64,000 nucleotides of DNA, from the IMG/VR virus record IMGVR_UViG_3300044732_000442, positions 1-64,000 of that record. One strand, 5' to 3'. Positions within the stretch are counted from its first letter, which is position 1; the number at the start of each line of letters is the position of its first letter. This DNA is from a virus. The notes below the pieces were generated by a model. That model saw only the letters and a list, made by a program, of their open reading frames with translations, was not told the DNA's origin and searched no databases. Below, piece by piece: positions 1 through 64,000 of this stretch. The translations under genes and the position numbers were made by a program.

Positions 1-2
1 GC

Positions 3-314
3 CCAGCTTACACAAACTCTGGTGTTAACGCTGTTACTTCAGCCGCAACAGTTCAACCTCAAGGTCCTAAGTTAGACTTTTTCACTATCACTAAAGATAC
101 TGGAGCTTTCACTACAGCTAATATCAACACAATCGTTCAAACGGTTCAACAATTAGCTACAATTTACATCTATGAGTACACAGACGCTTCTGATGACACA
201 TTCGCAATGGCTATTTATCCAGTAGGCGCATGGACAACAGCAACTATGGACACAGCAGTTACAGCCGCTGGTGTTGCAGTTACAGTTGCCGCTTCTGCAA
301 CATTCACAGGTTAA
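3..314 (+). CDS. 3' part of a virion-type protein (5' end outside the window)
   Basis: Open frame from the window edge (PAYTNSGVNAVTSAATVQPQGPKLDFF...SATFTG) to TAA at 312-314, Ala/Thr-rich, followed by a terminator. Confidence 0.7.
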   Translation, partial: PAYTNSGVNAVTSAATVQPQGPKLDFFTITKDTGAFTTANINTIVQTVQQLATIYIYEYTDASDDTFAMAIYPVGAWTTATMDTAVTAAGVAVTVAASATFTG

Positions 315-332
315 TTTTTAACTTGAATAAAA

Positions 333-360
333 GGACCCGAGAAATTCTCGGGTTTTTTTA
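333..360 (+). terminator. Rho-independent terminator
   Basis: ACCCGAGAA-A-TTCTCGGGT inverted repeat followed by a T run. Confidence 0.85.
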
Positions 361-378
361 CCTCTATTAAATAGTAGT

Positions 379-837
379 ATGAGTTTTACTATTACTTGCT
401 ACACGCTATTTGATATTACACCTACTGGTGTAATGAATAGACATCGTCCTGTAGTTGATGAAGAAATACCAAATTGGTTACTACGAAGAAACACGCAATG
501 TAATTTTGATACGGTAGTACAATCAATTTCATTAAGAAGTCAACCTGACGTTAGAAGAAAACCAGAAAAAATACAAATACGTTTTGATCAATTTACTAAC
601 TTTGGATTTTTATACCAACAAATTGAAAATGAAACTTATGATTGTTGGTCATTTGACTTTGACATTCAGCATCCTAGTGTGTTTAATGATGGTATAAATG
701 AGTTAGGATCATTATATAGTGATTGTGATACAGTTCCTATGATTAAAACCGATACAGCTTGGAACAAACTTCCTGCGTTTTTGGATACATCAGATGAACT
801 TAGAAATATATATTTTAAAGTTGTAAACTATGGTTAA
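379..837 (+). CDS. hypothetical phage protein
   Basis: 152 aa ORF; TAAATA box 5 nt upstream of the ATG. Confidence 0.75.
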   Translation: MSFTITCYTLFDITPTGVMNRHRPVVDEEIPNWLLRRNTQCNFDTVVQSISLRSQPDVRRKPEKIQIRFDQFTNFGFLYQQIENETYDCWSFDFDIQHPSVFNDGINELGSLYSDCDTVPMIKTDTAWNKLPAFLDTSDELRNIYFKVVNYG

Positions 838-1315
838 ACGTAATAATCCAGAAAAACAGTTGGAAAGGTTAATGAAAGCTGACTTCCTAGGGGAAATAGA
901 AGATATTATTATTTTTCAAAATACTGATGGAAGCTATGAACTATTCAATACATATCACATTGATAAAACAATAAAAAATGAATATGTTGTTACAATGTCA
1001 ACCACATTTACTACACATTCATTTAATGAACTAAAACATGCTGTGGCTTGGTGTACTTATGATAAACGAAATTTATTATATCAATCTGAACGGATATTAT
1101 TATTGGATAACTTACTAGCAGGTTTAGATGTTGACATATCATTACATACCAAAATATTTAAAAATACTAAAAATTCCGATGATAAATTGATTTTTTTAGC
1201 CAAATTAAGTGAAGATAAACTGAAAAAAAAGCTGATTACTGATGAATTGTATACTTATATTAACGATTCTAAGCGTTGGCAGACTAACAGATTTAACAGA
1301 AAACCCGTACAATAA
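830..1315 (+). CDS. hypothetical phage protein
   Basis: 161 aa ORF overlapping the upstream stop, operon-like. Confidence 0.75.
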   Translation: MVKRNNPEKQLERLMKADFLGEIEDIIIFQNTDGSYELFNTYHIDKTIKNEYVVTMSTTFTTHSFNELKHAVAWCTYDKRNLLYQSERILLLDNLLAGLDVDISLHTKIFKNTKNSDDKLIFLAKLSEDKLKKKLITDELYTYINDSKRWQTNRFNRKPVQ

Positions 1316-1358
1316 AACAAAAAAGATAAATACTTTATATTAGTCTTGGAATATAACT

Positions 1359-2087
1359 ATGAAACTAACTGAATTTGACAACAAAAAAATATCAACTGCT
1401 AAACAGGCGTTGAATGAACACTATTCTCTTCCGTTCAATACAAAGAGAATGACCGTTACGGAAACTAAGTCTATGCTTAGTAAAGTTCGCGGATTGATTA
1501 ATGAAACTAAATCATCTGCTGAATTTTACCAAAGCCAAACTAGTCCATCGTACATGAAACTAGTGTTTATGGAACAAGCATTAGCTGACCATTTTAGCTA
1601 TTTGCAATCACTACCCAAAACTCGTATCGTTGTAGAAAACGAAGAAGTTGAGAAGTCACAGGTTGTTCTTGCAGCCCAAGACATGGTAGACCAAATACAA
1701 AAGATGGTTGAAGAAGTATCTGATATGCTAGTAAAAGAATTACCAGCATTAACATCAGGTGTTCAATCTGAGATCGGTGTGAATGAAAGTGAATCTTTCA
1801 ATCAACAAGTTACCGAAGCATTAACTTCTGTACAGGCCGCATTGACACAAAGTAAAGGTACAATGCAATCTGCATTGAATGGCATTACTGGTCAAGGCGG
1901 TGATATGATGGGCGGTAACCCTGCTGATAACGCATTTGGCGATGATTCAGGTGATATGTCTGCTGATTTAGATATGGATATGTCTACTGATGACGGTGAA
2001 GATGAATTCAGCGTTGATGATGATGTTTCTGTTGAAGAACCAGATGAAGAAATGCCCGTTGCAGGCGCAGGCCGTGCAAAGAGATAA
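1359..2087 (+). CDS. putative prohead core/internal head protein
   Basis: Late-type box at 1327; MKLTEF start, several [LIV]xE sites, helical core and acidic disordered tail; function inferred. Confidence 0.5.
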   Translation: MKLTEFDNKKISTAKQALNEHYSLPFNTKRMTVTETKSMLSKVRGLINETKSSAEFYQSQTSPSYMKLVFMEQALADHFSYLQSLPKTRIVVENEEVEKSQVVLAAQDMVDQIQKMVEEVSDMLVKELPALTSGVQSEIGVNESESFNQQVTEALTSVQAALTQSKGTMQSALNGITGQGGDMMGGNPADNAFGDDSGDMSADLDMDMSTDDGEDEFSVDDDVSVEEPDEEMPVAGAGRAKR

Positions 2088-2410
2088 TGAGATTATTTGA
2101 GCTTTCAAATCCAAACCCACTATTAGTAAGATTAGTTGCTGTCACAAGTCAGTTAACTAGCGATATTGATAGTGGTGTTGAACATTCTGACTGGTCAGTT
2201 GATGAGTTATTAAATTATTATAAAGATAACGATATCATATTAGCCAAAGAAGATTTGTATGATATGATTAAAAAGCCACCATTGAAGAATAGTATTACAA
2301 ACATTCAAGGTGATAAGGTTATATTTAAAGGTCAAGAGACCCCAGTAGAACCTGAAGAAGAAGATAGTAAAAAAGTTGTCAAACAAATGGCACAAAAAGC
2401 AATGAAGTAA
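2087..2410 (+). CDS. hypothetical protein (possible internal head protein)
   Basis: 107 aa ORF coupled by TAATG overlap; MRLFEL start. Confidence 0.65.
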   Translation: MRLFELSNPNPLLVRLVAVTSQLTSDIDSGVEHSDWSVDELLNYYKDNDIILAKEDLYDMIKKPPLKNSITNIQGDKVIFKGQETPVEPEEEDSKKVVKQMAQKAMK

Positions 2411-2411
2411 G

Positions 2412-2738
2412 ATGATAACAATCACTGAAAAAGCTTCAAACAAAATAAAACAAATAATAACAAAACGTGGTAAAGGTCTAGGAATACGAATAGGCGTCAA
2501 GACCACAGGTTGTAGTGGTTTGGCATATGTTTTGGAATATGTAGACTACTACAAATATGATGAATCCATAATAAATTACGCACAACCTAATTTTATTGTG
2601 TTAGTAGATAAAAAACATGATGTTTATTTAAAGAACATGATAGTGGATTATGTACGTAATGGGTTAAATGAGGGTTTTGAATTTAGTAATCCAAATGAGC
2701 GTGACCGATGCGGTTGCGGAGAAAGTTTTAGAGTTTAA
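2412..2738 (+). CDS. iscA: IscA/HesB A-type Fe-S cluster carrier
   Basis: ITITEKA N-terminus, TTGCSGLAY and C-terminal CGCGESF motifs. Confidence 0.95.
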   Translation: MITITEKASNKIKQIITKRGKGLGIRIGVKTTGCSGLAYVLEYVDYYKYDESIINYAQPNFIVLVDKKHDVYLKNMIVDYVRNGLNEGFEFSNPNERDRCGCGESFRV

Positions 2739-2747
2739 CCTAAACTC

Positions 2748-2776
2748 TTGCATTGGGTTATAAAATATATTATAAT
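2748..2776 (+). promoter_or_regulatory. sigma70-like promoter
   Basis: TTGCAT-17 nt-TATAAT, ATG 6 nt downstream. Confidence 0.7.
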
Positions 2777-2782
2777 AGTCTA

Positions 2783-3469
2783 ATGTACATTCCAAACAAA
2801 TATAATTATGTTCCTTTACTTAGGGAAACAATAAACGGGTCACGAAAATATGCCACACCCGATGGTGAGAAACTTCCTAGTGTTACAACGATACTAGATG
2901 CTACTAAAAGTGAAGAATCTAAACAAGCATTACAAAATTGGCGTAAGCGTGTAGGTGTTCAAAAAGCACAAGAAATCACAACAGAAGCCGCAGGCCGTGG
3001 AACACGAATGCACAAGTGGCTTGAAGATTACATTAAGACAGGAGTACTCAATGAGCCCGGAAGCAATCCGTATAGCTTGCAAAGCCATAAAATGGCCCAA
3101 TCAATCATTAATGAAGGTCTTGTTAAATGTAGTGAATGGTGGGGTACAGAAGTTCCTTTGTATTATCCAAAAATTTATGCAGGGACGACAGACCTAGCAG
3201 GTGTTCATGATGGTGATGAAGCTATCATGGATCATAAGCAAACAAATAAACCTAAAAAACGTGAGTGGATTGAAGATTATTTTGTTCAATTAGCGGCTTA
3301 TGCTAATGCACATAATGAAGTTCATGGCACAACTATCCGTAAGGGTGTTATTTTTATGTGTTCTGCCGCAAATGAATATCAAGAATTCATTTTAGAAGGC
3401 TCTGAGTTTGACAAGTACACAGATATCTGGTTTAAGCGTGTTGAAAAATATTACATGAGCTTTCTATAA
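2783..3469 (+). CDS. PD-(D/E)XK (Cas4/RecB-like) phage exonuclease
   Basis: LPSVTTIL, RGTRMH, YAGTTDL...IMDHKQ, QLAAYA motifs; start moved to ATG 2783 behind the promoter. Confidence 0.85.
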   Translation: MYIPNKYNYVPLLRETINGSRKYATPDGEKLPSVTTILDATKSEESKQALQNWRKRVGVQKAQEITTEAAGRGTRMHKWLEDYIKTGVLNEPGSNPYSLQSHKMAQSIINEGLVKCSEWWGTEVPLYYPKIYAGTTDLAGVHDGDEAIMDHKQTNKPKKREWIEDYFVQLAAYANAHNEVHGTTIRKGVIFMCSAANEYQEFILEGSEFDKYTDIWFKRVEKYYMSFL

Positions 3470-3512
3470 GAAATAATGATAAATAAGTGTAAATCTTCAA
3501 AGAATTACACTT

Positions 3513-5417
3513 ATGGCCATTATACAGATATCTAAAATCCAACAGCGTTCAGGTAACCTTGTAGACCTGCCACAGTTAGACGAAGCACAGCTTGGCTGGG
3601 CAAATGACGCTAAACGTCTTTTTATAGGCACTACAACACCCAATCCAAATGAAAATGTTGAAGTATTAACAGCATATTCAAATATTACCTTTAGTCAAAT
3701 TAACGGTAGTGAGGGCAATTTAAATATTTCTGCAGCCAGTAATGGTGAAGTATTAAGCTATGACGGAACCAATTGGGTTAATAAAGGCGGAACAACTGGC
3801 GGTGAAATCAATTTAGGAAGTGTTTCTAATATCACTATTACAGGTGGTGCTATTGGATATGTTTTAGAAACTGATGGGTTGGGTAATTTATCTTGGACTC
3901 CTAAAGGAACATTATATACCGAAATTGTCGCAATTTCTAGTGCCAGTACTGGTATCATGACAGTTGCAAATACAACACCGTATACTAACGGCCAATCAGT
4001 TACTATATCAGGTGTTTTAGGTGCAAACGCAAACAATGTTGTCAATGGTCAAACATTCTATGTAGAACTAGCAGTAGACTTTGCAACAACAGGTAACGTA
4101 GGCTTATATACTGATGCAAGTTTGACTGCTGGTTTGAATACTACTACACTAACTGCTACTGCAAATACAGGTATAGCTACTTCTGTAATTTCATCAGGTG
4201 GCGGGGCAGCCGCTGCCGGCGGAAGCAACACAACAATTCAATTTAACGATAATAATGTAATTCAAGGTAATGCTGGATTTACATTCAATAAAATTACAGG
4301 TGCAGTTGCTATTCCAGGAAATGTAACTGCAGGTAATGTGTCGGGTACATTATTAACCGGTACATTAACAACAGCCGCACAACCAAATATTACATCCGTT
4401 GGCACATTAACATCATTAGCAGTTACCGGCAACATCAGTGGTGCAAATGTAACTGGTACACATTATGGCGCAGCTACTGGGTTAACTTCAATACCCGGTG
4501 CTAATGTAACCGGTACTGTAGCTAATGCAACATATGCTGTAACTGCAGGTACTGTAACAACTGCGGCACAACCAAATATTACAAGTGTTGGCACATTAAC
4601 ATCATTAGCAGTTACCGGCAACATCAGTGGTGCAAATGTAACTGGTACACATTATGGCGCGGCTACTGGATTAACATCTATTCCCGGTGCTAATGTAACC
4701 GGTACTGTAGCCAATGCAACTTATGCAACAACTGCAGGTAGTGCGACAACTGCAGGTACTGTTACAACTGCGGCGCAACCAAATATTACAAGTGTTGGTA
4801 CATTAACAAGTGTTACTGTTAGTGCTAACGTTACAACCGGCGGAATTAAAACAGACAATTATTATTATGCTAATGGGGTAGCTATTAGTTTTTCGGGTGC
4901 ATATAGTAATAGCAATGTAGCAAGTTATTTACCTACATTTACTGGTACAGTAGGAGCCACAACGTTAACAGCCGGTTCCAATGTAACAGTAGGTACAATT
5001 ACTGGTAACTGGTCATTGAGTTCTGGTTCAAGATTGAATGCTACATACGCCGACTTAGCAGAATATTATGAAGCAGATAAACCATACGAATCTGGAACTG
5101 TAGTAGAATTTGGTGGATTCAAAGAAGTTACAATAGCGGAAGATGGCACAACAAGGGTAGCAGGTGTAGTATCAACTAATCCAGCTTATGTGATGAATTC
5201 ACAATGTAAAGGTGATTATATTGTAGCATTAGCATTGCAAGGACGTGTGCCATGTAAAGTTCGTGGAACTGTACGCAAAGGTGACATGCTAGTAAGTGCC
5301 GGCGAAGGTTATGCTAGACCAATGGTTCACCCATATATTGGTTCAGTAATTGGCAAATCATTAGAAAATTTTGATGGTATAGAAGGTATCATTGAAGTAG
5401 CAGTCGGAAGACTTTAA
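3513..5417 (+). CDS. tail fibre-like protein with C-terminal intramolecular-chaperone (peptidase G2-like) domain
   Basis: Gly/Thr-rich TTAAQPNITSVGTLT repeats; C-terminal YADLAEYY...GVVSTNPA...LQGRVPCKV...KGDMLVS...IGKSL. Confidence 0.8.
   Translation: MAIIQISKIQQRSGNLVDLPQLDEAQLGWANDAKRLFIGTTTPNPNENVEVLTAYSNITFSQINGSEGNLNISAASNGEVLSYDGTNWVNKGGTTGGEINLGSVSNITITGGAIGYVLETDGLGNLSWTPKGTLYTEIVAISSASTGIMTVANTTPYTNGQSVTISGVLGANANNVVNGQTFYVELAVDFATTGNVGLYTDASLTAGLNTTTLTATANTGIATSVISSGGGAAAAGGSNTTIQFNDNNVIQGNAGFTFNKITGAVAIPGNVTAGNVSGTLLTGTLTTAAQPNITSVGTLTSLAVTGNISGANVTGTHYGAATGLTSIPGANVTGTVANATYAVTAGTVTTAAQPNITSVGTLTSLAVTGNISGANVTGTHYGAATGLTSIPGANVTGTVANATYATTAGSATTAGTVTTAAQPNITSVGTLTSVTVSANVTTGGIKTDNYYYANGVAISFSGAYSNSNVASYLPTFTGTVGATTLTAGSNVTVGTITGNWSLSSGSRLNATYADLAEYYEADKPYESGTVVEFGGFKEVTIAEDGTTRVAGVVSTNPAYVMNSQCKGDYIVALALQGRVPCKVRGTVRKGDMLVSAGEGYARPMVHPYIGSVIGKSLENFDGIEGIIEVAVGRL
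4377..4754 (+). repeat. near-identical 189-bp (63 aa) tandem duplication inside the tail fibre gene
   Basis: GCACAACCAAATATTACA block starts at 4377 and 4566 with continued identity. Confidence 0.9.
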
Positions 5418-5435
5418 AATAATAGGAAAAATAAA

Positions 5436-5954
5436 ATGGCATCATACGTATATACAGGCAATGCAGTATCACAACAATCAGCAAATATTGCTACGGACAA
5501 GATTAGAATATCAACTACGGGTGTAGGTGTTCACCTTGTGACAGGTTATCCTAGAGTAGCTGGTACTGGTACAGCAACGGCAGCAACTAACAGTGCAACA
5601 GTCACTGGTGTTGGGACAGCATTTAATACTCAACTGTCAGTTGGTGCTTGGATAGGTAACACAACCGGAACAACCGTAGGAATTATATCAAGTATTGCAA
5701 ATGCTACTAGTTTAACACTAACATCTAATGCAAGTGTAGCACTATCAAATGTTGCATACACTTTCAACAATGCGGGAGTTCCTTATGCAATTGCTACACA
5801 GCAGTCAGCAATTTTTTCTGCTAATGACTCCTACAATAGTGTTTATTGCGGTCAAGGCAATGTAGTAGCGTTTCTTACTACTGGTAGCGGCGCAGGATCT
5901 GAATTCAGTATTACTGAACTTGGTGCACCACATGCCAATACAGGTACTCAATAA
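5436..5954 (+). CDS. putative virion structural protein
   Basis: Thr/Gly/Ala-rich beta-type sequence, AGGA ribosome site, in the fibre operon. Confidence 0.65.
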   Translation: MASYVYTGNAVSQQSANIATDKIRISTTGVGVHLVTGYPRVAGTGTATAATNSATVTGVGTAFNTQLSVGAWIGNTTGTTVGIISSIANATSLTLTSNASVALSNVAYTFNNAGVPYAIATQQSAIFSANDSYNSVYCGQGNVVAFLTTGSGAGSEFSITELGAPHANTGTQ

Positions 5955-5981
5955 TACAGTTTTTAGATAAATATATAATAC

Positions 5982-6037
5982 ACTTGCATTCTGCAAGTTT
6001 ATGCAGTTACCCACTGCGTAGCGGCTAGAACCCGCTA
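5982..6037 (+). promoter_or_regulatory. structured 5' leader (three tandem hairpins)
   Basis: ACTTGCA/TGCAAGT, TATGCAGT/ACTGCGTA and TAGCGG/CCGCTA between the late box at 5968 and the RBS. Confidence 0.55.
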
Positions 6038-6057
6038 ATTTTATAAAGGAAAATCAA

Positions 6058-7443
6058 ATGGGACGTCCTCTAAAAATCGCAAAGGCTCAAGCAGTCTTAA
6101 CAATTACTGATACAGCCGCTACAGGCAGTATCGTTACAATATCAGGTGGAAATCTAACAACATCGCCAACTGTTGGTGTAGCTAAAGGAATGCCATTCCA
6201 AGTAGCCACTACAGTCGGTGGTCTAACCGCAGGTGTTACATATTTTATAAATTCAATACTATCAAACACTACATTTGATGTATCTGCTACAGATTTAAGT
6301 GTTCAACCACAAGTTATGGCAACATTAACTGACACAAGTAGTCAAACAGTTAGTATGTCAGTTGGTGTAGTTGATGCTTACTTCAATAATCCAGTCGGTG
6401 GTGCAGGCTTCCCTGCAACTAACGCTAACACATACGGTGTAGTTGGTGGCAATACTAGTATTGTTGGTAAACAAGTCTTAACACGTGTTGCTATTGGTAT
6501 TAATGGTACAGGTACATTGTATTCTGCTACAAATACTGCATATGTAACTGGTATTGGTACTGATTTAGCTAATACATTAAGTGTTGGTTCTGCTATTCAG
6601 GTAGCAAGCGCAAACATTAATGGTAGCACAGACTACACTAGTATAGGTTTTGCAAACACAGTTCCAGGATTAACAACAGTTGCGGTTGCTAATACACAAA
6701 ATACAGGTAACATCATTGGTACTTCAGGTAATGCTCAAACATTATTAGCCAACGGAACAGTAAGATTTACTGCTAACTTAGGTGGTCTAGTTTCTGGTCA
6801 AGTTTACTTTGTCAAAGCAATCGCAAACGCCGCCGCATTTACTGTTTCTACAACATTGGGCGGTGCTGAAGTTGACTTGTCAAGTGCTACTGGTACACCA
6901 GACGCACAACAAGATGTAGTTGAATTAGTTGCAAATGCAGCCGTAGCTTCAACTGGAGCCGCATTTGTTTATGCAAATGATGAAGCTGGCTTTATTGTTC
7001 GTCAAAAAGGCAAAACAAAATATCTAGTAACAGGCGGCACAACTGGTTTAACAGCACAATGCTATACTGCTAACGTTGCAAATACAGCGTTGACACCAAA
7101 TACAATGAACATCTTGTCTACTGATGCAGCCTCTGCTACAGCATATGTTTCAAGTATTAATGACTATAACTCTGAAGTGTTCCCAACACAAGTTGCAGCC
7201 GGTTCATTATCAGCAGGTACTGTTTACACAATTTACAGTGCAGGTACAACAAACTGGACAGCAGTTGGTGCAATGGCTAATATGACAGGTATTACATTCA
7301 CTGCTACTGCCTCAGGATCTGGTACAGGTACTGCTGTTGCATATAGTGTTAACCCTGACATTATTGCTACATTCAATACTGCGGCGGCTGCTAATGCGGC
7401 TAACGGTCAACCTAATCCGATCGTAGTAATTGCTAGTGCTTAA
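6058..7443 (+). CDS. putative virion structural protein
   Basis: 461 aa, Ala/Thr/Gly-rich, late box and AAGGA RBS; repeated GGLxxGxxYF module. Confidence 0.7.
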   Translation: MGRPLKIAKAQAVLTITDTAATGSIVTISGGNLTTSPTVGVAKGMPFQVATTVGGLTAGVTYFINSILSNTTFDVSATDLSVQPQVMATLTDTSSQTVSMSVGVVDAYFNNPVGGAGFPATNANTYGVVGGNTSIVGKQVLTRVAIGINGTGTLYSATNTAYVTGIGTDLANTLSVGSAIQVASANINGSTDYTSIGFANTVPGLTTVAVANTQNTGNIIGTSGNAQTLLANGTVRFTANLGGLVSGQVYFVKAIANAAAFTVSTTLGGAEVDLSSATGTPDAQQDVVELVANAAVASTGAAFVYANDEAGFIVRQKGKTKYLVTGGTTGLTAQCYTANVANTALTPNTMNILSTDAASATAYVSSINDYNSEVFPTQVAAGSLSAGTVYTIYSAGTTNWTAVGAMANMTGITFTATASGSGTGTAVAYSVNPDIIATFNTAAAANAANGQPNPIVVIASA

Positions 7444-7445
7444 TC

Positions 7446-7757
7446 ATGGCAACCGGTAGAACTATTAAAATGCCAAAAACTGAAACCGAAATTGCAGTTC
7501 TTCAGGTAGAAGTTCAAAACATCACCGATGATATTCGTGAAATAAAAACGGATATCAGAGATATACACGTTGAAATGGTAAAAAACAACGATGATACTAG
7601 AGTGATGTTAAAGGGCATGAAGGACGCTAGTTCTTCAGCACATCAGGCAATGTCTGAAAAAATCTCTGCTTTAGAAAAGTGGCGATGGATGATGATGGGC
7701 GCCGGAGTTGTAATAGGATCACTGGGATTTGATACAATAGCAAAATTGCTAAAATAA
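7446..7757 (+). CDS. coiled-coil protein with C-terminal transmembrane helix (XhlA/holin-like)
   Basis: Heptad pattern followed by WRWMMMGAGVVIGSLG. Confidence 0.55.
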   Translation: MATGRTIKMPKTETEIAVLQVEVQNITDDIREIKTDIRDIHVEMVKNNDDTRVMLKGMKDASSSAHQAMSEKISALEKWRWMMMGAGVVIGSLGFDTIAKLLK

Positions 7758-7783
7758 AAAAAGAGACTTAGGTCTCTTTTTTT
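7756..7783. terminator. bidirectional terminator
   Basis: A7-GAGAC-TTAG-GTCTC-T7 between convergent genes. Confidence 0.85.
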
Positions 7784-8184
7784 GTAAGTGATTTTAATTT
7801 CTTCTGTACAACATCAAAGTTTACTGTACTAAATAACCCAGGATGCAATGGCTTAGGATATTGATTATCACCTACCCAAGCATACCCACAATGTTCATAA
7901 TTTAATACTGGAATGAATTCTTCATCTATCTTGCAAAAAAACGTATGATATGTGAATGTATTATTAACAAACTTTTGTATTGGTACTAGTTTTGCATGAT
8001 CTGGGAAGTACCCAATTTCTTCAGTACATTCTCTTTCAATACCTACAAGTAACGTTTCACCATTTTCTATTTTACCACCTGGTATTCCCCAATTGCCCGG
8101 ATTTTTATTATCCGTTCTAAGTAAGTATAGGAATCGTTGTGTATTTTTAGCGTAAAAGAAAACGCCTGCTGAGATATTATTCAT
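7768..8184 (-). CDS. Nudix hydrolase
   Basis: Nudix box GGKIENGETLLVGIERECTEEIG. Confidence 0.9.
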   Translation of the reverse strand: MNNISAGVFFYAKNTQRFLYLLRTDNKNPGNWGIPGGKIENGETLLVGIERECTEEIGYFPDHAKLVPIQKFVNNTFTYHTFFCKIDEEFIPVLNYEHCGYAWVGDNQYPKPLHPGLFSTVNFDVVQKKLKSLTKKET

Positions 8185-8194
8185 ATGCTAACAT

Positions 8195-8223
8195 ATTATA
8201 GCATAAAGTAAATTAGATTACAA
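8195..8223 (-). promoter_or_regulatory. sigma70-like promoter (extended -10)
   Basis: TTGTAA-17 nt-TATAAT with TG immediately upstream of -10, minus strand. Confidence 0.6.
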
Positions 8224-9589
8224 TACTATAATCACCCTGGTCGTACCAGCCTTCCCAAGATTTCATCCATGCACCTTCGGTATTAACATAGCGATACTGT
8301 ATGCTAGTTGTCAAATTGGTAACATATTCAACTGTAGTAGCTTGGGCACTATCAAATGATACAAACCATTCTCCCATAGAACTATCATATTCAATAATAT
8401 CATTGGCATATGCTACTACATTACCCCATGCGATAGTAGTATCACCTTCGCTACCTATGTTGTCTACTATTAAGTAACGCATTCCATTTTCTGCGGGAGG
8501 TAACCCTGCATTTGGTCCTGTGACTAATGGGTTAATCACGCTGTCTACAGGATCCAATGTATTTTGAGGCAGGGTATCTGGGTCAATATCATATATCAAT
8601 AATCTATCATCTACTGGGTCAGGCACAATAGTACCTACAATCTCAGTGTCCATAAAAGGATTCTGTAACCATATCTGACTAATACCCGGTCTTACAGTTC
8701 CGTATACATTCAATAGACTTGACCAATACAAACTTGTATTAGGGTTAGGTGGTAAATCTAAATCCTCATTGCTTGGATAAAAATCTTGATTAGCTGGTAA
8801 TAATTGTAAACTATTACCTATCAATAGTAACTTGTATCCATATGGAGTAATCTTTTGTCGTGTACCTAATAATAAATCATCATTCTGTATATCATCTAGT
8901 GCTTTACCAGAGAATATACTTGCTATAATCTTTTCAATAACACCCATCTTTTTAAGTTTAGCCGCATTGCTAATCCATATAGGCATATAGAATTTCCAAC
9001 TCATTACATCAATAGGATTACCTGTACCTTGTGGTATGCTACGACTGCTGAAGGTTAAACCATCTTGGTAAACAACTGATAGTGAAGTCCAATCAATAAA
9101 GTTATCAGTACTTTGTATTTCTAATGAAGGATTGAATAGTGTACCTAATTGTTCAATCAATTGTAATTTTTGATTATAATTAGTTGTCCACAAATCTACA
9201 GTCATTCTTAATGTATAAGGTACAGGCATCAATCTTTCAACAGTAAATGCTTGCCCTTGCACTGTTTCATAACTTTGAGTTTCTGTATTGTAACTACGTT
9301 GACGAACTTGTATCTTGTCAATGAATGTAGGATCTTGTGTTCTACGTTGATCGTATTCTAAAGCAGTAATATAATAAGTGATTAACGGTGCGCTAGGTAA
9401 ATTGCTAGCACTATTGTTAGCAATAATAGTACTTGCTTGTCTACTTGAATCACCATACATAATTGGTACACGAACAAGTATTTCATTACCTGCCGGGTCT
9501 TTACCTTTAGTAACATACCAATTACTAAAGATTTTTCCAAATTGAATTAGAAATCTGCGGACCTGATTATCATAAAAGAAAGCTGCCAT
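8213..9589 (-). CDS. tail completion/sheath stabiliser (T4 gp15-like) with C-terminal extension
   Basis: FFYDNQVRRFLIQFG, RVPIMYG, MPVPYTL...QKLQLIEQ...LFNP resemble the gp15 family. Confidence 0.75.
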   Translation of the reverse strand: MAAFFYDNQVRRFLIQFGKIFSNWYVTKGKDPAGNEILVRVPIMYGDSSRQASTIIANNSASNLPSAPLITYYITALEYDQRRTQDPTFIDKIQVRQRSYNTETQSYETVQGQAFTVERLMPVPYTLRMTVDLWTTNYNQKLQLIEQLGTLFNPSLEIQSTDNFIDWTSLSVVYQDGLTFSSRSIPQGTGNPIDVMSWKFYMPIWISNAAKLKKMGVIEKIIASIFSGKALDDIQNDDLLLGTRQKITPYGYKLLLIGNSLQLLPANQDFYPSNEDLDLPPNPNTSLYWSSLLNVYGTVRPGISQIWLQNPFMDTEIVGTIVPDPVDDRLLIYDIDPDTLPQNTLDPVDSVINPLVTGPNAGLPPAENGMRYLIVDNIGSEGDTTIAWGNVVAYANDIIEYDSSMGEWFVSFDSAQATTVEYVTNLTTSIQYRYVNTEGAWMKSWEGWYDQGDYSIVI

Positions 9590-9592
9590 ATA

Positions 9593-11311
9593 TTATATTA
9601 CCGGTGGAATTGGATCTGGTGCTATTGTCAAAATAGTTGACAATGCTTGTTTCTGTGGTATACTTGTACCATCAGTTGTTATTGTTACATTACTATTATT
9701 TATGAAGCTAGATTGTTGTGACAAATCTGTTTCAGTGAATCCTGTAGGCGTTCTGACATTTTTAGATATACGAACCCATATTCTACCATCCCAACGATAG
9801 AGAATTTGCGGTAGATAATCTGTACGTAAGAAGTATGCACCCACTTCTGGATTTTGCGGGAAAGCAATTCCTGCCCCTGTTGGGAATCCATTTGGTGCTT
9901 CTGCAGTGCCATCTAAATAGCCAGTTGTATAGCCAAAGCTTCTTGGACTACTACGAGCAATGAATTGGAATCGTGGATCAGTATCTGCTCGATAGTCCAT
10001 AGTATCTGGACCGTATGGTTCTGTTCCTGTAAAGTTTGGAGCTTCTGGGTTTTGATCGGCGAAAGCATATGTATTATCTGATGTACCATATGGTCCTGTA
10101 ATAGGCCCTGTTGGCAATGCTGTTAATACTATCTCACCTTCAACTGCTCCTGAACCATTGCCAATTAGTGTTGGTGCAATAGTAGCTGTCTCTAAGTTTA
10201 TCTGTCTTGCAACCCTTAAAGGATCAAATGTCATGTCTGCTGACATATCCCAAATACTTTGTACAGTTGTTTTAGGTATACGTAATATAGGACTTGCATT
10301 TTTGTAAGCAGGACTACGAACTATTGCTACCACACCAGTTGCAACAACAGGAGCTCCATTATTGTTAGCTAAAACATTTATAGGTGGAGCAGGTTGATTA
10401 TATTTACCTGATAATTGAGTATCACTTTCATATACACCATATGTAGGAACAATATATAAATTAGTTCTATCATAACCTGACTTAGGTACTAATCTGTCAG
10501 CTTCTTCAAGTATAGCATTATTGATTTGTAGATTTTTATTATATGTAGCAAGAATATCTTTGAGATTTTGATTAGGATCAAGTTCCCAATATACTGTATT
10601 AGGTGGTACAATACCAATTGGTACTTCTTGTTTAGATATATAATTCTTATCACCAAATGTAATACTATAACCAGCTGGATATACTTTATTACTATCCCAT
10701 AATCCAAGGTAATTATCTTGATTAATTGGTTCAGATAATATCTGACTAAATTCTTCACTATCAACTAATGGTTCACATTTAATACGCCATAAATGCGGAT
10801 ACCATGTAGGACTAAATCCTTCACTAGCAAAATTACCATCAGTAATCTGATAAAATCTTTTTAATGCAACTGGTATAGTTTCTTTTAATGGATTATAATC
10901 TAATAAGTGAGGTAATTCTAATACATCACCAACCATTAACTTACGACCAACTAAATCAATCATATCGTTATAATGAACAGTAATAAAGATAATGTCATTG
11001 TTTAAGAATAATCCAAATTGACTTAAATCAAAATCTAAATTCTGTACATTATAATGACCACGTAATCTATAAATATTAGGATCATACGTTCTATCTCTAT
11101 TCTCTAAAAATAATAAATCTTGTATATTGGTTGGATTTAATGAATCATATTGTGGCTGTGTATAGTCAATACTCGCACCCTGATCTGTTGGTCCTAAGTA
11201 TTTGTGAATATATAAATCAGTGGCGCCAACAGTAAACATCTCTGATATTGTTTTATCAAAGAAACGGTAATCATTTGATTTCGTGGGGTGATATAATGAG
11301 AGTCTAGGCAT
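9593..11311 (-). CDS. neck/head-closure protein (T4 gp14-like) with insertions
   Basis: LSQFGLFL...GRKLMVGDVLELPHL; adjacent to the gp15-like gene; late box 6 nt upstream. Confidence 0.6.
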   Translation of the reverse strand: MPRLSLYHPTKSNDYRFFDKTISEMFTVGATDLYIHKYLGPTDQGASIDYTQPQYDSLNPTNIQDLLFLENRDRTYDPNIYRLRGHYNVQNLDFDLSQFGLFLNNDIIFITVHYNDMIDLVGRKLMVGDVLELPHLLDYNPLKETIPVALKRFYQITDGNFASEGFSPTWYPHLWRIKCEPLVDSEEFSQILSEPINQDNYLGLWDSNKVYPAGYSITFGDKNYISKQEVPIGIVPPNTVYWELDPNQNLKDILATYNKNLQINNAILEEADRLVPKSGYDRTNLYIVPTYGVYESDTQLSGKYNQPAPPINVLANNNGAPVVATGVVAIVRSPAYKNASPILRIPKTTVQSIWDMSADMTFDPLRVARQINLETATIAPTLIGNGSGAVEGEIVLTALPTGPITGPYGTSDNTYAFADQNPEAPNFTGTEPYGPDTMDYRADTDPRFQFIARSSPRSFGYTTGYLDGTAEAPNGFPTGAGIAFPQNPEVGAYFLRTDYLPQILYRWDGRIWVRISKNVRTPTGFTETDLSQQSSFINNSNVTITTDGTSIPQKQALSTILTIAPDPIPPVI

Positions 11312-11375
11312 ATCTATTATTTATCGTTTATGTACTGTTCAGTAAATAGAATAAGAAAATGGGTCAATCTCACGG

Positions 11376-11404
11376 TTGACAACAAATGGAACATATGCTA
11401 TAAT
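11376..11404 (+). promoter_or_regulatory. consensus sigma70-like promoter
   Basis: TTGACA-17 nt-TATAAT with extended TG. Confidence 0.85.
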
Positions 11405-11436
11405 ACACAAATGCGCTATAAAATTAGGAGAACTTA

Positions 11437-12630
11437 ATGGCAACACGTAAACCCGCAAGTAAAATCATTAAAGCTAGTGATTATTCACAGGTTAAGACAC
11501 TTAACCCCAGAGACCCGGACACTGAATATTTAGGTCCTGAACCTATGTTTGCCGTACAACCCGATCCAGATAGACGCCGAGTCGCACTTATGCGTAGTTT
11601 CACATGGTATGGTCGCTTCTATGGTAAAAAAGATGCTAAAGAATTCTTATCACAATACTTAGACCTACGTGAACGCCCACAAGAGGCTAAAATCATGCGT
11701 AAGATTGATGAGAAAGAATGTATCAACACACTAGCTTGGTTAGCACGTATGGAATTACGTGGACTAGAACTATCTGAAACCGAATCAGATACACTACAAA
11801 ACGAAATCAAACGTTTGCTTGAAACAATACATAAGCCACAAATTATTGAACAATCAGCAACAGGCGCACCTGATACTCCCGCAAGACCTAACATTCAGGA
11901 AATCTTAAAAGATAAAGCACGTGAAGCCGGTGGTGAACTTGAAGGATTGTTTGATGAATATATTACATCAGGTGCCGGATCTAAACATACATTACGACCA
12001 ATTGATGAAGTGGCTAAAAAGAATGTAATGCCACAACATATCAGTTTGTTAACCGATGTATGGAAAAAGAAACTGAACGAAATTGAAGAAGTATTGAAAG
12101 GTACAGATAGTCAATTAGTACAGGGTTATCAACATCTAACAAAAACACAATTAAAAAATATTGTGAAGTTTATTGAGTTGGTTATTAGTGATTTGAACAG
12201 TTACATTAGTGTTAAGAAAGCCGCAAAAGCTCCTAGGGCACGTAAGGCGGTACCTGTGGAGAAGATTGTAGCAAAACTTAAGTATCTTAAAACATTCAAA
12301 GATACTGCAAGTAAACTTGATTTGTTAAGTATCAGTCCTATCAAGCTTCATGGTGCAAGTGAAGCTTGGGCCTATGACACTGCCAAACGTAAGTTACATC
12401 ATTACATTGCCGATGACTATAGTAAAACCTTTACAGTTAAAGGTAGCACGTTGTTGGGATTTGATACCGTACAGAGTGAAGTAAAGACATTACGTAAACC
12501 TAGTGAACAGATTAAAGAAGTTATGGGTAGTAAGCCGGCCGCACGTAAGTATTTTAAAGATATTAAAGCAGTTAGTACAACACCTAATGGTAGGTTTAAT
12601 GACCAAATGATTATTTTGAAAGCATTTTAA
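11437..12630 (+). CDS. hypothetical basic phage protein
   Basis: 397 aa ORF with AGGAG RBS behind a consensus promoter. Confidence 0.8.
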   Translation: MATRKPASKIIKASDYSQVKTLNPRDPDTEYLGPEPMFAVQPDPDRRRVALMRSFTWYGRFYGKKDAKEFLSQYLDLRERPQEAKIMRKIDEKECINTLAWLARMELRGLELSETESDTLQNEIKRLLETIHKPQIIEQSATGAPDTPARPNIQEILKDKAREAGGELEGLFDEYITSGAGSKHTLRPIDEVAKKNVMPQHISLLTDVWKKKLNEIEEVLKGTDSQLVQGYQHLTKTQLKNIVKFIELVISDLNSYISVKKAAKAPRARKAVPVEKIVAKLKYLKTFKDTASKLDLLSISPIKLHGASEAWAYDTAKRKLHHYIADDYSKTFTVKGSTLLGFDTVQSEVKTLRKPSEQIKEVMGSKPAARKYFKDIKAVSTTPNGRFNDQMIILKAF

Positions 12631-13064
12631 TGAGTAATATTGATTTAAACAAATACAAAGATTTTGTAGAAGCTGTAACCAGCAAGGCAAGCAATGACTT
12701 GACTACATTCATGGACCGGTGTGATGAACTTGATGGTAATTACATTGGTGATGGTGTACATGGTCCTGATATCAATGTACCACTTTTACTTACAGCTTGT
12801 CTTGGATTAGCGGCTGAATGTGGAGAATTTATTGAAGTGCCCAAGAAGATGTTTTTTCAGGGCAAACCACTGACAGAAGCAGAGGTGTTTCATTTAAAGC
12901 GTGAGTTGGGTGATGTTATGTGGTATTGGATTAATGCTTGTCGTGCGTTGAATTTAGATCCAAATGAAGTTATTGCAGAGAATGTTCGTAAGTTAGAGAG
13001 TAGATATCCCGGTGGAAGTTTTGATGCGTTTTACAGTGAAAACCGTAAAGAAGGTGATATCTGA
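12630..13064 (+). CDS. mazG: MazG-like nucleotide pyrophosphohydrolase
   Basis: LGLAAECGEF...KK...LKRELGDVMWY...N..KL..RYP. Confidence 0.9.
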   Translation: MSNIDLNKYKDFVEAVTSKASNDLTTFMDRCDELDGNYIGDGVHGPDINVPLLLTACLGLAAECGEFIEVPKKMFFQGKPLTEAEVFHLKRELGDVMWYWINACRALNLDPNEVIAENVRKLESRYPGGSFDAFYSENRKEGDI

Positions 13065-13089
13065 TAAATATGTTAAAGGTTAACATATT

Positions 13090-14043
13090 ATGGATATCGG
13101 AGCAGGAATAACATTTGGTGCTGGGGTTGCAATAACACCTGAACCACCTCAAGGGAATAAGGCTATATTTGGATACGGTCTAACCTACTCAGGAGCGTGG
13201 ATTGGATTATCAATGACCAATTTAGTATCAAACACCGGGATAGTTGGAAATGACGTAACAGGTGTGGGTACCGGCAGAGGCACTCTTGCAGCCGCAGGAT
13301 ATGGAACAGATAAAGCTATATTTGGATATGGAACTACTAACGCAGGACTTTCTGGAGTAGTAGCAATGACCAACAAAGTATCAAATACAGGTGTTGTAGC
13401 TACAGATACTACAGGGGTTGGCACTCGTAGAAGTAATTTAGCAGCCGCATGTTATGGCACTGATAAGGCTATATTTGGTTATGGATGGCTTGACTTTAAC
13501 CCTCCCTTTGTATCAATTACTAACCTAGTATCAAACACCGGTGTTGTTGCAGGTGATACTACAGGTGTTGGTTATGCTAGATTTGCATTAGCCGCCGCAG
13601 GATATGGAACAGATAAAGCTATATTTGGATATGGATTTGGTAATGTTGGTGAAGGTTATACAAGTATAACTAACAAAGTATCAAACACCGGTGTTGTTGC
13701 TAGTGACACAACGGGTGTTGGTTCTCCTAGAAATGATCCATCAGCTACCGGTTATGGTAATGACAAAGCTATGTTTGCACTTGGATATAATGGAAGTACC
13801 GGAGGTTATAAATCAATAACTAATCTAGTAAGTAATACCGGAGTAGTTGCTACTGATACAGCAACTGTAGCTACCGGTAGATTCCAAGCACCGGCTGCAG
13901 TTTATGGCAATGACAAAGCTATATTAGGATCTGGATCCGGTGGATATGTAACTAACTTGATAAGTAATACAGGGGTTGTTGCAAGTGACACAGCAGGTGT
14001 AGGAACTGATAGAAGTGGCCAAGCAGGCGCAGCCTACGGTTAA
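13090..14043 (+). CDS. kelch-like beta-propeller repeat protein, family A (6 repeats)
   Basis: Six ~48 aa repeats KAIFGYG-var-TNLVSNTGVVAxDTTGVGTxR-xx-AAAGYG; own late box at 13065. Confidence 0.75.
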   Translation: MDIGAGITFGAGVAITPEPPQGNKAIFGYGLTYSGAWIGLSMTNLVSNTGIVGNDVTGVGTGRGTLAAAGYGTDKAIFGYGTTNAGLSGVVAMTNKVSNTGVVATDTTGVGTRRSNLAAACYGTDKAIFGYGWLDFNPPFVSITNLVSNTGVVAGDTTGVGYARFALAAAGYGTDKAIFGYGFGNVGEGYTSITNKVSNTGVVASDTTGVGSPRNDPSATGYGNDKAMFALGYNGSTGGYKSITNLVSNTGVVATDTATVATGRFQAPAAVYGNDKAILGSGSGGYVTNLISNTGVVASDTAGVGTDRSGQAGAAYG

Positions 14044-14098
14044 TCATAATGTTAGTGTCTCCCGATAAATACAATATACGTATCTAAAGGTAACAATT

Positions 14099-15082
14099 AT
14101 GTCAATAACGATAACAGGTGGAATATCATTTGGTGGTGGAGTAGGGATAACTGCCGCTCCACCTGCAACTCCAACAGCGGCTTGGTTTGCAGGTGGAGGT
14201 GGTGCTGGCGGTCAAGCTTCTATTGTTCAACGTATAACATATGCAACAGATACAGCAACAGCAACAGTACGAGGTCCATTAGATGGAGTGCGATATGCTC
14301 AAGGCGCTACCAGTGATCTTAATTATGGGTGGTATGCTGGAGGTAAAATTGGGTCTCCCTTATCTATGGTGTCACGCATAACATATGCAACAGACACTAA
14401 CACTGCAAGTAATCGCGGTCCACTAAGTTATAGAGCATATTATATTGCCGCAACAGGAAATACTACATATGGTTGGTTTGGAGGAGGATTAGACTTTGAT
14501 GGCTTTTCAAACGTAAAGGTATCTACTGTATCTAGAATAACGTATGCAACAGATACTGACACCGGTACTTCTAGAGGGAGACTATCAAGCATATTCTTTG
14601 GAATGGCTGCGGCCGGTAATACAACTGATGGTTGGTTTGGCGGAGGAGAAAGCTCTAGCGGAACATCGTCAACAGTTAATAGAATAACATATGCAACAGA
14701 CACTGCTACTGCAAGTGTAAAGGGTCCATTAAGTTTAGCTAGACAAAGATTGGCTGCAACCGGTACCCCTAGTTATGGATGGTTTGGAGCTGGCTATAAC
14801 CCTGGTACTCCTTTTTTTAGTAGTGTAGATCGTATTGATTATGCTAATGATACAACAACAGCTAGTACTCGCGGACCATTAAGTTCAGCTAGAATAGGTC
14901 TAGCGGCATCAACCGATAGTGATACATATGGATGGTTTGGTGGTGGATACAATTCTCCATCTCCGGGACAGAAAACAACAGTAGACCGTATTACATATGC
15001 AACTGATACCGCAACTGCAACTGAACGTGGCCCGTTGAGTTCTGCAAGAACTTATTTGGCTGCAAGCTCAGGTTTACAATAA
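14099..15082 (+). CDS. kelch-like beta-propeller repeat protein, family B (6 repeats)
   Basis: Six repeats GWFGGG-var-VxRITYATDTxTASxRGPLS; own late box at 14066. Confidence 0.75.
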   Translation: MSITITGGISFGGGVGITAAPPATPTAAWFAGGGGAGGQASIVQRITYATDTATATVRGPLDGVRYAQGATSDLNYGWYAGGKIGSPLSMVSRITYATDTNTASNRGPLSYRAYYIAATGNTTYGWFGGGLDFDGFSNVKVSTVSRITYATDTDTGTSRGRLSSIFFGMAAAGNTTDGWFGGGESSSGTSSTVNRITYATDTATASVKGPLSLARQRLAATGTPSYGWFGAGYNPGTPFFSSVDRIDYANDTTTASTRGPLSSARIGLAASTDSDTYGWFGGGYNSPSPGQKTTVDRITYATDTATATERGPLSSARTYLAASSGLQ

Positions 15083-15131
15083 ACAGTCTCTATGGCGTAA
15101 CCTGATAAATACATTATACAGGTAAACAACT

Positions 15132-15929
15132 ATGACAATATCAGCTACTGCAAATATACTATCTACGCCATCTGGTTTAACACTAGATGAACTAAAACAG
15201 GCACTATTCCAAAACGTTAGATATCGTCTAGGAGATGGTATCATTGACTTGGAACTAGACCCTCAACACTATGAGGCTGCATATAACTACGCTATCAAAG
15301 TATATCGTCAAAGAGCACAAAACGCTACGGCAGAATCCTATACTCTTTTTACAATAGAAAAGAATGTTGATACATATACTCTACCACAAGAATTCATTAA
15401 CGTCAGATGTTTATATCGTAGAACAGTTGGTCTAGAAACAGGGCCAAGTTCTAGTAGTTTTGATCCATTCAGTTCAGCTATTCTTAATACATATTTGCTA
15501 AACTATAACTATGCAGGTGGTATGGCAACATATGACTTCTATGCCGGTTATGTTGAATTAGCCGCACGTATGTTTGGTGGATATGTTGTTTATACATTTG
15601 ATCCAGTAACCAAAGTATTACGTATTGTACGTGATCCAAAAGGTTCCGGTGAACGTATATTGATTTGGGCAGATGTACAAAGAACACAAGAGGTATTGTT
15701 ACAAGATCCAGGTGCTGGTGTATGGATTGGTGATTGGGTATTTGCTGTATTAAAAGGTATCATTGGTGAAGCACGTGAGAAGTTTGCTAGCATTGCAGGC
15801 CCGGGTGGTGGCACAAGTTTAAATGGTGCGGCAATGAAGGCTGAAAGTAAACAACTTCAACAAGAACTCATTGAAGAACTAAAACGTTATGTGGATTATA
15901 GTCAACCGTTGACTTGGGTACAAGGCTAA
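15132..15929 (+). CDS. neck protein (T4 gp13-like)
   Basis: RLGDGIIDLELDPQH; C-terminal KFASIAGPGGGTSLNG typical of gp13-like adaptors. Confidence 0.75.
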   Translation: MTISATANILSTPSGLTLDELKQALFQNVRYRLGDGIIDLELDPQHYEAAYNYAIKVYRQRAQNATAESYTLFTIEKNVDTYTLPQEFINVRCLYRRTVGLETGPSSSSFDPFSSAILNTYLLNYNYAGGMATYDFYAGYVELAARMFGGYVVYTFDPVTKVLRIVRDPKGSGERILIWADVQRTQEVLLQDPGAGVWIGDWVFAVLKGIIGEAREKFASIAGPGGGTSLNGAAMKAESKQLQQELIEELKRYVDYSQPLTWVQG

Positions 15930-16811
15930 ATGAGAGCAATTGAATTTTTAACAGAAGCTAGAAACAGAATGTATCAATACATCAAAAGTATTGTTCCTAC
16001 CTGGCCTGAATATATTGTTAAAGATTGGCTCTATCAGGGATTTGGTCGTTATAATGATGAAAATCCTAAACGCAGATTATTGACTATGCTAAATCGTGAG
16101 GGTTTAAATAGAAACACTCAATGGCAATTTGTTCCTAACATGAAGTTTACTATGGATAATATGTGGACTACTCATACTTTAAGAAAACTCCAAGGTCGAG
16201 CCGGCGGACTTAGCGATATGGGAATGGACGTTCCCAGAGATTCTGAAAGACATGCTACACAAGCACAGTTAGCACAAAAACAAGGCGGTGTTAGAAGTGA
16301 ACCGGTGATACTAATTAAAAGACCTGACGGATACGAACTATTAGAAGGTTGGCATAGAACTATTCAGCACTTTCATAAATTTCCAGATGGTTACACGGGT
16401 CCTGCTTATGTTGCAGTTGCTCAAAGTAAGCAAGGTGTAGCGGAAGGCAATTTTGATTCCTTCAAATTTGGTAAGCCAATTACCTTTACTGCCTACCATT
16501 CTTCCGATTCAAAAATAAAAAGAATTCTCCCAACAGACGAATTTTATTTCAGTGATGATAGATACACATGGGAAGGAAACTATCTTTACAAAATAAAGAT
16601 AACTTTGAAAAATCCTTATGTCGTGCTAGATCAGAAAGCAGGGTACGAAGGTCATGCTACAGACTCTCTTCCAAAGATAAAGGCAGCTGGGTATGACGGG
16701 GTTATATATACCCCACATTCTGTTGATTATGGGTTTAGACAAGGCGTTTGTTTTTACCCACAAAAGCAAATATCTAACATCAAGTTAGTTAACTCTGATA
16801 GTGGTAAATAA
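15930..16811 (+). CDS. two-module protein: ParB/Srx-like domain + QGVAEG linker + ADP-ribosyltransferase-like domain
   Basis: MRAIEFLTE start; EPVILI...YELLEGWHR; then AYHSS...FYFS...LKNP...GYDGVI. Confidence 0.6.
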   Translation: MRAIEFLTEARNRMYQYIKSIVPTWPEYIVKDWLYQGFGRYNDENPKRRLLTMLNREGLNRNTQWQFVPNMKFTMDNMWTTHTLRKLQGRAGGLSDMGMDVPRDSERHATQAQLAQKQGGVRSEPVILIKRPDGYELLEGWHRTIQHFHKFPDGYTGPAYVAVAQSKQGVAEGNFDSFKFGKPITFTAYHSSDSKIKRILPTDEFYFSDDRYTWEGNYLYKIKITLKNPYVVLDQKAGYEGHATDSLPKIKAAGYDGVIYTPHSVDYGFRQGVCFYPQKQISNIKLVNSDSGK

Positions 16812-16835
16812 TATAATTAAGGATAACCTAAACAG

Positions 16836-16864
16836 TTTACATTACAATTCTCCTGTAGTACAAT
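16836..16864 (+). promoter_or_regulatory. sigma70-like promoter
   Basis: TTTACA-17 nt-TACAAT upstream of the kinase RBS. Confidence 0.55.
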
Positions 16865-16885
16865 ATGTATTACAGGAGTTACCAT

Positions 16886-17518
16886 ATGATTATTGGAGTT
16901 ACAGGATTGATCGGTAGCGGCAAGGACACAATTGCTGACTATCTTTGCACATTTCACGGGTTCAAACGTGTTAGTTTTGCGGCATCATTAAAAGACGCAG
17001 TAGCAGCCGTCTTTGGTTGGAATAGAGAATACTTAGAAGGTTCTACTAAAACCAGTCGTGCTTGGCGAGAACAAAAAGACCAATGGTGGAGTGACCGACT
17101 AGGTATGGAAATCACCCCACGATGGATATTACAATATTGGGGGACAGAAGTCTGTCGTAATGGGTTTCATAAAGATATTTGGGTAGCAAGTGTAGAGAAC
17201 AAACTACGCCAAACAGATGAAAACATTGTGATTACCGACTGTCGTTTTGTCAATGAAGTTAACTCTATTAAAAGTGTAGGTGGTATCACGATGCGTGTTA
17301 ACAGGGGTGAACGTCCTGTCTGGTATAGTGCGGCAGTTGATTACAATAATGAACCTGAAGGTAGTGAACAAAAATTGAAAGCTATGGTAGAGTTAGGAAA
17401 CTATGCTGTCCATGCGAGTGAATATAGTAGTGTTGGTTTATTGTATGATTATTATATTGACAACAATGGTTCAATAGATGAGTTACATAAGCAAGTGAAC
17501 TCAGTGGTCAACTTGTAA
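16886..17518 (+). CDS. deoxynucleoside monophosphate kinase (T4 gp1-like)
   Basis: IIGVTGLIGSGKDT P-loop, FAASLK, PRWILQYWGTE, ITDCRF.NE; start set at ATG after AGGAG. Confidence 0.9.
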   Translation: MIIGVTGLIGSGKDTIADYLCTFHGFKRVSFAASLKDAVAAVFGWNREYLEGSTKTSRAWREQKDQWWSDRLGMEITPRWILQYWGTEVCRNGFHKDIWVASVENKLRQTDENIVITDCRFVNEVNSIKSVGGITMRVNRGERPVWYSAAVDYNNEPEGSEQKLKAMVELGNYAVHASEYSSVGLLYDYYIDNNGSIDELHKQVNSVVNL

Positions 17519-17845
17519 GTCCCCTCGTTTCCAAGTAACTTCTTTCTTTTTTACTACTTCTACACAGTTAAGACAGATACTACGTAGATTAGACATTTCT
17601 GCGTTGTCTAGATTACCATCAATATGAAAGACGGTAATTTGACTAGTGAATATACTCTTGAAGCCGCATAAATCACATGCGGCTTTTTTCTTATAACCTT
17701 TAGTTTTCCATTTAGGATTTCTAGGTTTAAGTTTATTTTTCTTTCTTCCGCACTCATCGCACATGCTTCTATAGTGTGTTATACCTAGCCGGTTGTAGTT
17801 AACGGCACAGTGATTCTTTCCACAAGTATTGCATATAGGTCTCAT
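17501..17845 (-). CDS. Zn-finger/HNH-like protein
   Basis: CxxC pairs and VFHIDGNLDN...NL...CLNC; start reassigned to MRPIC behind a TAAATA box. Confidence 0.65.
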   Translation of the reverse strand: MRPICNTCGKNHCAVNYNRLGITHYRSMCDECGRKKNKLKPRNPKWKTKGYKKKAACDLCGFKSIFTSQITVFHIDGNLDNAEMSNLRSICLNCVEVVKKKEVTWKRGDLQVDH

Positions 17846-17904
17846 TGTGTATTTACTCTGGAAACCTTCAAAGGCACGGTAACTATGTCTTTTTAAAGGT
17901 ATTT

Positions 17905-17912
17905 GATAAATA
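17905..17912 (+). promoter_or_regulatory. late-type promoter GATAAATA (example; T4 TATAAATA-like)
   Basis: The TAAATA core recurs just upstream of structural genes at 368, 1327, 3480, 5968, 13065, 14066, 15106, 17907, 21597, 24288, 24778, 25786, 28874, 35179, 36489, 41056, 46686, 48756, 49770, 51986, 57599 and 60412, and on the minus strand at 11318-11323 and 17850-17855. Confidence 0.8.
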
Positions 17913-17965
17913 TTAATATGCAAACAGGTAGTAAACCTTAAAATTTTACATAAAGGAAATATAAA

Positions 17966-20900
17966 ATGGCATTAACATCTCCAGGCGTAGAAGTAACAAT
18001 CATTGACCAAAGTCAATATCTTCCAGCCCCAACGAATTCAGTCCCGCTTATTCTATTAGCAACAGCACAAAACAAAGCTGATGCATCTGGAACAGGTGTA
18101 GCAGCCGCAACAACGGCAGCTAACGCAAATAAACTATTCCAAGTAACAAGTCAACGAGACTTAGTAAACTTATATGGTAGTCCATTCTTCTATACAACGA
18201 CAAATGGCACACCGATACAGGGTTATGAGTTAAATGAATATGGTTTACTAGCAGCCTATAGTACATTAGGTGTAACAAATCGTTGTTATGTTTTACGTGC
18301 TGATATTGACCTAGCTAGTTTAGTAGGTCAAACAGGTCGTCCAACTGGCAATCCAGACAATGGTACCTATTGGTTAGATACTACTACAAGCACATGGGGT
18401 ATATATGAATTTAATCAGACCACCACACAATTTACACTACAAACTCCGATTGTTATTACAAATGCGGATGATTTAACTGCTGGTGTACCAAATAGCAGTA
18501 TTGGAAATATTGGTGATTATGCAGTAAATGCTATTCAAATTACAACTCCGGTCAATGGCACTAGTAGAACATATTGGTATAAAACAACAGCTAATGTTTG
18601 GGCAATAGTAGGTGCCAGTGATTGGAGATTAGACACACCTACTGTTCAAGGAACAAATTCTAATCCAACACTAACAGCCGCTAATACATTTACAATTAAT
18701 TTGTCAGGTTTAACAGGAGTAACAGCAACTATTACAGTTCCTGCATCAACTAATAATACTGTAGCAGGAGTTGCTGCCGCTATTAATAATTTAGGATGGA
18801 ACGGATTATCTGCCGCAGTACGTAGTGGTAAATTATGTTTATTTAGTAATCAACGTAGTATTTCCGAAACATCAAGTCTTGTTATTGCAGCTGGTACTGG
18901 AACAGTACTTAGTGATATAGGTATTCCCGCGGGAACATATAATCAACCGACAATTGGATATGGCACAAGTGCTCAAATGCCATTATGGGGTAGTAATCAA
19001 AGTACTCCTAGACCAACAGGTTCAGTATGGATTAAAGTTGGTTCAGCCGGTACTGGTTTAAATCCAGTATTATCTGTATTTAATGGTGCAACACAAACAT
19101 TCCAAGCTAAAAATGTATCATTAGCAATAAGTGATTGGGTAGCAACTAATAACTTAGATGCTACCGGTGGACAAGCAATTCCGGCCGGTACAGTATATGG
19201 ACAATATGCATATAATCTTACACTAACAAACCCAGCAAGTGTTGCTCCCTTTTACATGTGGGAAAGAATAGCAACAGGTCCAACAGTAGTTACTGGTTCT
19301 AATACAACACCTAACTTTACTGCTGGACCATATTATATGAATGTGTATGTATCAACACCTGGAAGTTCCGTATTAAGTTCAGCCTATAATTTTACGCTAG
19401 TAGATAATACTGATGCCATAGATTTTGTTACAGCCTGGGCAGCCGCTGGTATACCGTATACAACAGCAAGTGTAACTACTGATGGTGCTATACAATTAAC
19501 ACATACTACCGGTGGCGAAATTGTATTAAGTGATTTTGTAAATAGTGCATTTACAAATATCAATGTATCTAATGGTTTAATAGCGGAAGCTGGATTTGAA
19601 ATTAATACAACAACTGGTGTAAAGTACGGACCAGCATCTTTTAATTCATTTACTGGAGTGGCACAAGGATCTAGTTCAGGTAGCGGGACCAGTGCTACAT
19701 TTAATATTAGTATTTCAGCCGCAGTTGCCTATGTTGTCACAGGTAATGGAGTTCAAGCTGGCGGCACCGGTTATGCTGTAAATGATACTGTTACTATATT
19801 AGGTACTAGTTTAGGCGGAGCTACTCCTGCAAATGATTTAGTTGTTAAAATAACATCAGTATCTGCTGGAGTAGCAACATCATGTACATTTATATCAGGT
19901 ACTCCACCATCAAACTTTACCACACAACTAAGTAACTGGGTTGAATTTACATATATTGCCAATGAAGGTGAGCCAAATATAGCTCCTGCTAATGATACAA
20001 ATTGGTTCTACAGTGTAGTTGACCAAGTTGATATTATGGTTAATTACGAGGGCGCATGGTATGGCTATGGTAATAAAGATTATGATAGTAACGGTTTTCC
20101 ATTACCAAGTGGTACTAATGTAACTGACCCAAATGGTCCTATCATAAGTGCAAGCGTTCCCTCTACACAAAGTGATGGAACACCATTAGAATATGGTGAT
20201 ATATGGATTAACACTAGTGATTTAGAAAACTATCCAGTAATTAGTCGTTGGCAAGCAGTATCAGGTACCGATCAGTGGGTGTTAATAAATAACACAGATC
20301 AAACTAGTAGTACAGGTGTAGTATTTGCTGATGCACGTTGGTCAGATGATCAGGATACTATTAGTCCAGTAGATGATCCTATCCCAACAATTACTAGTTT
20401 ATTGGTAAGTGATAATGTTGACTTAGATGCACCTAGTCCAACACTATATCCATCTGGTATGTTGTTATTCAACACACGCCGTAGTGGTTATAACGTAAAA
20501 CAATATAGATCCGACTACTTTAATAGTACTGATTTCCCAGACGAAACATTACCTACATATACTGATACATGGGTAACAGTAAGCGGTAATCAAACAAATG
20601 GTGCACCATATATGGGTCGCAAAGCACAACGTGCAATGGTTGTTCAATCATTGAATGCGGCAATTGCTACTAACACAGCAATACGTGATGAAGATAACTT
20701 CTTCAACTTAATTGCAACACCTAACTATCCAGAACTACAACCTGGTATGATTACATTGAATAATGATCGTGGTCAAACAGGTTATATTCTAGGTGATACA
20801 CCAATGCGTTTACCAGATAGTGCTACTGCAATTCAAGCGTGGGCCAACAACGAAGCCGGTGCATCAAGTACAGGTGAAGAAGGGTTAGTAAATCGTGATA

Positions 20901-21556
20901 CATATATGGGTCTGTTCTATCCAAGCGGCTTAGCTACAGATTTGTCAGGCAACCAAGTTGCTGTACCGGCATCATATATGATGTTGCGTACATTCTTGCG
21001 TAATGATACTATTAGTTATCCTTGGTTAGCGGCGGCAGGTACTCGTCGTGGTACAATTGACAATGCATTAAGTATTGGTTATGTTGATGCTACTACCGGT
21101 GAATGGCAATCTATTAAGACACGTTTAGGTATTCGTGATGTGTTGTATATCAACTTCATTAACCCATTAGTATTCTTTACTGGTGTTGGATTGTTAAATT
21201 ATGGTAACAAAACTAGTTTTAATAGTTCAAGTGCATTAGATAGAACTAACGTAGCACGATTAATTGCTTACATACGTAGACAATTAACATTGGCAGCAAG
21301 ACCGTTTGTATTTGAACCAAATGATGCATTAACACGCAATCAGATTTCAGGTGTTGTACAAACATTGATGGTTGATTTAGTTGCAAAACGAGGTCTATAT
21401 GATTATCTTGTAGTATGCGATGAGTCAAACAATACACCTGCAAGAATCGATAGAAATGAATTGTGGATTGATGTTGCAGTTGAACCTGTTAAGGCAGCTG
21501 AATTCATTTATATCCCGGTTCGTATATTGAACACAGGCGAGCTTGGTGGACAATAA
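17966..21556 (+). CDS. contractile tail sheath protein (T4 gp18-like), expanded
   Basis: LTSPGVEV N-terminus; C-terminal PWLAAAGTRRG, NVARL, FVFEPND, CDESNNTPARIDRNEL, PVKAAEFIYI. Confidence 0.95.
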   Translation: MALTSPGVEVTIIDQSQYLPAPTNSVPLILLATAQNKADASGTGVAAATTAANANKLFQVTSQRDLVNLYGSPFFYTTTNGTPIQGYELNEYGLLAAYSTLGVTNRCYVLRADIDLASLVGQTGRPTGNPDNGTYWLDTTTSTWGIYEFNQTTTQFTLQTPIVITNADDLTAGVPNSSIGNIGDYAVNAIQITTPVNGTSRTYWYKTTANVWAIVGASDWRLDTPTVQGTNSNPTLTAANTFTINLSGLTGVTATITVPASTNNTVAGVAAAINNLGWNGLSAAVRSGKLCLFSNQRSISETSSLVIAAGTGTVLSDIGIPAGTYNQPTIGYGTSAQMPLWGSNQSTPRPTGSVWIKVGSAGTGLNPVLSVFNGATQTFQAKNVSLAISDWVATNNLDATGGQAIPAGTVYGQYAYNLTLTNPASVAPFYMWERIATGPTVVTGSNTTPNFTAGPYYMNVYVSTPGSSVLSSAYNFTLVDNTDAIDFVTAWAAAGIPYTTASVTTDGAIQLTHTTGGEIVLSDFVNSAFTNINVSNGLIAEAGFEINTTTGVKYGPASFNSFTGVAQGSSSGSGTSATFNISISAAVAYVVTGNGVQAGGTGYAVNDTVTILGTSLGGATPANDLVVKITSVSAGVATSCTFISGTPPSNFTTQLSNWVEFTYIANEGEPNIAPANDTNWFYSVVDQVDIMVNYEGAWYGYGNKDYDSNGFPLPSGTNVTDPNGPIISASVPSTQSDGTPLEYGDIWINTSDLENYPVISRWQAVSGTDQWVLINNTDQTSSTGVVFADARWSDDQDTISPVDDPIPTITSLLVSDNVDLDAPSPTLYPSGMLLFNTRRSGYNVKQYRSDYFNSTDFPDETLPTYTDTWVTVSGNQTNGAPYMGRKAQRAMVVQSLNAAIATNTAIRDEDNFFNLIATPNYPELQPGMITLNNDRGQTGYILGDTPMRLPDSATAIQAWANNEAGASSTGEEGLVNRDTYMGLFYPSGLATDLSGNQVAVPASYMMLRTFLRNDTISYPWLAAAGTRRGTIDNALSIGYVDATTGEWQSIKTRLGIRDVLYINFINPLVFFTGVGLLNYGNKTSFNSSSALDRTNVARLIAYIRRQLTLAARPFVFEPNDALTRNQISGVVQTLMVDLVAKRGLYDYLVVCDESNNTPARIDRNELWIDVAVEPVKAAEFIYIPVRILNTGELGGQ

Positions 21557-21564
21557 TAAAATAT

Positions 21565-21590
21565 GATACCCCGAAAGGGGTATCTATTTA
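21565..21590 (+). terminator. GNRA-loop hairpin/terminator between sheath and tube
   Basis: GATACCCC-GAAA-GGGGTATC followed by an AT-rich tail. Confidence 0.7.
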
Positions 21591-21621
21591 TAAAGATAAA
21601 TATTAATAACAGGAGAAAAAA

Positions 21622-22275
21622 ATGGCAATAGCCTCACAATCATTATTTAACATGACCGTAGCATCAGATAACGCTGGCGGAAATCAGGGCTTGTTAATGC
21701 CCAAACTACAATATCGTTTTAGAGTTAATTTTTTAAACTTTGGAGTTAGTACCGCTACTAATGAATTGACAAAGCAAGTTATTGACGTAACACGCCCGTC
21801 AGTTAGTTTTGGTGAAATTAACATCCCAGTTTATAACTCTACTATGTATTTGGCAGGTAGACACGAATGGCAACCGCTAACTATTAATGTTAGAGATGAT
21901 GCTTCAGGTAGTGTCTCTGCATTAGTTGGTCAACAATTACAGAAGCAAATGGACTTTGTTGAACAAGCTTCAGCCGCAACTGGTCAAGATTATAAGTTCC
22001 AAACAAACATTGAAATCTTAGATGGTGGAAATGGCAATACTACTCCTGTTGTTTTAGAAACATGGGAAGTATATGGTTGCTTCTTACAAGCCGCTAACTA
22101 TAATAACTTAGCATATAGCTCAAATGAAGTAGTAACAATACAATTATCAATACGTTTTGACAATGCGGTACAAGCACCGTTAGAGTCAGGAGTTGGTACA
22201 CAAATTGGTAGAATTGCGGCATCACGTTCATTAGCGGGTTCTACAGGTTCTACTACTGGTATCGGATCAAATTAA
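21622..22275 (+). CDS. tail tube protein (T4 gp19-like)
   Basis: Follows the sheath; PKLQYRFRV, RPSVSF, YLAGRHEWQPLTINVRDD, ETWEVYGCF. Confidence 0.85.
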   Translation: MAIASQSLFNMTVASDNAGGNQGLLMPKLQYRFRVNFLNFGVSTATNELTKQVIDVTRPSVSFGEINIPVYNSTMYLAGRHEWQPLTINVRDDASGSVSALVGQQLQKQMDFVEQASAATGQDYKFQTNIEILDGGNGNTTPVVLETWEVYGCFLQAANYNNLAYSSNEVVTIQLSIRFDNAVQAPLESGVGTQIGRIAASRSLAGSTGSTTGIGSN

Positions 22276-22292
22276 TCCAGTTATAGGTAACT

Positions 22293-23483
22293 ATGGCAGG
22301 ATTCTTTCAAAACTTACTAACAGACGCTGCCGCAGGATTCTTCGGCAACGACTACCTGCGTGATTATACTCACGCTAGTAAGACCTTTAGACCCAATGCA
22401 TATCAATATGCACCTAAATTTAAATTCCTATTCCATGTGTACTTTGAAATAAATCAAAGTGCATATGCAGTAGGATTACCTCAAGGTGCAAACTTTGGTC
22501 TAGCTGTTAAATCTGTAAAATTACCAAGCTATAGTTTTGACACACATACAATGAATCAGTACAATCGTAAACGTATTGTACAAACAAAAATTAAATACGA
22601 TCCCATAGATATTAACTTCCATGATGACAATGGAAATTTAATACGTAATATGTGGTATAACTATTATACATATTATTATAAAGATGCTAGCATCCCTGTA
22701 GCATCAGTATCAGGTCGTCAAGCACAACAAACTGGTAATGGTAGTACTAATAGTCCAAATAATACAAACTACAATTCAAGAAACATTTATTCACAATCTA
22801 TTACCGGTGATACAAATTGGGGCTATATAGGAGAAACACCTGATAGTCCTAATACTAACATACAAGCAGGTAATGGACAAACTAAAATTCCATTCTTTAA
22901 AAATGTTACTATATTTGGTTTCAACCAACACAAATATGCGGCATACACACTAATTAATCCTATTATTAATAGATTTGCACATGACACGTACAATTACGCA
23001 GAAGGTAATGGTACTATGGAAAATACAATGACATTGGATTATGAAACTGTAAAATATTTTCAAGGATCAATTGATGGTACTAAACCTAGTGATATTGTTG
23101 CTGGCTTTGGCCTGGAAGCTAATTATGATAGAGCACCTAGTCCTATTACTAGACCAGGTAGTCAATCTAGTATATTAGGTCAAGGTGGTTTAGTAGATGG
23201 TGTCGGCGGAGTAATTGAAGATTTGTCTGGTGAAAACATAAACCCATTAGGTGCTATACAAAAAGCAGGTGCTACATATAATACTCTTAAAAATATAAAT
23301 TTAAAACAAGCAATTAAGAGCGAAGTAACTGCCGGTATCACTAATGCTCTTATGAATCCATTAAACAATACTGGAAGAAATGTGTTATTTAATACTTTAA
23401 TATACGGTTCTACCCCAAATCAAAAACAACAAGCAAATGGTAGAGCAGTAGTTCCTCCTGATATAAATAGTACAGGAGGATAA
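22293..23483 (+). CDS. tube-fold baseplate/tail-tube initiator protein (gp48/gp54-like)
   Basis: VKSVKLPSYSF...NQYNRKR...YDPIDINFHDD tube-like fold next to the tube gene. Confidence 0.6.
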   Translation: MAGFFQNLLTDAAAGFFGNDYLRDYTHASKTFRPNAYQYAPKFKFLFHVYFEINQSAYAVGLPQGANFGLAVKSVKLPSYSFDTHTMNQYNRKRIVQTKIKYDPIDINFHDDNGNLIRNMWYNYYTYYYKDASIPVASVSGRQAQQTGNGSTNSPNNTNYNSRNIYSQSITGDTNWGYIGETPDSPNTNIQAGNGQTKIPFFKNVTIFGFNQHKYAAYTLINPIINRFAHDTYNYAEGNGTMENTMTLDYETVKYFQGSIDGTKPSDIVAGFGLEANYDRAPSPITRPGSQSSILGQGGLVDGVGGVIEDLSGENINPLGAIQKAGATYNTLKNINLKQAIKSEVTAGITNALMNPLNNTGRNVLFNTLIYGSTPNQKQQANGRAVVPPDINSTGG

Positions 23484-23486
23484 CTC

Positions 23487-23846
23487 ATGGCAAGAATTAT
23501 AGATGACCGCACATCAACAGACTTAACAGTTAAAATATTTGATGATTTCTACTCATTTAACATGGTAGTTAACGGCAATGAATACGATATTGTTAATGGA
23601 TATTTCAAATCAGTATGCGGTACTAAAGTCATTGCAGGAAATTTTACAGCATTTCTGTTTAGAATCTCACAAGAAACAGGAATACCTGTATTAGATTTAT
23701 TAGGACAAATTCAAGGTACTAATAAATTACAAATGAATCAAGTTATATCATATTACTTAAATAGTTTTAAATCTAAAACAAGTTTGTATGGTGTAAGCAC
23801 CGTACCACAATCTAACCAACCAGTAGCACGTAATATCGTGCAATAA
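23487..23846 (+). CDS. hypothetical protein
   Basis: 119 aa ORF, GGAGGA RBS, in the tail operon. Confidence 0.7.
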   Translation: MARIIDDRTSTDLTVKIFDDFYSFNMVVNGNEYDIVNGYFKSVCGTKVIAGNFTAFLFRISQETGIPVLDLLGQIQGTNKLQMNQVISYYLNSFKSKTSLYGVSTVPQSNQPVARNIVQ

Positions 23847-23848
23847 TC

Positions 23849-24286
23849 ATGGCAAAATATGCTCAAGGTACATTTACCCCAAAGAATAGTCAAAAATATG
23901 TAGGTAAACATGTTCCACGATATCGTAGTGGATGGGAACTTACATTTATGAATTTTTGTGACACTAACAAAAACGTATTGTATTGGGCTAGTGAAGCAAT
24001 AAGTGTACCCTATCGTAACCCATTTACTGGACAACCAAAAACATATATCCCAGACTTCTTTGTAGTTTATCAAAACAAACATGGTAAAAATATTGCTGAG
24101 ATAGTTGAGATTAAGCCTAAGAAACAGAGTCTTATAGAGAGTAAGGTTGCTAACGCTAAAGACAGAATGGTAGTAGCAATCAATCATGCTAAATGGCAAG
24201 CAGCCATGGCCTATTGTAAACACCATGGATATACCTTTAGAGTAATAACTGAGGATGACCTTTTCTACAATGGGCGAAGCAAGTAA
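23849..24286 (+). CDS. head completion nuclease (T4 gp4-like, TnsA-type fold)
   Basis: YRSGWELTFM..CD, WASE, YIPDF, EIKP, KWQAA, FRVITE. Confidence 0.9.
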   Translation: MAKYAQGTFTPKNSQKYVGKHVPRYRSGWELTFMNFCDTNKNVLYWASEAISVPYRNPFTGQPKTYIPDFFVVYQNKHGKNIAEIVEIKPKKQSLIESKVANAKDRMVVAINHAKWQAAMAYCKHHGYTFRVITEDDLFYNGRSK

Positions 24287-24298
24287 CTAAATACTTGT

Positions 24299-24784
24299 AT
24301 GACGAAAAAATTAACCGACTTATTTGAGTTACCGCAAGATGAGATTGACAGCTTGCATATTCCTATACCAGAAAATGCACGTGATATAACCACTGATGCA
24401 TTAAGTGCTTTAGAGAAGATTGACAATGCATTGCCACAAGTACGTGGATTAGATGCTAGTGATAATGAGTTAGATGAATTAGCGCAGATGGCTGTAGATA
24501 GTTTTAAAGATTTAAGTGATTTGGGTATGCAAGTTGATAGTAGATTTAGTAGTGAGATTTTTAGTGTTGCTAGTAACATGTTAGGTCATGCTATTACAGC
24601 AAAGACTGCCAAATTGAATAAGAAGTTAAAGATGATTGATTTACAGCTTAAGAAAGCACAGTTAGACCAGAAGTTAGCTGGCAAAGCCGAAGAGATAGAG
24701 AACACGCCAGTTGGTGAGGGTAAAGCATTAGACCGTAACGAATTGTTAAAGATGTTGGCCAGTAAAGAACCGTCTGATAAATAA
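24299..24784 (+). CDS. helical protein, possibly terminase small subunit (gp16-like)
   Basis: Size, helical/coiled-coil pattern, late box and position; family match is weak. Confidence 0.4.
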   Translation: MTKKLTDLFELPQDEIDSLHIPIPENARDITTDALSALEKIDNALPQVRGLDASDNELDELAQMAVDSFKDLSDLGMQVDSRFSSEIFSVASNMLGHAITAKTAKLNKKLKMIDLQLKKAQLDQKLAGKAEEIENTPVGEGKALDRNELLKMLASKEPSDK

Positions 24785-24802
24785 TGATATGGGAATAAAA
24801 AT

Positions 24803-25741
24803 ATGTCAGTAACATTTAGTGGAGCATTTACATTTAGCGGTGGAGGATTTACAGCTACGTTGGCACCTCCCACGCAAGCTACAGCAGGTTGGTTTGGTGG
24901 AGGAGTTCCTGGACCTTTATCAACTGTTGCTAGAATGACTTTTGCAACAGACACTGCACTAGCAAGTGTGCGCGGACCATTAAGTTCTGCTAAATATAAA
25001 CTTATGGCCACTGGTTCATTCACTGCAGGCTATTTTGGTGGCGGTTATGTCGGGGCGGTTGGTGATTTTTCAACAATAGATCGTATTACATATGCGACAG
25101 ATACAGCAACAGCAAGTGTGCGTGGTCCATTAAGTGCTCCGAGAAGTGGTAGTGCAGCCACAACTGATATTTCAACATACGGCTGGTTTGGTGCCGGCTA
25201 TTACAGTCAAATTGGACCAGTGTCTATGGTAAATAGGATTACCTATGCAACTGATACTTCTACCGCAACAACAAAAGGTCCACTATCGGCTGCTAGATAC
25301 AACTTGGCAGCCACAGGAACTCCTAGCTACGGTTGGTTTGGTGGAGGTAACAATAATAAATCTATAGTAGATAGAATAACATATTCAACAGACACTGCCA
25401 CTGCTAGTGTTCGCGGCCCATTATCCGGAGGTAAATATGGTCTTAGTGCAGTGACTGACAGTACAACATATGGTTGGTACGCTAGTGGAAATTCAACTTC
25501 AGCGGTAGATAGAATTACATATGCAACCGATACTGACATTGCAACTGTTCGCGGCCCACTATTAGCTGCAAGATACGTCGGCGCAAGCACCTGTGACAAT
25601 ACTTATGGATGGATTGGTGGCGGAACTGCAGGTTCAAGTATTACACGCATAACATATGCAAATGATACAGCAACCTCAACTAATAGAGGTAATTTAACTT
25701 TGGCAGTTTTAAGATTGGCTGCATCATCAGGCATCCAATAA
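24803..25741 (+). CDS. kelch-like beta-propeller repeat protein, family B (6 repeats)
   Basis: Six RITYATDT/RGPLS repeats, ends AASSGIQ; late box at 24778. Confidence 0.75.
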   Translation: MSVTFSGAFTFSGGGFTATLAPPTQATAGWFGGGVPGPLSTVARMTFATDTALASVRGPLSSAKYKLMATGSFTAGYFGGGYVGAVGDFSTIDRITYATDTATASVRGPLSAPRSGSAATTDISTYGWFGAGYYSQIGPVSMVNRITYATDTSTATTKGPLSAARYNLAATGTPSYGWFGGGNNNKSIVDRITYSTDTATASVRGPLSGGKYGLSAVTDSTTYGWYASGNSTSAVDRITYATDTDIATVRGPLLAARYVGASTCDNTYGWIGGGTAGSSITRITYANDTATSTNRGNLTLAVLRLAASSGIQ

Positions 25742-25812
25742 CTTCCCAAGCATTTTACGAAATGCAAATAAAAATCATAAATAGATAAATATATATAAGA
25801 AAAAGGATACCT

Positions 25813-26442
25813 ATGCGTAGTCTAAAACAATACATAACCGAAAGTCTTAAAAGTTACAACTATACTATAAAGATTGCTGGTGATGTGGATAAAAACTTTA
25901 TAGATATGTTTAAATACAATCTAAACAAGTTTGACCCGATCAGAATCAGCGATCCAGTGAAAACACCTATACAGAAAGATCCATACGGATTTCCTAATTT
26001 AGCAAATCAATCTGTAACTATTATTAAAGCAGACTTCAGATACCCAGCTACTGAACCTATGATACAGCAAATTGCTCAACTTCTAGGATACAACATCAAT
26101 ATGGTTCGTGTTATCAGCAGTCAATATGACGATAGCATTAATAGCGAGGCTGAAGGCTACGCTAATGAAATGAAAGATAGCCCAATACTTACACATGAAG
26201 AAATGGGTGAGCAACCTGGTGCTAAAGAAGCAAATAAAGCATATGGTGATAGTTATCTATCTAGTATCAAAGACCAAATGAAGGGTTCAACTATTGATAT
26301 CCCTTATGCAGGACAAAAAACACCAAACTCGTTTGATCCATTCAAACCATATTTGGATGATAAGAAATTAGGCGATAAGAGTCCGATGAGTACAATTACA
26401 CGTCCACCAAAGCCAGCAACTGGCGCCAGTGTATCTAAATAA
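25813..26442 (+). CDS. putative internal head protein
   Basis: MRSLKQYITE start resembles the T4 capsid-targeting peptide; late boxes at 25778 and 25786. Confidence 0.5.
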   Translation: MRSLKQYITESLKSYNYTIKIAGDVDKNFIDMFKYNLNKFDPIRISDPVKTPIQKDPYGFPNLANQSVTIIKADFRYPATEPMIQQIAQLLGYNINMVRVISSQYDDSINSEAEGYANEMKDSPILTHEEMGEQPGAKEANKAYGDSYLSSIKDQMKGSTIDIPYAGQKTPNSFDPFKPYLDDKKLGDKSPMSTITRPPKPATGASVSK

Positions 26443-26449
26443 AAGGAAT

Positions 26450-28804
26450 ATGAAAATGAATATGTTAGATTTAATGAACAAAATGACCCAGCTTAGTGAA
26501 GCAAAAGAAAAAACTAAAACTGGATTAAAGCATACTGCTGAGCCAGGTGGTTACGGTCGTAAAGACGATGAAGATGATGAAGGCAATAAAGTTAAATCTA
26601 CTGCCGCTAAAAAAGGTAAAGGTCGTCCTAAGAAAGATGCCGATGATTCTGGTGAAACTAAAAAGTATGACTTCAGTGCATTTGGTGTTAAGTCTGGCAA
26701 AGATGTTAAATTACCAAAACATGATAAAAAGAAAACTACAGTAGTTAAAGGTAAATCACAAAGTCATGCCGCAAATAAAAAAGATGATGGTACTGGTGAC
26801 GAAGAACCTAAAGCTAAGAAAAAAGGTCTAAAGGAATATTTTGACTCACTAGATAAAGCATTGAACGAAGCTGAACAGATTCAAATCAAACCAGCAAGTC
26901 AAATGCCTAAACAACCCGGACAAACATCAATGGGTCAAAAGCCAGCAATGCCAGGCCAACCTCAACAAGTTGCCGGACAACCTGCACAGAATACACAAGT
27001 TATTGCTCAAGGTAATAAGACTTTAGGTACAGTTAGTAATCCACAACTAGCACAACAGATTAAACAATCTATTGGCAAAGGTGAAATGACACTAATGCCT
27101 GACCAGATGCAAGAAGAAGATATGGGTAAGCACAACAATGCTACTACGGGCTTTGATGCATTAGTTCGCAAACTAACACCTAAATACGGTGCAGAGGCAG
27201 CGAAACGTATTGCTGGTGCACAACTAAAGAAAATACGTGAAGCCGATCAACCACCAAACGATAGTTTGATGAGTCCAATGAGTGAAGCACGTGCTAAGGC
27301 TGATGACAAAGCTGAAAAAGCAGGTAAGAAAGTTACTAAAGACTTAGAATACGATATGAAACATAAAGGTAAAGATGATGCTAAGGCTGAAAAGGCTGGC
27401 AAAAAAGTTACCAAAGACATTGAGTATGATGAGAAGAAAAAGACAGTAAAAGAAGCGGCTAAGCCAGACTTCTTAGACCTAGACAAAGACGGCAACAAGA
27501 AAGAACCAATGAAAAAAGCCGCAACAGACAAAAAGAAAGTAAAAGAAGGTATGGAACATAAACTAAAAGCAGCTCGCCATACAGGTAAAGCACACGCATT
27601 ATCTAAGCAAGCATACAATTGCAATTATGATGATATGGAAGAATCAAGACATTATCATGACGGCTTCAAAGAAGGCTTAGATGAGTGCTATGGTCAAATG
27701 CCAATTCAAGGTTATGTTGGTGAAACAAATAACGAAGTAGCTGATATGGCTAGTTATGGTGCTCATACACCTCAAATTGCTGATGAAGGCAATGCATTTA
27801 CAGCCGCATTGAAGAAAACACCAGCTGGTGGTAAATTTAGTGTTGGTGGTAAGACATTTACTGACCGCAGTTCAATTGAAGAAAGTCCATTCGCTTTTGA
27901 AGCATGGGAAAAAGAATTGAATTCTATTTTAGAAGGCAAAGAAGTTACTGAAGGAATGACAGTTTCAATCAGTAAAGGTCAACAAGGTACTCCTGATTCA
28001 GTAAGTGTTTCAGCACAAGATAGTGAAGCTGACCAATTATTAAGCATCATTAAACAATCAGGTTTAGGCTTATTTGGTGGTGATGACGCAGGTCAACCGC
28101 AAGCAGGTCAGCCAATGACAGTTGACGGTGGTGAAGCTCCACAAGCTGATATTGCAGTAGTTGATGACCATGATGATATGTTATCATTAATTCGTAAGAT
28201 GACTGGTCAAGGTCCTGCACAAGCGTCCGGTGATTATGAAGAAGAAGGCGGTGAAGAAATGCACGGTCATGAGCATGGTGAAGAAGAAACATGTAATGAA
28301 TGCGGTGGTATGATGGAAGAAGGTCATGCATGCGGAGAAGCAGTTGAAGAAGATGAATCAATGGATCAACGTGAATATGAAGTTGCAGAAGAAATCAATC
28401 CTAACAACAATGACGAAGCAGAAGAAGAACAAACAGATGCTACACGTGATGCCGCACTAGCAACAGCAGCCGGCAAAAACTTTGCTGATACTGATGCCCC
28501 ACTTGAAGAAGGTGGCGATGGCGGCGAAGCTGGTACAGATGCTATTGCAGCCGATGATGCAGCCGACGAAGTTAATGCCGAAGAAGAAGATTTAGACGAA
28601 TCTTATGCTAATGGCGATGATGACACATTTGAAACAGATATTGACTTTATGACTAAAGTTATTTCTGGTGGTTTAAATAAGCAAAAATCTACCGGTCAAA
28701 CAACGATTCCAGTTGTTTCTACACAAGTAAATCGTTTAGGTAGCCCAATGAGAGAATCTACTGATTTATTAACAGATTGGCGCAAACTAAGTGGTATTAA
28801 GTAA
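26450..28804 (+). CDS. large low-complexity prohead core/cargo-like polyprotein
   Basis: Basic N-half, acidic C-half, many [LIVM]xE sites, EF-hand-like DLDKDGN; start 26450 or 26456 after AAGGA. Confidence 0.55.
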   Translation: MKMNMLDLMNKMTQLSEAKEKTKTGLKHTAEPGGYGRKDDEDDEGNKVKSTAAKKGKGRPKKDADDSGETKKYDFSAFGVKSGKDVKLPKHDKKKTTVVKGKSQSHAANKKDDGTGDEEPKAKKKGLKEYFDSLDKALNEAEQIQIKPASQMPKQPGQTSMGQKPAMPGQPQQVAGQPAQNTQVIAQGNKTLGTVSNPQLAQQIKQSIGKGEMTLMPDQMQEEDMGKHNNATTGFDALVRKLTPKYGAEAAKRIAGAQLKKIREADQPPNDSLMSPMSEARAKADDKAEKAGKKVTKDLEYDMKHKGKDDAKAEKAGKKVTKDIEYDEKKKTVKEAAKPDFLDLDKDGNKKEPMKKAATDKKKVKEGMEHKLKAARHTGKAHALSKQAYNCNYDDMEESRHYHDGFKEGLDECYGQMPIQGYVGETNNEVADMASYGAHTPQIADEGNAFTAALKKTPAGGKFSVGGKTFTDRSSIEESPFAFEAWEKELNSILEGKEVTEGMTVSISKGQQGTPDSVSVSAQDSEADQLLSIIKQSGLGLFGGDDAGQPQAGQPMTVDGGEAPQADIAVVDDHDDMLSLIRKMTGQGPAQASGDYEEEGGEEMHGHEHGEEETCNECGGMMEEGHACGEAVEEDESMDQREYEVAEEINPNNNDEAEEEQTDATRDAALATAAGKNFADTDAPLEEGGDGGEAGTDAIAADDAADEVNAEEEDLDESYANGDDDTFETDIDFMTKVISGGLNKQKSTGQTTIPVVSTQVNRLGSPMRESTDLLTDWRKLSGIK

Positions 28805-28816
28805 TTAATAGTACGT

Positions 28817-28848
28817 AAAAGTACCCGGCTTTAGTCGGGTATTTTTTT
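28817..28848 (+). terminator. Rho-independent terminator
   Basis: TACCCGGCT-TT-AGTCGGGTA followed by a T run. Confidence 0.8.
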
Positions 28849-28899
28849 GGCTATAGTGTTTATAAGAAAACGATAAATACTAAATAAGGTAATATAGTT

Positions 28900-31800
28900 A
28901 TGAGCCAACAAAATATAGATTTCGGTACTTTTCCAGATGATCCAGATGCAGATGCTATTAGAACGGCGTTCCAAAAAGTACAAAATAATTTTAATGAATT
29001 GTACACTACTGCTAGTGCTGGATCAGTTACGTCAGTAAATCAATCTGCAGGCGCCGGCATACAAGTTAATAGTCCAACCGGTAATGTAGTTGTTACTGCA
29101 AATATTGCATGTGTGCAAGTTGCTACTACTACATTAAGTATCGGACAAGGAAGTAACGGTGGCACATCAGCAATTATTAGTCAAACTAGTCAAACTTTAG
29201 TAATAGATATAAATCCAGCTAACGTCTTTTCTAACAACTTTGCTGCCAATTCTACTGGTGGATTGGCTAATTTTACAGGGACATTAACTTCAACTTCTAA
29301 TAGTCAACCAAATATTACAAGTGTAGGAACCTTAACTAGTTTAGCAGTAACGGGTAATGTAACTGCAGGAAATGTATATGCTAATTCAGGAGCAGTAGTT
29401 GCAACTACTGTAACCGGTACATTAACAACAGCCGCTCAACCTAACATTACAAGTGTGGGTACATTAACAAGTTTAGCAGTTACAGGTAATAGTAATTTAG
29501 GTAATATAGCTACTGCTATTAGTTTTAGTGGTGATGGTGGGTTATTAACAAATATTAGTGTTAGTGCAGGCAATACGATTTTAAGTGGTTCAAGTAACGT
29601 TAGAGTTGTAAGTAGTGGTGGAAATGTAGTAACAGGTGTTGCCGGGAATGCAAATATAATAATTGCAACCGGTACCGGAGTTAATGTAACTGGATATTTA
29701 ACTGCGTCAGGTGATATAACTAGTAATAATGCTAATTTAGGTAATGCAGCAAACGCTAATTATTTTATTGGTAATTTATATGGTCAAGCCAATACTGCAT
29801 TAACTGCAGGTACTGTAACAACAGCCGCACAACCAAACATAACAAGTGTTGGTACATTAACAAATGCATCAGTAATTGGTAATATAACTGCAGGAAATGT
29901 GTATGCTAACAGTGGTATTGTTAAAGCACAATATTTGTATGGTGACGGTAGTAATATTGCCAATATTACTATTACTGCTGGTAGTTCTATTGTTAACGGA
30001 ACCAGTAATGTAAGTATTCCTGGGTCTAATGGCAATGTTAATACTGTTGTTAATGGTAATACTATATTAGTTGTTACTGGTACCGGTGTTAACGTAGCAG
30101 GTACATTAAATGCTACCGGTAGTATTACTGGTAACTTTAATGGCAACGTAACTAATGCTACACAAGGTAATATTACAAGTTTAGGTACATTAACCGGATT
30201 AACAGTATCTGGTACAACTAATTTAGGTGCCGTTGGTAATGTAACTATAACCGGCGGTAGTAGTAATTTCTATTTAAGAACAAACGGATCAGGTGTGTTG
30301 ACATGGTCTGATGCTTTATTAACTCCTATTCCAGGCAGCAATACTCAGGTATTATTTAATGATGCAGGTAATGCTAATGCAAATAGTAGTTTAACTTTTA
30401 ACAAAAGTAATGGTTTGTTAACTACCACCACATTATCAGCTACAAACTTAATAGGTACACTTACTACTGCATCTAATCAGCAAACCAATATTAACCGTGT
30501 TGGTACTTTAGATTATTTAATTATTAGTACAACTGGATATATTTCAGCCGGTAATGCAAATGTTAGTGCAGGAAATATAAATCTTATTGCAGCCGGTAGT
30601 GCAAATTTAGGTAATGCAGCCTCTGCTAATTATTTTATTGGTAATGGTAGTTTATTAACAGGGGTGGCGGCCAGTAATGCTGTTACCGCAAGTACAGTAA
30701 CAACTGCGGCTCAACCAAACATAACAAGTACAGGTACACTAACAAGTTTAGCAGTCACTGGTAATATCAGTGCAGGCAATGTTAGTGCTACAACATTTAC
30801 GGGTGCATTAAGTGGTGCGGCTACAACAGCAGGTACAGTAACTACTGCGGCACAAGGCAACATTACAAGTGTTGGCACATTAACTGGTTTAGGAGTTAAC
30901 GGAACTATAACCGGCGTGAACATTACGGCAAATACAGGTGTGTTTACAGGTAATGGTTCATCACTTACTGCATTAAATGCAAGTAATGTTTCAACAGGTA
31001 CATTGGCTCAAGCAAGATTAGCTAATGCAGCCGTTACTCTTGGTAGCACTGCACTAACATTAGGTTCTACCGTAACAACTGTAGCAGGCTTGACAAGTGT
31101 TACGTCAACTACGTTTGTGGGGGCATTGACAGGTGCAGCAACAACAGCAGGTAGTGCGACAACAGCAGGTACTGTAACAACCGCGGCACAGCCAAATATT
31201 ACTAGTGTAGGTACACTCACTGGATTAACAGTATCATCAACTATTTCTGGTTCTATTACTGGCTCGGCTGCTAGTGCAACAACAGCAGGTACTGTAACAA
31301 CCGCAGCACAGCCAAATATTACTTCAGTTGGTACATTAACTGGATTAACAGTATCGTCAACTATTTCTGGTTCTATTACTGGCTCGGCTGCTAGTGCAAC
31401 AACAGCAGGTAGTGCAACAACAGCAGGTAGTGCAACAACAGCAGGTACCGTAACTACTGCGGCACAGCCAAATATCACAAGCGTGGGTACATTAAGTTCA
31501 TTATCAGTTTCAGGAACGTTAACTACTACTAGTATTACTACTGGCGCAAATTCTACAGCAGGAACCATTACTGGTAATTGGTCACTAAGTGCAGGCTCTA
31601 GACTAAATGCAACATATGCTGACTTAGCAGAAAAATATGTTGCTGATGCAGATTATCATCCAGGCACAGTATTAGTATTTGGCGGTGACCATGAAGTTAC
31701 ATTGTCTACAGCTTCAGATTCATTTAGAGTTGCAGGAGTTGTAACAACTAATCCGGCATATACTATGAACAATGATTGTATGGGAGAACATGTTGCTACT

Positions 31801-31989
31801 ATTGCTCTACAAGGTCGTGTACCAGTTAAAGTAATTGGCCCAGTCTTTAAGGGTGATTTACTAGTATCATGTGATAATGGTCACGCCATTGCTAATAATA
31901 TAGCACGTGCAGGAACCATCATTGGCAAATCATTAGAAAATTTTACAGATGCCTCGGGTGTTATTGAAGTAGCAGTGGGTCGTTTCTAA
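28900..31989 (+). CDS. long tail fibre-like protein with C-terminal intramolecular-chaperone (peptidase G2-like) domain
   Basis: N-terminal DADAIRTAFQKVQNNFNELY anchor, about ten QPNITSVGTLT-type repeats, C-terminal YADLAEKY...LQGRVPVKV. Confidence 0.8.
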   Translation: MSQQNIDFGTFPDDPDADAIRTAFQKVQNNFNELYTTASAGSVTSVNQSAGAGIQVNSPTGNVVVTANIACVQVATTTLSIGQGSNGGTSAIISQTSQTLVIDINPANVFSNNFAANSTGGLANFTGTLTSTSNSQPNITSVGTLTSLAVTGNVTAGNVYANSGAVVATTVTGTLTTAAQPNITSVGTLTSLAVTGNSNLGNIATAISFSGDGGLLTNISVSAGNTILSGSSNVRVVSSGGNVVTGVAGNANIIIATGTGVNVTGYLTASGDITSNNANLGNAANANYFIGNLYGQANTALTAGTVTTAAQPNITSVGTLTNASVIGNITAGNVYANSGIVKAQYLYGDGSNIANITITAGSSIVNGTSNVSIPGSNGNVNTVVNGNTILVVTGTGVNVAGTLNATGSITGNFNGNVTNATQGNITSLGTLTGLTVSGTTNLGAVGNVTITGGSSNFYLRTNGSGVLTWSDALLTPIPGSNTQVLFNDAGNANANSSLTFNKSNGLLTTTTLSATNLIGTLTTASNQQTNINRVGTLDYLIISTTGYISAGNANVSAGNINLIAAGSANLGNAASANYFIGNGSLLTGVAASNAVTASTVTTAAQPNITSTGTLTSLAVTGNISAGNVSATTFTGALSGAATTAGTVTTAAQGNITSVGTLTGLGVNGTITGVNITANTGVFTGNGSSLTALNASNVSTGTLAQARLANAAVTLGSTALTLGSTVTTVAGLTSVTSTTFVGALTGAATTAGSATTAGTVTTAAQPNITSVGTLTGLTVSSTISGSITGSAASATTAGTVTTAAQPNITSVGTLTGLTVSSTISGSITGSAASATTAGSATTAGSATTAGTVTTAAQPNITSVGTLSSLSVSGTLTTTSITTGANSTAGTITGNWSLSAGSRLNATYADLAEKYVADADYHPGTVLVFGGDHEVTLSTASDSFRVAGVVTTNPAYTMNNDCMGEHVATIALQGRVPVKVIGPVFKGDLLVSCDNGHAIANNIARAGTIIGKSLENFTDASGVIEVAVGRF
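31153..31446 (+). repeat. 120-bp tandem duplication plus three perfect 18-bp repeats
   Basis: 120-bp period around 31153-31392; AGTGCAACAACAGCAGGT at 31393, 31411 and 31429. Confidence 0.9.
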
Positions 31990-32003
31990 TAAAAGGAAAA
32001 CAA

Positions 32004-32627
32004 ATGGTAACAATAGAATTATTAACAGCAATGTGTCCAAAAACAAAACGCTCTATATTAGAGGGTTACGTTGAGCCACTAAACACAGTAGCAGAATACT
32101 ATGAGATGTTTGAAAACCCACGCAGAGTTGCCGGCTTCTTAGCACAGATAGCACATGAGAGTGGTGGTTTTAATGCTGTCATTGAAAACTTAAATTACAG
32201 TGCTAAAGGATTGATGGGTACGTTTAAAAAATATTTCCCCAATGAAGAACTAGCAAAGCAATATGAACGTAAACCAGAAATGATTGCTAATCGTGTTTAT
32301 GCTAATCGTATGAAGAACGGCGATGAGAACAGTGGTGATGGATTCAGATTCAGAGGTCGTGGATTGATTCAATTGACCGGGCGTGACAACTATACACGTT
32401 TTGCAGAAGCATTAGACATGAGTATTGAAGATACCGTAAGATATTTAGAAACACCAAATGGTGCTGTTGCAAGTGCTGGTTGGTTTTGGGATAACAATAA
32501 ATTAAATCAGTTCTGTGACCGCGATGATTTTGTAACACTAACAAAACGTATCAATGGTGGTACTATTGGGTTAGAAGATAGAAAACATCACTATCACTTA
32601 GCATTAGAAAATTTAGGCGCACATTAA
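32004..32627 (+). CDS. glycoside hydrolase family 19 endolysin
   Basis: FLAQIAHESGG, ENLNYS, FRGRGLIQLTGRDNY, TKRINGG..GLEDR. Confidence 0.92.
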   Translation: MVTIELLTAMCPKTKRSILEGYVEPLNTVAEYYEMFENPRRVAGFLAQIAHESGGFNAVIENLNYSAKGLMGTFKKYFPNEELAKQYERKPEMIANRVYANRMKNGDENSGDGFRFRGRGLIQLTGRDNYTRFAEALDMSIEDTVRYLETPNGAVASAGWFWDNNKLNQFCDRDDFVTLTKRINGGTIGLEDRKHHYHLALENLGAH

Positions 32628-32628
32628 T

Positions 32629-35181
32629 ATGGCACAACCAATTTGGAATACATCCGCCGGATCTATAGGAACATATCCTGCTACTATACCTATGCTATTT
32701 CAATTATCAGCCTCAGCAGTATCTCCGGCAACATCAGTAACATATACATTATTAAGTGGAACATTACCATCTGGATTATCAATTAGTAGTTCTGGATTAA
32801 TAAGTGGAACACCATCACTGGTAACAACTGATACTACAACTACTTTTACTGTTAGAGTTACAGATAATCTATCTAATTTACGTGATAGAACTTTTTCAAT
32901 TACTTTATCTGGAGTAGCAATACCTGAATTTACTACGCCTGCAGGTAGTATTTTAAGTACATTAGACAGTGTTTGGATTGAATTACCAATAACATATTCA
33001 AATCCAGATAATACTAATGAAATTATAATAGAATTACAAGAAGGTTTATTACCACCTGGATTAGAAATTAATCCTGCAGGATTAATAAGAGGATATGCAA
33101 ATCCACCTACGGTTAATGTTACGTTAAATCAAATACAAACTAATGCTACTATAACCGAAAGTGTTAGCAATTTAATAACATGTACTAGCACCACCCAGTT
33201 TACAATAGGGCGTCCAATTGTTTTTACTAATACTGCATTTGGTGATATTGCTGAAGGAGATACATATTATATTAAAACTATTAATAGTAGTACTACTTTC
33301 ACTATAGCGGCTACGCAAAACGGAGATACATTTCCTTTAGCATCTGATACTGGATCAATGACAGTTACTTTACCTGCTATATCTGTAGGACAGCCCACAA
33401 TACGTACATATTCATTTGTATTAAGATTATCTAGTAATTTAGGTAGCGATACTGCAACATATAATATTACTGTAATAAATCAAAATACACCTGTAAGTCA
33501 AGGTGGTCCAGGCTATACTCCAAATTCACGTATACCCACCATACTTAATACTAGACCTAGAACATATATAATAACAGATACCGACCCATATTATGGTTAT
33601 TATTTGTTACCTCCTGTAGTGCCGACTGTTTCTGCTTATATAGGTACAATAAGAAGTGGAGAATACTTCACATTTAAAATAATAGGATATGATTTTGATG
33701 GTAATTCTTTAACATATGATTATGTTAATCTACCTACAGATTTAACAGGTGATCCAGATACTGGTTGGATAACCGGTACACCTACATTAAATTCAATTGG
33801 CTTAAGTACTTTTAATTTTGCAGTAAATGTATATAAAACTTCCAACCCTAGCATTGCTACAACTAATTTTAATTTTAGTTATAATTTAAGTAATAGTGTA
33901 ACAGATAACATATTATGGATAACACCATCAGATTTAGGCACATTATTTAATAGCACTATAAGTACATTAAATGTAATAGCAGTAGCAGATACAGAATTAT
34001 CATATAGAATTGTTAGTGGTAGTTTACCACCTAATTTATTATTATTAGACAATGGTGAAATAACAGGACGTGTTGCGGATCAACCATCAAGTTCATTATT
34101 AGAACAAAATGCAGAAACTGTATTTACGTTTACTGTTCAAGCATATTCACCTTTGTACCCAGTAATACAATCCCCCAAAACATTCAATATTACAATACTA
34201 CAAGAATATACTCAACCAACAGATACATTGTATATTAAAGCTTCCCCTAGTATAAATGATAGAAATATTATTAACGGTTTGTTAACAAATGACACATTAA
34301 TTCCAGAAGAAATGGTTTATAGACCTAATGATATATATTTTGGTAAAGCAACTAGTGTAATATATGAACATGCATATGGTATGTATGCTAGTAACATTGA
34401 TGAATATTTGGCTGCGGTTACACAAAATCATTATTGGAGAAATATTACTTTAGGGGAATTAAAAACTGCTGTAGCAAAAAATAATTTAGGTGAAATAATA
34501 TATGAGGTAGTATATAGTGAAGTTATTGACAATTTAGTTAACCCTTCAGGTATCAGTATACAACAAGAAATTCGTTGGCCTAGACTAATAGATTTACAAT
34601 TAGGTCCATGGTATACTAGTATTACAGATATCTTTACTAGTTATGAAACAGTGTTAGGACAAGATTATTATACAAGTTTAACTCCTGGTTATGCACAAAC
34701 GTTATATCCAAATAGTCTTTTCAATATGCGTAATCGTGTAGGACAAGTAGTTGGTCAAGTAAAAGATAGTAGATTATTACCATTATGGATGACTAGTCAA
34801 CAAGAAAATGGTGGAACATTAGGCTATACGCAAGCATGGGTTATTTGTTATACTAAACCTAGAATAGTTGTTAACGATGAGCCACTAACTTATGCTGAGT
34901 TTGAAGCAACTGGTTTAACAAGAGCAGATTATATGAGCTATGCTGAAACTATTAAAAATAACATACAAAATGATTGGCAATATACATTAAATGATATTAA
35001 TTTTAAAATTGATAGATTTAGTGTAAACAAGAGCGAAACATACAATTATGATAAACAACTAACACCTCCCGCATGGACAGGACTACCTAGCGCATATCCT
35101 GTACCTGACCCGATAGATAGTAAAGATTTTTATGTATTGTTCCCTAGACAAACAATTTTACCAGACCAATCGCAATACTAA
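32629..35181 (+). CDS. Ig-like repeat structural protein (baseplate-associated)
   Basis: Repeated GxLPxGLx(I/L)xxxGxIxGxP putative-Ig motifs. Confidence 0.7.
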   Translation: MAQPIWNTSAGSIGTYPATIPMLFQLSASAVSPATSVTYTLLSGTLPSGLSISSSGLISGTPSLVTTDTTTTFTVRVTDNLSNLRDRTFSITLSGVAIPEFTTPAGSILSTLDSVWIELPITYSNPDNTNEIIIELQEGLLPPGLEINPAGLIRGYANPPTVNVTLNQIQTNATITESVSNLITCTSTTQFTIGRPIVFTNTAFGDIAEGDTYYIKTINSSTTFTIAATQNGDTFPLASDTGSMTVTLPAISVGQPTIRTYSFVLRLSSNLGSDTATYNITVINQNTPVSQGGPGYTPNSRIPTILNTRPRTYIITDTDPYYGYYLLPPVVPTVSAYIGTIRSGEYFTFKIIGYDFDGNSLTYDYVNLPTDLTGDPDTGWITGTPTLNSIGLSTFNFAVNVYKTSNPSIATTNFNFSYNLSNSVTDNILWITPSDLGTLFNSTISTLNVIAVADTELSYRIVSGSLPPNLLLLDNGEITGRVADQPSSSLLEQNAETVFTFTVQAYSPLYPVIQSPKTFNITILQEYTQPTDTLYIKASPSINDRNIINGLLTNDTLIPEEMVYRPNDIYFGKATSVIYEHAYGMYASNIDEYLAAVTQNHYWRNITLGELKTAVAKNNLGEIIYEVVYSEVIDNLVNPSGISIQQEIRWPRLIDLQLGPWYTSITDIFTSYETVLGQDYYTSLTPGYAQTLYPNSLFNMRNRVGQVVGQVKDSRLLPLWMTSQQENGGTLGYTQAWVICYTKPRIVVNDEPLTYAEFEATGLTRADYMSYAETIKNNIQNDWQYTLNDINFKIDRFSVNKSETYNYDKQLTPPAWTGLPSAYPVPDPIDSKDFYVLFPRQTILPDQSQY

Positions 35182-35204
35182 ATATATAACGGAACAAAAA
35201 GAAT

Positions 35205-36488
35205 ATGAGCACAATTAATACAAACGGTATCAACGTAAATTATCCTGTACCAGGGGTTAATAATAATAGTCAAGGATTTAGAGATAACTTTGCGGCTATT
35301 AGAACTAACTTAAACACTGCAGGAACAGAAATAACAGACCTACAAAATAAAGTTGTAGTTAAATCCGCATTGGATAACTCTACTGTCAATAATGATATGG
35401 CTAATACACTTATTAGTAATGCATTAACCCGTAGCTTCCGTGCTAGTACTTATAATTTAGGTAATGCACTATCAGGTACAGTGTCAGTAAATGTATCACT
35501 CGGTGATGTACAATATGGTACTATTGCAGGTAATACAACAATTCAATTTACTGGTTGGGCTCCTACCGGTACACAAAGTAATGTCCAATTACAATTGGCA
35601 ATTGCAAGTAATAATGCCGGAAACACAGCAGTATTGTCATTCCCTAGTCAAGTTACTGATGGAGTAACAACATTAGAAAATTATGCTAACGTTGCAAACA
35701 CTAATACAGTTACTGTACCATATGGTGTAACTCAATTAGATTATAGATTTAGCACACTTGATTGCGGAAATACAATTACAGTAGAACCATTTAATAATGC
35801 TAGAATAGCATCACAAATACAAACACGCAATGTTATTCCTACTGGTAATCAGGGTGATATAGTGGGTGAGATAGCAGTAAGTACGGGTGTTAATCAGTTA
35901 TCAATCACTAGTACTAATGCATCGGACTACTTAAATACAGCCAATACAGTGCAATTATATACGGATATGCCAATAGTATTCACTGGTGTAAGTATGGAAG
36001 CTAATATTACAGTTGGTACAACTTACTATGTACGTAATGTTTCAGCTAATACATATTTTACTGTATCAACAGCATTAGGTGGTGCAAATGTTAACTTAGC
36101 TGGAAATGCTAGTCCAACACTTCCGATGTATGCTAACCCAGTATCTTACTTGTATGTGTGTACAGATGATTATAACTCTACTGCATATGAAAAATCTGTA
36201 TCTGCTACGAATAGTTCTGGGAATGTTACTTTAAATAATACTTCAGGTATAGAGAATGCAACTAATTCTCCTATTATATTTACTGGAACAACATTTGGCG
36301 GAATAACAGCAAATACAGTATATTATATTAAAGCAGTCGGTACTGGTGGTAATATTACTATCAGTCAATCTAGGACAAATGGCGTTGCAGATACGGTATT
36401 TACATTAACGTCTGCTAGTGGCACGTGTGTAGCAACCGCATATGTAGGTTCGGATATTTGGAAAAGAATTGCACTAACATCTTGGTAA
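35205..36488 (+). CDS. putative tail/baseplate fibre protein
   Basis: YPVPGVNNNSQGFRDNF anchor, Asn/Thr-rich, ends WKRIALTSW; late box at 35179. Confidence 0.65.
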   Translation: MSTINTNGINVNYPVPGVNNNSQGFRDNFAAIRTNLNTAGTEITDLQNKVVVKSALDNSTVNNDMANTLISNALTRSFRASTYNLGNALSGTVSVNVSLGDVQYGTIAGNTTIQFTGWAPTGTQSNVQLQLAIASNNAGNTAVLSFPSQVTDGVTTLENYANVANTNTVTVPYGVTQLDYRFSTLDCGNTITVEPFNNARIASQIQTRNVIPTGNQGDIVGEIAVSTGVNQLSITSTNASDYLNTANTVQLYTDMPIVFTGVSMEANITVGTTYYVRNVSANTYFTVSTALGGANVNLAGNASPTLPMYANPVSYLYVCTDDYNSTAYEKSVSATNSSGNVTLNNTSGIENATNSPIIFTGTTFGGITANTVYYIKAVGTGGNITISQSRTNGVADTVFTLTSASGTCVATAYVGSDIWKRIALTSW

Positions 36489-36499
36489 TAAATATTTGA

Positions 36500-36733
36500 A
36501 TGGAACACCCGTTCATTGCATCACTCTCAGATAAAACGTTAGAAGAACTACAGGGTTCCATAACGGACTTAACCAAAAAACTAAACTTTGCATATCGTAT
36601 GCAAAATGGTGCTATGATTCATCAATTGAATATGGTAATGGCAAGTTACCGAGCAGAGTATGGCCGCAAAATGGACGAGTTACTTAAAAAACAAGGTGAT
36701 AAAACACAAATCAATATTCAAAAAGAAAGTTAA
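36500..36733 (+). CDS. hypothetical protein
   Basis: 77 aa helical ORF; TAAATA 5 nt before the ATG. Confidence 0.7.
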   Translation: MEHPFIASLSDKTLEELQGSITDLTKKLNFAYRMQNGAMIHQLNMVMASYRAEYGRKMDELLKKQGDKTQINIQKES

Positions 36734-36735
36734 AA

Positions 36736-37335
36736 TTGACCACACGAATAGAACGAGAATTTTCATTTCAAGCAGGTGTTTACTTCCAAGAAGAATTTTT
36801 AATGAATCTATATACAATAACATTGTATATGGAAGTAGAAACTGAATCCATTAGAGAACAAAATGTTGCAATGGAACGAATAAAATATTTTTTAAATGAA
36901 TGTTTGGAAAATAGTATTTTTGTTCAAAATACTGAACAAAAAATTATTGAAAAATATAACTCATGTGGGTTTAAAGTATGTACAGTACCCGAAGAACCAT
37001 ACGACCAAATTATAACATTGTTATTACTAACTAAACTTAACAGCATTACTGAGGGTAGATTGATTATTACAGATATTACATTGGGTTCACGTATAAGTGA
37101 TGAGGTAAAATTTATATGTGACATTGAAAGCCCATTAGGACCTTTAGAATCACATGGCTGGTGGATGGATAATAGTACATCAATTGCTGACACTAAAAAA
37201 TCTGTAAAGAAAGATAAAATTGTTAAATTGTTCAAAACACCTACAACAGATTGGGCAGAATACAATTTAGTTTGGAAAGAAAAAGACCATACAGCTAATT
37301 GTGAAATCGTTTTTACGACTGAACAGGAAAAGTAA
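36736..37335 (+). CDS. hypothetical protein
   Basis: 199 aa ORF, TTG start directly after the upstream stop. Confidence 0.7.
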   Translation: MTTRIEREFSFQAGVYFQEEFLMNLYTITLYMEVETESIREQNVAMERIKYFLNECLENSIFVQNTEQKIIEKYNSCGFKVCTVPEEPYDQIITLLLLTKLNSITEGRLIITDITLGSRISDEVKFICDIESPLGPLESHGWWMDNSTSIADTKKSVKKDKIVKLFKTPTTDWAEYNLVWKEKDHTANCEIVFTTEQEK

Positions 37336-37348
37336 TTATCCAAACATA

Positions 37349-37377
37349 TTGTATTTTAGTAACAGTTGTGCTATAAT
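37349..37377 (+). promoter_or_regulatory. sigma70-like promoter (extended -10)
   Basis: TTGTAT-17 nt-TATAAT with TG; ATG 6 nt downstream. Confidence 0.7.
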
Positions 37378-37383
37378 ACATGA

Positions 37384-37890
37384 ATGAAAACAGATAAGTA
37401 TGGTCAATTAATTTACAATCAGAACGATTTATGTGAATTGTTCTTGCAAGACCCTACACGTACAATCTCTAACGCATTAGTTGATAGTCCCATAGAATTT
37501 AATGGGTTTCTCTCATTAGAAAACATCCCAAATCTAAAACAATATACTGCTTCAGCCATTTCATTAGAAGAATTTGATAAAACAAATCAAGCAAAATGGC
37601 ATATGCCCAAAGAATACTATGAACTAGATATTGCTAAATGGGTATTGGATCAATGCAAAAATGAAGAAGAATTACAACGTGCCGGTGATGAACTAATTAA
37701 GTTCCAAGAACGTAATATGTTTGTGTTGTTACAGTATTTAAAATATTTGGTTGACACAATGCGAGAGAATAATATAGTATGGGGTGTAGGACGTGGTAGT
37801 AGTGTAGCAAGTTTTGTATTGTTTTTAATAGGTATACACCGTATAAATAGTTTATATTACCAATTAGATATTGGTGAATTTTTAAAATAA
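37384..37890 (+). CDS. stand-alone fragment homologous to part of DNA polymerase III alpha (DnaE)
   Basis: RAGDEL...YLKYLVD...WGVGRGSSVASFVLFLIGIHRINSL..LDIGEFL matches the DnaE GxGRGS region. Confidence 0.8.
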   Translation: MKTDKYGQLIYNQNDLCELFLQDPTRTISNALVDSPIEFNGFLSLENIPNLKQYTASAISLEEFDKTNQAKWHMPKEYYELDIAKWVLDQCKNEEELQRAGDELIKFQERNMFVLLQYLKYLVDTMRENNIVWGVGRGSSVASFVLFLIGIHRINSLYYQLDIGEFLK

Positions 37891-37899
37891 GGAAATATT

Positions 37900-38244
37900 A
37901 TGGCTAATTACAGAACAGCAATGGGTAAATCAGTTGACATGGCAGCACTAACTGCAAAAAATGAAAAAACTAGAGCAGTGGGTAATATGAAAGTTAATGC
38001 ACGGGGTGATACTATTGATGCACATGGACGTATTCTACGTACCGCAACAACTAAAGTAAATGATTCATATAATAAAACTGTAGGGAATCGTTCAGCACAA
38101 CCGGTACGAAACAAACCAACTACACCACCTAAACCAACTATTGATCTATCACAATTAAATGAACTTGAACGTGAGATTGAAGGAAATTTAGAAGATGAAC
38201 TTGAAATTGAAAAAATTAAAGCACAGGAACTTAAAAAGAAATGA
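37900..38244 (+). CDS. hypothetical protein
   Basis: 114 aa ORF with AAGGA RBS. Confidence 0.7.
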   Translation: MANYRTAMGKSVDMAALTAKNEKTRAVGNMKVNARGDTIDAHGRILRTATTKVNDSYNKTVGNRSAQPVRNKPTTPPKPTIDLSQLNELEREIEGNLEDELEIEKIKAQELKKK

Positions 38245-38618
38245 ACCAATATAGTAAGCCAGCATTTAGCCCCACCAAAGTAGATACAATGAGATTCTTT
38301 AAGGATCATATCATTGTATCTGAAATGCATTTTGATGAACGTATCAGTAAAGGTGGCATCATTATGCTTGATGATGATAAGAAAAGTTCGGGCATCCGTC
38401 CCCGCTGGGCAAAGATATATGGTTTAGGTCCAGATCAAGATGATCCGCAATTAGAGATAGGTAAATATATTCTTATCAGTCACGGTCGTTGGACACGGGG
38501 TATCACAGTTGAGACACCTTCGGGTAAACAGACATTGCGTAAAGTTGATCCCGGTGATATACTCTTAGTATCGGATGAGCCGATGGAAGATGAAACAATG
38601 AGTGATAAGGTATATTAA
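38241..38618 (+). CDS. GroES-like co-chaperonin
   Basis: DHIIV...ERISKGGIIM mobile loop, AKIYGLGP, IGKYIL, DILLV. Confidence 0.75.
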   Translation: MNQYSKPAFSPTKVDTMRFFKDHIIVSEMHFDERISKGGIIMLDDDKKSSGIRPRWAKIYGLGPDQDDPQLEIGKYILISHGRWTRGITVETPSGKQTLRKVDPGDILLVSDEPMEDETMSDKVY

Positions 38619-38908
38619 TGAAAAATTGGTTAAGACAAAAATTACAAAACTTTTTGTATCCGCTAGATACTAATGAGGTAGTAGAAACTAAAACTAATAG
38701 AGGGCGTGCTCTTATTAGAGGATCAAGCCTTGATAGTAGAGGGATGAGTTTCACTATACATCAAGCTAGTGGAGGATATGTATTAGAATACTCTGTATAC
38801 GATGACAAGACTGATAGACATAATCACAATTTACACATCATTCCATCTGATCAGGACATGGGTCAGGGCATAGCTCATATAATCACATTAGAAATGTTAA
38901 GAAAATGA
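38618..38908 (+). CDS. hypothetical protein
   Basis: 96 aa ORF, translationally coupled on both sides. Confidence 0.7.
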   Translation: MKNWLRQKLQNFLYPLDTNEVVETKTNRGRALIRGSSLDSRGMSFTIHQASGGYVLEYSVYDDKTDRHNHNLHIIPSDQDMGQGIAHIITLEMLRK

Positions 38909-39834
38909 AAAATAGTCTTTGGGTAGAAAAATATCGTCCACAAACAGTAGCAGACTATGTGTTTGTAGATGAACGACAGAAGAATCAAGTAGAGGGTTGG
39001 GTTAAAGATGGCTCTATCCCTCATCTATTACTATCAGGTGATCCAGGTACTGGCAAGACAACTCTTGCTAAAGTATTGATCCATGAACTTGATGTAAGTG
39101 AATATGATGTATTGGAGATCAATGCATCACGTGAGAATAGTGTAGATGTTGTACGTAATAAGATTGTTAACTTTGTACAAACAATGCCATTTGGTAACTT
39201 CAAAGTTGTACTACTAGATGAAGCAGATTATTTGACACCAGCTGGACAAGCGGCATTGCGTAACGATATGGAAGCATATCATATGACCGCACGATTTATA
39301 TTAACTTGTAACTATCAGCATAGAATTATCCCTGCATTGAAGTCACGATGCCATGAGTTTCATATTACAAAAACAGATAAAACAGAGTTCACTGCGAGAG
39401 CGGCAACTGTGTTAGTAAGTGAGAACATTGTATTTGATTTAGATGATTTAGATAGTTATGTACGTGCTACATATCCAGACTTGCGTAAGTGTTTGAATCA
39501 GTTACAAGTTAATAGTAGTACAGGTAAACTATTGCCACCACATACTCAGGGATCTAGCGAAGATGAGTTGTTAGTAGAAGCAACTAATTTATTTAAGGCT
39601 GGTAAAGTCCTTGAAGGCAGACAACAGTTATTACAATATATTGCATTGTATCCCACACGTATTGAAGATACATATGCATGGATGTATCAGAATTTAGATT
39701 TATGGGGTAAGTCTAATGAAAAGCGTGATGCTAGTATTATTGTTATTAGAAATGGTTTAGCTAATTTAAGTATGGTGGGCATCCCTGAAATATCATTGGC
39801 AGCCACATTAGTAGAATTGACGAGTGATTTATGA
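38905..39834 (+). CDS. sliding-clamp loader AAA+ subunit (T4 gp44/RFC-like)
   Basis: WVEKYRP, GDPGTGKTT, EINAS, LDEAD, SRC motifs. Confidence 0.95.
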   Translation: MKNSLWVEKYRPQTVADYVFVDERQKNQVEGWVKDGSIPHLLLSGDPGTGKTTLAKVLIHELDVSEYDVLEINASRENSVDVVRNKIVNFVQTMPFGNFKVVLLDEADYLTPAGQAALRNDMEAYHMTARFILTCNYQHRIIPALKSRCHEFHITKTDKTEFTARAATVLVSENIVFDLDDLDSYVRATYPDLRKCLNQLQVNSSTGKLLPPHTQGSSEDELLVEATNLFKAGKVLEGRQQLLQYIALYPTRIEDTYAWMYQNLDLWGKSNEKRDASIIVIRNGLANLSMVGIPEISLAATLVELTSDL

Positions 39835-40103
39835 GATATTTATTAATTACATTCATGAGAAAGCCCAATGGGCAAATTGATGAGCAAGTTGCAGTATCTA
39901 AAAAAGTCAAAGCCAGTGACTTTCAAACCTGCAATGTTATTTTAGATTATGCTAAGAAAAAAGTAGATAAATGTGTAATTGAAGGTAAGGCATTAGATAG
40001 AGATTGGGTTCAGATGCATGAATATTATGTAAAGATTTATCCTAATCTAATTGCACAACTTGAAAAAGAAGCAACTATTACTGAAAAGACAAATGGGGCC
40101 TAA
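39831..40103 (+). CDS. hypothetical protein
   Basis: 90 aa ORF overlapping the upstream stop (ATGA). Confidence 0.7.
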   Translation: MRYLLITFMRKPNGQIDEQVAVSKKVKASDFQTCNVILDYAKKKVDKCVIEGKALDRDWVQMHEYYVKIYPNLIAQLEKEATITEKTNGA

Positions 40104-40114
40104 GCCCCATTTTT
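40091..40114. terminator. bidirectional terminator
   Basis: AAATGGGGC-CTAA-GCCCCATTTTT between convergent genes. Confidence 0.8.
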
Positions 40115-40895
40115 AACTATACAAGTTAAGTACATGCTCAATTATTTTATGTCGTTGAACATCTTTAAGTTCAAATTTACATAATTGCAATCCCGGAATC
40201 ACCCCCTTCCTCAATCGATTTTGTAAATCTAATAGCCCATTGTCGGCTGTTTTACGATCGGCTTGTTCAATATCGCCAGTAATTACAATCTTACTACCGA
40301 CGCCGATTCTGGTCATAATCATTTTGAGTTGACCCGGGGTTGCGTTTTGTGCCTCGTCTAATACTACCCAACTATGTTTGAAATTTCGTCCTCGACAAAA
40401 TGCTAGAGGTGCAATTTCCACTATCTGTTCTTCTAGCATGTGGGCTATTTCCTTTGTTGTGTAGTATTCACGCAGAACGTCTAATAACGGTCTAGTCCAG
40501 GGTTCCATCTTTTGATTGATATCCCCCGGTAAGAAACCGTGCTTTTCGTCATCAACACCTACTGCTGGCCTGGATAATATGATTCTTTCACATTCACCAT
40601 TACGCATAGCTTTTATGGCAGCAAGCATAGCTAAGTAAGTTTTACCAGTACCCGCAGGACCTGTGACTACGACAATATCTGTCTGCTCATCCAGTAGTGC
40701 GAGGATATAATTTTCTTGGTTAACTGACTTAGGGATAAGTTGAACGGGTTTTTTATTTACCCGCATTTCCCTCTGTGCTTGTGCGAAATCTATCGTTTTT
40801 GATTCATGTGTGTAGAAAGTTTGATTATCCTGTTTTTTATTGTGTGAAAACCGTGTGTCTTGTGTACGTAATGCGCTAGTTTTTCTTTTGCTCAA
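40113..40895 (-). CDS. phoH: PhoH-like ATPase
   Basis: GPAGTGKT, SRPAV, GFLPG, RGRNF, LDEAQN, TRIG, GDIEQ; TTG start with AAGGAG RBS. Confidence 0.95.
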   Translation of the reverse strand: MSKRKTSALRTQDTRFSHNKKQDNQTFYTHESKTIDFAQAQREMRVNKKPVQLIPKSVNQENYILALLDEQTDIVVVTGPAGTGKTYLAMLAAIKAMRNGECERIILSRPAVGVDDEKHGFLPGDINQKMEPWTRPLLDVLREYYTTKEIAHMLEEQIVEIAPLAFCRGRNFKHSWVVLDEAQNATPGQLKMIMTRIGVGSKIVITGDIEQADRKTADNGLLDLQNRLRKGVIPGLQLCKFELKDVQRHKIIEHVLNLYS

Positions 40896-41066
40896 GTTAA
40901 TTCTCCTTTGTAGAGCGGTGAGTTCTCATAACACTCAAGTTTATTTAAGGTCAATATATACCAACATAGTAGCATACTTATTGAGTAATACCCTAGCATA
41001 AATATTAGGCTACGGTATGAAATATTGTTATTTGATGTATTCAAACTACAAAAGATAAATATATAT

Positions 41067-41675
41067 ATGAAAACCGCAGACGAATTTTTTGACAATGTTG
41101 ATTATGTAAGCATAATTGACACCGTAAAAGGTATATTTACCAGCGACGGATCAATGGCTGTATTACTAGACTACGAGCGAGTACTAGATGAAGCCGACTT
41201 ATATGCATTTAAGAACTGGGAATTGGGTGAATTAGTCCAAGGTCCTGATGTTAAACGCTATACAGTAGCATGTATATTCATGTATCCATACAAACTAATG
41301 CCAGACCCACGTGGTGCAAAACGTTTAGCTAGTGTGGGATGCAAAATTAAGTTTAAAAAGACAAAAATTAAAGTACCTGTAGCAGTAGAAAATCCAGATG
41401 ATTACATTCCCGGTACACGTTATCCTAAAACAGCTATGCGTGAAGTATGGCTAATATACATTGAAATGCCTAAAGAATTGATGGATGATATCCGTGAAGG
41501 TTCAATTGATTTAGCTGGTCAGAACATTGACTTAAATGAGCTAGATGATGCATATGATGATGACTTAGATAAAGAAGATACTGGTGAGGATGATGACCAG
41601 GAACAAGATATGATGGATCAAACGGGCACTGCAGCACCAGGCATGGGTATGCCTCCTCCATTACCACAAATGTAA
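41067..41675 (+). CDS. hypothetical phage protein with acidic tail
   Basis: Start reassigned to ATG 41067, 5 nt behind GATAAATA. Confidence 0.75.
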   Translation: MKTADEFFDNVDYVSIIDTVKGIFTSDGSMAVLLDYERVLDEADLYAFKNWELGELVQGPDVKRYTVACIFMYPYKLMPDPRGAKRLASVGCKIKFKKTKIKVPVAVENPDDYIPGTRYPKTAMREVWLIYIEMPKELMDDIREGSIDLAGQNIDLNELDDAYDDDLDKEDTGEDDDQEQDMMDQTGTAAPGMGMPPPLPQM

Positions 41676-41679
41676 TATT

Positions 41680-42237
41680 ATGACAAATAAAACAATATTA
41701 AATGAGGGATTAGAATATCATGACCTAGAGGGGCAAATGCTCCCTACAGTAACTGTGGATGAATATGCCGCACATATGGGTGATGATAGTGAAATTGTCA
41801 CATTGGCATTTACAGTTAAAAGTGCTGCCGCTGCCAATGATTTAGTTGATTGGTTTGAACGTGGTTATGATTGGGTACTTGATGCACAAGTTAGTGAAGG
41901 CGAAGTAAAGCCAGGTCAATATCTAGTGTTTGTTGAAATGAATCGTAGAAGTAGTGTACCTAAACGTATCATAGAATTATTAGATGATTTAGAAACATTA
42001 ACAGCCATACCAGTTAAAGATTGGACTATTGTTGTAGATGAAGAAGAACATTCTCCTGAAGAAGATATATTGAAACAAGTTATAACTATTAGTCCACATG
42101 ATTATCGTGAAACTGAAGAAGTTGAAGAAGAAGAAATTAATGAGATGCGTGAACGTGCTGGACTAGAAGTTAAACCAATTCATACAGATAAACAAGATGC
42201 TGATATCAAAGCATTTAAAGCAATGGCAGGATTATAA
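41680..42237 (+). CDS. hypothetical protein (possible head-associated)
   Basis: MTNKTILNE start, ends FKAMAGL. Confidence 0.7.
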   Translation: MTNKTILNEGLEYHDLEGQMLPTVTVDEYAAHMGDDSEIVTLAFTVKSAAAANDLVDWFERGYDWVLDAQVSEGEVKPGQYLVFVEMNRRSSVPKRIIELLDDLETLTAIPVKDWTIVVDEEEHSPEEDILKQVITISPHDYRETEEVEEEEINEMRERAGLEVKPIHTDKQDADIKAFKAMAGL

Positions 42238-42239
42238 AG

Positions 42240-42839
42240 ATGGCAACAATATTACCTAAAAAGGCTGGTTTTGAACAGCCCATGGCACTGGATGATGATC
42301 ACCATGAACTATTAGCGGCTGATCCTACAATACAACAATTTCCACAAGGTAGTACATTTGGAGCTCCCGTAACAAACAGTTTTGGTAATGCACCACTAGG
42401 AGGTAATAGTATGAACATGGGCGGTTTTAATTCACCAGGGTCGTTCTCAAGTCCAAGCTTCAATCAACAATCAAGTTCAGGGTTTGGAAGCACACAAAAT
42501 GTTAATCAATCAAACAGCAATCAACCAGTACTCACAGGTGCCGCTCCAACAAATGCCGCTAGTGGAGCAGATGTATTAGTAGCAAATGATAATACAGATT
42601 GGATTAACAAAAAATGGCGTCCGGTTATGGGTTGGATATATATGCTAACTTGTACAATGGACTTTGTTGTATTCCCGATATTATGGAGTTTGTTACAAGC
42701 AATGAGTAAAGGTAGTGTTACAATGCAATGGCAACCATTAACATTACAAGGTGCTGGACTATACCATATCGCTATGGGTGCTGTTCTTGGTATCGCAGCT
42801 TATGGGCGAACAAAAGAAAAAATTGAAGGAAAATCATAA
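42240..42839 (+). CDS. holin-like membrane protein (3TM/GTA-holin type) with disordered N-terminal half
   Basis: KWRPVMGWIY then hydrophobic helices, ends LGIAAYGRTKEK. Confidence 0.65.
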   Translation: MATILPKKAGFEQPMALDDDHHELLAADPTIQQFPQGSTFGAPVTNSFGNAPLGGNSMNMGGFNSPGSFSSPSFNQQSSSGFGSTQNVNQSNSNQPVLTGAAPTNAASGADVLVANDNTDWINKKWRPVMGWIYMLTCTMDFVVFPILWSLLQAMSKGSVTMQWQPLTLQGAGLYHIAMGAVLGIAAYGRTKEKIEGKS

Positions 42840-42845
42840 TAAATA

Positions 42846-42874
42846 TTGACTTAACACACTAACTGTGTTACACT
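42846..42874 (+). promoter_or_regulatory. sigma70-like promoter
   Basis: TTGACT-17 nt-TACACT with TG; ATG 7 nt downstream. Confidence 0.7.
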
Positions 42875-42881
42875 TGATATT

Positions 42882-43679
42882 ATGACAGATCATTACTCCA
42901 CATTAGGCGTTGGTAAAAATGCTAATGCCGAAGAAATTAAAAAAGCATATAGAAAATTAGCAGGTAAACATCACCCTGATAAAGGTGGTGATACTGCTAC
43001 ATTTCAAAAGATTGAAGAAGCATATCGCATTCTTTCTGATCCACAACAAAAACAACAATATGATAATCCTATGACTCAGGGTAATCCATTTCAAGGATTC
43101 CCGGGTGGAGGTTTCCAATTCAATATGAATGGGTTTAATATGGATGAAATATTTGGTCAAATGTTTAGACAACATAACCATCAACAACAAAATACATATA
43201 GAACTACATATTGGATTAGTTTAGAACAAGTATACAATGGCGGTGACGAAGTATTAAAACTACAAACTCCTACTGGATTACATATGGTTAAAGTAAATAT
43301 TCCAAAAGGGATACATGACGGTGGGCAAGTGCGTTATGAAAAAGTAGTTAATTCATCAGATTTGATTGTGGAATATAGAATACATAATCACTTAAAATAT
43401 GAAAGAAAAATGAATGATTTGTATGCCAATTATTCTATATCAATATTAGATTTAATTGTTGGCACATCATTTGAATTTACTACTATTAGTGGTAGAACTT
43501 TAGAAGTAACGGTAGCTCCAAAAACTCAACCATATATGCATTTAAAACTAAGTAATCATGGCATGCCAATACAAGGTACTAATGCGTATGGCGACCAAAT
43601 CATCTTGCTAAAAACCTATATGCCTGATATTATAGACAGTCGTATAACTGATAGCATTTTGCAATCTAAAACACAGTAA
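42882..43679 (+). CDS. dnaJ: DnaJ-family co-chaperone without Zn finger (CbpA-like)
   Basis: J domain (YSTLGV...[16 protein letters not shown]), G/F linker, C-terminal domain. Confidence 0.9.
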
Positions 43680-43703
43680 ATATTATTTTTAAAGGAACTG
43701 GAT

Positions 43704-45980
43704 GTGAATAATTCACCCGAAATTGAAGCCATTATTGAACAGGCTATAGAGTTGTCCAAACAACGTAAACATGAATATTGCACAATTGAACACTTACTAT
43801 TGTCTCTTATCACACATACTCCATTTAAAAAATGTTTAGATAGTTTTGGGTGTGATACTCAAACTATGGTAGTAGAGGTTACTTCATATATTGATAGTTT
43901 ACATGCTATCGTTGCAAAAGTAGATCCTGCTATTCAGGTGCAACCTAGAAAAACAAACAGTTTAGAACGGGTAATGAATCGTTCAGTAACTCAAGTACTC
44001 TTTACTGGGCGCAGGCAAGTAACTACTATTGATTTGTATTTAAGTATCGCAAGTGAAGGTAATAGTCATGCACATTACTTCTTACTAAAATACGGTATTC
44101 ATAAAAATGAATTTGTTGCACATTGGCAAAAAACTTATAAAGGTGCTGAATTTACTGCAAAACTTTCTGAAAGTCAAGCAGATGAAATCTTGGAAGAATA
44201 TACAACTAATCTAACTGATTTAGCACGTACAGGTAAATTAGAACCCTTGATTGGACGTAGCACAGAACTAGATGATATTGTTAACGTTCTTGCTAAAAGA
44301 TTCAAATCAAATGTATTGATGGTAGGTGATCCAGGTGTGGGTAAAACAGCAATTGCTGAAGGGCTTGCTACAATGATTGTAGATAAAACTGTACCTGAAT
44401 TCTTACACGGACATGAATTGTATTCACTTGAAGTGGGTGCATTACTTGCTGGAAGTAAATATCGTGGTGACTTTGAAGAAAAAGTCAAACAAGTATTAGA
44501 TGCATTGAACACTAAGAAAAATTCAGTATTGTTTATTGACGAAGCTCATACTATGAAGGGTAGTGGTTCATCTAGTAGTGGTTCAATTGATTTTGCTAAT
44601 ATGATTAAACCTGCAATCACTAAAGGTACATTGAAAGTTATTGCAAGTACTACTTGGGAAGAATACTACGAATCATTTGAAAAGGATCGTGCATTAATGC
44701 GTAGATTCTATCGTGTTTCTATTGACGAGCCCTCACATGATAGTACCATTCGTATCCTTAAAGGTCTAAGTACCCGATTGAATGATTTTCACAATGTTGA
44801 AATTAGTGAAGAAGCTGTTGTTGCAGCCGTAGATAGTTCAGCACGTTATATTCATGACCGAAAGAATCCAGACAAAAGTATTGACCTGTTAGATGCGGCT
44901 TGTGCAAAACAACGTGTTGCAGGTAATAAAGGTGCAATTATTACTAAAGACTTGATCCATGATCAGGTTGAACGATTCACTGGTGTCCCTGCTGATAAAC
45001 TTAATGGTGATAACTTTGACCGTATCAATAGCCTTGAAGTTAATATCAAAGGCAAACTATATGGACAAGATGAAACAGTTGAACAAGTGTTAGAACGTAT
45101 ATATGTTTCATTCGCTGGAATCGGTAATGAACATAAACCTACAGCAAGCTTTATCTTCTTAGGCCCAACTGGTACAGGTAAAACAGAATTGGCTAAGTTG
45201 TTAAGTAAAAATCTTGACATGCCATTACTCAAATATGATATGTCAGAGTATAGTGAGAAACACTCTGTATCAAGTTTGATTGGTCCTCCACCTGGCTATG
45301 TTGGGTTCGGTGATAGTCAAGTAGGTGGCGGACGATTAATTAATGATTTGAGCAAGAACCCACATAGTATATTGTTGTTTGATGAAGTTGAAAAAGCTCA
45401 TCCGGATATCTTTAATATCTTTTTACAAATGTTAGATGAAGGTCATATCACTGGAAGTAACGGTAAAGAAGTTAACTGCAAGAATACTATCATTATTATG
45501 ACTAGTAATTTGGGTAGTAGTGATAGTGAGAAGAACAATATTGGATTCGGTAGCCAAGAAAAGACAGGTGAAGATGATAAAGCAATTAAAGAGTTTTTCA
45601 AACCTGAATTCAGAAATCGTATTGATTTGATTTGTAAGTTTGGTAAACTTAATACTCTTGCTATTAAGAAGATTGTGGTTAAGTTTACAGAAGAATTAAA
45701 GAAAGCTTTACTAGAAAAACATAATATTAGTTTGAATTTAAGTGAGCCAGTAGTTGATTACTTGGCTGATAAAGGATATGATAAGAATATGGGTGCTCGT
45801 CCATTAAGTCGTAAGATTGATGAATTGATTCGTGTACCACTAAGTAAGAAAGTATTGTTTGAACGTATTAAAAATGCTAGTGTAACTTGTGTTTTAGTAG
45901 ATGAAAAAATTGAATTTACTGTTGTTCAAAAATCAATAGCGAAAGTAGGAGAAGATGGGATCATTGAAATTAGCAACTGA
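43704..45980 (+). CDS. clpA: ATP-dependent Clp protease ATPase subunit ClpA
   Basis: Clp N domain, two AAA modules (GDPGVGKT, GPTGTGKT), IGF loop, GARPL, no ClpB middle domain; GTG start. Confidence 0.92.
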   Translation: MNNSPEIEAIIEQAIELSKQRKHEYCTIEHLLLSLITHTPFKKCLDSFGCDTQTMVVEVTSYIDSLHAIVAKVDPAIQVQPRKTNSLERVMNRSVTQVLFTGRRQVTTIDLYLSIASEGNSHAHYFLLKYGIHKNEFVAHWQKTYKGAEFTAKLSESQADEILEEYTTNLTDLARTGKLEPLIGRSTELDDIVNVLAKRFKSNVLMVGDPGVGKTAIAEGLATMIVDKTVPEFLHGHELYSLEVGALLAGSKYRGDFEEKVKQVLDALNTKKNSVLFIDEAHTMKGSGSSSSGSIDFANMIKPAITKGTLKVIASTTWEEYYESFEKDRALMRRFYRVSIDEPSHDSTIRILKGLSTRLNDFHNVEISEEAVVAAVDSSARYIHDRKNPDKSIDLLDAACAKQRVAGNKGAIITKDLIHDQVERFTGVPADKLNGDNFDRINSLEVNIKGKLYGQDETVEQVLERIYVSFAGIGNEHKPTASFIFLGPTGTGKTELAKLLSKNLDMPLLKYDMSEYSEKHSVSSLIGPPPGYVGFGDSQVGGGRLINDLSKNPHSILLFDEVEKAHPDIFNIFLQMLDEGHITGSNGKEVNCKNTIIIMTSNLGSSDSEKNNIGFGSQEKTGEDDKAIKEFFKPEFRNRIDLICKFGKLNTLAIKKIVVKFTEELKKALLEKHNISLNLSEPVVDYLADKGYDKNMGARPLSRKIDELIRVPLSKKVLFERIKNASVTCVLVDEKIEFTVVQKSIAKVGEDGIIEISN

Positions 45981-46680
45981 TACCCCGGGTATTGATTTTT
46001 ACGATTATCGGGATAGTGATTACTATAACAAATACAAGTATCGTGTAAGATTCTCTATAGAGGGTGTTAGATATGCTATGTATGAGAAAAACTTTGATGG
46101 GTTAATGAAGCGATATAATGCTATAACTGGTTGGAAAAAAATAAGAGATGCAGATAGGCCAGTTGTCACAGATAATCTAGAGGCTCTAGGGAAGTTTATA
46201 GATTTTCGTAATATGCTTAAGGAAAATAATACTGGATTAGTTCGTATTGAGAGTAGTAAGATATCAATCTTTAGTAATGATTTAGCCTTATTAAAAACAA
46301 GTGAAAGTATTAAAGCTGGTATCTTTTATGATTATACAGAGGTTAAAACAAATAATTTTGTAGGAATAAAGTCATTTGTCAAAGATCCTAAATATAAGTA
46401 TAGGGTTTATTTGAAATCTAAAATGATTCAAGAATCATTTGTTACGCAATTAGATGATTTATTGAACCGATCAAAAGACTTACATCCTAGCCCTTCATTA
46501 AAATACTGGTTAAAGGGATACAATAATACTGCTCCTTCATGGAGTTGGAGATATCGTTTTACTAGTGCTACTCATTTTATTGATTATGATGATGAAAGTA
46601 CATTAAGCTATCTAGCATTAATGCACGGGGATTATCTCGGAAAACGCTATAAATTAGAAAAACGACCAGAAGCTATCTAA
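45955..46680 (+). CDS. hypothetical protein
   Basis: 241 aa ORF with two KYKYRV-type repeats. Confidence 0.7.
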   Translation: MGSLKLATDTPGIDFYDYRDSDYYNKYKYRVRFSIEGVRYAMYEKNFDGLMKRYNAITGWKKIRDADRPVVTDNLEALGKFIDFRNMLKENNTGLVRIESSKISIFSNDLALLKTSESIKAGIFYDYTEVKTNNFVGIKSFVKDPKYKYRVYLKSKMIQESFVTQLDDLLNRSKDLHPSPSLKYWLKGYNNTAPSWSWRYRFTSATHFIDYDDESTLSYLALMHGDYLGKRYKLEKRPEAI

Positions 46681-46715
46681 AATGATAAATACTCTAATAA
46701 AATGGAGTATTTACC

Positions 46716-46880
46716 ATGGCAAAGATTGTAACAGAATCAATCGTAATCACTTTTAGTAAGATAGTAAAAGATAATGATGAGGGTACTAGTATTACTAGCC
46801 CTGATATCCAAGCGGCTTTAGAACAAGTAGCCCAAGAATTAATTGGCGATAGTGTCGTTGTTGAGGTTGTAAAAGCATAA
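46716..46880 (+). CDS. small hypothetical protein (54 aa, not in the ORF track)
   Basis: MAKIVTESIVITFSKIVKD...VEVVKA; late box at 46686, GGAG RBS, TAATG coupling to the next gene. Confidence 0.75.
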   Translation: MAKIVTESIVITFSKIVKDNDEGTSITSPDIQAALEQVAQELIGDSVVVEVVKA

Positions 46881-47266
46881 TGAGCCAATCAACTACTCTT
46901 ATCCTATTGCCACAAACAGCATATGTTAACCCAGGCAATGGGGCACCCTATACCGTAACTGGTAACAGTCAACCCGCTGCCGCATATTATTTAGGCAATA
47001 AAGACTTACAAACAGTTAATATTAATTTGACAAATTGTACCGGAAATATTACAATTGAAGCAAGTTTAGCTACTACACCAAGTAGTACAGATTGGTTCAA
47101 AGTATATGAGTTAGAAGCTAATGCAAATGCGGCAGCAAACTCTGCCCCTCAGATTGCAAGCAATGCTTCTGTTTACACAAATGTAAATGGTAACTTTGTT
47201 TATATGAGAGCTAAGGTAGTAGATTTTGAAGGTGGTCTAGTTAATTTTGTAAAGCTAAGTTATTGA
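46880..47266 (+). CDS. putative virion beta-sandwich protein
   Basis: 128 aa, GNITIEASL...DWF...GNFVYMRAKV pattern. Confidence 0.6.
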   Translation: MSQSTTLILLPQTAYVNPGNGAPYTVTGNSQPAAAYYLGNKDLQTVNINLTNCTGNITIEASLATTPSSTDWFKVYELEANANAAANSAPQIASNASVYTNVNGNFVYMRAKVVDFEGGLVNFVKLSY

Positions 47267-47267
47267 T

Positions 47268-48728
47268 ATGAGTACGATTGTTATAATGCCCGGAGGATTT
47301 CATCCCTTTCATGCTGGACATGCATCATTGTATCAATCCGCATTAAAAGCATTTTCGGGTGCTGATGTATATGTTGCGGCTACTAATGATACAAAGACAA
47401 GACCTTTCCCATTTGCTATTAAAGAAAAATTAGCTAAGGTAGCAGGTGTAGCTCCTGGACATTTTATACAAGTTAAAAGTCCCTTTCAACCTAGAGAAAT
47501 TACTGATAAGTTTAATCCAGAACAAGATGTAGTAATATTTGTTCGTAGTGAAAAGGATCGTAATGAGAGTCCTAAACCAGGTGGAACAAAGAAAGATGGT
47601 AGTCCAGCTTACTTTCAACCATATACAGGCAAAGATGTACAACCATTTGGCAAACATGCATATATGGCTTATTTACCTACAGTAGAATTTGGTCCTGGTA
47701 TTAGTAGTGCAACAGAGATACGTAATGCATGGCCTAAATTGAATGACAAACGTAAGACTGCAATGGTTATGAGTTTGTATCCAGCAACACAAAAGAATCC
47801 TAAATTAGCCGCTAACGTTGTTAAGATGTTAGATATGGGTATGGGTAATGAGTTAGCAGAAGGATTAATAAATGAATTTGTACCACCGAGTAGCGACAGA
47901 GGTGGCGGGGATGATAGAAGTCGTAGAATAAGAAAACTATTAGAAATTGCTATACAAGTAGCAAAGGAAAAAAATGTTGATGAATTGGGTATGATTCATG
48001 CTATGAATATGATAGCAGGTGATGAATTTTTCAATACAGCAGTTGAAGGTATACTACCAGATATAACAGATAAAGAATATATGTTTGTGCTACAGAGTGC
48101 TTATAAAACAGTAAAGCAAGGTTTGGCGGAAGGTGATGTTGTTCCATTCAAACAACCATCAAAAACATTAACGTGGCAACAAGTACCTAAAGATATTTTG
48201 ATGTTAGCAAATGATTGGTTTTGGGCAAGTGAAGATAACTCAGGTCTTGCCGCTACGATAGATCCTGATGGTTTCGGTAATGGTACTGCTAATGATGTAA
48301 AGTATAATGCCGCTAAACTTCAACAAAAAGGTTGGACAATTGATTTTAATGATGAATATGATGGGCCGGGTGAGTTCAATCTAAGACTTACTAACAATCG
48401 TGGACAAAATGTATTGTTGTCTATTGAAGATGCTCAGACATTTACTGGCTGGGCAAAGGGTACTAGTCAGTATGATTTAGAAGAAGGCCCTATAGTTAAA
48501 CGTATTGTTCATCCTAACAAGATTAATATCTATGTAAGACCAGGTGGTAATAAACCTCCTTTACTTGTCGCAACAGATATTCCTTATAAAATATTTGATA
48601 AGTATGTAAACAAAGCTATACAAAAATACCCACAGTTTAAACAAACTGATTTCTCATTCAAATCTTCAGATAAAATTAAGGAAGAAACTAATTTATCCGA
48701 AAGTGCTGATTACTTAGACGAAAATTAA
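47268..48728 (+). CDS. cytidylyltransferase-like (HxGH) domain followed by several small modules
   Basis: PGGFHPFHAGH and ISSATEIR motifs; then LAEG/LINE, QGLAEG and LEEG junctions. Confidence 0.75.
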   Translation: MSTIVIMPGGFHPFHAGHASLYQSALKAFSGADVYVAATNDTKTRPFPFAIKEKLAKVAGVAPGHFIQVKSPFQPREITDKFNPEQDVVIFVRSEKDRNESPKPGGTKKDGSPAYFQPYTGKDVQPFGKHAYMAYLPTVEFGPGISSATEIRNAWPKLNDKRKTAMVMSLYPATQKNPKLAANVVKMLDMGMGNELAEGLINEFVPPSSDRGGGDDRSRRIRKLLEIAIQVAKEKNVDELGMIHAMNMIAGDEFFNTAVEGILPDITDKEYMFVLQSAYKTVKQGLAEGDVVPFKQPSKTLTWQQVPKDILMLANDWFWASEDNSGLAATIDPDGFGNGTANDVKYNAAKLQQKGWTIDFNDEYDGPGEFNLRLTNNRGQNVLLSIEDAQTFTGWAKGTSQYDLEEGPIVKRIVHPNKINIYVRPGGNKPPLLVATDIPYKIFDKYVNKAIQKYPQFKQTDFSFKSSDKIKEETNLSESADYLDEN

Positions 48729-48785
48729 AAATATTTTGATCACCTCGTTTTGATGTAAATATTACTATCTTAACAAGAGGATCAA

Positions 48786-49733
48786 ATGGCAACTAAGAAA
48801 ACAACTGAAAAGGCAATTGCAAAACCAGCAAAAGCCGCAACTAAAGCACCGGCTAAGGCTAAATCTACAAAAACAGTTCCTGTAGAAAAAATACAGGAAA
48901 TTGCCGCACAAGCAGCCGCAAATCCACCGGCAGCACCAGCTCCGGGACAAGTACAAGTTAATGTAGACTTTTTAAAAACTACTAAAGTACATATCGCTAT
49001 GCCATGTTATGGTGGTATGTTAACTGAATCAACATTCATGAGTTTCATCAAGTGGGCTAATACTGCCCGTCAACTTGGTATTGATTGGACATTAGAAACA
49101 ATGGTTAATGAATCACTCATTAGCCGAGCACGTAACACATTGACTGCTAAGTTCCTAGATATGCCAGAAGCAACACACTTATTCTTTGTTGACGCTGACA
49201 TTGGTTGGGAGCCATGGCACTTACTAGTATTATTGAACCGTGACGTAGATGTTATTGGTGGATTGTACCCAATGAAGACAATGCCAATCAAATGGGTTGT
49301 TAACGGATTTGAAGGTGCAGAAGAAGGTCCAGATGGACTACAAGAAGTATCTAAAGCAGGTACAGGTTTCTTGTTGATGAAGAAACATGTGTTTGAGAAA
49401 ATGAAGTCTCATCCAGCTGTTAAACAATATAAGAACGACATTGGATTAGATCCAAAGTTTGACCAACACTTGAAAACATATTTTGACACAGCAGTTCGTC
49501 AGAATCGTTATTATAGTGAAGATTGGACATTCTGTGAAAACTGGCGTGATATGGGTGGCAAGATTTGGATGGACAAACGTGTATTGTTACGTCATTCAGG
49601 ATCATATGTTTTCTGTATGGAGAATCAAGAACACTTGATGAAAACTGTAGGACCCATGTTCTTACAAGAACAACAAGAAAAGCACGGCATGAAGTTTATT
49701 GATAAAGACGGCAACGAAATTAAGAAACTATAA
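48786..49733 (+). CDS. GT-A fold glycosyltransferase-like protein
   Basis: IAMPCYG, SLISRARN, FFVDADI (DxD), GTGFLL, SEDWTFC; Ala/Lys/Pro-rich N-terminal arm. Confidence 0.75.
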   Translation: MATKKTTEKAIAKPAKAATKAPAKAKSTKTVPVEKIQEIAAQAAANPPAAPAPGQVQVNVDFLKTTKVHIAMPCYGGMLTESTFMSFIKWANTARQLGIDWTLETMVNESLISRARNTLTAKFLDMPEATHLFFVDADIGWEPWHLLVLLNRDVDVIGGLYPMKTMPIKWVVNGFEGAEEGPDGLQEVSKAGTGFLLMKKHVFEKMKSHPAVKQYKNDIGLDPKFDQHLKTYFDTAVRQNRYYSEDWTFCENWRDMGGKIWMDKRVLLRHSGSYVFCMENQEHLMKTVGPMFLQEQQEKHGMKFIDKDGNEIKKL

Positions 49734-49734
49734 C

Positions 49735-49756
49735 AAAAGCCCCGAAAGGGGCTTTT
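49735..49756 (+). terminator. Rho-independent terminator
   Basis: AAAAGCCCC-GAAA-GGGGCTTTT. Confidence 0.88.
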
Positions 49757-49799
49757 AACTGGATTTGACTAAATACTACGTGAAAACAAAAGGAATATT

Positions 49800-50732
49800 A
49801 TGCAACTTGACAATGTAACTATTAGTGGTGGATTTGCTTATACAGTAGGAGCTCCCACTCAAGCAACAGCAGGATGGTATGGTGGAGGTAGAGCACCATC
49901 ATCTGTATCTACCGTGCAAAGAATAACTTTTGCAACTGACACCTCAACAGCAAGTGTACGTGGTCCATTAAGCTTCATCGTATCTCAATTTGCCGCGGCC
50001 GGCAATACAACTAACGGATGGTTTGGCGGAGGTTATACAGAGCCTGGACAAACATCTACAGTTCAACGAATAACATACGCAACAGATACAGCAACAGCGA
50101 CAGCACGTGGTCCTTTAAGTTTAACACTAAGTGGTTTAGTAGCCACCGGTAATACAACTGACGGTTGGTTTGGCGGAGCCTTTTCCATATCAACCGTAAA
50201 TAGGATCACTTATTCAACAGATACAGCAACTGCATCGGTTCGAGGTCCATTTAGCGCAAGTAAACTATTTTCGGCAGCAGCCGGTAATACAACTGACGGA
50301 TGGTTTTTTGGAGGCAGAGGATCTGAGTCGGTAGTAAATCGTATAACATATGCAACAGATACAAATACTGCAAGTGTACGTGGTCCGGTAAGTTTTGGTG
50401 TTGAGGCAGCAGCCGGTACCGGCAACACCACCGACGGATGGTTTGGAGGTGGTTATTCACCGGGCAATGGGAGGATTAGTACTATACAACGAATAACATA
50501 CTCAACAGATACAGCAACAGCAAGTGTTCGTGGTCCTTTAAGTGTAGCCGGGAGTTCCTGGTCTGCATCTAGTGACACCACATATGGATGGTTTGGTGGA
50601 GGTTATGTCGTTCCTAATATAATATCTACAATTCAACGAATAACTTTTGCAACAGATACTGTAACAGCGACAGCACGTGGACCGTTAAGTCTAGCAAGCC
50701 GACAGTTGGCCAGTGCATCCGGTATACAATAA
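49800..50732 (+). CDS. kelch-like beta-propeller repeat protein, family B (6 repeats)
   Basis: Six RIT(Y/F)xTDT/RGP repeats, ends ASASGIQ; late box at 49770. Confidence 0.75.
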   Translation: MQLDNVTISGGFAYTVGAPTQATAGWYGGGRAPSSVSTVQRITFATDTSTASVRGPLSFIVSQFAAAGNTTNGWFGGGYTEPGQTSTVQRITYATDTATATARGPLSLTLSGLVATGNTTDGWFGGAFSISTVNRITYSTDTATASVRGPFSASKLFSAAAGNTTDGWFFGGRGSESVVNRITYATDTNTASVRGPVSFGVEAAAGTGNTTDGWFGGGYSPGNGRISTIQRITYSTDTATASVRGPLSVAGSSWSASSDTTYGWFGGGYVVPNIISTIQRITFATDTVTATARGPLSLASRQLASASGIQ

Positions 50733-50735
50733 AAT

Positions 50736-51959
50736 ATGGACTTAAAAGAACTACATTCATTCAAAATGTCAGATGCAGTGACATTTCACGATAACCTCAA
50801 TCCAAAATTATTTCGTGGTCAGCACTTACAGCCTGAAGTAGAACTACAACTAAAAAATATAGCACAAGATTTCTTACAAGAGATGGGGATACATGATTTA
50901 GATGTACGAGATATCACTATCTCTGGAAGTAATGCAGCCTATAGCTACACAGACCATAGCGACTTAGATTTACATATATTAGTCAATATGAAGGATCTAC
51001 CAGACGATGACATTTACCATGAATTCTTCAAAGCTAAAAAAGATTTATACAACGATTCACATGATATCACTATCAATGGAATTCCAGTAGAATTGTATAT
51101 ACAGGATGCGGCAGAACCTGTAACTAGTTTAGGTGAATATAGTGTTAAAGATAAGAAATGGTTGCGTTTGCCAACTAAACGTAGAGCAAATTTTGACCAA
51201 ACAGCTACTAAAGCAAAATATACAAAACTATTAGATATTATTGATACAGCATTACAATCTAATAAAATAGGTAAAGTTAATAAAATATTAAAAAAGATTA
51301 AGCAATATCGTCAAGCTGGCTTAGATAAAGGTGGAGAGTTTGGACCTGAAAATCTAGCATATAAAGCATTACGTAGCCGTGGATATATTACAAAACTATA
51401 TGATTTAAGAGATAGATTACATAGCAAACATTTGAGTTTAGATAACATGTATGCTAATGTAGATGAAGATTATGATCCAAATGGACCTCCACCTGGTCCA
51501 GAGTTTAAGCCAACAATGCCTGCCGGTACAGTTAAAGTAGATGTAAGTGATGTATATGATTGGTATAAACTAGGTCAACATATTAGCAATCTTGATGGTT
51601 TAGGTAAACATGATTTTGGTCAAGGTCCTCCTAGCACTATTCTTGCGTTTGGCGATGAAGATACTGAACATAAATATATTAAAGATTTAGAAAAAACAGG
51701 ATTGACAACAACGGATATTGATCCAGTTGATATTAATCAGCCTAAAGGTATGAAACGTCAGAAGACTGATCCTACATACAATGTGGGCGAAGCCTCAGGT
51801 TATATACCATCTGAAAAAGAGAAAAAAGACCCACGTTTTAGTACAGCATTAACAGTAGATGTTAAGCCTGACAGCATCAAAAAGAACGCAAAAGCATTCT
51901 ATTGGAATACAAGTAGAGCGGGTATTCCACCAACAGCAAAGCCATCAGGCAAAATCTAA
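50736..51959 (+). CDS. Pol-beta-superfamily nucleotidyltransferase domain plus two appended modules
   Basis: ISGSNAAY...SDLDLHI (GS...DxD), VELYIQD; junctions VDE (51459) and VGE (51783). Confidence 0.7.
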   Translation: MDLKELHSFKMSDAVTFHDNLNPKLFRGQHLQPEVELQLKNIAQDFLQEMGIHDLDVRDITISGSNAAYSYTDHSDLDLHILVNMKDLPDDDIYHEFFKAKKDLYNDSHDITINGIPVELYIQDAAEPVTSLGEYSVKDKKWLRLPTKRRANFDQTATKAKYTKLLDIIDTALQSNKIGKVNKILKKIKQYRQAGLDKGGEFGPENLAYKALRSRGYITKLYDLRDRLHSKHLSLDNMYANVDEDYDPNGPPPGPEFKPTMPAGTVKVDVSDVYDWYKLGQHISNLDGLGKHDFGQGPPSTILAFGDEDTEHKYIKDLEKTGLTTTDIDPVDINQPKGMKRQKTDPTYNVGEASGYIPSEKEKKDPRFSTALTVDVKPDSIKKNAKAFYWNTSRAGIPPTAKPSGKI

Positions 51960-52014
51960 TAAGTTTCCATATTATGGTATTTTGATAAATACACTATTAG
52001 TATGGAAATCCGTT

Positions 52015-52938
52015 ATGAAAATCAAACAAATCACTGAAACTACAACCGCAGGCTCAATAGCTACTGTAAATTCACCATTAGGTGGCACTCAAAGTAGGGG
52101 AAATACTAGCATATATGGTGGCAAAAAAGTAGGAACTCTATTCAAGGGTAAAAAGACTAGTGTCCCATATGCTAATAGCATCAATGAAAGTGCTGAACTT
52201 AGTGAAGCACAACTAGAAGAAGATGATGTTATTGTCGTTCCGGGACAAGGTCGCAAATCAAAAACTGGATTTGTTCCACATGGACAAAGTCGTATAGACC
52301 ATGAAGTTGAGATGGCACGTAGTGATTTATTCAGTGCCGCAAAGAATGCTCAACAAGTCTATTCAATGATTAAAGATGTTAGTGAAGATGAAGGTCTTGA
52401 TGGTTGGGTACAAGAAAAGATTATTAAAGCTAATGACTATCTAAACACAATACGTGAATACTTAGAAGGTAAACAAATTCAAGGTGTGAATGAAGGACCC
52501 GAGTTTGGTTCAAAGTATGCAGAAAAATTAGCACAATATGTTTATAATGTTAGACCTAATCTTAATAGTGAAGATGATGTTTTAAACATAGGATATAAAG
52601 TTGCTGTACAAGATTTAGCCAGTCAAACACGTGCTGTATCGTTGTTTAGCAGAGATCAAGATTTCCCTAGTGACTTTGTAAGTGCTTATAGATTCTTACA
52701 AAAAAGACGAGGTGTAACAGAAAACAACCAAAGAGGTGATTCACTTGTTACTGACTCATTAAAAATAATGCGTGGTGCAGAAGTAAGTGATGCTGTAAGA
52801 GCACTAACGACCGTACTAGGAAATAGAGAATACAATAGCCGTCGTGGTTTTTACAATTTCTATATTAAACAAATGATTGATATGTATAGACAACAAGGTG
52901 TGAATGAAGGTTCTAAGTCACCTAATAAGAAAGCGTAA
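52015..52938 (+). CDS. modular putative internal head protein
   Basis: Start reassigned to MKIKQITE behind late box 51986; QGVNEG twice and RGVTE junctions. Confidence 0.65.
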   Translation: MKIKQITETTTAGSIATVNSPLGGTQSRGNTSIYGGKKVGTLFKGKKTSVPYANSINESAELSEAQLEEDDVIVVPGQGRKSKTGFVPHGQSRIDHEVEMARSDLFSAAKNAQQVYSMIKDVSEDEGLDGWVQEKIIKANDYLNTIREYLEGKQIQGVNEGPEFGSKYAEKLAQYVYNVRPNLNSEDDVLNIGYKVAVQDLASQTRAVSLFSRDQDFPSDFVSAYRFLQKRRGVTENNQRGDSLVTDSLKIMRGAEVSDAVRALTTVLGNREYNSRRGFYNFYIKQMIDMYRQQGVNEGSKSPNKKA

Positions 52939-52939
52939 T

Positions 52940-55741
52940 ATGAGCAATATTCTTAAAGGTATAATAAACGAAACTAGTCCGCATAATTACGATAGTGATT
53001 GGGATTATCAGGATGCTTTAGCACGTAGTGGCAAATCACGTTCTAGCTATCGTTCACAAGAAGATGATACGTCTGATGCTGATATTGCATATTCTAAAAA
53101 GATGTATCAATTGGGTCAACAACAGAAGGCTGCTAAAGAGAAAGCTCAACGTGATAATGACCATGATAGATTAGCAACTGGTACAAATGAAGATGATAGT
53201 AATCAAACTAGAATGAGAATGAATGATTATTACGATTTAGCTGAGGCTCTTCAGGAAAAGCTTAGACAAGCAATTAAGATGGGTAATAACGAACTTGTAC
53301 ATAAATTATCCAAAGAACGTGCTGAATTAGATGCACGTGTTAAAAAATATGGATTAATGCCTGAATCAGAACAATTAGATGAAATCTCTAATGAGAAATT
53401 GGCACAATACAAAACAGCTGCCGCCGCCGACGCAGGCAAAGCTGATAAAGAGGGAGACTTTAAGCGTGGTGATAAACGTTTCAGTGGTATTGTTAAAGCA
53501 ACTAAGAAACAATTTGCAAATGATACAAAGAAATCTGGTATAGGTCAAGGTATTTCAGAAGATAGATTTAACAGTAAACAAGAAGTTATTAACCATTTTG
53601 TTAAAAATGGTAAAAGTGCGGCAGCAGGTGCGGCAGCATGGGAACGTGGTTATAGAGGTTCAAATCCTAACAAACCAATAGAAATAAAAAAGCCACCTCA
53701 AAGAAGTTACCATGATGATTTAGATGATAAACGTTATTCTAATACGTTTGAAAATTTAGGTGATCAACTAAAATCACAATCTCTAGAAGCATTACAACAA
53801 ATCAAACAACAAATTGAACAAAAACGTGCCGACGAATTAGCTCAATGGGAACAAGATTTTAGAAATAATGTTGCTGGCAAAATGAGAAGCCAACCAATAC
53901 GTTCACCGGAAGCAACACCGGTTGCACAACCTGGTGAGAAGCATTCAGTATTAAAAGCTAGATTAGCACAACTCAATAATGCTATACAAAAACAAGAACT
54001 ATTGGACAAGTTAATTGATAAAATTGACCGTAAAGGTTTGTTGACTCCAGCAATGCAGAACGATGCTGATACTAGAATGCATGTTAAGTATGGTGCAAAA
54101 GATAACTATCAATCATTGAATAAAAAGTTAGACAATTCTATTTCAATGTTACAGGATAGATTGTATATACGTAAAAAATCAGGTTTAAAAGAATCGCCTA
54201 AGAGAATTGATTATGATAGTGATACATATGATAATACTAGAATGGGTAGAGAGTATGGCAAGGCTAATCTATTTGTAGATCCGGGGTCAAATGAATTTAA
54301 AAAAGAAATACATCCTGGAGATCCTGAAGGTGAACGTGGTAGACCAAGAAATCTAAAAGGTATTTCAAAAAGGTTACCTGCTGATGCGTTTGGTCGTACT
54401 AGCGGAGTTGTTCCTGATAGTGCAAGACCTAAATCAAAAGAAGATCCTTTTAAAGGAGTAGATGAAGCTGATATGAACCGTAGAGGGTTTTTAGGACAAG
54501 CAGGCAAGGCTGCAGGTGCTGGCGCATTGGCTGCCGCAGGCTTAGGTGGTGCTAGCAATGCTCAAGCATTTAAGGGAACACTTCCTGCTCCTCGTATATC
54601 TGAAGATGAGGCTGAAGCTCAAATTAAAGAATTAAGAAGTAAAGCATATAAAGAGTTAGCAAGTATGATGTGGAATGTATGGCCTAAAATACTAGACACA
54701 ACATTTGGCGCAAATACTCCTCAAGATAAGCCAGCTACACCCGATGAAATTGGTAAAATGTTAGGCTACAGATTAGCTGAATATGCTGATGACTATAGAC
54801 AAAAAGTTAGAGCAATTAAAATAGCAGCCGGAGTAAGAGATCCTCAAAGTTTAAATAAAACAACTGCCGCAATTTATGTTAATGAACAAGAGATGGATGA
54901 GGGTTGGAGTCAAAAGTACAAGAGTAGTATCAACTGTAGTCATCCTAAAGGTTTTAGTCAAAAAGCTCATTGTGCAGGCAAGAAGAAACACAATGAAAGT
55001 ATTGACAATGTTATGGAAATGACATGTCCTGATTGTGGTATGTGTGAAACTCACGTAGACCATGCTAAGTTAGATGAAGCTTGTTGGAAAGGTTATCACA
55101 AAGAAGGTAACAAAAAAATGTTTGGCAAAACATATCCTAACTGTGTAAAGAATACTAACGAAGAACAACTAGATGAAAAATGCTGGGACACACATAAACA
55201 AGTTGGAATGAAAAACAAAGGTGGACGTATGGTCCCTAACTGTGTGCCTAAAGAAAGTGTAGAAGAACAACATTCACATAGTGAAAGTTGTCCGCATTGT
55301 GGTGGCGAGATGGTTAGTGAAGAACTAATGAATGAAAAGAAAGATGCTTGCTACTACAAAGTAAAGAGCCGTTATAAAGTATGGCCAAGTGCTTATGCAT
55401 CTGGTGCGTTAGTTAAGTGCCGCAATAAAGGCGCAAGTAACTGGGGTACAGGCGGAAAGAAAAATGAAAGCTCTATACTAGAAGGTATTGAACAAGCAGA
55501 CGAAAGTTTACATGATTGGTTCAATAAAGAAAAATGGGTTCGCATGGATACTAAAGGAAAGATTAAAGGTCCGTGTGCAAGAGAACCAGGCGAAGGTAAA
55601 CCAAAATGTTTGCCACAAAGTAAAGCACATAGTCTAGGTAAAAAGGGTCGTGCTAGTGCCGCTCAACGTAAGCGTAGAGAAGATCCTAATCCAGAACGTA
55701 GTGGCAAAGCCATTAATGTTGATACAAAAAAGAAAGATTAA
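52940..55741 (+). CDS. large modular putative head-cargo polyprotein with internal Tat-like signal and Cys-rich mini-modules
   Basis: Start MSNILKGIINE; more than ten LDE/VDE/LKE/MDE-type junctions; MNRRGFL at 54473. Confidence 0.65.
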   Translation: MSNILKGIINETSPHNYDSDWDYQDALARSGKSRSSYRSQEDDTSDADIAYSKKMYQLGQQQKAAKEKAQRDNDHDRLATGTNEDDSNQTRMRMNDYYDLAEALQEKLRQAIKMGNNELVHKLSKERAELDARVKKYGLMPESEQLDEISNEKLAQYKTAAAADAGKADKEGDFKRGDKRFSGIVKATKKQFANDTKKSGIGQGISEDRFNSKQEVINHFVKNGKSAAAGAAAWERGYRGSNPNKPIEIKKPPQRSYHDDLDDKRYSNTFENLGDQLKSQSLEALQQIKQQIEQKRADELAQWEQDFRNNVAGKMRSQPIRSPEATPVAQPGEKHSVLKARLAQLNNAIQKQELLDKLIDKIDRKGLLTPAMQNDADTRMHVKYGAKDNYQSLNKKLDNSISMLQDRLYIRKKSGLKESPKRIDYDSDTYDNTRMGREYGKANLFVDPGSNEFKKEIHPGDPEGERGRPRNLKGISKRLPADAFGRTSGVVPDSARPKSKEDPFKGVDEADMNRRGFLGQAGKAAGAGALAAAGLGGASNAQAFKGTLPAPRISEDEAEAQIKELRSKAYKELASMMWNVWPKILDTTFGANTPQDKPATPDEIGKMLGYRLAEYADDYRQKVRAIKIAAGVRDPQSLNKTTAAIYVNEQEMDEGWSQKYKSSINCSHPKGFSQKAHCAGKKKHNESIDNVMEMTCPDCGMCETHVDHAKLDEACWKGYHKEGNKKMFGKTYPNCVKNTNEEQLDEKCWDTHKQVGMKNKGGRMVPNCVPKESVEEQHSHSESCPHCGGEMVSEELMNEKKDACYYKVKSRYKVWPSAYASGALVKCRNKGASNWGTGGKKNESSILEGIEQADESLHDWFNKEKWVRMDTKGKIKGPCAREPGEGKPKCLPQSKAHSLGKKGRASAAQRKRREDPNPERSGKAINVDTKKKD

Positions 55742-55750
55742 AGAGTAATT

Positions 55751-56191
55751 ATGTTGTCAGACAATCTAAAAGTATTACTAGCAAGCACACAAAGTTTTGC
55801 TATCAAAACACAAAACTTTCATTGGAACGTAGAGGGAAGTAACTTTCCACAATATCACGAATTCTTTAATACATTGTACGAAGATGTAAGTGCTACGATT
55901 GATCCTATTGCTGAATATATAAGAATACTAGGTCACTATACTCCTGGCAGTCTAACACGTTATGCTGAACTAAGTATCATACAAGACCAAATAAAGATTC
56001 CACGTGCTGAATTAATGTTTGTTGAATCATTACAAGATTGTGAAACAATGCTTCAGTTAGTAACAGCAATGTTTGATGAGGCAGCTGGTGAGAATCAACA
56101 TGGTATTGAAAACTATATGGCTGAACTACAAGACTTGTATGGTAAGAAAGCATGGTTCATTCGTTCTATATTAAAAAGAGAACGTGAATGA
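55751..56191 (+). CDS. dps: Dps ferritin-like DNA protection protein
   Basis: FHWNVEGSNF..YHEFF..LYE......D.IAE.IR. Confidence 0.92.
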   Translation: MLSDNLKVLLASTQSFAIKTQNFHWNVEGSNFPQYHEFFNTLYEDVSATIDPIAEYIRILGHYTPGSLTRYAELSIIQDQIKIPRAELMFVESLQDCETMLQLVTAMFDEAAGENQHGIENYMAELQDLYGKKAWFIRSILKRERE

Positions 56192-57066
56192 GAGCAACAG
56201 AGTTTATTACCGAACAAGCAAATCCTAAAGTAGATTTGACTCCAAATTATCCTAACTATCAAGTGTTAGTGGGTGAGTTTGTCGGTATGAAAAAAAACAG
56301 AGCAAGATTTTTAATTGTAGCCTCTGAACTTAAACCAGGTGTGCGAGAGACTGATAAAATTTTTAGAGCTAGAACTACTAATACACCTATCAGTATTGAG
56401 ATTGGTAGGGTAAAAAATCGTAATGTAGTAGATGAAGATTTATCACGTAGAGGCTTCTTAGGTGGTTTAGCTGGTATGGCTGCACTAGGTACTAGAGATA
56501 CAAAACCTACTGTTAATAAAGATACACCAACGGCACCACAAAAAGAACCTACTGTAACTACATTGAGTAACAATCCTCAAATTGAGAGTTTATTACATAA
56601 AGCCGCTGTAGCTGCCGGTATAGTTGGTATTGAATTAGCACAGTTTATGGCTCAAACTAAACATGAATCCTGGAATTTTAGTAGACTAAAAGAAAAGGGT
56701 GTAGGTCAAGGCTATTTTGCTAAAAAGTATGACCGTCAATATGCACCACGTACTGCTAAGATATTGGGTAATAAGCAGATAGGTGATGGAGAAAAATATC
56801 ATGGTCGTGGATTTATTCAATTGACCGGTCGTGATAACTATCGTATGGCTAGTCAAAGTTTAGGTATTGATTTATTAAATGATCCTGATTTAGCAGAACG
56901 ACCAGATGTTGCAGCCAAGATTGCTATATGGTATTGGAAGACACGTGTTAAACCCTATATAAATAACTTCAACGATACGAAGGCAGTAACACAAAAGATT
57001 AATCCAGCACTACGTGGATTACAAGATAGACATGCAAAGTTTATTGACTACAAAAACATATTATAA
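56188..57066 (+). CDS. GH19 muramidase/chitinase-like protein with N-terminal module and internal Tat-like signal
   Basis: MRATEFITE start; SRRGFL at 56443; FMAQTKHES, YHGRGFIQLTGRDNY, TQKINP...GLQDR. Confidence 0.85.
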   Translation: MRATEFITEQANPKVDLTPNYPNYQVLVGEFVGMKKNRARFLIVASELKPGVRETDKIFRARTTNTPISIEIGRVKNRNVVDEDLSRRGFLGGLAGMAALGTRDTKPTVNKDTPTAPQKEPTVTTLSNNPQIESLLHKAAVAAGIVGIELAQFMAQTKHESWNFSRLKEKGVGQGYFAKKYDRQYAPRTAKILGNKQIGDGEKYHGRGFIQLTGRDNYRMASQSLGIDLLNDPDLAERPDVAAKIAIWYWKTRVKPYINNFNDTKAVTQKINPALRGLQDRHAKFIDYKNIL

Positions 57067-57074
57067 AGAGAACC

Positions 57075-57512
57075 ATGAAGAAAATAATAACAATCATACT
57101 ATTAGCAATATCTACTATTGCATTTGCACAAAAACAAAAGCCAATGAATGTATATGATTTTACAATCACTAGAGTTATTGATGGAGATACAGTAGCATTT
57201 CAAGCAACATTTTTACCCCCACCATTAAAGCAAGAATTAAGTATTCGTGTGTTTGGTGTTGACACACCTGAAAAGGGTCATAGAGCAATGTGCCCCAGTG
57301 AAGCACAGCGTGGCGAGGCTGCTTCGGCCTTCACAAAAAATGCCATAGCTAAAGCACAGAAACGTCAAGTAGCTATAGCTGATTGGGATAAGTATGGTGG
57401 ACGTGTATTGGGTGATATATTACTTGATGGACAAAGTTTAAGAATGATGTTAATACAGAATGGATTTGCAAGAGAATACTACGGAGAAGCTAAAACTTCT
57501 TGGTGCAACTAA
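57075..57512 (+). CDS. secreted thermonuclease (SNase family)
   Basis: Sec signal MKKIITIILLAISTIAFA; RVIDGDT, IRVFGVDTPE, DKYGGRVLG. Confidence 0.9.
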   Translation: MKKIITIILLAISTIAFAQKQKPMNVYDFTITRVIDGDTVAFQATFLPPPLKQELSIRVFGVDTPEKGHRAMCPSEAQRGEAASAFTKNAIAKAQKRQVAIADWDKYGGRVLGDILLDGQSLRMMLIQNGFAREYYGEAKTSWCN

Positions 57513-57513
57513 C

Positions 57514-57597
57514 ACCCTTAGGACCGTAACTTAGTTACGAGGGTAGGCGGCTTCTGCCTTAAGCAATCCAATTCGCTACTGGACCTTATAAGTGAGC
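57514..57597 (+). ncRNA. candidate structured RNA element
   Basis: GC-richer intergenic stretch with nested and tandem stems; family not recognised. Confidence 0.4.
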
Positions 57598-57609
57598 ATA
57601 AATACTAAT

Positions 57610-58185
57610 ATGAGAGCAATAGAACTATACGAATCGGCCGCAAGTGAACTAGCTAAGAAACTTCCTAGCTTAGAGAAACACGACTATAATACCATTGATA
57701 AGCTAATGAAAAACATAGCAAAGAAACATCGTATAACCGGTGATGCATTGCATGATTTGTTTGTTAGAAAATATCATAAGACTCCAGACAGTTGGATTAA
57801 AGATAAACTAGATGAGAGTGAACAAGAAGATTTGAATAACAATCCTATTGTACAGAAGTTTCTTGCTTGGACAAGTAAGAAGTTGAATTTAGAAAATACT
57901 CCAAAGATAGAGTTTAGTTATGATAGTGATGAAGCACAAGAAGGTCATCATACTGGTAGACACAATCCAGAGACGGGTGAAGTATGGGTTTATTGTGCTA
58001 ATAGAAATCTAGTAGATATATTACGTACTGTGTTCCATGAATTAACTCATGTACGCCAGGGTGAATTAAATATGATTAAGCCGGGTGATAGTTATCCAGG
58101 TAGTCCAATAGAAGCAGAAGCGGATGTAATGGCTGGCAAATATATTAAAATATTTGGTAAAGCACATCCAGAAATATTTCAATAA
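57610..58185 (+). CDS. N-terminal module + zincin-like metallopeptidase domain
   Basis: Start reassigned to MRAIELYE; KLDE junction; HELTH (HExxH) and downstream PIEAEAD. Confidence 0.7.
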   Translation: MRAIELYESAASELAKKLPSLEKHDYNTIDKLMKNIAKKHRITGDALHDLFVRKYHKTPDSWIKDKLDESEQEDLNNNPIVQKFLAWTSKKLNLENTPKIEFSYDSDEAQEGHHTGRHNPETGEVWVYCANRNLVDILRTVFHELTHVRQGELNMIKPGDSYPGSPIEAEADVMAGKYIKIFGKAHPEIFQ

Positions 58186-58197
58186 AGAGAATAAAAT

Positions 58198-59202
58198 ATG
58201 TCAATATCAATAACAGGTGGAATATCATTTAGTGGTGGAGTAGGAATAACTGCCGCACCACCATCAACTCCAACAGCAGGATGGTTTGCAGGTGGGTCTG
58301 ACGATTCTGGTGTTACTTCAACAGTACAACGAATAACATATGCAACTGATACCGCTACTGCAAGTGTTCGTGGACCATTAAACGGCACCAGATATCAAAA
58401 TGCCGGTACCGGTAATTTAAATTATGGATGGTTTGCTGGTTCACGCATTACAGTTGCTATTAGCTCAGTATCAAGGATCACCTATGCAACAGATACTGAT
58501 ACAGCAAGTAATCGCGGCCCACTAAGTTATAGTGCTTATAGTATTACTGCGAACGGCACAGATACATATGGATGGTTTGCAGGTGGTAAGGATCAATCAC
58601 CTAGTGATTATTCTACAGTATCCAGAATAACATACGCAACTGATACTGGTACTGCAAGTACAAGGGGATCATTATCCGGTTGTTCATATCAAGGTGCAGC
58701 ATCTACTGACAGCACTACATATGGCTGGATTGCAGTAGGATTTGATAACCCTAGTACTATCGGATACCGTAGTATCGTAACTAGGATAACATATGCCACT
58801 GATACAGTAACATCAACTATTAGAGGTCCATTAAGTTCAACTAGATCATCAATGGCCGGTACTGGTAGTACAAGTTATGGTTGGTTTGCCGGTGGATTTT
58901 TCGTCGGCCCGCCGACATGGGAGGGAATTTATTATTCTAGGGTAGATCGTATTGATTATGCAAATGATACCGCTACAGCAAGTGTTCGTGGTCCGTTAAC
59001 TAGAACTAATCAAGGTCAAGCAGCATCAACCGATGGAACAACATATGGTTGGTTTGGTGGAGGAAATAATTTTTCAACTCCTGCCGGTCCTTTTTCTTCC
59101 GTAGACAGAATAACATATGCTACTGATACTGTTACTGCGACTGCACGTGGCCCGTTAAGTTCCGGTAGGAGGGTTTTTGCTGCCTCATCCGGTATACAAT
59201 AA
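58198..59202 (+). CDS. kelch-like beta-propeller repeat protein, family B (6 repeats)
   Basis: Six repeats; close paralog of 14099-15082. Confidence 0.75.
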   Translation: MSISITGGISFSGGVGITAAPPSTPTAGWFAGGSDDSGVTSTVQRITYATDTATASVRGPLNGTRYQNAGTGNLNYGWFAGSRITVAISSVSRITYATDTDTASNRGPLSYSAYSITANGTDTYGWFAGGKDQSPSDYSTVSRITYATDTGTASTRGSLSGCSYQGAASTDSTTYGWIAVGFDNPSTIGYRSIVTRITYATDTVTSTIRGPLSSTRSSMAGTGSTSYGWFAGGFFVGPPTWEGIYYSRVDRIDYANDTATASVRGPLTRTNQGQAASTDGTTYGWFGGGNNFSTPAGPFSSVDRITYATDTVTATARGPLSSGRRVFAASSGIQ

Positions 59203-59217
59203 TATAAAGGTTAAAAA

Positions 59218-59715
59218 ATGTCAATAACAATAACAGGTGGAATAACATTAAATGGTGGTGGTTGGACTATTGAGGCACCACCGGCGGGTATTAGGGCTAT
59301 ATTTGGTTATGGAAATGATGGATCAGTAACATCAATAACTAATTTAGTATCAACTACTGGTGTTGTTGCCACAGATACCGCAGGGGTAGGGACTGCTAGA
59401 TATGGATTGGCAGCCGCAGGATATGGCACAGATAAAGCTATATTTGGATATGGATATGCCTCTCCAAGCGCACGTTCAATCACCAATCTAGTATCAAATA
59501 CAGGTGTTGTTGCTACTGATACAGCAGGTGTAGGTACTGCTAGATATCAAATAGCCGCCGCAGTGTATGGCACAGATAAGGCTATATTTGGTTATGGATA
59601 CGGGGTTTCTTGGACATCAATAACTAACCTAGTATCAAACACCGGTGTAGTAGCAACAGATACAACAGGTGTTGGCACTGCTAGAGCTGAAATTGCGGCA
59701 GCAGCCTACGGTTAA
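59218..59715 (+). CDS. kelch-like repeat protein, family A (3 repeats)
   Basis: Three AIFGYG/NTGVV repeats with intact leader and AAYG end. Confidence 0.75.
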   Translation: MSITITGGITLNGGGWTIEAPPAGIRAIFGYGNDGSVTSITNLVSTTGVVATDTAGVGTARYGLAAAGYGTDKAIFGYGYASPSARSITNLVSNTGVVATDTAGVGTARYQIAAAVYGTDKAIFGYGYGVSWTSITNLVSNTGVVATDTTGVGTARAEIAAAAYG

Positions 59716-59737
59716 TTATACAATAAAGGTTTTATAA

Positions 59738-60397
59738 ATGTCAATAACAATAACAGGTGGAATAACATTAAATAATGGTGGTTGGACTATAGTTGCACCA
59801 CCCGCAGGTAATAAAGCTATCTTTGGATACGGGACTGATGGTATTTCTCTATTAGCAATGACCAATCTAGTATCAAACACTGGTGTAGTAGCCAATGATA
59901 CTACAGGTGTTGGTACTGCTAGATTATACTTAGCAGCCGCCGGCTATGGAACAGATAAAGCTATTTTTGGATATGGGGTTACATACTCTCCAGGTTTCAC
60001 TCCTTACTCAATTACCAATCTTGTATCAAATACAGGTGTTGTTGCTACTGATACAACAGGTGTTGGAACTGCTAGAGGAACATTAGCAGCCGCAACCTAT
60101 GGCACTGATAAAGCTATATTTGGATACGGGTATAACGGAAGTACTAATGTATCAACTACTAATCTAGTATCAAACACAGGTGTTGTTGCTAGTAATACTA
60201 CAGGTGTTGGAACTATTAGAGGAACATTAGCAGCCTCAGGTTATAGCACTGATAAAGCTATATTTGGATATGGATTTGCCAATAGTGGCATAGTGTCAAT
60301 GACTAACCTAGTATCAAACACAGGTGTTGTTGCTACTGATACTACAGGTGTTGGAACTGCTAGAGAGGAATTAGCGGCCGCAAGTTACGGATCTTAA
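59738..60397 (+). CDS. kelch-like repeat protein, family A (4 repeats)
   Basis: Four KAIFGYG repeats. Confidence 0.75.
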   Translation: MSITITGGITLNNGGWTIVAPPAGNKAIFGYGTDGISLLAMTNLVSNTGVVANDTTGVGTARLYLAAAGYGTDKAIFGYGVTYSPGFTPYSITNLVSNTGVVATDTTGVGTARGTLAAATYGTDKAIFGYGYNGSTNVSTTNLVSNTGVVASNTTGVGTIRGTLAASGYSTDKAIFGYGFANSGIVSMTNLVSNTGVVATDTTGVGTAREELAAASYGS

Positions 60398-60440
60398 CAT
60401 TATGATTAACATAAATACATTTATTATAAAGGAAAATAAA

Positions 60441-60656
60441 ATGATAGACTTAGAAAACATGCCTGCTCCAACAGCAGAGGAAATTGCACAAGCAAGAGAA
60501 AATGCATTTAATGCAGAACATCCAGCATCATGGACATGGGATGAGGCAGCAACTACATATGTTGCTCCAGTTGCTATTCCAAGTGATGGTTATCCATACT
60601 TATGGGATGAAGCTACAACTAATTGGGTACCATTTCCAGATTATCCAAGAGAATAA
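60441..60656 (+). CDS. small Trp/Pro-rich protein (fibre-assembly-like)
   Basis: Duplicated WDExxTx(Y/W)V motif; start at ATG after AAGGA; TAAATA at 60412. Confidence 0.6.
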   Translation: MIDLENMPAPTAEEIAQARENAFNAEHPASWTWDEAATTYVAPVAIPSDGYPYLWDEATTNWVPFPDYPRE

Positions 60657-60659
60657 AGA

Positions 60660-61583
60660 ATGTCGGTAACATTTAGTGGTGGCGGTGTAACAATATCAGG
60701 CGGAGGATGGACTCTTAGTCCTCCACCAGGTGGTAGTAAGGCTATCTTTGGATATGGTTATAACGGGACAAATTTGTCAATTACTAATTTAGTATCAAAC
60801 ACAGGTGTTGTTGCCAATGATACTACAGGTGTCGGTACTGCTAGATTTGGATTGGCGGCCGCAGGATATGGCACAGATAAAGCTATATTTGGATATGGAT
60901 TCGGAGCTAGTAGAACGTCAATAACTAACCTAGTATCAAATACAGGTGTAGTTGCTACTGATACTTCAGGAGTTGGAACTGTTAGAAGTGATTTAGGAGC
61001 CGCAGGATATGGTACTGATAAAGCTATATTTGGTTATGGATATACAGGTGGTGTCTCTTTTATATCAATAACCAATCTAGTATCAAATACGGGTGTGGTT
61101 TCCGGTGATACTGCAGGTGTTGGTACTGCTAGAGGTTATCTTGCAGCCGCAGGTTATGGCACTGACAAAGCTATTTTTGGATATGGTAACGGTAGCGGAT
61201 TGCAATCAATAACCAATCTAGTATCAAACACGGGGGTTGTTGGCAACAATGTTACAGGTGTAGGTACTGCTAGAGATAGTCTTGCAGCCGCTAGTTATGG
61301 TACTGATAAAGCTATATTTGGTTATGGATCTGGACCAACTGCAATAACTAACTTAGTATCAAACACAGGTGTAGTTGCTACTGATACAACAGGTGTTGGA
61401 ACTGCTAGATATTATCTTGCGGCCGCAGGATATGGGGTAGGTACAGCTATATTTGGATACGGTGAGAATGGTAGTATTAATGTATCAATGACCAACTTAG
61501 TATCAAACACCGGTGTAGTTGCTACAGATACTACAGGTGTCGGTACTGCTAGACAATTATTAGCGGCCGCAAGTTACGGTTAA
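60660..61583 (+). CDS. kelch-like beta-propeller repeat protein, family A (6 repeats)
   Basis: Six AIFGYG repeats. Confidence 0.75.
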   Translation: MSVTFSGGGVTISGGGWTLSPPPGGSKAIFGYGYNGTNLSITNLVSNTGVVANDTTGVGTARFGLAAAGYGTDKAIFGYGFGASRTSITNLVSNTGVVATDTSGVGTVRSDLGAAGYGTDKAIFGYGYTGGVSFISITNLVSNTGVVSGDTAGVGTARGYLAAAGYGTDKAIFGYGNGSGLQSITNLVSNTGVVGNNVTGVGTARDSLAAASYGTDKAIFGYGSGPTAITNLVSNTGVVATDTTGVGTARYYLAAAGYGVGTAIFGYGENGSINVSMTNLVSNTGVVATDTTGVGTARQLLAAASYG

Positions 61584-61605
61584 TTATACAAAGAAAGAAT
61601 AAAGA

Positions 61606-62532
61606 ATGTCGGTAACATTAAACGGTGGTGTAACATTTGGCGGAGGGTTAACTCTTACTGCCGGACCAGCCGGTAATAAAGCTATATTTGGATACGGGTA
61701 CATTTCAGCAGTAGGAGAGACTGCAATAACCAATCTAGTAAGTAATACAGGCGTTGTAGCAACTGATACAGCTGGAGTAGGTACTACCAGAACTAACCTA
61801 GCGGCGGCTGGGTATGGTACTGATAAAGCCTTATTTGGTTATGGAGAAGGAAATGGTACTTATTTATCAATAACTAACAAAGTAAGTAATACAGGTGTGG
61901 TGGCTAATGATACTGCAGGTGTTGGTACTGGTAGAACTGGAATTGCAGCCGCAGGTTACGGGACTGATAAAGCTATATTTGGATATGGCTACGCCTCTGG
62001 CGGCAGAACAGCAATAACTAACAAAGTATCAAACACCGGAGTAGTTGCTACTGATACGACAGGTGTAGGTACTATTAGAAATGGACTAGCGGCCGCAGGC
62101 TATGGAACCGATAAAGCTATATTTGGATATGGGCAAAATTATCCCACTTATTATTCGTTAACCAATCTAGTAAGTAATACAGGTGTAGTAGCAACTGATA
62201 CAACTGGTGTTGGAACTATTAGAAGTGAGCTAGCGGCAGCAGGTTATGGTACGGATAAGGCTATATTTGGATATGGATATGCTTCCGACAATTCAAGTGT
62301 ATCAATGACCAACCTAGTATCAAACACAGGAGTAGTAGCAACAGATACGACTGGTGTTGGTACTGCTAGGTTTTATCTAGCTGCCGCTGTTTACGGCACT
62401 GATAAAGCTATATTTGGATATGGAGTAACAACAGCAGTAACTAATTTAGTATCAAATACAGGTGTGGTTGCTACAAATACTACTGGTGTTGGTACAGCAA
62501 GATATTCACTTGCGGCGGCCGCCTACGGTTAA
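61606..62532 (+). CDS. kelch-like beta-propeller repeat protein, family A (6 repeats)
   Basis: Six A(I/L)FGYG repeats. Confidence 0.75.
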   Translation: MSVTLNGGVTFGGGLTLTAGPAGNKAIFGYGYISAVGETAITNLVSNTGVVATDTAGVGTTRTNLAAAGYGTDKALFGYGEGNGTYLSITNKVSNTGVVANDTAGVGTGRTGIAAAGYGTDKAIFGYGYASGGRTAITNKVSNTGVVATDTTGVGTIRNGLAAAGYGTDKAIFGYGQNYPTYYSLTNLVSNTGVVATDTTGVGTIRSELAAAGYGTDKAIFGYGYASDNSSVSMTNLVSNTGVVATDTTGVGTARFYLAAAVYGTDKAIFGYGVTTAVTNLVSNTGVVATNTTGVGTARYSLAAAAYG

Positions 62533-62552
62533 ACAATAATTAACCATAATCA

Positions 62553-62581
62553 TTGCAATACAAATCATTATATGCTATAAT
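62553..62581 (+). promoter_or_regulatory. sigma70-like promoter (extended -10)
   Basis: TTGCAA-17 nt-TATAAT with TG; ATG 6 nt downstream. Confidence 0.75.
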
Positions 62582-62587
62582 GCATAA

Positions 62588-63184
62588 ATGATTAAGCTAA
62601 CAGTTCCATTACCCAAAAGTATCATAATCGCATGTAGCGGTGGTGTAGATAGCATGGCAGTAGTTGATTTTCTAAGCCGCAAACATGATATCACTATCGC
62701 CCATTTTAATCACAGAACACAAAACGGTGAAAAAGCCTCTAAGTTTGTTTCCAAATATTGTAGTGATAATAATATTCCTATGCTATATGGAACACCACGT
62801 AGTCAAAAAAATAGCAAAGAAAGCCAAGAAGAATACTGGCGTAGAGAACGCTATGATTTTTTAAGTGAACTTGGTCCAGTAATCACCTGTCATCATTTAG
62901 ATGATTGTGTTGAAACATATATCTGGTCAAGCTTACATGGCACACCCAAAGTTATCCCACTAACACGTAACAATGTTATTAGACCATTTCTAACTACTAG
63001 AAAACAAGATTTAATATATTGGTGCGAAAGTCATAATGTACCCTGGATTGAAGACGAATCCAATAAGAATTCCAGATATACCCGTAACTACATTCGCAAT
63101 GAACTAATGCCACATGCATTACATGTAAATCCCGGATTACCTAAATTGGTAAAAAAGATTGTAGAAGGTAAACAAAATACTTGA
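62588..63184 (+). CDS. tilS: tRNA(Ile)-lysidine synthetase-like, catalytic domain only
   Basis: PP-loop ACSGGVDSM, HFNH, R..RY.FL, HHLDDCVET, IRPFL, EDESN, RNYIRN. Confidence 0.85.
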   Translation: MIKLTVPLPKSIIIACSGGVDSMAVVDFLSRKHDITIAHFNHRTQNGEKASKFVSKYCSDNNIPMLYGTPRSQKNSKESQEEYWRRERYDFLSELGPVITCHHLDDCVETYIWSSLHGTPKVIPLTRNNVIRPFLTTRKQDLIYWCESHNVPWIEDESNKNSRYTRNYIRNELMPHALHVNPGLPKLVKKIVEGKQNT

Positions 63185-63209
63185 CTTCTCTACACAAACC
63201 AAGTATACT
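63181..63209 (+). promoter_or_regulatory. sigma70-like promoter
   Basis: TTGACT-17 nt-TATACT upstream of an AAGGAG RBS. Confidence 0.75.
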
Positions 63210-63232
63210 AACTAATTATTTAAGGAGAAACT

Positions 63233-63499
63233 ATGTCGGATTATAATAGAACGTTTAATGGTGAAGCAAAGATTAAACTAACACAATTAATCAATGAAGG
63301 GATGCATGTCCTACATGAAATTGATACATTGAATGGTGGATTAAACGACACTATTAAAGCGGTTGCTGAGGAGCTGGAAATCAAAGCTAGTACATTGAAG
63401 AAAGCCGTGCGTATTGCACACAAAGCAAGTCTCGGTCAGACTAACAAAGACCATGATGAACTCAACACAATCCTAGAAACTGTGGGAAAAACGCTTTGA
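63233..63499 (+). CDS. small helical DNA-binding protein (T4 DsbA/GapR-like)
   Basis: 88 aa, IKAVAEELEIKASTLKKAVRIAHK pattern. Confidence 0.55.
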   Translation: MSDYNRTFNGEAKIKLTQLINEGMHVLHEIDTLNGGLNDTIKAVAEELEIKASTLKKAVRIAHKASLGQTNKDHDELNTILETVGKTL

Positions 63500-64000
63500 G
63501 TTATGTGGATGCTATTCATAGTAGGGATGAGGATCGTATCTATGTAGTAGAACGATCTCCTGAGGGTAAACGATTGTATAAAGAATACCCTACTAACTAT
63601 GTATTGTATTATCCTGATAATAAAGGTAAACATCGTAGTATCTATGGCGATCCAGTCAGTCGTTTCAGTACTCGCAAACGACAAGAGTTTGAAAAAGAAA
63701 GACGCATACACTCAAATAAAAAACTATTTGAGAGTGATGTGCCAGTAGTCTTCCGTTGTCTAAGTGAAAACTATCTTGGCATTGATGCACCTAAACTTCA
63801 TACATGTTTCTTTGACATTGAGGTGGACTTTGATCCTGAAAAGGGATTCAGTCCTACAAGTGATCCATTCAATCCTGTTACAGCTATCAGTTGTTACTTA
63901 GATTGGCTAGATCAATGTATTACATTAGTGATTGCTCCTAAACATATGTCTAGTGAAACAGCACAAGAAATCACTAATGAGTTTGAGAATACAATGCTAT
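63496..64000 (+). CDS. family B DNA polymerase, N-terminal part (runs off the window)
   Basis: TTG start overlapping the upstream TGA; MSYVDAI...LFESDV...FFDIEVD (Exo I motif)...PVTAIS; open to the window end. Confidence 0.85.
   Translation, partial: MSYVDAIHSRDEDRIYVVERSPEGKRLYKEYPTNYVLYYPDNKGKHRSIYGDPVSRFSTRKRQEFEKERRIHSNKKLFESDVPVVFRCLSENYLGIDAPKLHTCFFDIEVDFDPEKGFSPTSDPFNPVTAISCYLDWLDQCITLVIAPKHMSSETAQEITNEFENTML

What the first reader, a model, noticed from the sequence alone, without database searches (positions are those of the whole stretch)
47268..58185. Candidate head-packaged cargo polyprotein system: effector modules strung on prohead-protease sites
Seen: genes at 47268, 50736, 52015, 52940, 56188 and 57610 (and 15930 and 26450 elsewhere) are concatenations of unrelated short modules. 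Their boundaries fall on a recurring acidic motif: QGVAEG, QGLAEG, QGVNEG (twice), RGVTE, QGISE, KGVDE, QLDE, KLDE, MDEG, LEEG, VDE, VGE. Several begin with MRAIEFLTE, MRATEFITE, MRAIELYE, MKIKQITE or MSNILKGIINE. Established: T4 internal proteins carry a capsid-targeting peptide (MKTYQEFIAE) and the gp21 prohead protease cuts after [LI]-x-E. Inference: these are polyproteins packaged in the head, cut into separate small proteins at maturation and ejected with the DNA. The recognisable cargo is conflict-type enzymes: ParB-like, ART-like, HxGH and Pol-beta nucleotidyltransferases, an HExxH peptidase and GH19.
Basis: partly seen in the sequence, partly recalled or inferred. Interest (0 to 1): 0.9.

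Follow-up and report, generated by a model that had tools for sequence, protein, structure and literature searches.

The report
Capsid-tagged phage cargo polyproteins, protease-site joints
An uncultured giant T4-related phage puts a T4-style "load me into the head" peptide on many unrelated proteins and builds several as chains of swappable modules joined at the cutting motif of the T4-type head protease; this is probably an undescribed way to pack changeable enzymes into the virion, but neither cutting nor packing has been measured.

Summary
Observation confirmed. The window is part of a 116-kb fragment of a ~340-kb T4-related jumbo phage. A nine-residue leader, M-R-A-x-E-F-[ILV]-x-E, resembles T4's capsid-targeting sequence MKTYQEFIAE. 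It heads at least 32 unrelated proteins in related contigs.

Homology breakpoints of the six listed genes lie at [VLIM]-x-Glu: 54% against 15% expected, 0 of 4000 permutations. Modules that follow the leader in one protein sit behind V/L/I-x-E in another. Complete relatives each encode one gp21-type protease. Cyanophage S-SM1 protein SSM1_115 shares modules with the 933-residue protein and was detected in purified virions (Sullivan 2010).

Interpretation partly supported. Packaging, cutting and ejection are inferred. Gene 26450 is colinear with its relative, and gene 47268 has no leader. GH19 passes Pfam's cut-off. ParB-like, ART-like, nucleotidyltransferase and zincin calls are leads.

New here: the QGVAEG joint is fixed in DNA as CAAGGTGTGGCGGAAGGC, written in rare codons. 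It occurs in over 120 viral contigs, and module swaps cross over inside it. The joint is therefore also an in-frame recombination site.

This scan found the same architecture, and this same linker, on other DNA before. Verdict: new variant of a known kind.

The parts
15930..16811 (+). 293-aa two-module protein. Leader MRAIEFLTE (15930-15956), ParB/Srx-like module (aa 10-167), joint QGVAEG (16431-16448), ART-PolyVal-like module (aa 174-293).
   Evidence: Sequence. Homologues keep module A and swap or lack module B exactly at QGVAE[GD]; stand-alone forms of 161-179 aa end just before the joint. Module B is 97-98% identical where module A is 40-62% identical. pLDDT falls at residue 167. Fold matches to sulfiredoxin/ParB have probability 0.8-0.97 but E about 0.04. 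Atlas lead to ART-PolyVal: score 0.93, TM 0.65-0.68.
25813..26442 (+). 209-aa protein with a leader-like N-terminus MRSLKQYITE. Candidate single-module member.
   Evidence: Colinear with G002 at 96% identity. ATAAATAT lies 21 nt upstream. No family match.
47268..48728 (+). 486-aa protein with no leader. HxGH nucleotidyltransferase-like module (aa 1-198), then three modules. Joints NELAEG/LINE (47847-47876), QGLAEG (48117-48134), DLEEG (48474-48488).
   Evidence: Sub-threshold matches: Pfam CTP_transf_like E 7e-4 and TIGR00125 E 1.5e-5 at 25.1 bits against a cut-off of 27.7. Breakpoint clusters at aa 200, 296 and 395. The G002 orthologue is 93% identical up to aa 290 and different afterwards.
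50736..51959 (+). 407-aa protein. Pol-beta-type nucleotidyltransferase-like module (aa 1-243), then two modules. Joints NVDE (51456-51467) and NVGE (51780-51791). N-terminus MDLKE.
   Evidence: phrog_36119 matches aa 15-235. Weak Pfam NTase matches. Cyanophage matches stop at aa 235-244. G002 lacks aa 247-349 exactly between the two joints. Breakpoint clusters at aa 245 and 349.
52015..52938 (+). 307-aa three-module protein. Leader MKIKQITE (52015-52038). Joints QGVNEG (52480-52497), RGVTE (52708-52722), QGVNEG (52894-52911).
   Evidence: Nucleotide comparison: in L002, L004-6, L019, L020, L023 and L037 the alignment stops inside the first joint and resumes inside the second, and the two pieces abut in the relative. 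Other relatives carry a different insert there. ATAAATAC lies 23 nt upstream.
52940..55741 (+). 933-aa string of about 12 modules. Leader MSNILKGIINE (52940-52972). Junctions TGTNE 53177-53191, EQLDE 53369-53383, QGISE 53546-53560, GLKE 54182-54193, KGVDE 54452-54466, EMDEG 54890-54904, AKLDE 55064-55078, EQLDE 55163-55177, SVEE 55256-55267, SILEG 55472-55486. Internal Tat signal 54467-54568. The C-terminal third consists of small Cys-rich basic modules.
   Evidence: Orthologues at the same place (upstream of the Dps-like gene) range from about 340 to 1445 aa and carry the modules in permuted order. Breakpoint clusters. TIGR01409 Tat signal scores 17.4 bits against a cut-off of 16.7 on the piece starting at aa 510. 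Modules are shared with cyanophage T4-GC119 proteins.
56188..57066 (+). 292-aa protein. Leader MRATEFITE (56188-56214), 74-aa module, NVVDE (56422-56436), Tat-like DLSRRGFLGGLAGMAALG (56437-56490), GH19 domain (about 56632-56955).
   Evidence: Pfam Glyco_hydro_19 E 1.4e-16 at 61.4 bits against a cut-off of 25.5. In L041, L021 and L022 the RRGFLG segment follows the leader directly. In other loci it lies 83-392 aa inside, always right after V/L/I-x-E. In G002 the 74-aa module ends a different leader protein. TIGR01409 does not match this copy.
57610..58185 (+). 191-aa protein. Leader MRAIELYE (57610-57633), helical module, KLDE (57805-57816), minimal zincin-like HExxH module (about 57844-58182).
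   Evidence: Model pLDDT 83.8 with a dip at aa 61-70. Fold matches to abylysin, SPRTN and Wss1 have probability 0.96-0.99 but E 0.14-0.45. H143, E144, H147 and E168 are invariant in 14 orthologues. The L037 orthologue carries a ~130-aa insert exactly after KLDE. The two halves hit different cyanophage genes.
48786..50732 (+). Two genes inside the interval that are not part of the set: 48786-49733 (phrog_1574, unknown function) and 49800-50732 (repeat protein).
   Evidence: No leader and no joints.
55751..57512 (+). Two further non-members interleaved with gene 56188: Dps/ferritin-like 55751-56191 and SNase-like nuclease with a Sec-type signal 57075-57512.
   Evidence: Pfam Ferritin E 9.4e-17 and SNase E 1.2e-11. 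Neither has a leader.

Best explanation
These genes encode T4-type head cargo.

1. The nine-residue leader M-R-A-x-E-F-[ILV]-x-E acts like the T4 capsid-targeting sequence. It docks the protein onto the scaffolding core of the prohead (inferred).
2. The phage's gp21-type protease then cuts after the Glu of V/L/I-x-E. This removes the leader and, in multi-module proteins, separates the modules (inferred).
3. The pieces stay in the head and enter the next host with the DNA (inferred). They include ParB/Srx-like, ART-like, nucleotidyltransferase-like, zincin-like and GH19 modules and many small basic Cys-rich modules.
4. Two Tat-type signals lie directly behind a cut site. They would become N-terminal only after cleavage, which suggests some cargo is routed onward to the periplasm (inferred).
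5. Shown here: leaders and joints follow this grammar, modules are gained, lost, permuted and exchanged exactly at the joints, and multi-module genes arise by fusion of neighbouring leader-bearing genes.
6. Also shown here: the commonest joint, QGVAEG, is kept letter for letter in DNA and serves as the crossover point. The same 18 bases are therefore both a likely cut site and an in-frame recombination joint.
For: Leader:
- At least 32 unrelated first modules carry it in 80 related loci.
- Its codons vary synonymously and the upstream DNA is not conserved, so selection acts on the peptide.
- It shares E-F-I-x-E with T4 IPII/IPIII MKTYQEFIAE.
- T4 gp24, Alt, gp22, gp21, gp67 and gp68 likewise start with a short [LI]xE.

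Protease:
- One Peptidase_S77 gene occurs in each of 4 complete relatives. They share 78-96% identity with the window's colinear proteins.
- Their capsid protein has LLAE|SSAG where T4 gp23 has LTE|AEIGG.
- gp21 cuts after L/I-x-E (PMC9026906).

Joints:
- Breakpoints lie at [VLIM]xE in 54% of clusters against 15%, 0 of 4000 permutations, and the control motifs are flat.
- In 31 non-redundant cases a post-leader module is internal elsewhere. Glu is at -1 in 21 and V/L/I at -3 in 20, mostly without QG.
- A fossil internal leader PKLMRANEFVKE|EAKAIK exists in L008.
- Model confidence drops at the joints.

Cleavage logic: RRGFLG always lies 2-4 residues after the Glu, whether behind the leader or 83-392 residues inside the protein. 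One copy passes the TIGR01409 cut-off.

Virion link: S-SM1 T4-GC119 is listed as 'Structural protein, Y, 13 counts' (PMC3037559 Table S8). Its product SSM1_115 shares three modules with the 933-aa protein (E 1e-18, 5e-17, 5e-7) and one with the 79029(-) protein (7e-11).

Exchange:
-.
- The ART-like module is 97-98% identical where the ParB-like module is 40-62% identical.
Against: - No proteomic or biochemical datum exists for this phage or any close relative. None is cultured: megablast found nothing, and the nearest cultured tail sheaths are 43-47% identical.
- The window's own contig holds no protease or capsid gene, being 34% complete.
- The QGVAEG joint uses rare codons (GTG 60 of 76, GCG 63 of 72, against 7-9% and 5-6% in the genome). 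Its recurrence could therefore be explained by recombination alone.
- In T4, phiKZ and SPN3US the cut-off parts are propeptides that are degraded, not separate functional products (PMC10052503).
- Gene 47268 has no leader.
- [VLIM]xE also occurs inside modules: 54 sites in the six proteins.
- A Tat signal on injected cargo has no precedent that I found.
Confidence: 0.55

Rival explanations
1. The proteins are mosaic multi-domain proteins that stay in one piece. The joints are flexible linkers kept mainly as in-frame recombination sites for cassette shuffling. The V/L/I-x-E rule is a relic of fused leaders. The proteins may or may not be packaged.
For: The 18-mer CAAGGTGTGGCGGAAGGC is fixed in 102 unrelated contexts in rare codons (P 4e-48 for GTG, 5e-67 for GCG), with no conservation in the flanks. 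There are more than 120 exact copies in IMG/VR, always in frame. Crossovers lie inside the joints. Module divergence is discordant. Fusions of leader-bearing genes are seen.
Against: Most of the 31 mapped junctions are not QGVAEG and differ in DNA, yet they keep Glu at -1 and V/L/I at -3 while the rest of the leader has decayed. Tat-type signals 83-392 residues inside a protein should be useless without a cut. Unrelated enzymes with different targets would remain tethered. This rival is not exclusive of the main reading for the QGVAEG class.
Confidence: 0.25
2. Only one module per protein is the mature head protein. The upstream modules are long propeptides that bind the scaffold and are chopped and expelled, as in phiKZ and SPN3US.
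For: SPN3US head proteins have propeptides of 111-254 residues containing several cleavage motifs (PMC10052503).
Against: Upstream modules look like enzymes: ParB/Srx-like, and HxGH and Pol-beta NTase-like. They also exist as stand-alone leader proteins. Module order is freely permuted.
Confidence: 0.08
3. Processing is done by another protease: the co-encoded minimal zincin (57610), as proposed for the MPTase of polyvalent proteins, or a host enzyme.
For: The zincin-like fold with invariant HExxH...E carries a leader itself. Iyer et al. 2017 propose MPTase-driven processing of polyvalent proteins.
Against: The joint motif fits the gp21 rule and the predicted capsid-protein maturation site. 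The zincin is a separate small protein and is not embedded in the polyproteins.
Confidence: 0.06
4. The leader is not a capsid address. It could be a degradation tag for the phage's own Clp machinery, or a translation-initiation feature.
For: The phage encodes DnaJ and a ClpA/B-type ATPase. By N-terminal sequence only, it also seems to encode ClpX-, ClpP-, ClpS- and DnaK-like proteins. Codons 2-3 are strongly AGA GCA.
Against: Positions 5-9 vary synonymously and keep E-F-[ILV]-x-E, the part T4 uses for targeting and processing. When genes fuse, only V/L/I-x-E survives.
Confidence: 0.05

Closest known systems
Phage T4 internal proteins IPI, IPII, IPIII and Alt: capsid-targeting sequence plus gp21 processing (Mullaney and Black 1996; reviews PMC3012670, PMC9026906)
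   Same: A short N-terminal leader ending in [LI]-x-Glu sits on otherwise unrelated, fast-evolving proteins. A gp21-type protease is present in the clade. The core E-F-I-x-E is shared with MKTYQEFIAE. An ART-like cargo module recalls Alt.
   Different: The leader is one residue shorter and P3 also accepts Val. Many proteins are multi-module chains with internal sites, which is not known for the T4 internal proteins. Joints are shuffled and one is DNA-fixed. Cryptic Tat signals lie behind cut sites. Nothing has been measured.
Polyvalent proteins of phages and conjugative elements (Iyer et al. 2017, PMC5512222)
   Same: Several unrelated conflict-type domains (ParB-like, ART-PolyVal-like, zincin, lysozyme-type, GNAT in homologues) lie in one polypeptide that is thought to be delivered with the DNA and split into units.
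   Different: These proteins are much smaller. They have no embedded MPTase and no MuF or virion RNA polymerase context. The proposed splitting is by the head protease at V/L/I-x-E joints behind a T4-type leader.
Inner-body / ejection proteins of phiKZ, 201phi2-1 and SPN3US, cut by gp175/gp245 (PMC10052503, PMC9026906)
   Same: Many head-internal proteins are cut after Glu at a three-residue motif, often at several sites.
   Different: There the motif is S/A/G-x-E and the cut-off parts are propeptides that are degraded. Here P3 is V/L/I and the parts look like independent modules.
PeSL mobile regulatory cassettes of T4-type phages
   Same: Short conserved DNA at unit boundaries promotes modular shuffling among T4-type phages.
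   Different: PeSLs lie between genes and carry a promoter and a stem-loop. The 18-mer here lies inside open reading frames, in frame, and encodes a likely protease site.
Cyanophage T4-GC119 virion protein (S-SM1 SSM1_115; Sullivan et al. 2010, PMC3037559)
   Same: It is built from the same small Cys-rich basic modules as the C-terminal third of the 933-aa protein. The order is permuted, the junctions are V/L/I-x-E-like, and the protein was detected in purified virions.
   Different: It has no MRAxEF leader and no QGVAEG 18-mer, and it comes from a different phage family. The paper calls it a hypothetical or structural protein and does not discuss processing.

Membership tests
T4-type capsid-targeted internal proteins | N-terminal leader of about 10 residues ending in [LI]-x-Glu, shared by otherwise unrelated proteins | tested here: met
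   M-R-A-x-E-F-[ILV]-x-E sits on at least 32 unrelated first modules. It is present on genes 15930, 56188 and 57610, with looser forms on 52015, 52940 and 25813. T4 IPII/IPIII MKTYQEFIAE was read from the T4 record. Gene 47268 lacks it.
T4-type capsid-targeted internal proteins | The same phage encodes a gp21-type (Peptidase_S77) prohead protease | tested here: inconclusive
   None in the window's own 116-kb contig, which is 34% complete. One copy above Pfam's cut-off in each of four 95-100% complete relatives, which share 78-96% identity with the colinear proteins.
T4-type capsid-targeted internal proteins | The protein is present in the mature head | not testable with these tools
   Indirect only: cyanophage S-SM1 T4-GC119, which shares modules, was detected in virions (PMC3037559 Table S8).
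T4-type capsid-targeted internal proteins | The leader is removed by cleavage after the Glu | not testable with these tools
   Needs N-terminal sequencing or semi-tryptic mass spectrometry.
Polyvalent proteins (Iyer 2017) | Two or more unrelated conflict-type domains in one polypeptide of a phage | tested here: inconclusive
   15930 combines a ParB/Srx-like fold (PF02195 in homologues) with an ART-PolyVal lead. Pfam and NCBIfam give no match on the window's own sequence.
Polyvalent proteins (Iyer 2017) | Embedded MPTase or other peptidase domain for self-processing | tested here: not met
   No peptidase domain lies inside the multi-module proteins. The zincin-like module belongs to a separate 191-aa protein.
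phiKZ-type processed inner-body proteins | Cleavage motif S/A/G-x-Glu | tested here: not met
   P3 at 31 mapped junctions is V (10), L (6) or I (4).
Glycoside hydrolase family 19 | Match to Pfam PF00182 above the gathering score | tested here: met
   61.4 bits against a cut-off of 25.5, covering aa 149-256 of gene 56188.
Twin-arginine (Tat) signal peptide | Match to TIGR01409 above its cut-off; position near the N-terminus | tested here: inconclusive
   The 52940 internal copy scores 17.4 bits against a cut-off of 16.7 when the sequence starts at aa 510. The 56188 copy gives no match. Both are internal in the primary translation product. In L021, L022 and L041 the same segment follows the leader directly.
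PeSL-type recombination cassettes | Intergenic promoter plus stem-loop flanking mobile genes | tested here: not met
   The 18-mer is always inside long ORFs and in frame. Copy spacings are multiples of three.

The most novel reading that the evidence does not exclude
The 18-base QGVAEG joint is a dedicated in-frame cassette-exchange site. It would work as a kind of integron for capsid cargo, letting a whole clade of giant freshwater phages plug modules in and out of protease-cuttable polyproteins. Cleavage in the head would also unmask Tat signals, so that part of the injected cargo (for example the GH19 muramidase) is re-exported by the new host into its periplasm.
Probability: 0.2. Interest if true: 0.9.

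Novelty: new variant of a known kind. Interest (0 to 1): 0.72.

Why it matters
- T4's capsid-targeting sequence is the textbook way a phage loads anti-defence proteins into its head. It is known there for single proteins.
- If the reading is right, a widespread group of uncultured giant phages has turned this into a modular system. One address tag, a universal cut site and a DNA-fixed recombination joint would let any small protein be added to the injected arsenal.
- That would explain hundreds of mosaic 'hypothetical' phage proteins.
- It would give a sequence rule for predicting injected proteins from metagenomes.
- It would provide natural parts (leader, joint) for loading foreign proteins into phage heads.
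- The cryptic Tat signals behind cut sites raise a testable question about where injected phage proteins go.
- I found no description of this architecture in the searchable literature.

Tried and rejected
- Megablast of the region against 50,697 phage records found no match.
- The T4 late promoter TATAAATA is not enriched: 5 copies against 12 expected. The shorter ATAAATA[CT] is not enriched in number either, but 19 of 20 copies are on the + strand and by my count about 13 lie within 60 nt upstream of gene starts. I use this only as a hint of late expression.
- Pfam and NCBIfam give nothing for either module of 15930, for the later modules of 47268, or for 52015.
- The AlphaFold model of 15930 is unusable beyond residue 167. 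I therefore could not test the ART claim by fold and fell back on the ESM Atlas.
- Foldseek E-values for both models are weak, 0.04-0.5, so the fold assignments are leads.
- Gene 26450 as a shuffled polyprotein is rejected for now, because it is colinear with G002.
- I considered whether the QGVAEG motif is a DNA signal independent of coding. All copies with up to 2 mismatches in two genomes are in frame and on the sense strand, so it is tied to the reading frame.
- I considered internal translation starts at the joints. There is no start codon at a workable distance (read from the consensus).
- The literature search for QGVAEG and MRATEF returned only alpha-synuclein papers.

Full report
**What the DNA is**

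The window is the first 64 kb of a 116,115-base IMG/VR virus contig that CheckV rates 34% complete.
- Its 1196-residue tail sheath is 43-47% identical to those of the jumbo phages PA5oct, Atu_ph07 and Phosso.
- Megablast finds no close cultured relative.
- A search with the Dps-like gene at 55751-56191 gave 369 related stretches in IMG/VR. Eighty were kept, with up to 10 kb on each side (L001-L080).
- Four of these lie in records of 335-525 kb that are 95-100% complete.
- Each of the four has one Peptidase_S77 (T4 gp21-type) protease above Pfam's cut-off, followed by a scaffold-like gene and a gp23-type capsid gene.
- The closest complete relative, G002, shares 78-96% identity with the window's colinear proteins.
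- The window's own contig holds no protease or capsid gene. That is expected for a fragment.

**Check of the observation**

Every quoted N-terminus and motif is present.

The leader:
- It occurs in 5 of 163 ORFs under a loose pattern, and the copies are near-identical. My rough estimate of the chance expectation is about 1.
- In the related loci it reads M-R-A-x-E-F-[ILV]-x-E and heads at least 32 first modules with no similarity to each other. Up to eight such genes stand in a row in L070.
- Codons at positions 5-9 vary synonymously: GAA 49 and GAG 19, TTT 42 and TTC 15, and four codons for Ile/Leu. The upstream DNA is not conserved. The peptide is therefore what is conserved.

The QG[VLIM]xE motif:
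- It occurs 8 times against 1.0 in shuffles, and 7 of the 8 are in leader-bearing proteins.
- In G002 all 7 copies lie in orthologues of these proteins.

**Module boundaries**

- The orthologue of the 933-residue protein, always just upstream of the Dps-like gene, ranges from about 340 to 1445 residues and carries the shared modules in different orders.
- Over the six genes of the interval I collected 28 clusters of internal homology breakpoints.
- 54% lie within 4 residues of a [VLIM]-x-Glu site, against 15% for random positions (0 of 4000 permutations).
- The control motifs [^VLIM]xE, [VLIM]xD and [VLIM]xK show nothing.
- A sharper test used modules that directly follow the leader in one protein and lie inside another. 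In 31 non-redundant cases the residue before the module is Glu in 21 and the residue at -3 is V, L or I in 20. Several of the rest are shifted by one or two residues.
- Most of these junctions are not QGVAEG. Examples are NVDE, KLSE, LVNE, QLNE, NIDE and KVLE.
- L008 keeps a whole internal leader, PKLMRANEFVKE|EAKAIK, and L073 keeps a decayed one.

Multi-module genes therefore arise by fusion of neighbouring leader genes. Afterwards only V/L/I-x-E is kept.

**Examples of exchange**

- *Gene 15930.* Homologues keep the first module. They then either stop just before the joint (161-179 residues) or continue after QGVAE[GD] with quite different modules, GNAT among them. The second module is 97-98% identical in proteins whose first module is only 40-62% identical. 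Proteins whose first module is 89-96% identical carry another second module.
- *Gene 52015.* At the nucleotide level, alignments to eight relatives stop inside the first joint, resume inside the second and abut in the relative. Other relatives carry a different insert there.
- *Gene 50736.* G002 lacks exactly residues 247-349, between NVDE and NVGE.
- *Gene 57610.* The L037 orthologue has a ~130-residue insert right after KLDE.
- *Gene 26450.* By contrast it is colinear with G002. I do not count it as a shuffled polyprotein.

**Fit to the T4 system**

- gp21 cuts after L/I-x-Glu. The ten-residue CTS of IPIII suffices for packaging, with targeting at residues 4 and 7 and processing at residues 8 and 10 (PMC9026906).
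- From the T4 record, IPII and IPIII start MKTYQEFIAE and IPI starts MKTFKEF...ITE.
- gp24 starts MAKINELLRE, Alt MELITELFDE, gp22 MLKEQLIAE and gp21 MNEPQLLIE.
- The leader here shares E-F-I-x-E with the CTS.
- The relatives' capsid protein reads ...KQLLAE|SSAGTTTAGNIATLN where T4 gp23 reads ...SFLTE|AEIGGDHGYNATNIAAG. This is a likely L-A-E maturation site.
- T4-even phages are said to carry diverse internal proteins with only the CTS conserved (PMC3012670).
- In T4, phiKZ and SPN3US the parts cut off are propeptides (PMC10052503).
- Separate functional modules released from one chain would therefore be a new use of the same machinery.

**Link to a real virion**

- The C-terminal third of the 933-residue protein consists of small Cys-rich basic modules. 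These also build the cyanophage T4-GC119 proteins.
- In S-SM1 this gene product, SSM1_115, shares three modules in another order (E 1e-18, 5e-17, 5e-7). It shares one module with the 79029(-) protein (7e-11).
- Table S8 of Sullivan et al. 2010 lists T4-GC119 as 'Structural protein, Y, 13' for purified S-SM1 virions.
- Its junctions also read VLE|G, IQE|G and QNE|S.
- S-SM2_108 starts MKTLKQFLKE.

This is the only experimental support, and it comes from a distant phage.

**Cargo identities**

| Gene / module | Call | Basis |
|---|---|---|
| 56188, C-terminal part | GH19, secure | Pfam 61.4 bits against a cut-off of 25.5 |
| 15930, first module | ParB/Srx-like, lead | Models well up to residue 166; top fold matches are sulfiredoxin and ParB-type proteins at weak E-values; several homologues carry PF02195 |
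| 15930, second module | ART-PolyVal-like, lead | Could not be modelled; ESM Atlas places it by features (0.93) and by structure (TM 0.65-0.68) |
| 47268, N-terminal module | HxGH nucleotidyltransferase, lead | Just under the family cut-offs |
| 50736, N-terminal module | Pol-beta NTase, lead | Weak matches; cyanophage homologues annotated as nucleotidyltransferases |
| 57610, C-terminal module | Minimal zincin, lead | Matches abylysin, SPRTN and Wss1 with high probability but weak E-values; HExxH...E invariant |

**Tat signals**

- The segment D-[LM]-[ST]-R-R-G-F-L-G always starts 2-4 residues after a junction Glu.
- It follows the leader directly in L021, L022 and L041. It lies 83-392 residues inside the protein in the window's GH19 gene and in five other contexts.
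- The copy in the 933-residue protein passes the TIGR01409 cut-off when read from residue 510. The GH19 copy does not.
- An internal Tat signal makes sense only if the chain is cut in front of it.

**The joint is fixed in DNA**

- In 102 non-redundant contexts the joint reads (A)(G)CAAGGTGTGGCGGAAGGC, and the flanks show no conservation.
- Val is GTG in 60 of 76 cases, Ala is GCG in 63 of 72, and the next Gly is GGC in 40 of 53.
- In the genome GTG is 7-9% of Val codons, GCG 5-6% of Ala codons and GGC 14% of Gly codons. The P values are 4e-48, 5e-67 and 9e-24.
My rough estimate of the chance expectation is a few.
- Copies are always on one strand within a locus, their spacings are multiples of three, and they lie in ORFs with a median length of 491 residues.
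- L119, L170 and L187 show chains of 50-170-residue modules, each ending in QGVAE.
- Together with the crossovers inside joints and the discordant module divergence, this marks the joint as an in-frame recombination site kept uniform by repeated exchange.

This weakens the argument that the QGVAEG motif recurs because of the protease. It does not touch the argument from the many other V/L/I-x-E junctions.

**Verdict**

- The mechanism (capsid address, cutting by the head protease, delivery with the DNA) is the best-supported reading at about 0.55, but every step of it is inferred.
- The main rival is that the chains stay whole and the joints serve recombination only (about 0.25).
- I found no paper describing this architecture.
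- Earlier notes of this scan report the same architecture in many other uncultured T4-like phages, and one reports this very QGVAE-G linker as DNA-fixed. I reached the DNA-level result before reading those notes. They are AI notes and do not count as independent evidence.

Noticed in passing
window 16431-16448 and 48117-48134; L001-L080; L113-L192: The QGVAEG joint is conserved as DNA (CAAGGTGTGGCGGAAGGC) in rare codons across more than 100 unrelated contexts and more than 120 IMG/VR stretches. The window's own copies differ from it by 1-2 bases (CAAGGTGTAGCGGAA, CAAGGTTTGGCGGAA).
   Followed up: yes
window 51985-51992, 57598-57605, 1326-1333, 14065-14072, 15105-15112, 21596-21603, 25785-25792, 28873-28880: ATAAATA[CT], often preceded by G, lies 12-60 nt upstream of many + strand genes, including two leader genes and tail genes. 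19 of 20 copies are on the + strand. It is probably the late promoter of this clade, a variant of T4's TATAAATA.
   Followed up: partly
window 42882-43679 and 43704-45980; beyond the window at about 98.5, 100.8, 103.3 and 106.4 kb of the contig: The phage carries DnaJ and a ClpA/B-type ATPase (Pfam). By N-terminal sequence only, it also seems to carry ClpX-, DnaK-, ClpS- and ClpP-like genes. That is an unusually full chaperone and protease set for a phage.
   Followed up: partly
window 55751-56191: A Dps/ferritin-like protein (Pfam E 9.4e-17) without a leader lies in the middle of the cargo genes. It is 82-97% identical in the 80 kept of 369 related IMG/VR stretches and is a good anchor for this clade.
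   Followed up: partly
window 57075-57512: A staphylococcal-nuclease-like protein with a Sec-type signal (MKKIITIILLAISTIAFAQ) lies between two leader genes.
   Followed up: no
window 52039-52080; L087 1342-2538; L112 12324-13607: The residues after the leader of gene 52015 (TTTAGSIATVN) resemble the predicted mature N-terminus of the relatives' capsid protein (SSAGTTTAGNIATLN). They also resemble T4 gp24 (LRE|STTTNSNSIG) and IPI (TSTTTPVSTITE). This could be an extended recognition element for the protease or the scaffold.
   Followed up: no
L081-L084 (protease genes of the four complete relatives): The gp21-type protease itself starts MA(L)YLKE|HLTF...MVVE|S. This is a short [L]xE N-terminus like T4 gp21's LIE-9.
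   Followed up: partly
L037 11595-12566: The orthologue of gene 57610 carries an insert right after KLDE. By eye it looks like a sigma-70 region-4 helix-turn-helix (LTDDQRKVLILRFWYDMTLQQIGDRF...).
   Followed up: no
window 49800-50732, 58198-62532, 13090-15082, 24803-25741: There are many paralogous repeat proteins (GWFGGG... / KAIFGYG... units) without leaders. They are interleaved with the cargo genes.
   Followed up: no

Follow-up and report, generated by a model that had tools for sequence, protein, structure and literature searches.

An internal Tat-type signal behind a putative prohead-protease site in a polyprotein of a T4-related jumbo phage

A 933-residue protein of a T4-related jumbo myovirus carries a genuine-looking Tat export signal in mid-protein, directly behind the tripeptide V-D-E. 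The core of the signal is invariant among its relatives, and its place behind an aliphatic-x-Glu motif (xxE) is fixed. A complete related genome encodes a T4-type prohead protease and capsid protein. We propose that the protein may be a capsid-packaged polyprotein, in which cleavage at xxE would unmask the Tat signal on a helical passenger of ~105 residues, and we put the probability of this reading at about 0.5.

Results

The phage and a complete relative

The window, the stretch of DNA analysed here, covers the initial 64 kb of an IMG/VR contig of 116 kb. CheckV rates the contig as 34% complete, which implies a full genome of ~340 kb. The contig encodes a contractile tail, and its tail sheath is nearest to those of the jumbo T4-related phages PA5oct, Atu_ph07, and Vibrio phage 2.275.O (39–47% identity). 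The DNA thus represents roughly a third of the ~340-kb genome of a T4-related jumbo myovirus.

One close relative, G001, has a genome of 348.7 kb that is rated 100% complete, and it holds an ortholog of the polyprotein with 89% identity over the module. Its head genes encode a Gp23 capsid protein (329 bits) and a Peptidase_S77/gp21-type prohead protease (97 bits); a Glu-rich scaffold-like gene adjoins the protease gene. On the 34%-complete contig, Peptidase_S77, the scaffold-like gene, and the capsid gene were not found.

The C-terminal modules of the polyprotein share 75–80% nucleotide identity with Synechococcus phages, which suggested a cyanophage host. This assignment was not upheld: no psbA was found in the complete relative, and no tRNA genes were found. 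The window shows no enrichment of the T4 late promoter TATAAATA; enrichment 5' of genes is seen for the shorter TAAATA, but none stands directly before the polyprotein gene.

Organization of the polyprotein

The features of the polyprotein gene and of two GH19 genes are listed below.

52940–55741, + strand: multi-module polyprotein gene, 933 residues; the L001 ortholog shares its 11-residue start peptide
52940–52972, + strand: N-terminal 11-residue peptide ending I-N-E, a candidate capsid-targeting peptide; conserved in L001, L005, and L008, similar in P0003
54194–54466, + strand: module of ~91 residues ending G-V-D-E; missing from the G001 ortholog
54458–54466, + strand: V-D-E, putative prohead-protease site with the cut after Glu; an aliphatic-x-Glu position in relatives
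54467–54568, + strand: Tat-type signal peptide (TIGR01409) with A-D-M-N n-region, RR-G-F-L-G, Gly/Ala h-region, and A-Q-A c-region
54569–54901, + strand: helical passenger module of ~105–110 residues ending V-N-E or M-D-E, with homology breakpoints at M-D-E
54902–55741, + strand: string of small basic Cys-containing modules common to cyanomyovirus proteins, e.g. syn9 gp114
56188–57066, + strand: GH19 muramidase gene, 292 residues, with T4-CTS-like N-terminus, module of ~75 residues, V-D-E, and RR signal (56437–56493)
32004–32627, + strand: second GH19 paralog without signal or CTS-like peptide, a candidate ordinary endolysin; 32% identity to the P0002 GH19 domain

The most likely start of the polyprotein gene is ATG 52940, because it lies one base after the stop of the upstream gene and the ortholog in L001 (4123–7167) has the same start. 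The protein therefore comprises 933 residues, and the twin arginine is at residue 514. The first-pass annotation had described a polyprotein of ~930 residues; the size stands, and the ORF finder's start (52904), which overlaps the upstream gene and yields a 945-residue version, is corrected to 52940.

The polyprotein is a mosaic of PHROG families, all of unknown function. Some database records label cyanophage homologs of the C-terminal modules 'structural protein'. The N-terminal peptide is short and ends I-N-E, a resemblance to the T4 form (short, ending L/I-x-E) at the level of the motif only. In T4, the CTS is an N-terminal peptide of ~10 residues that is removed by gp21 (PMC8442874; PMC9026906), a protease that cuts after L/I-x-E (PMC9026906). 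Through the T4 CTS, both internal proteins and foreign fusions enter the prohead, and the cargo reaches the infected cell (PMC9026906; PMC8442874). By analogy, a gp21-type cut would be expected in this lineage exactly where aliphatic-x-Glu sits.

Several module boundaries of the polyprotein coincide with such positions. In the G001 ortholog (locus L001), a sequence ending G-L-K-E runs straight into A-D-M-N-RR, and the 91-residue module of the window sits exactly between the two, at the xxE junction. The module ends V-N-E (54886) and M-D-E (54901) coincide with homology breaks against relatives, and BLAST breakpoints among the relatives land on xxE. Linkers of the type Q-G-V-A-E followed by G recur in L053 and L056. 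The polyprotein has 17 (V/I/L)xE sites vs 9–11 expected, an enrichment of only ~1.6–1.9-fold. One of its xxE tripeptides, I-S-E (54590–54598), sits between the signal and the helical core and is not conserved in P0006, P0007, and L056.

The internal Tat-type signal

In the reading frame of the polyprotein, G-V-D-E (54455–54466) is followed by A-D-M-N (54467–54478, with ATG 54473), R-R-G-F-L-G (54479–54496), an uncharged Gly/Ala stretch of 16 residues, N-A-Q-A (54557–54568), and F-K-G. An antisense ORF of 115 residues (54211–54558) overlaps the Ala/Gly codons and is probably spurious.

The signal occupies residues 510–543, so that it lies far from the N-terminus where Tat signals are located. 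It would gain an N-terminal position only by the putative cut of the precursor after V-D-E. The ordinary Sec or lipoprotein signals of other proteins in this phage sit at the true N-terminus. The twin-arginine core reads N-R-R-G-F-L-G in the window and S/T-R-R-G-F-L-G in relatives, as compared with the Tat consensus S-R-R-x-F-L-K (PMC7317946). A Tat h-region has at least 12 residues, is less hydrophobic and richer in Gly than that of a Sec signal, and precedes an AxA c-region; here, it has 16 residues, followed by A-Q-A. The mean Kyte–Doolittle value is 1.2–1.3 for the h-regions of both RR signals (1.2 in the polyprotein) and 2.1–2.8 for the six N-terminal Sec or lipoprotein signals of this phage.

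The TIGR01409 model (TAT_signal_seq; curated cut-off, 16.7 bits) gives 17.4 bits for the excised fragment and 19.6 bits in a six-frame scan; in the context of the whole 945-residue protein, the score is only 9.1 bits. The scan of the 116-kb contig returns two matches only, the polyprotein site (19.6 bits) and a GH19 site (16.0 bits). Because scores exceed the cut-off and matches are this few in 116 kb, the signal is more than a chance resemblance. Among relatives, P0007 scores 17.4 bits and P0006 16.6 bits. No TatA/B/E homolog was found in the phage contig or in G001. The first-pass annotation had placed RRxFL, an Ala/Gly h-region, and AQA in the middle of the polyprotein, and its frame and coordinates are right.

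Conservation of the signal and its position behind xxE

We compared 20 distinct RR sequences, pooled from relatives of the helical module, IMG/VR orthologs, the long precursors L053 and L056, and GH19 loci. RRGFLG is invariant in all 20, with relatives down to 36% identity, so the conservation on which the earlier proposal had been staked is borne out. The longer core S/T/N-R-R-G-F-L-G is kept across 36–90% identity, and an A-x-A-type c-region is retained in most copies. Internal copies at 36–55% identity conserve the RR core better than any other part of the region. The n-region and RR core are ~81% identical in P0006 (51% overall) and ~57% in P0007 (36% overall).

Aliphatic-x-Glu lies 2–7 residues upstream of the RR in 20/20 distinct sequences. 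P1 is always Glu, and P3 is V, I, or L in all 16 context types. The sequences upstream of the RR sites belong to ~9 unrelated modules. The chance of such a placement is ~0.07 per context (f(VIL) = 0.204; f(E) = 0.057).

The signal precedes two unrelated passengers, the helical module and GH19, and in relatives it is always either internal or placed after a short N-terminal peptide. In the minimal architecture, a short N-terminal peptide ending xxE is followed by the signal, and the RR is 12–21 residues from the N-terminus (P0007; GH19 in L016, L019, L020, and L032). In the embedded architecture, the signal is 87–677 residues deep (window, L001, P0003, P0006, L053, L056, L018, and L014). Both architectures occur in both passenger families. 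P0005 has the helical module without any signal.

The helical passenger

The module behind the signal is rare, with six relatives among 1.84 billion representatives, all of them phage-like mosaics; scans of IMG/VR supplied further orthologs as well as L053 and L056. AlphaFold2, run with an alignment of eight sequences, predicts a helical hairpin (pLDDT 60); the earlier description was of a helical module of ~100 residues ending VNE/MDE. Foldseek against the PDB gives no match at E ≤ 0.001, and the ESM Atlas holds nothing usable for the passenger. Pfam gives no family, and PHROGs give families of unknown function only. The module architecture proposed in the first-pass annotation is retained in its boundaries at xxE junctions and its two passengers; the suggested roles in superinfection exclusion or envelope remodelling find no support, with no recognisable fold or family.

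The GH19 genes

The GH19 muramidase gene, which has 33 related loci, repeats the arrangement. As noted earlier for this gene, V-D-E is followed by RRGFLG (56428–56463), with the same GTAGATGAAG as in the polyprotein. Its N-terminal 9-residue peptide closely resembles the T4 CTS, at the motif level only, and unrelated genes at 15930, 57610, and 79925 (minus strand) on the contig share a CTS-like start. The hydrophobic segment, with its RR core, begins at residue 89 of 292, and the gene thus differs from SAR endolysins, in which a signal-anchor-release domain is N-terminal. The h-region is short, without a clear AxA, and its TIGR01409 score is just below the cut-off. Relatives from cultured phages have the catalytic domain alone in common with it.

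The GH19 relatives L026–L039 carry a non-RR Gly/Ala-rich hydrophobic segment after (D/E)-E followed by G-W-K, often ending in an AxA-like sequence. Since many GH19 relatives carry a non-RR segment at this place, selection may be for a membrane-active N-terminus generally, not for Tat. From these sequences, it seems that some membrane-active or export-competent N-terminus is selected, in Tat-type and Sec-like versions.

G001 too has the signal-less GH19 paralog, and its CTS-type gene is without the RR-GH19 part. The CTS-RR-GH19 protein is therefore an accessory, not the sole muralytic enzyme.

Discussion

A possible route of the passenger

In the proposed mechanism, the 933-residue protein would be a head-packaged precursor, brought into the prohead by its short N-terminal peptide. 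A gp21-type prohead protease would cleave the precursor after aliphatic-x-Glu into small modules. The cut after V-D-E (54466) would create a new N-terminus, A-D-M-N-RR, and with it a complete twin-arginine signal on the passenger of ~105 residues; a second cut at V-N-E or M-D-E would separate the passenger from the C-terminal modules. On ejection of the DNA, the fragment would pass with it into the cytoplasm of the next host, in the manner of the T4 internal proteins. There, it would refold, and recognition by TatBC would lead to export to the periplasm and to trimming after A-Q-A. The adjacent GH19 muramidase may use the same relay.

Given gp21 processing in T4 and the CTS-like starts found here, a prohead-protease cut is the simplest way to make the internal Tat signal functional. 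Several observations count against our reading: the protease gene was not found on the 34%-complete contig; Val predominates at P3 here and T4 prefers Leu/Ile; (V/I/L)xE is only modestly enriched, and I-S-E separates the signal from the helical core; many GH19 relatives have a non-RR segment in place of the signal; P0005 has the module without a signal; and the minimal forms, with the RR 12–21 residues in, could function without cleavage. In a more general form, CTS loading would be followed by a maturation protease that strips what lies upstream of a cryptic Tat or Sec-like signal, and the host translocase would bring the cargo to the periplasm before gene expression. We hold this two-step relay tentatively, at somewhat less than even odds.

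Alternative explanations

The segment may be a membrane-insertion helix and not a Tat signal. After cleavage and ejection, it would anchor the fragment in the inner membrane, as an ejection conduit or SAR-like tether, without TatABC. Internal head proteins with envelope-acting muralytic domains are known, e.g. T7 gp16. This explanation would fit the RR-less segments of L026–L039 and the window's own GH19 copy with its short h-region, poor c-region, and 16.0 bits. However, a generic helix needs no invariant S/T/N-R-R-G-F-L-G over such a range of identity, nor an A-x-A-type c-region in most copies and an HMM score over the Tat cut-off, and we consider it unlikely, if well worth bearing in mind. 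Export might also take place in the producer cell and not, after ejection, in a new host. Freed fragments or minimal precursors would then pass through Tat late in the same infection, e.g. timing the wall attack to head maturation. The position of the RR in the minimal forms fits direct Tat targeting, and in T4 the cleaved scaffold fragments exit the prohead (PMC9026906; PMC8442874). However, T4 cargo proteins are retained in the head and small peptides alone leave (PMC8442874), the embedded forms need a protease that in T4 works inside proheads, and the role of an ordinary endolysin could be filled by the signal-less GH19 paralog. Export from the producer cell therefore appears improbable.

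Proteolysis would be unnecessary if translation began at ATG 54473, giving a distinct protein whose Tat signal is N-terminal in the ordinary way. The first-pass annotation had offered this as an alternative, and the AAGGAG on which it relied is present at 54453–54458, 14 nt before the in-frame ATG; moreover, the residue directly before N-RR is Met in the window, L001, L002, P0003, and P0006. However, AAGGAG is not conserved in L001, L002, and L008; in the window, it is part of Lys-Gly-Val codons in the module that is specific to this sequence. Its 14-nt spacing exceeds that at the real starts of this phage. The Met is replaced by Gln in P0007 and, in L053 and L056, by Pro-Ala; it is missing from every GH19 form (Leu/Ile/Thr/Asp-type contexts). 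Because no stop follows the module, the product would carry all C-terminal modules. As neither Met nor AAGGAG is conserved, we reject an internal start as a conserved mechanism and give it little chance in the window itself. The signal could also be a relic, carried along in the fusion of a once-independent secreted module, or a low-complexity Ala/Gly mimic. These genes are highly mosaic, few relatives exist, and P0005 holds the module without a signal. However, the RR core is the part of the region that internal copies conserve best, the signal is found again ahead of another, unrelated passenger and in every case behind xxE, and TIGR01409 finds just the two sites on the contig. With this pattern of conservation, chance or relic is very improbable.

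Relation to known systems

The cleaved, Tat-exported fragment that we favour would combine features of several systems. With bacterial Tat signals (TIGR01409), the segment shares RR-x-F-L, a weakly hydrophobic Gly/Ala-rich h-region, AxA, and a score over the cut-off, but the bacterial signals are N-terminal and this one is in mid-protein, N-terminal only after proteolysis. In cells, wall hydrolases such as E. coli AmiA/AmiC are known Tat substrates. With the T4 internal proteins (IPI–III and Alt), the precursors share a short N-terminal peptide ending aliphatic-x-Glu and diverse cargo, and the lineage has T4-type protease and capsid genes; the T4 cargo is delivered into the infected cell. The T4 proteins are cut once and function in the cytoplasm. 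Here, by contrast, the precursors are long and multi-module with many candidate sites and Val at P3, and the putative cut would expose an export signal.

A parallel in logic is the bipartite transit peptide of thylakoid-lumen Tat substrates in chloroplasts, in which the first peptide is removed by a processing protease to unmask a Tat signal for the second membrane. That case concerns import into a eukaryotic organelle and not transfer from virus to cell, and it is an analogy without homology. Functional Tat signals away from the N-terminus are found in dual Sec–Tat polytopic proteins, as in the actinobacterial Rieske protein (PMC5449189, PMC3471235). There, the internal signal follows Sec-inserted TM helices and is not unmasked by cleavage, whereas the upstream part of the polyprotein is soluble and highly charged. 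As in the GH19 neighbour, the muralytic domain of SAR and signal-peptide endolysins follows a Gly/Ala-rich segment of weak hydrophobicity. However, the SAR domain is N-terminal and Sec-dependent, whereas here the segment lies 83 residues in (up to ~660 in relatives) and has an RR core; here, the signal precedes a non-enzymatic helical module as well.

In the literature, we found no phage head or ejection protein reported to carry a Tat signal, and no description of this arrangement. Its components, a Tat signal and T4-type capsid targeting and processing, are each of a known kind.

Implications

If our reading is correct, proteins injected by phages would not be confined to the cytoplasm: the virion would seed the periplasm of a new host with ready-made proteins through the host Tat system, so that early host takeover or exclusion would extend to a further compartment. 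The relay would place a muramidase among these pre-made periplasmic proteins before any phage gene is expressed. For the first time, cargo carried in a virion would be seen to be re-targeted across the inner membrane; the relay would be a prokaryotic-virus analogue of the chloroplast bipartite transit peptides and a natural example of protease-gated signal peptides. For T4-type capsid-targeting vectors, the same arrangement would offer a design principle by which folded cargo could be brought to the periplasm. The arrangement would also account for export signals hundreds of residues inside phage ORFs, which are overlooked by standard annotation.

CTS-type GH19 gene and its paralog

The GH19 gene whose N-terminus resembles the T4 capsid-targeting sequence (CTS) has a counterpart at locus L001 of the complete 348.7-kb relative, and the window encodes a second GH19 domain.

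L001 7617-8243: counterpart of the CTS-type GH19 gene
32004-32627 (+): second GH19 paralog, 32% identical to the GH19 domain of 56188-57066

The counterpart has kept the inserted modules as well as the peptide at its N-terminus, and it ends in N-R-T-V-V-G at the point where the window has V-V-D-E followed by the RR signal and GH19. The complete unit of signal and enzyme is absent from it. In the IMG/VR GH19 relatives L026-L039, a hydrophobic Gly/Ala-rich segment, an alternative to the RR signal, follows [D/E]-E|G-W-K-[D/E]. It lacks RR, often ends with an AxA-like site, and can lie as deep as ~660 residues into the protein, as in L030. The segment may correspond to the cryptic Tat signal, as a Sec-like or SAR-like version of it.

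The paralog, also kept in the complete relative, has neither signal nor CTS-like peptide and is flanked by tail-fibre-like genes. It is likely an ordinary endolysin or a tail-associated lysin.

An N-terminal peptide of the type M-R-x-x-E-[FLI]-x-x-E is common to the GH19 gene and unrelated proteins; the one at 57610-58185 also bears a metalloprotease-like motif, H-E-x-x-H.

57610-58185: protein with this start
15930-16811: protein with this start
contig 79029-79925 (-): protein with this start

Genes adjoining the cargo genes

43704-45980 (+): Clp/AAA+ 'ATP-dependent protease' family protein, 758 aa (phrog_4871, 781 bits)
49800-50732, 58198-59202 and adjacent genes: repeat-protein paralogs (phrog_19111)
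57075-57512 (+): staphylococcal-nuclease homolog (PF00565)

The Clp/AAA+ gene lies a short distance upstream of the polyprotein/GH19 block, which has repeat paralogs on both sides; the first-pass annotation noted these as a propeller-like family. The nuclease homolog carries a classical N-terminal Sec signal ending in A-F-A|Q. In its place, the complete relative has a different gene at the equivalent locus, L001 8254-9066, whose endonuclease-like product bears a Sec-type signal. Both products are predicted exported phage nucleases adjoining the cargo genes.

Possible late promoters and module exchange

Of the 163 ORFs on the whole 116-kb contig, 33 have TAAATA in the 40 nt that precede them (~4 expected), which suggests that this sequence is a T4-like late-promoter core. 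Full-length TATAAATA shows no enrichment in the window, with 5 copies against ~12 expected.

54902-55741: small basic Cys-containing modules at the polyprotein C-terminus, also present in syn9 gp114 (L049)

Over stretches of 110-300 nt, these modules are 75-80% identical in nucleotide sequence to many myoviruses of Synechococcus and Prochlorococcus. Despite such cyanophage-like modules, psbA is absent from the complete relative. The cyanomyovirus likeness of 54902-55741 suggests that modules have been swapped between phage groups.

Follow-up and report, generated by a model that had tools for sequence, protein, structure and literature searches.

The layout of a muramidase gene in a giant phage, repeated across a very large phage protein family, suggests that an enzyme may be packed into the phage head, cut free there and exported by the next host. 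The window, i.e. the whole 64-kb stretch of DNA analysed here, comes from an uncultured giant myovirus, represented in IMG/VR by a 116-kb fragment (~34% complete); its tail sheath shows 43-47% identity to the sheaths of PA5oct and Atu_ph07. One of its open reading frames encodes, in this order, the tag MRATEFITE, a folded module of ~70 aa, the joint VVDE/DLSRRGFLGGLAGMAALG (a slash marks a joint or a cleavage site throughout), a Pro/Thr/Lys linker and an intact GH19 domain (Table 1). We regard the segment DLSRRGFLGGLAGMAALG, which lies at the cassette joint, as very probably a genuine and functional export signal of the GH19 cassette.

Table 1 Features of the tagged GH19 gene and of related or neighbouring genes in the window.
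Feature	Position	Strand	Remark
Separate plain GH19, 207 aa, without tag or signal	32004..32627	+	likely ordinary endolysin
945-aa ORF, neighbour	52904..55741	+	second internal Tat-type signal
Second internal Tat-type signal, VDE-AD-MNRRGFLGQAGKAAGAGALAAAGLGGASNAQA/F	54458..54568	+	TIGR01409 17.4 bits, above 16.7
Tagged GH19 ORF	56188..57066	+	292 aa
N-terminal tag MRATEFITE, ending I-T-E	56188..56214	+	resembles capsid-targeting sequence; AlphaFold2 pLDDT ~40
Small alpha/beta module, residues 10-80, conserved, with 'PNYPNY' inside	56215..56427	+	AlphaFold2 pLDDT 77-92
V-D-E joint, candidate T4-type head-protease site	56428..56436	+	[VI]xE in 41/44 homologues
DLSRRGFLGGLAGMAALG: Tat-type n-region and 14-residue Gly/Ala-rich h-region	56437..56490	+	twin arginines 56446-56451
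Pro/Thr/Lys-rich linker, residues 102-129	56491..56574	+	AlphaFold2 pLDDT 27-41
GH19 muramidase domain, residues 130-292, and stop codon	56575..57066	+	PF00182, phrog_181
Staphylococcal-nuclease-like protein	57075..57512	+	PF00565 1.2e-11
Tag-bearing protein MRAIELYES..., HExxH motif (FHELTH)	57610..58185	+	no Pfam match

A preliminary description had placed VDE with a twin-arginine (RR) segment, a Pro/Thr linker and a complete GH19 domain in this one reading frame, which was confirmed by the sequence and by the matches of the domain to Pfam PF00182 (1.4e-16, 61.4 bits; gathering cut-off 25.5) and to the phrog_181 endolysin (2e-39). The closest solved structures to the GH19 domain are the phage GH19 enzymes 7R6S and 4OK7. 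Two of its residues, E160 and E169, are invariant among 44 homologues (overall identity 64-94%), and we take them to be the catalytic acidic pair, as in phage GH19 enzymes. Upstream of the domain, V81-G101 (VDEDLSRRGFLGGLAGMAALG) is the product of window positions 56428-56490, and the linker behind the signal segment, which differs in length and sequence between homologues, reads TRDTKPTVNKDTPTAPQKEPTVTT. In an AlphaFold2 model built with the 44 homologues, residues 11-80 folded confidently into a small alpha/beta domain and residues 130-292 into GH19 (pLDDT ~85-95), with very low confidence at residues 1-10 and 82-120, the tag and linker being modelled as disordered. This confidence pattern suggests that the RR segment forms a flexible joint between two folded domains. 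The 70-aa module occurs in relatives as a standalone tagged protein of 82 aa (e.g., L018). It gave no significant fold match to viral models in Foldseek (E ≥ 0.14), no score above Z 4.2 against 48,161 PDB chains in VIA-align (with SH3-, Tudor- and Sm-like small barrels on top), and no usable feature match in ESM Atlas.

Behind the joint, S86-R-R-G-F-L-G of the window copy conforms to the twin-arginine consensus [ST]-R-R-x-F-L-[K/G], with RR at residues 87-88 of 292 and not at the N-terminus. This segment had been read at the outset as a Tat signal, with conservation of RRxFL in homologues proposed as a test. R87, R88, G89, F90 and L91 proved to be invariant in all 44 homologues. Under the curated model TIGR01409 (TAT_signal_seq; cut-off 16.7 bits), which matched 37/44 homologues at E up to 10, the homologue L013 reached 19.7 bits, while the window copy scored 8.2-9.4 bits. 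The Tat assignment is thus supported by the invariant RRGF and by the scores of L013 and of the neighbouring gene (17.4 bits), but the window copy by itself stays under the cut-off. The homologous leaders are of three kinds: about half end in a textbook AQA/K or ANA/K, those of the window's clade have a 14-residue h-region followed by TRDTKP, and others have a longer h-region. The initial remark that no clear AxA site follows the signal is correct for the window copy, although A-L-G/T is a possible, permissive signal-peptidase site there, and it does not extend to the homologues with AQA/K. The linker start TRD places a basic residue in the c-region.

A search of the window in all six frames, covering ORFs of 60 aa or longer, found RRxF[LIVMK] twice; both copies are internal, lie at most six residues after V-D-E and are followed by a Gly/Ala-rich uncharged stretch. 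The DNA word GTAGATGAAG, which spans the VDE codons plus one base of the codon that follows, is present four times in the window against 0.15 expected. The motif is more than a chance occurrence in the window. The second copy lies in the 945-aa ORF, whose relatives read LKE/ADMNRRGFL, VDE/ADMSRRGFL, TDE/AIDRRGFLKG and VDE/ADMNRRGFLKG, and polyproteins of relatives carry internal RR signals before different passengers, after LKE, VDE or TDE. All Tat-like motifs of the window record and of the complete relative G001 (352 kb) are internal, each behind a joint, and the sole one in G001 is the internal signal of its GH19 protein. As for the joint itself, [VI]xE-D[LI][ST] precedes the invariant RRGF(L) in 41/44 homologues, whereas the linker varies; the other three have I-A-D in place of [VI]xE. 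The syntenic genes of relatives terminate exactly at the joint (...VKNRTVV[GS]-stop), among them that of one complete relative without an RR-bearing GH19 (...VKNRTVVG-stop), and other relatives have extra N-terminal modules joined via SIVE/Q, YLEE/Q or EVTE/Q. To judge by these sequences, the joint is a true cassette boundary, with the signal segment exactly at its edge.

The likeness of the start MRATEFITE to a capsid-targeting sequence (CTS), pointed out in the preliminary description, also stands: the F-I-x-E core of the T4 sequence MKTYQEFIAE is retained (PMC8442874, PMC9026906). Tags of this type are common to three ORFs of the window record (including ORFs 15930 and 57610) and head eight proteins in G001. 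When tag-bearing neighbours were compared with Pfam, only DUF6321 (one protein) and Amidoligase_2 (the 792-aa protein of one relative) were above the cut-off, and a tblastn search of cultured phages with two tag-bearing window ORFs found no annotated virion homologues. The tag pattern ATG-N9-GAN-TTY-NTN-NNN-GAR was further searched in five cultured relatives with virion proteomes; PA5oct, Atu_ph07, GAP32 and SCTP-2 gave chance-level matches, none with M[RK]A, and Vibrio phage 2.275.O gave no match. A gp21-type prohead protease (PF03420) is encoded by all three complete relatives (349-525 kb; E ~1e-27 to 1e-28), and in G001, the relative inspected in detail, its gene lies within a T4-like portal-protease-scaffold-capsid module. 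PF03420 matched nothing in the window's own 116-kb record, which is uninformative because that record is ~34% complete.

The phage has a further GH19, the tag-less 207-aa protein, which has a counterpart of 93% identity in 5/5 relatives examined. This makes the RR-bearing GH19 a second enzyme with an accessory role. The product of the nuclease gene next to it starts, at the true N-terminus, with a signal of the ordinary Sec type (MKKIITIILLAISTIAFA/QKQ). The tag-bearing HExxH protein is encoded two genes downstream of the GH19 gene, and the GH19 chain itself has no zincin domain. The T4 late-promoter word TATAAATA was seen five times against 12 expected, never before the GH19 gene, and is silent on timing.

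To place the cassette in a wider family, we used residues 81-292 as the phmmer query in an exhaustive search of 1.84 billion representatives and analysed the top 150 GH19 representatives (44-83% identical to the query; protein length 121-1,759 residues). The GH19 domain is nearly always C-terminal, with few chains carrying it near the N-terminus, and the tag MRAxEF[ILV]xE or a close variant stands at the start of 121/150 representatives. A hydrophobic core with a median length of 15 residues was found in 134/142 representatives, ~114 residues before the GRGxIQ motif, and [LIVMF]xE lies at most 13 residues upstream of this core in 127/134, compared with a background of 16% in comparable windows elsewhere in the same proteins. 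At P3 of this joint, L (76), V (29) and I (20) prevail. The rule '[LIV]xE, short hydrophobic leader, GH19' thus describes the family. In a minimal form of 214 aa, the tag abuts the signal (MKAEEFISE/IDRRGFLGALG...AQA/K), and in the 940-aa chain P0243 there are two leaders, the second followed by LysM and then by GH19.

A question raised by the internal position of the signal is whether cleavage is needed at all. The preliminary description took the twin-arginine signal to work near the N-terminus, and as a restriction this does not hold. In E. coli FecR, RR at residues 79-80 follows a folded cytoplasmic domain, and the protein is inserted by Tat uncut and without unmasking (PMC12036975); FecR typifies the 'class V' Tat substrates, a separate class in a 2026 Tat review (PMC13673990). 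Cleavage at VDE is therefore not logically required, and the unmasked-Tat reading is partly supported. By analogy, the full-length protein might be made in the infected cell and engage Tat uncut through its internal RR. The tag and the 70-aa module would remain cytoplasmic, and GH19 would cross in folded form to the periplasm, where, either anchored or, in proteins with AQA/K, released by signal peptidase, it would act as an accessory lysin that needs no holin. The geometry of FecR is nearly that of R87/R88, and the modelled folded domain ahead of a disordered signal region, the AQA/K of many homologues and the periplasm-directed nuclease of the adjoining gene also agree with such export. However, it leaves unexplained the [LIV]xE upstream of the leader in 127/134 representatives, the T4-CTS-like tag in 121/150, which can be up to 1,500 residues away, and the upstream modules that are freely exchangeable or absent. 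Moreover, a permanent anchor would call for a longer h-region than the 14-17 residues seen, the two leaders of P0243 would be odd, and polyproteins with RR at residues 650-770 would need very large cytoplasmic parts. We consider uncut export of this kind rather unlikely; if true, no viral protein with an internal Tat signal and no phage lysin routed by Tat would precede it in the literature searched.

Most of the family does not carry RR. Leaders of the RR type are found in 17 or 18 of the 150 representatives, and ~118/142 have a non-RR leader in the same place (e.g., EGWKD-WVAGAALGAAALG; typically ...LDE-GWKD-WVAGAALGAAALAPQTA), so that the RR type represents a minority form within a broader class of hydrophobic leaders. 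This could mean that the Gly/Ala-rich segment, whose composition resembles that of SAR domains, is a Tat-independent membrane-insertion segment or a SAR-like anchor, with RR as positive flanking charge only. It might insert from the periplasmic side at ejection and hold GH19 at the entry site, or serve as a weak signal-anchor, to be set free by depolarisation. The presence of the clade's GH19 inside very large proteins of cultured phages, of 2,222 aa in PhiEaH1 and 1,064 aa in Va2, presumably virion proteins, favours this explanation as well. Nevertheless, the RR variants keep the full [ST]RRxFL[GK] and pass the curated Tat model, neither of which is needed for flanking charge. In addition, the core (median 15 residues) is too short for a stable transmembrane helix, and no glycine-zipper Pfam family matched any of ten leader-bearing representatives. 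A Tat-independent anchor is hence unlikely in our view.

When the RR label was mapped on a tree of the GH19 domain, it changed 10 times by parsimony, with at least five changes forced by well-supported branches. Both leader types have thus been swapped repeatedly before closely related enzymes, as is expected of interchangeable export signals. These exchanges also bear on whether the cassette came from a gene with an N-terminal Tat signal that is now a functionless relic. The copy in the 945-aa protein retains what would be an initiator Met (VDEAD-M-NRRGFL), and the window copy scores below the TIGR01409 threshold and lacks AxA, as a relic might. But RRGF is invariant in the 44 homologues while the adjacent linker drifts, the same design occurs with at least four different passenger modules, and leaders have been exchanged repeatedly rather than lost, which makes a relic very improbable. 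That an internal translation start yields an N-terminal Tat signal can be given hardly any weight, as it has something in its favour solely for the 945-aa gene (ATG at 54473 directly before NRRGFL, AAAGGAG 14 nt upstream) and the AIDRRGFLKG of the L030 polyprotein has no Met before RR. For the GH19 gene such a start was rejected: there is no in-frame ATG, GTG or TTG between M34 and M97, and no homologue has a Met before RR, in line with the original observation that no Met lies just before it.

Taken together, we favour cleavage of the protein in the phage head, which would unmask the signal, and its delivery by the virion, at a probability of roughly 42%. The cassette of signal, linker and GH19 would have been grafted to the C-terminus of a small tagged phage protein. 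This precursor would be recruited to the prohead via its MRAxEFIxE tag, as T4 internal proteins are via MKTYQEFIAE; in T4, packaging requires no more than a 10-residue CTS, which is cleaved off behind Glu (PMC9026906, PMC8442874, PMC3012670). A gp21-type head protease would cut after I-T-E, shedding the tag, and the same protease would cut after V-D-E, making DLSRRGFL... the new N-terminus; gp21 relatives cleave after Glu (PMC9026906). The processed GH19 would enter the next host along with the DNA, and the finished polypeptide would then be exported by the host Tat translocase to cut peptidoglycan in the periplasm, remaining anchored or being released at A-L-G/T (at AQA/K in many homologues). 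A post-translational pathway makes sense here, since an ejected protein is already finished. We infer packaging, cleavage, ejection, Tat dependence and a benefit to the phage from an arrangement that this route fits in several respects, namely the constant tag, the near-universal [LIV]xE before both leader types, the exchangeable upstream modules, the two-leader chain P0243, which would be awkward if left uncut, and the protease gene in relatives. Several points speak against it. The tag was not found beyond chance level in the cultured relatives with virion proteomes, the window's own (incomplete) record has no protease match, the window copy stays under the Tat cut-off and lacks AxA, and FecR works uncut. 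P1 is Asp rather than Glu in 3/44 homologues, and Asp at P1 blocks processing in T4 (PMC9026906). Furthermore, the signal of the minimal forms is already near the N-terminus, and export in the producing cell could compete with packaging.

Extended to the family, head cleavage followed by export leads to a more general proposal, 'inject, then secrete', which we advance tentatively. Giant T4-type phages may fill the capsid with chains of effector modules that are linked through head-protease sites; cleavage inside the head would expose Sec or Tat signals masked in the precursor, and host translocases would then export the ejected polypeptides to the periplasm. The commonest passenger would be the GH19 cassette (with LysM in some), found in hundreds of 50%-identity clusters. 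If cutting and export do occur in this way, phage-delivered proteins can act in the periplasm too and not just in the cytoplasm, and capsid proteolysis would be a switch that arms an export signal and opens a new compartment to injected effectors. The tagged modular proteins of uncultured giant phages, a very large family that lacks annotation, would be accounted for as well. Practical products would be a 9-10-residue tag that can be transferred to cargo to have it packed into giant-phage capsids, and a natural set of masked signal peptides.

The elements involved (T4 CTS and gp21, Tat signals, lysozyme-bearing polyvalent proteins) are all known, and we found their combination described nowhere in the literature searched. 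The search also returned no Tat-dependent endolysin and no ejected phage proteins with signal peptides. [quoted passage not shown] In contrast to them, the window family strings several unrelated modules in one chain, and its passenger carries its own export signal just behind the joint; to our knowledge, no T4 internal protein is re-exported.

FecR shares with the window protein an RR ~80 residues in, after a small folded domain, and a C-terminal domain bound for the periplasm. It differs in being a cellular regulator with an uncleaved anchor, whereas the window family has a short h-region, with AxA in about half, and adds an acidic [LIV]xE joint, a CTS-like tag and an exchangeable upstream part. 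[quoted passage not shown] 2017, PMC5512222). That paper proposes processing by zincin-like peptidase domains; its text contains neither 'signal peptide' nor 'transmembrane', and, as a difference from the present family, it describes no [LIV]xE head-protease joints and no MRAxEFIxE tag (PMC5512222). The likeness lies in the union of at least two unrelated domains: the window protein has two and its homologues have many, in chains of up to 1,759 aa.

The SAR and signal-peptide endolysins, such as P1 Lyz, phage 21 R and Lys44, have their leaders at the true N-terminus and are routed by Sec. As proposed for the window protein, a weakly hydrophobic leader rich in Gly and Ala takes a muralytic enzyme to the periplasm with no need for a holin hole. 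The leader of the window protein differs from theirs in being internal (14 residues, from residue 89) and of the Tat type, and it belongs to a phage that has a separate endolysin.

The 10-mer GTAGATGAAG, which encodes V-D-E plus one base, has four in-frame copies, whereas 0.15 would be expected. The modular genes from 50736 to 57066 hold three of these copies, and the 10-mer may be a marker of recombination joints between cassettes. Translation of the 945-aa ORF could conceivably also begin internally, ahead of the second Tat-type signal, because AAAGGAG lies 14 nt upstream of ATG 54473; the GH19 gene differs in this respect.

The start of the GH19 gene is overlapped (ATGA) by a Dps/ferritin-like gene, which suggests translational coupling of the two. 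Directly 3' of the GH19 gene follows a staphylococcal-nuclease homologue, a predicted phage-encoded periplasmic nuclease; the same place in relatives is occupied by either this homologue or a 270-aa secreted protein. A further, plain GH19 protein is flanked on both sides by large tail-fibre-like genes, and a copy was found in all five relatives examined, with 93% identity. This protein is probably an ordinary endolysin or tail-associated lysin.

Features in the window and in the complete relative G001 (locus L013)
Feature	Position	Strand	Details
GTAGATGAAG copies	42034, 51459, 54458, 56428		
Plain GH19	32004-32627	+	207 aa; no tag, no leader
Internal ATG with upstream AAAGGAG, 945-aa ORF	54452-54475		ahead of NRRGFL
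Repeated Cys-rich modules	54896-55741	+	C-terminal part of ORF 52904..55741; phrog_727 in four stretches
Dps/ferritin-like gene	55751-56191	+	PF00210, 9e-17
Staphylococcal-nuclease homologue	57075-57512	+	classical N-terminal Sec signal, AFA|QKQ
Tag-bearing protein MRAIELYES...	57610-58185	+	FHELTH (HExxH, zincin-like motif)
Tag-bearing protein MRALDFILEN...	L013:3621-5996 (G001)		792 aa; Amidoligase_2, PF12224, 7e-10

The capsid-targeting-like N-terminal tag was also found on other proteins. The HExxH protein had no Pfam match; it could act as a peptidase in processing, like those that have been proposed to process polyvalent proteins. As for known systems, the phrog_727 Cys-rich modules are common to many marine cyanomyoviruses (e.g., P-SSM2, S-CAM22, and S-SM2). 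The Amidoligase_2 domain of the tag-bearing protein in G001 is one typically seen in conflict proteins that are predicted to be injected.
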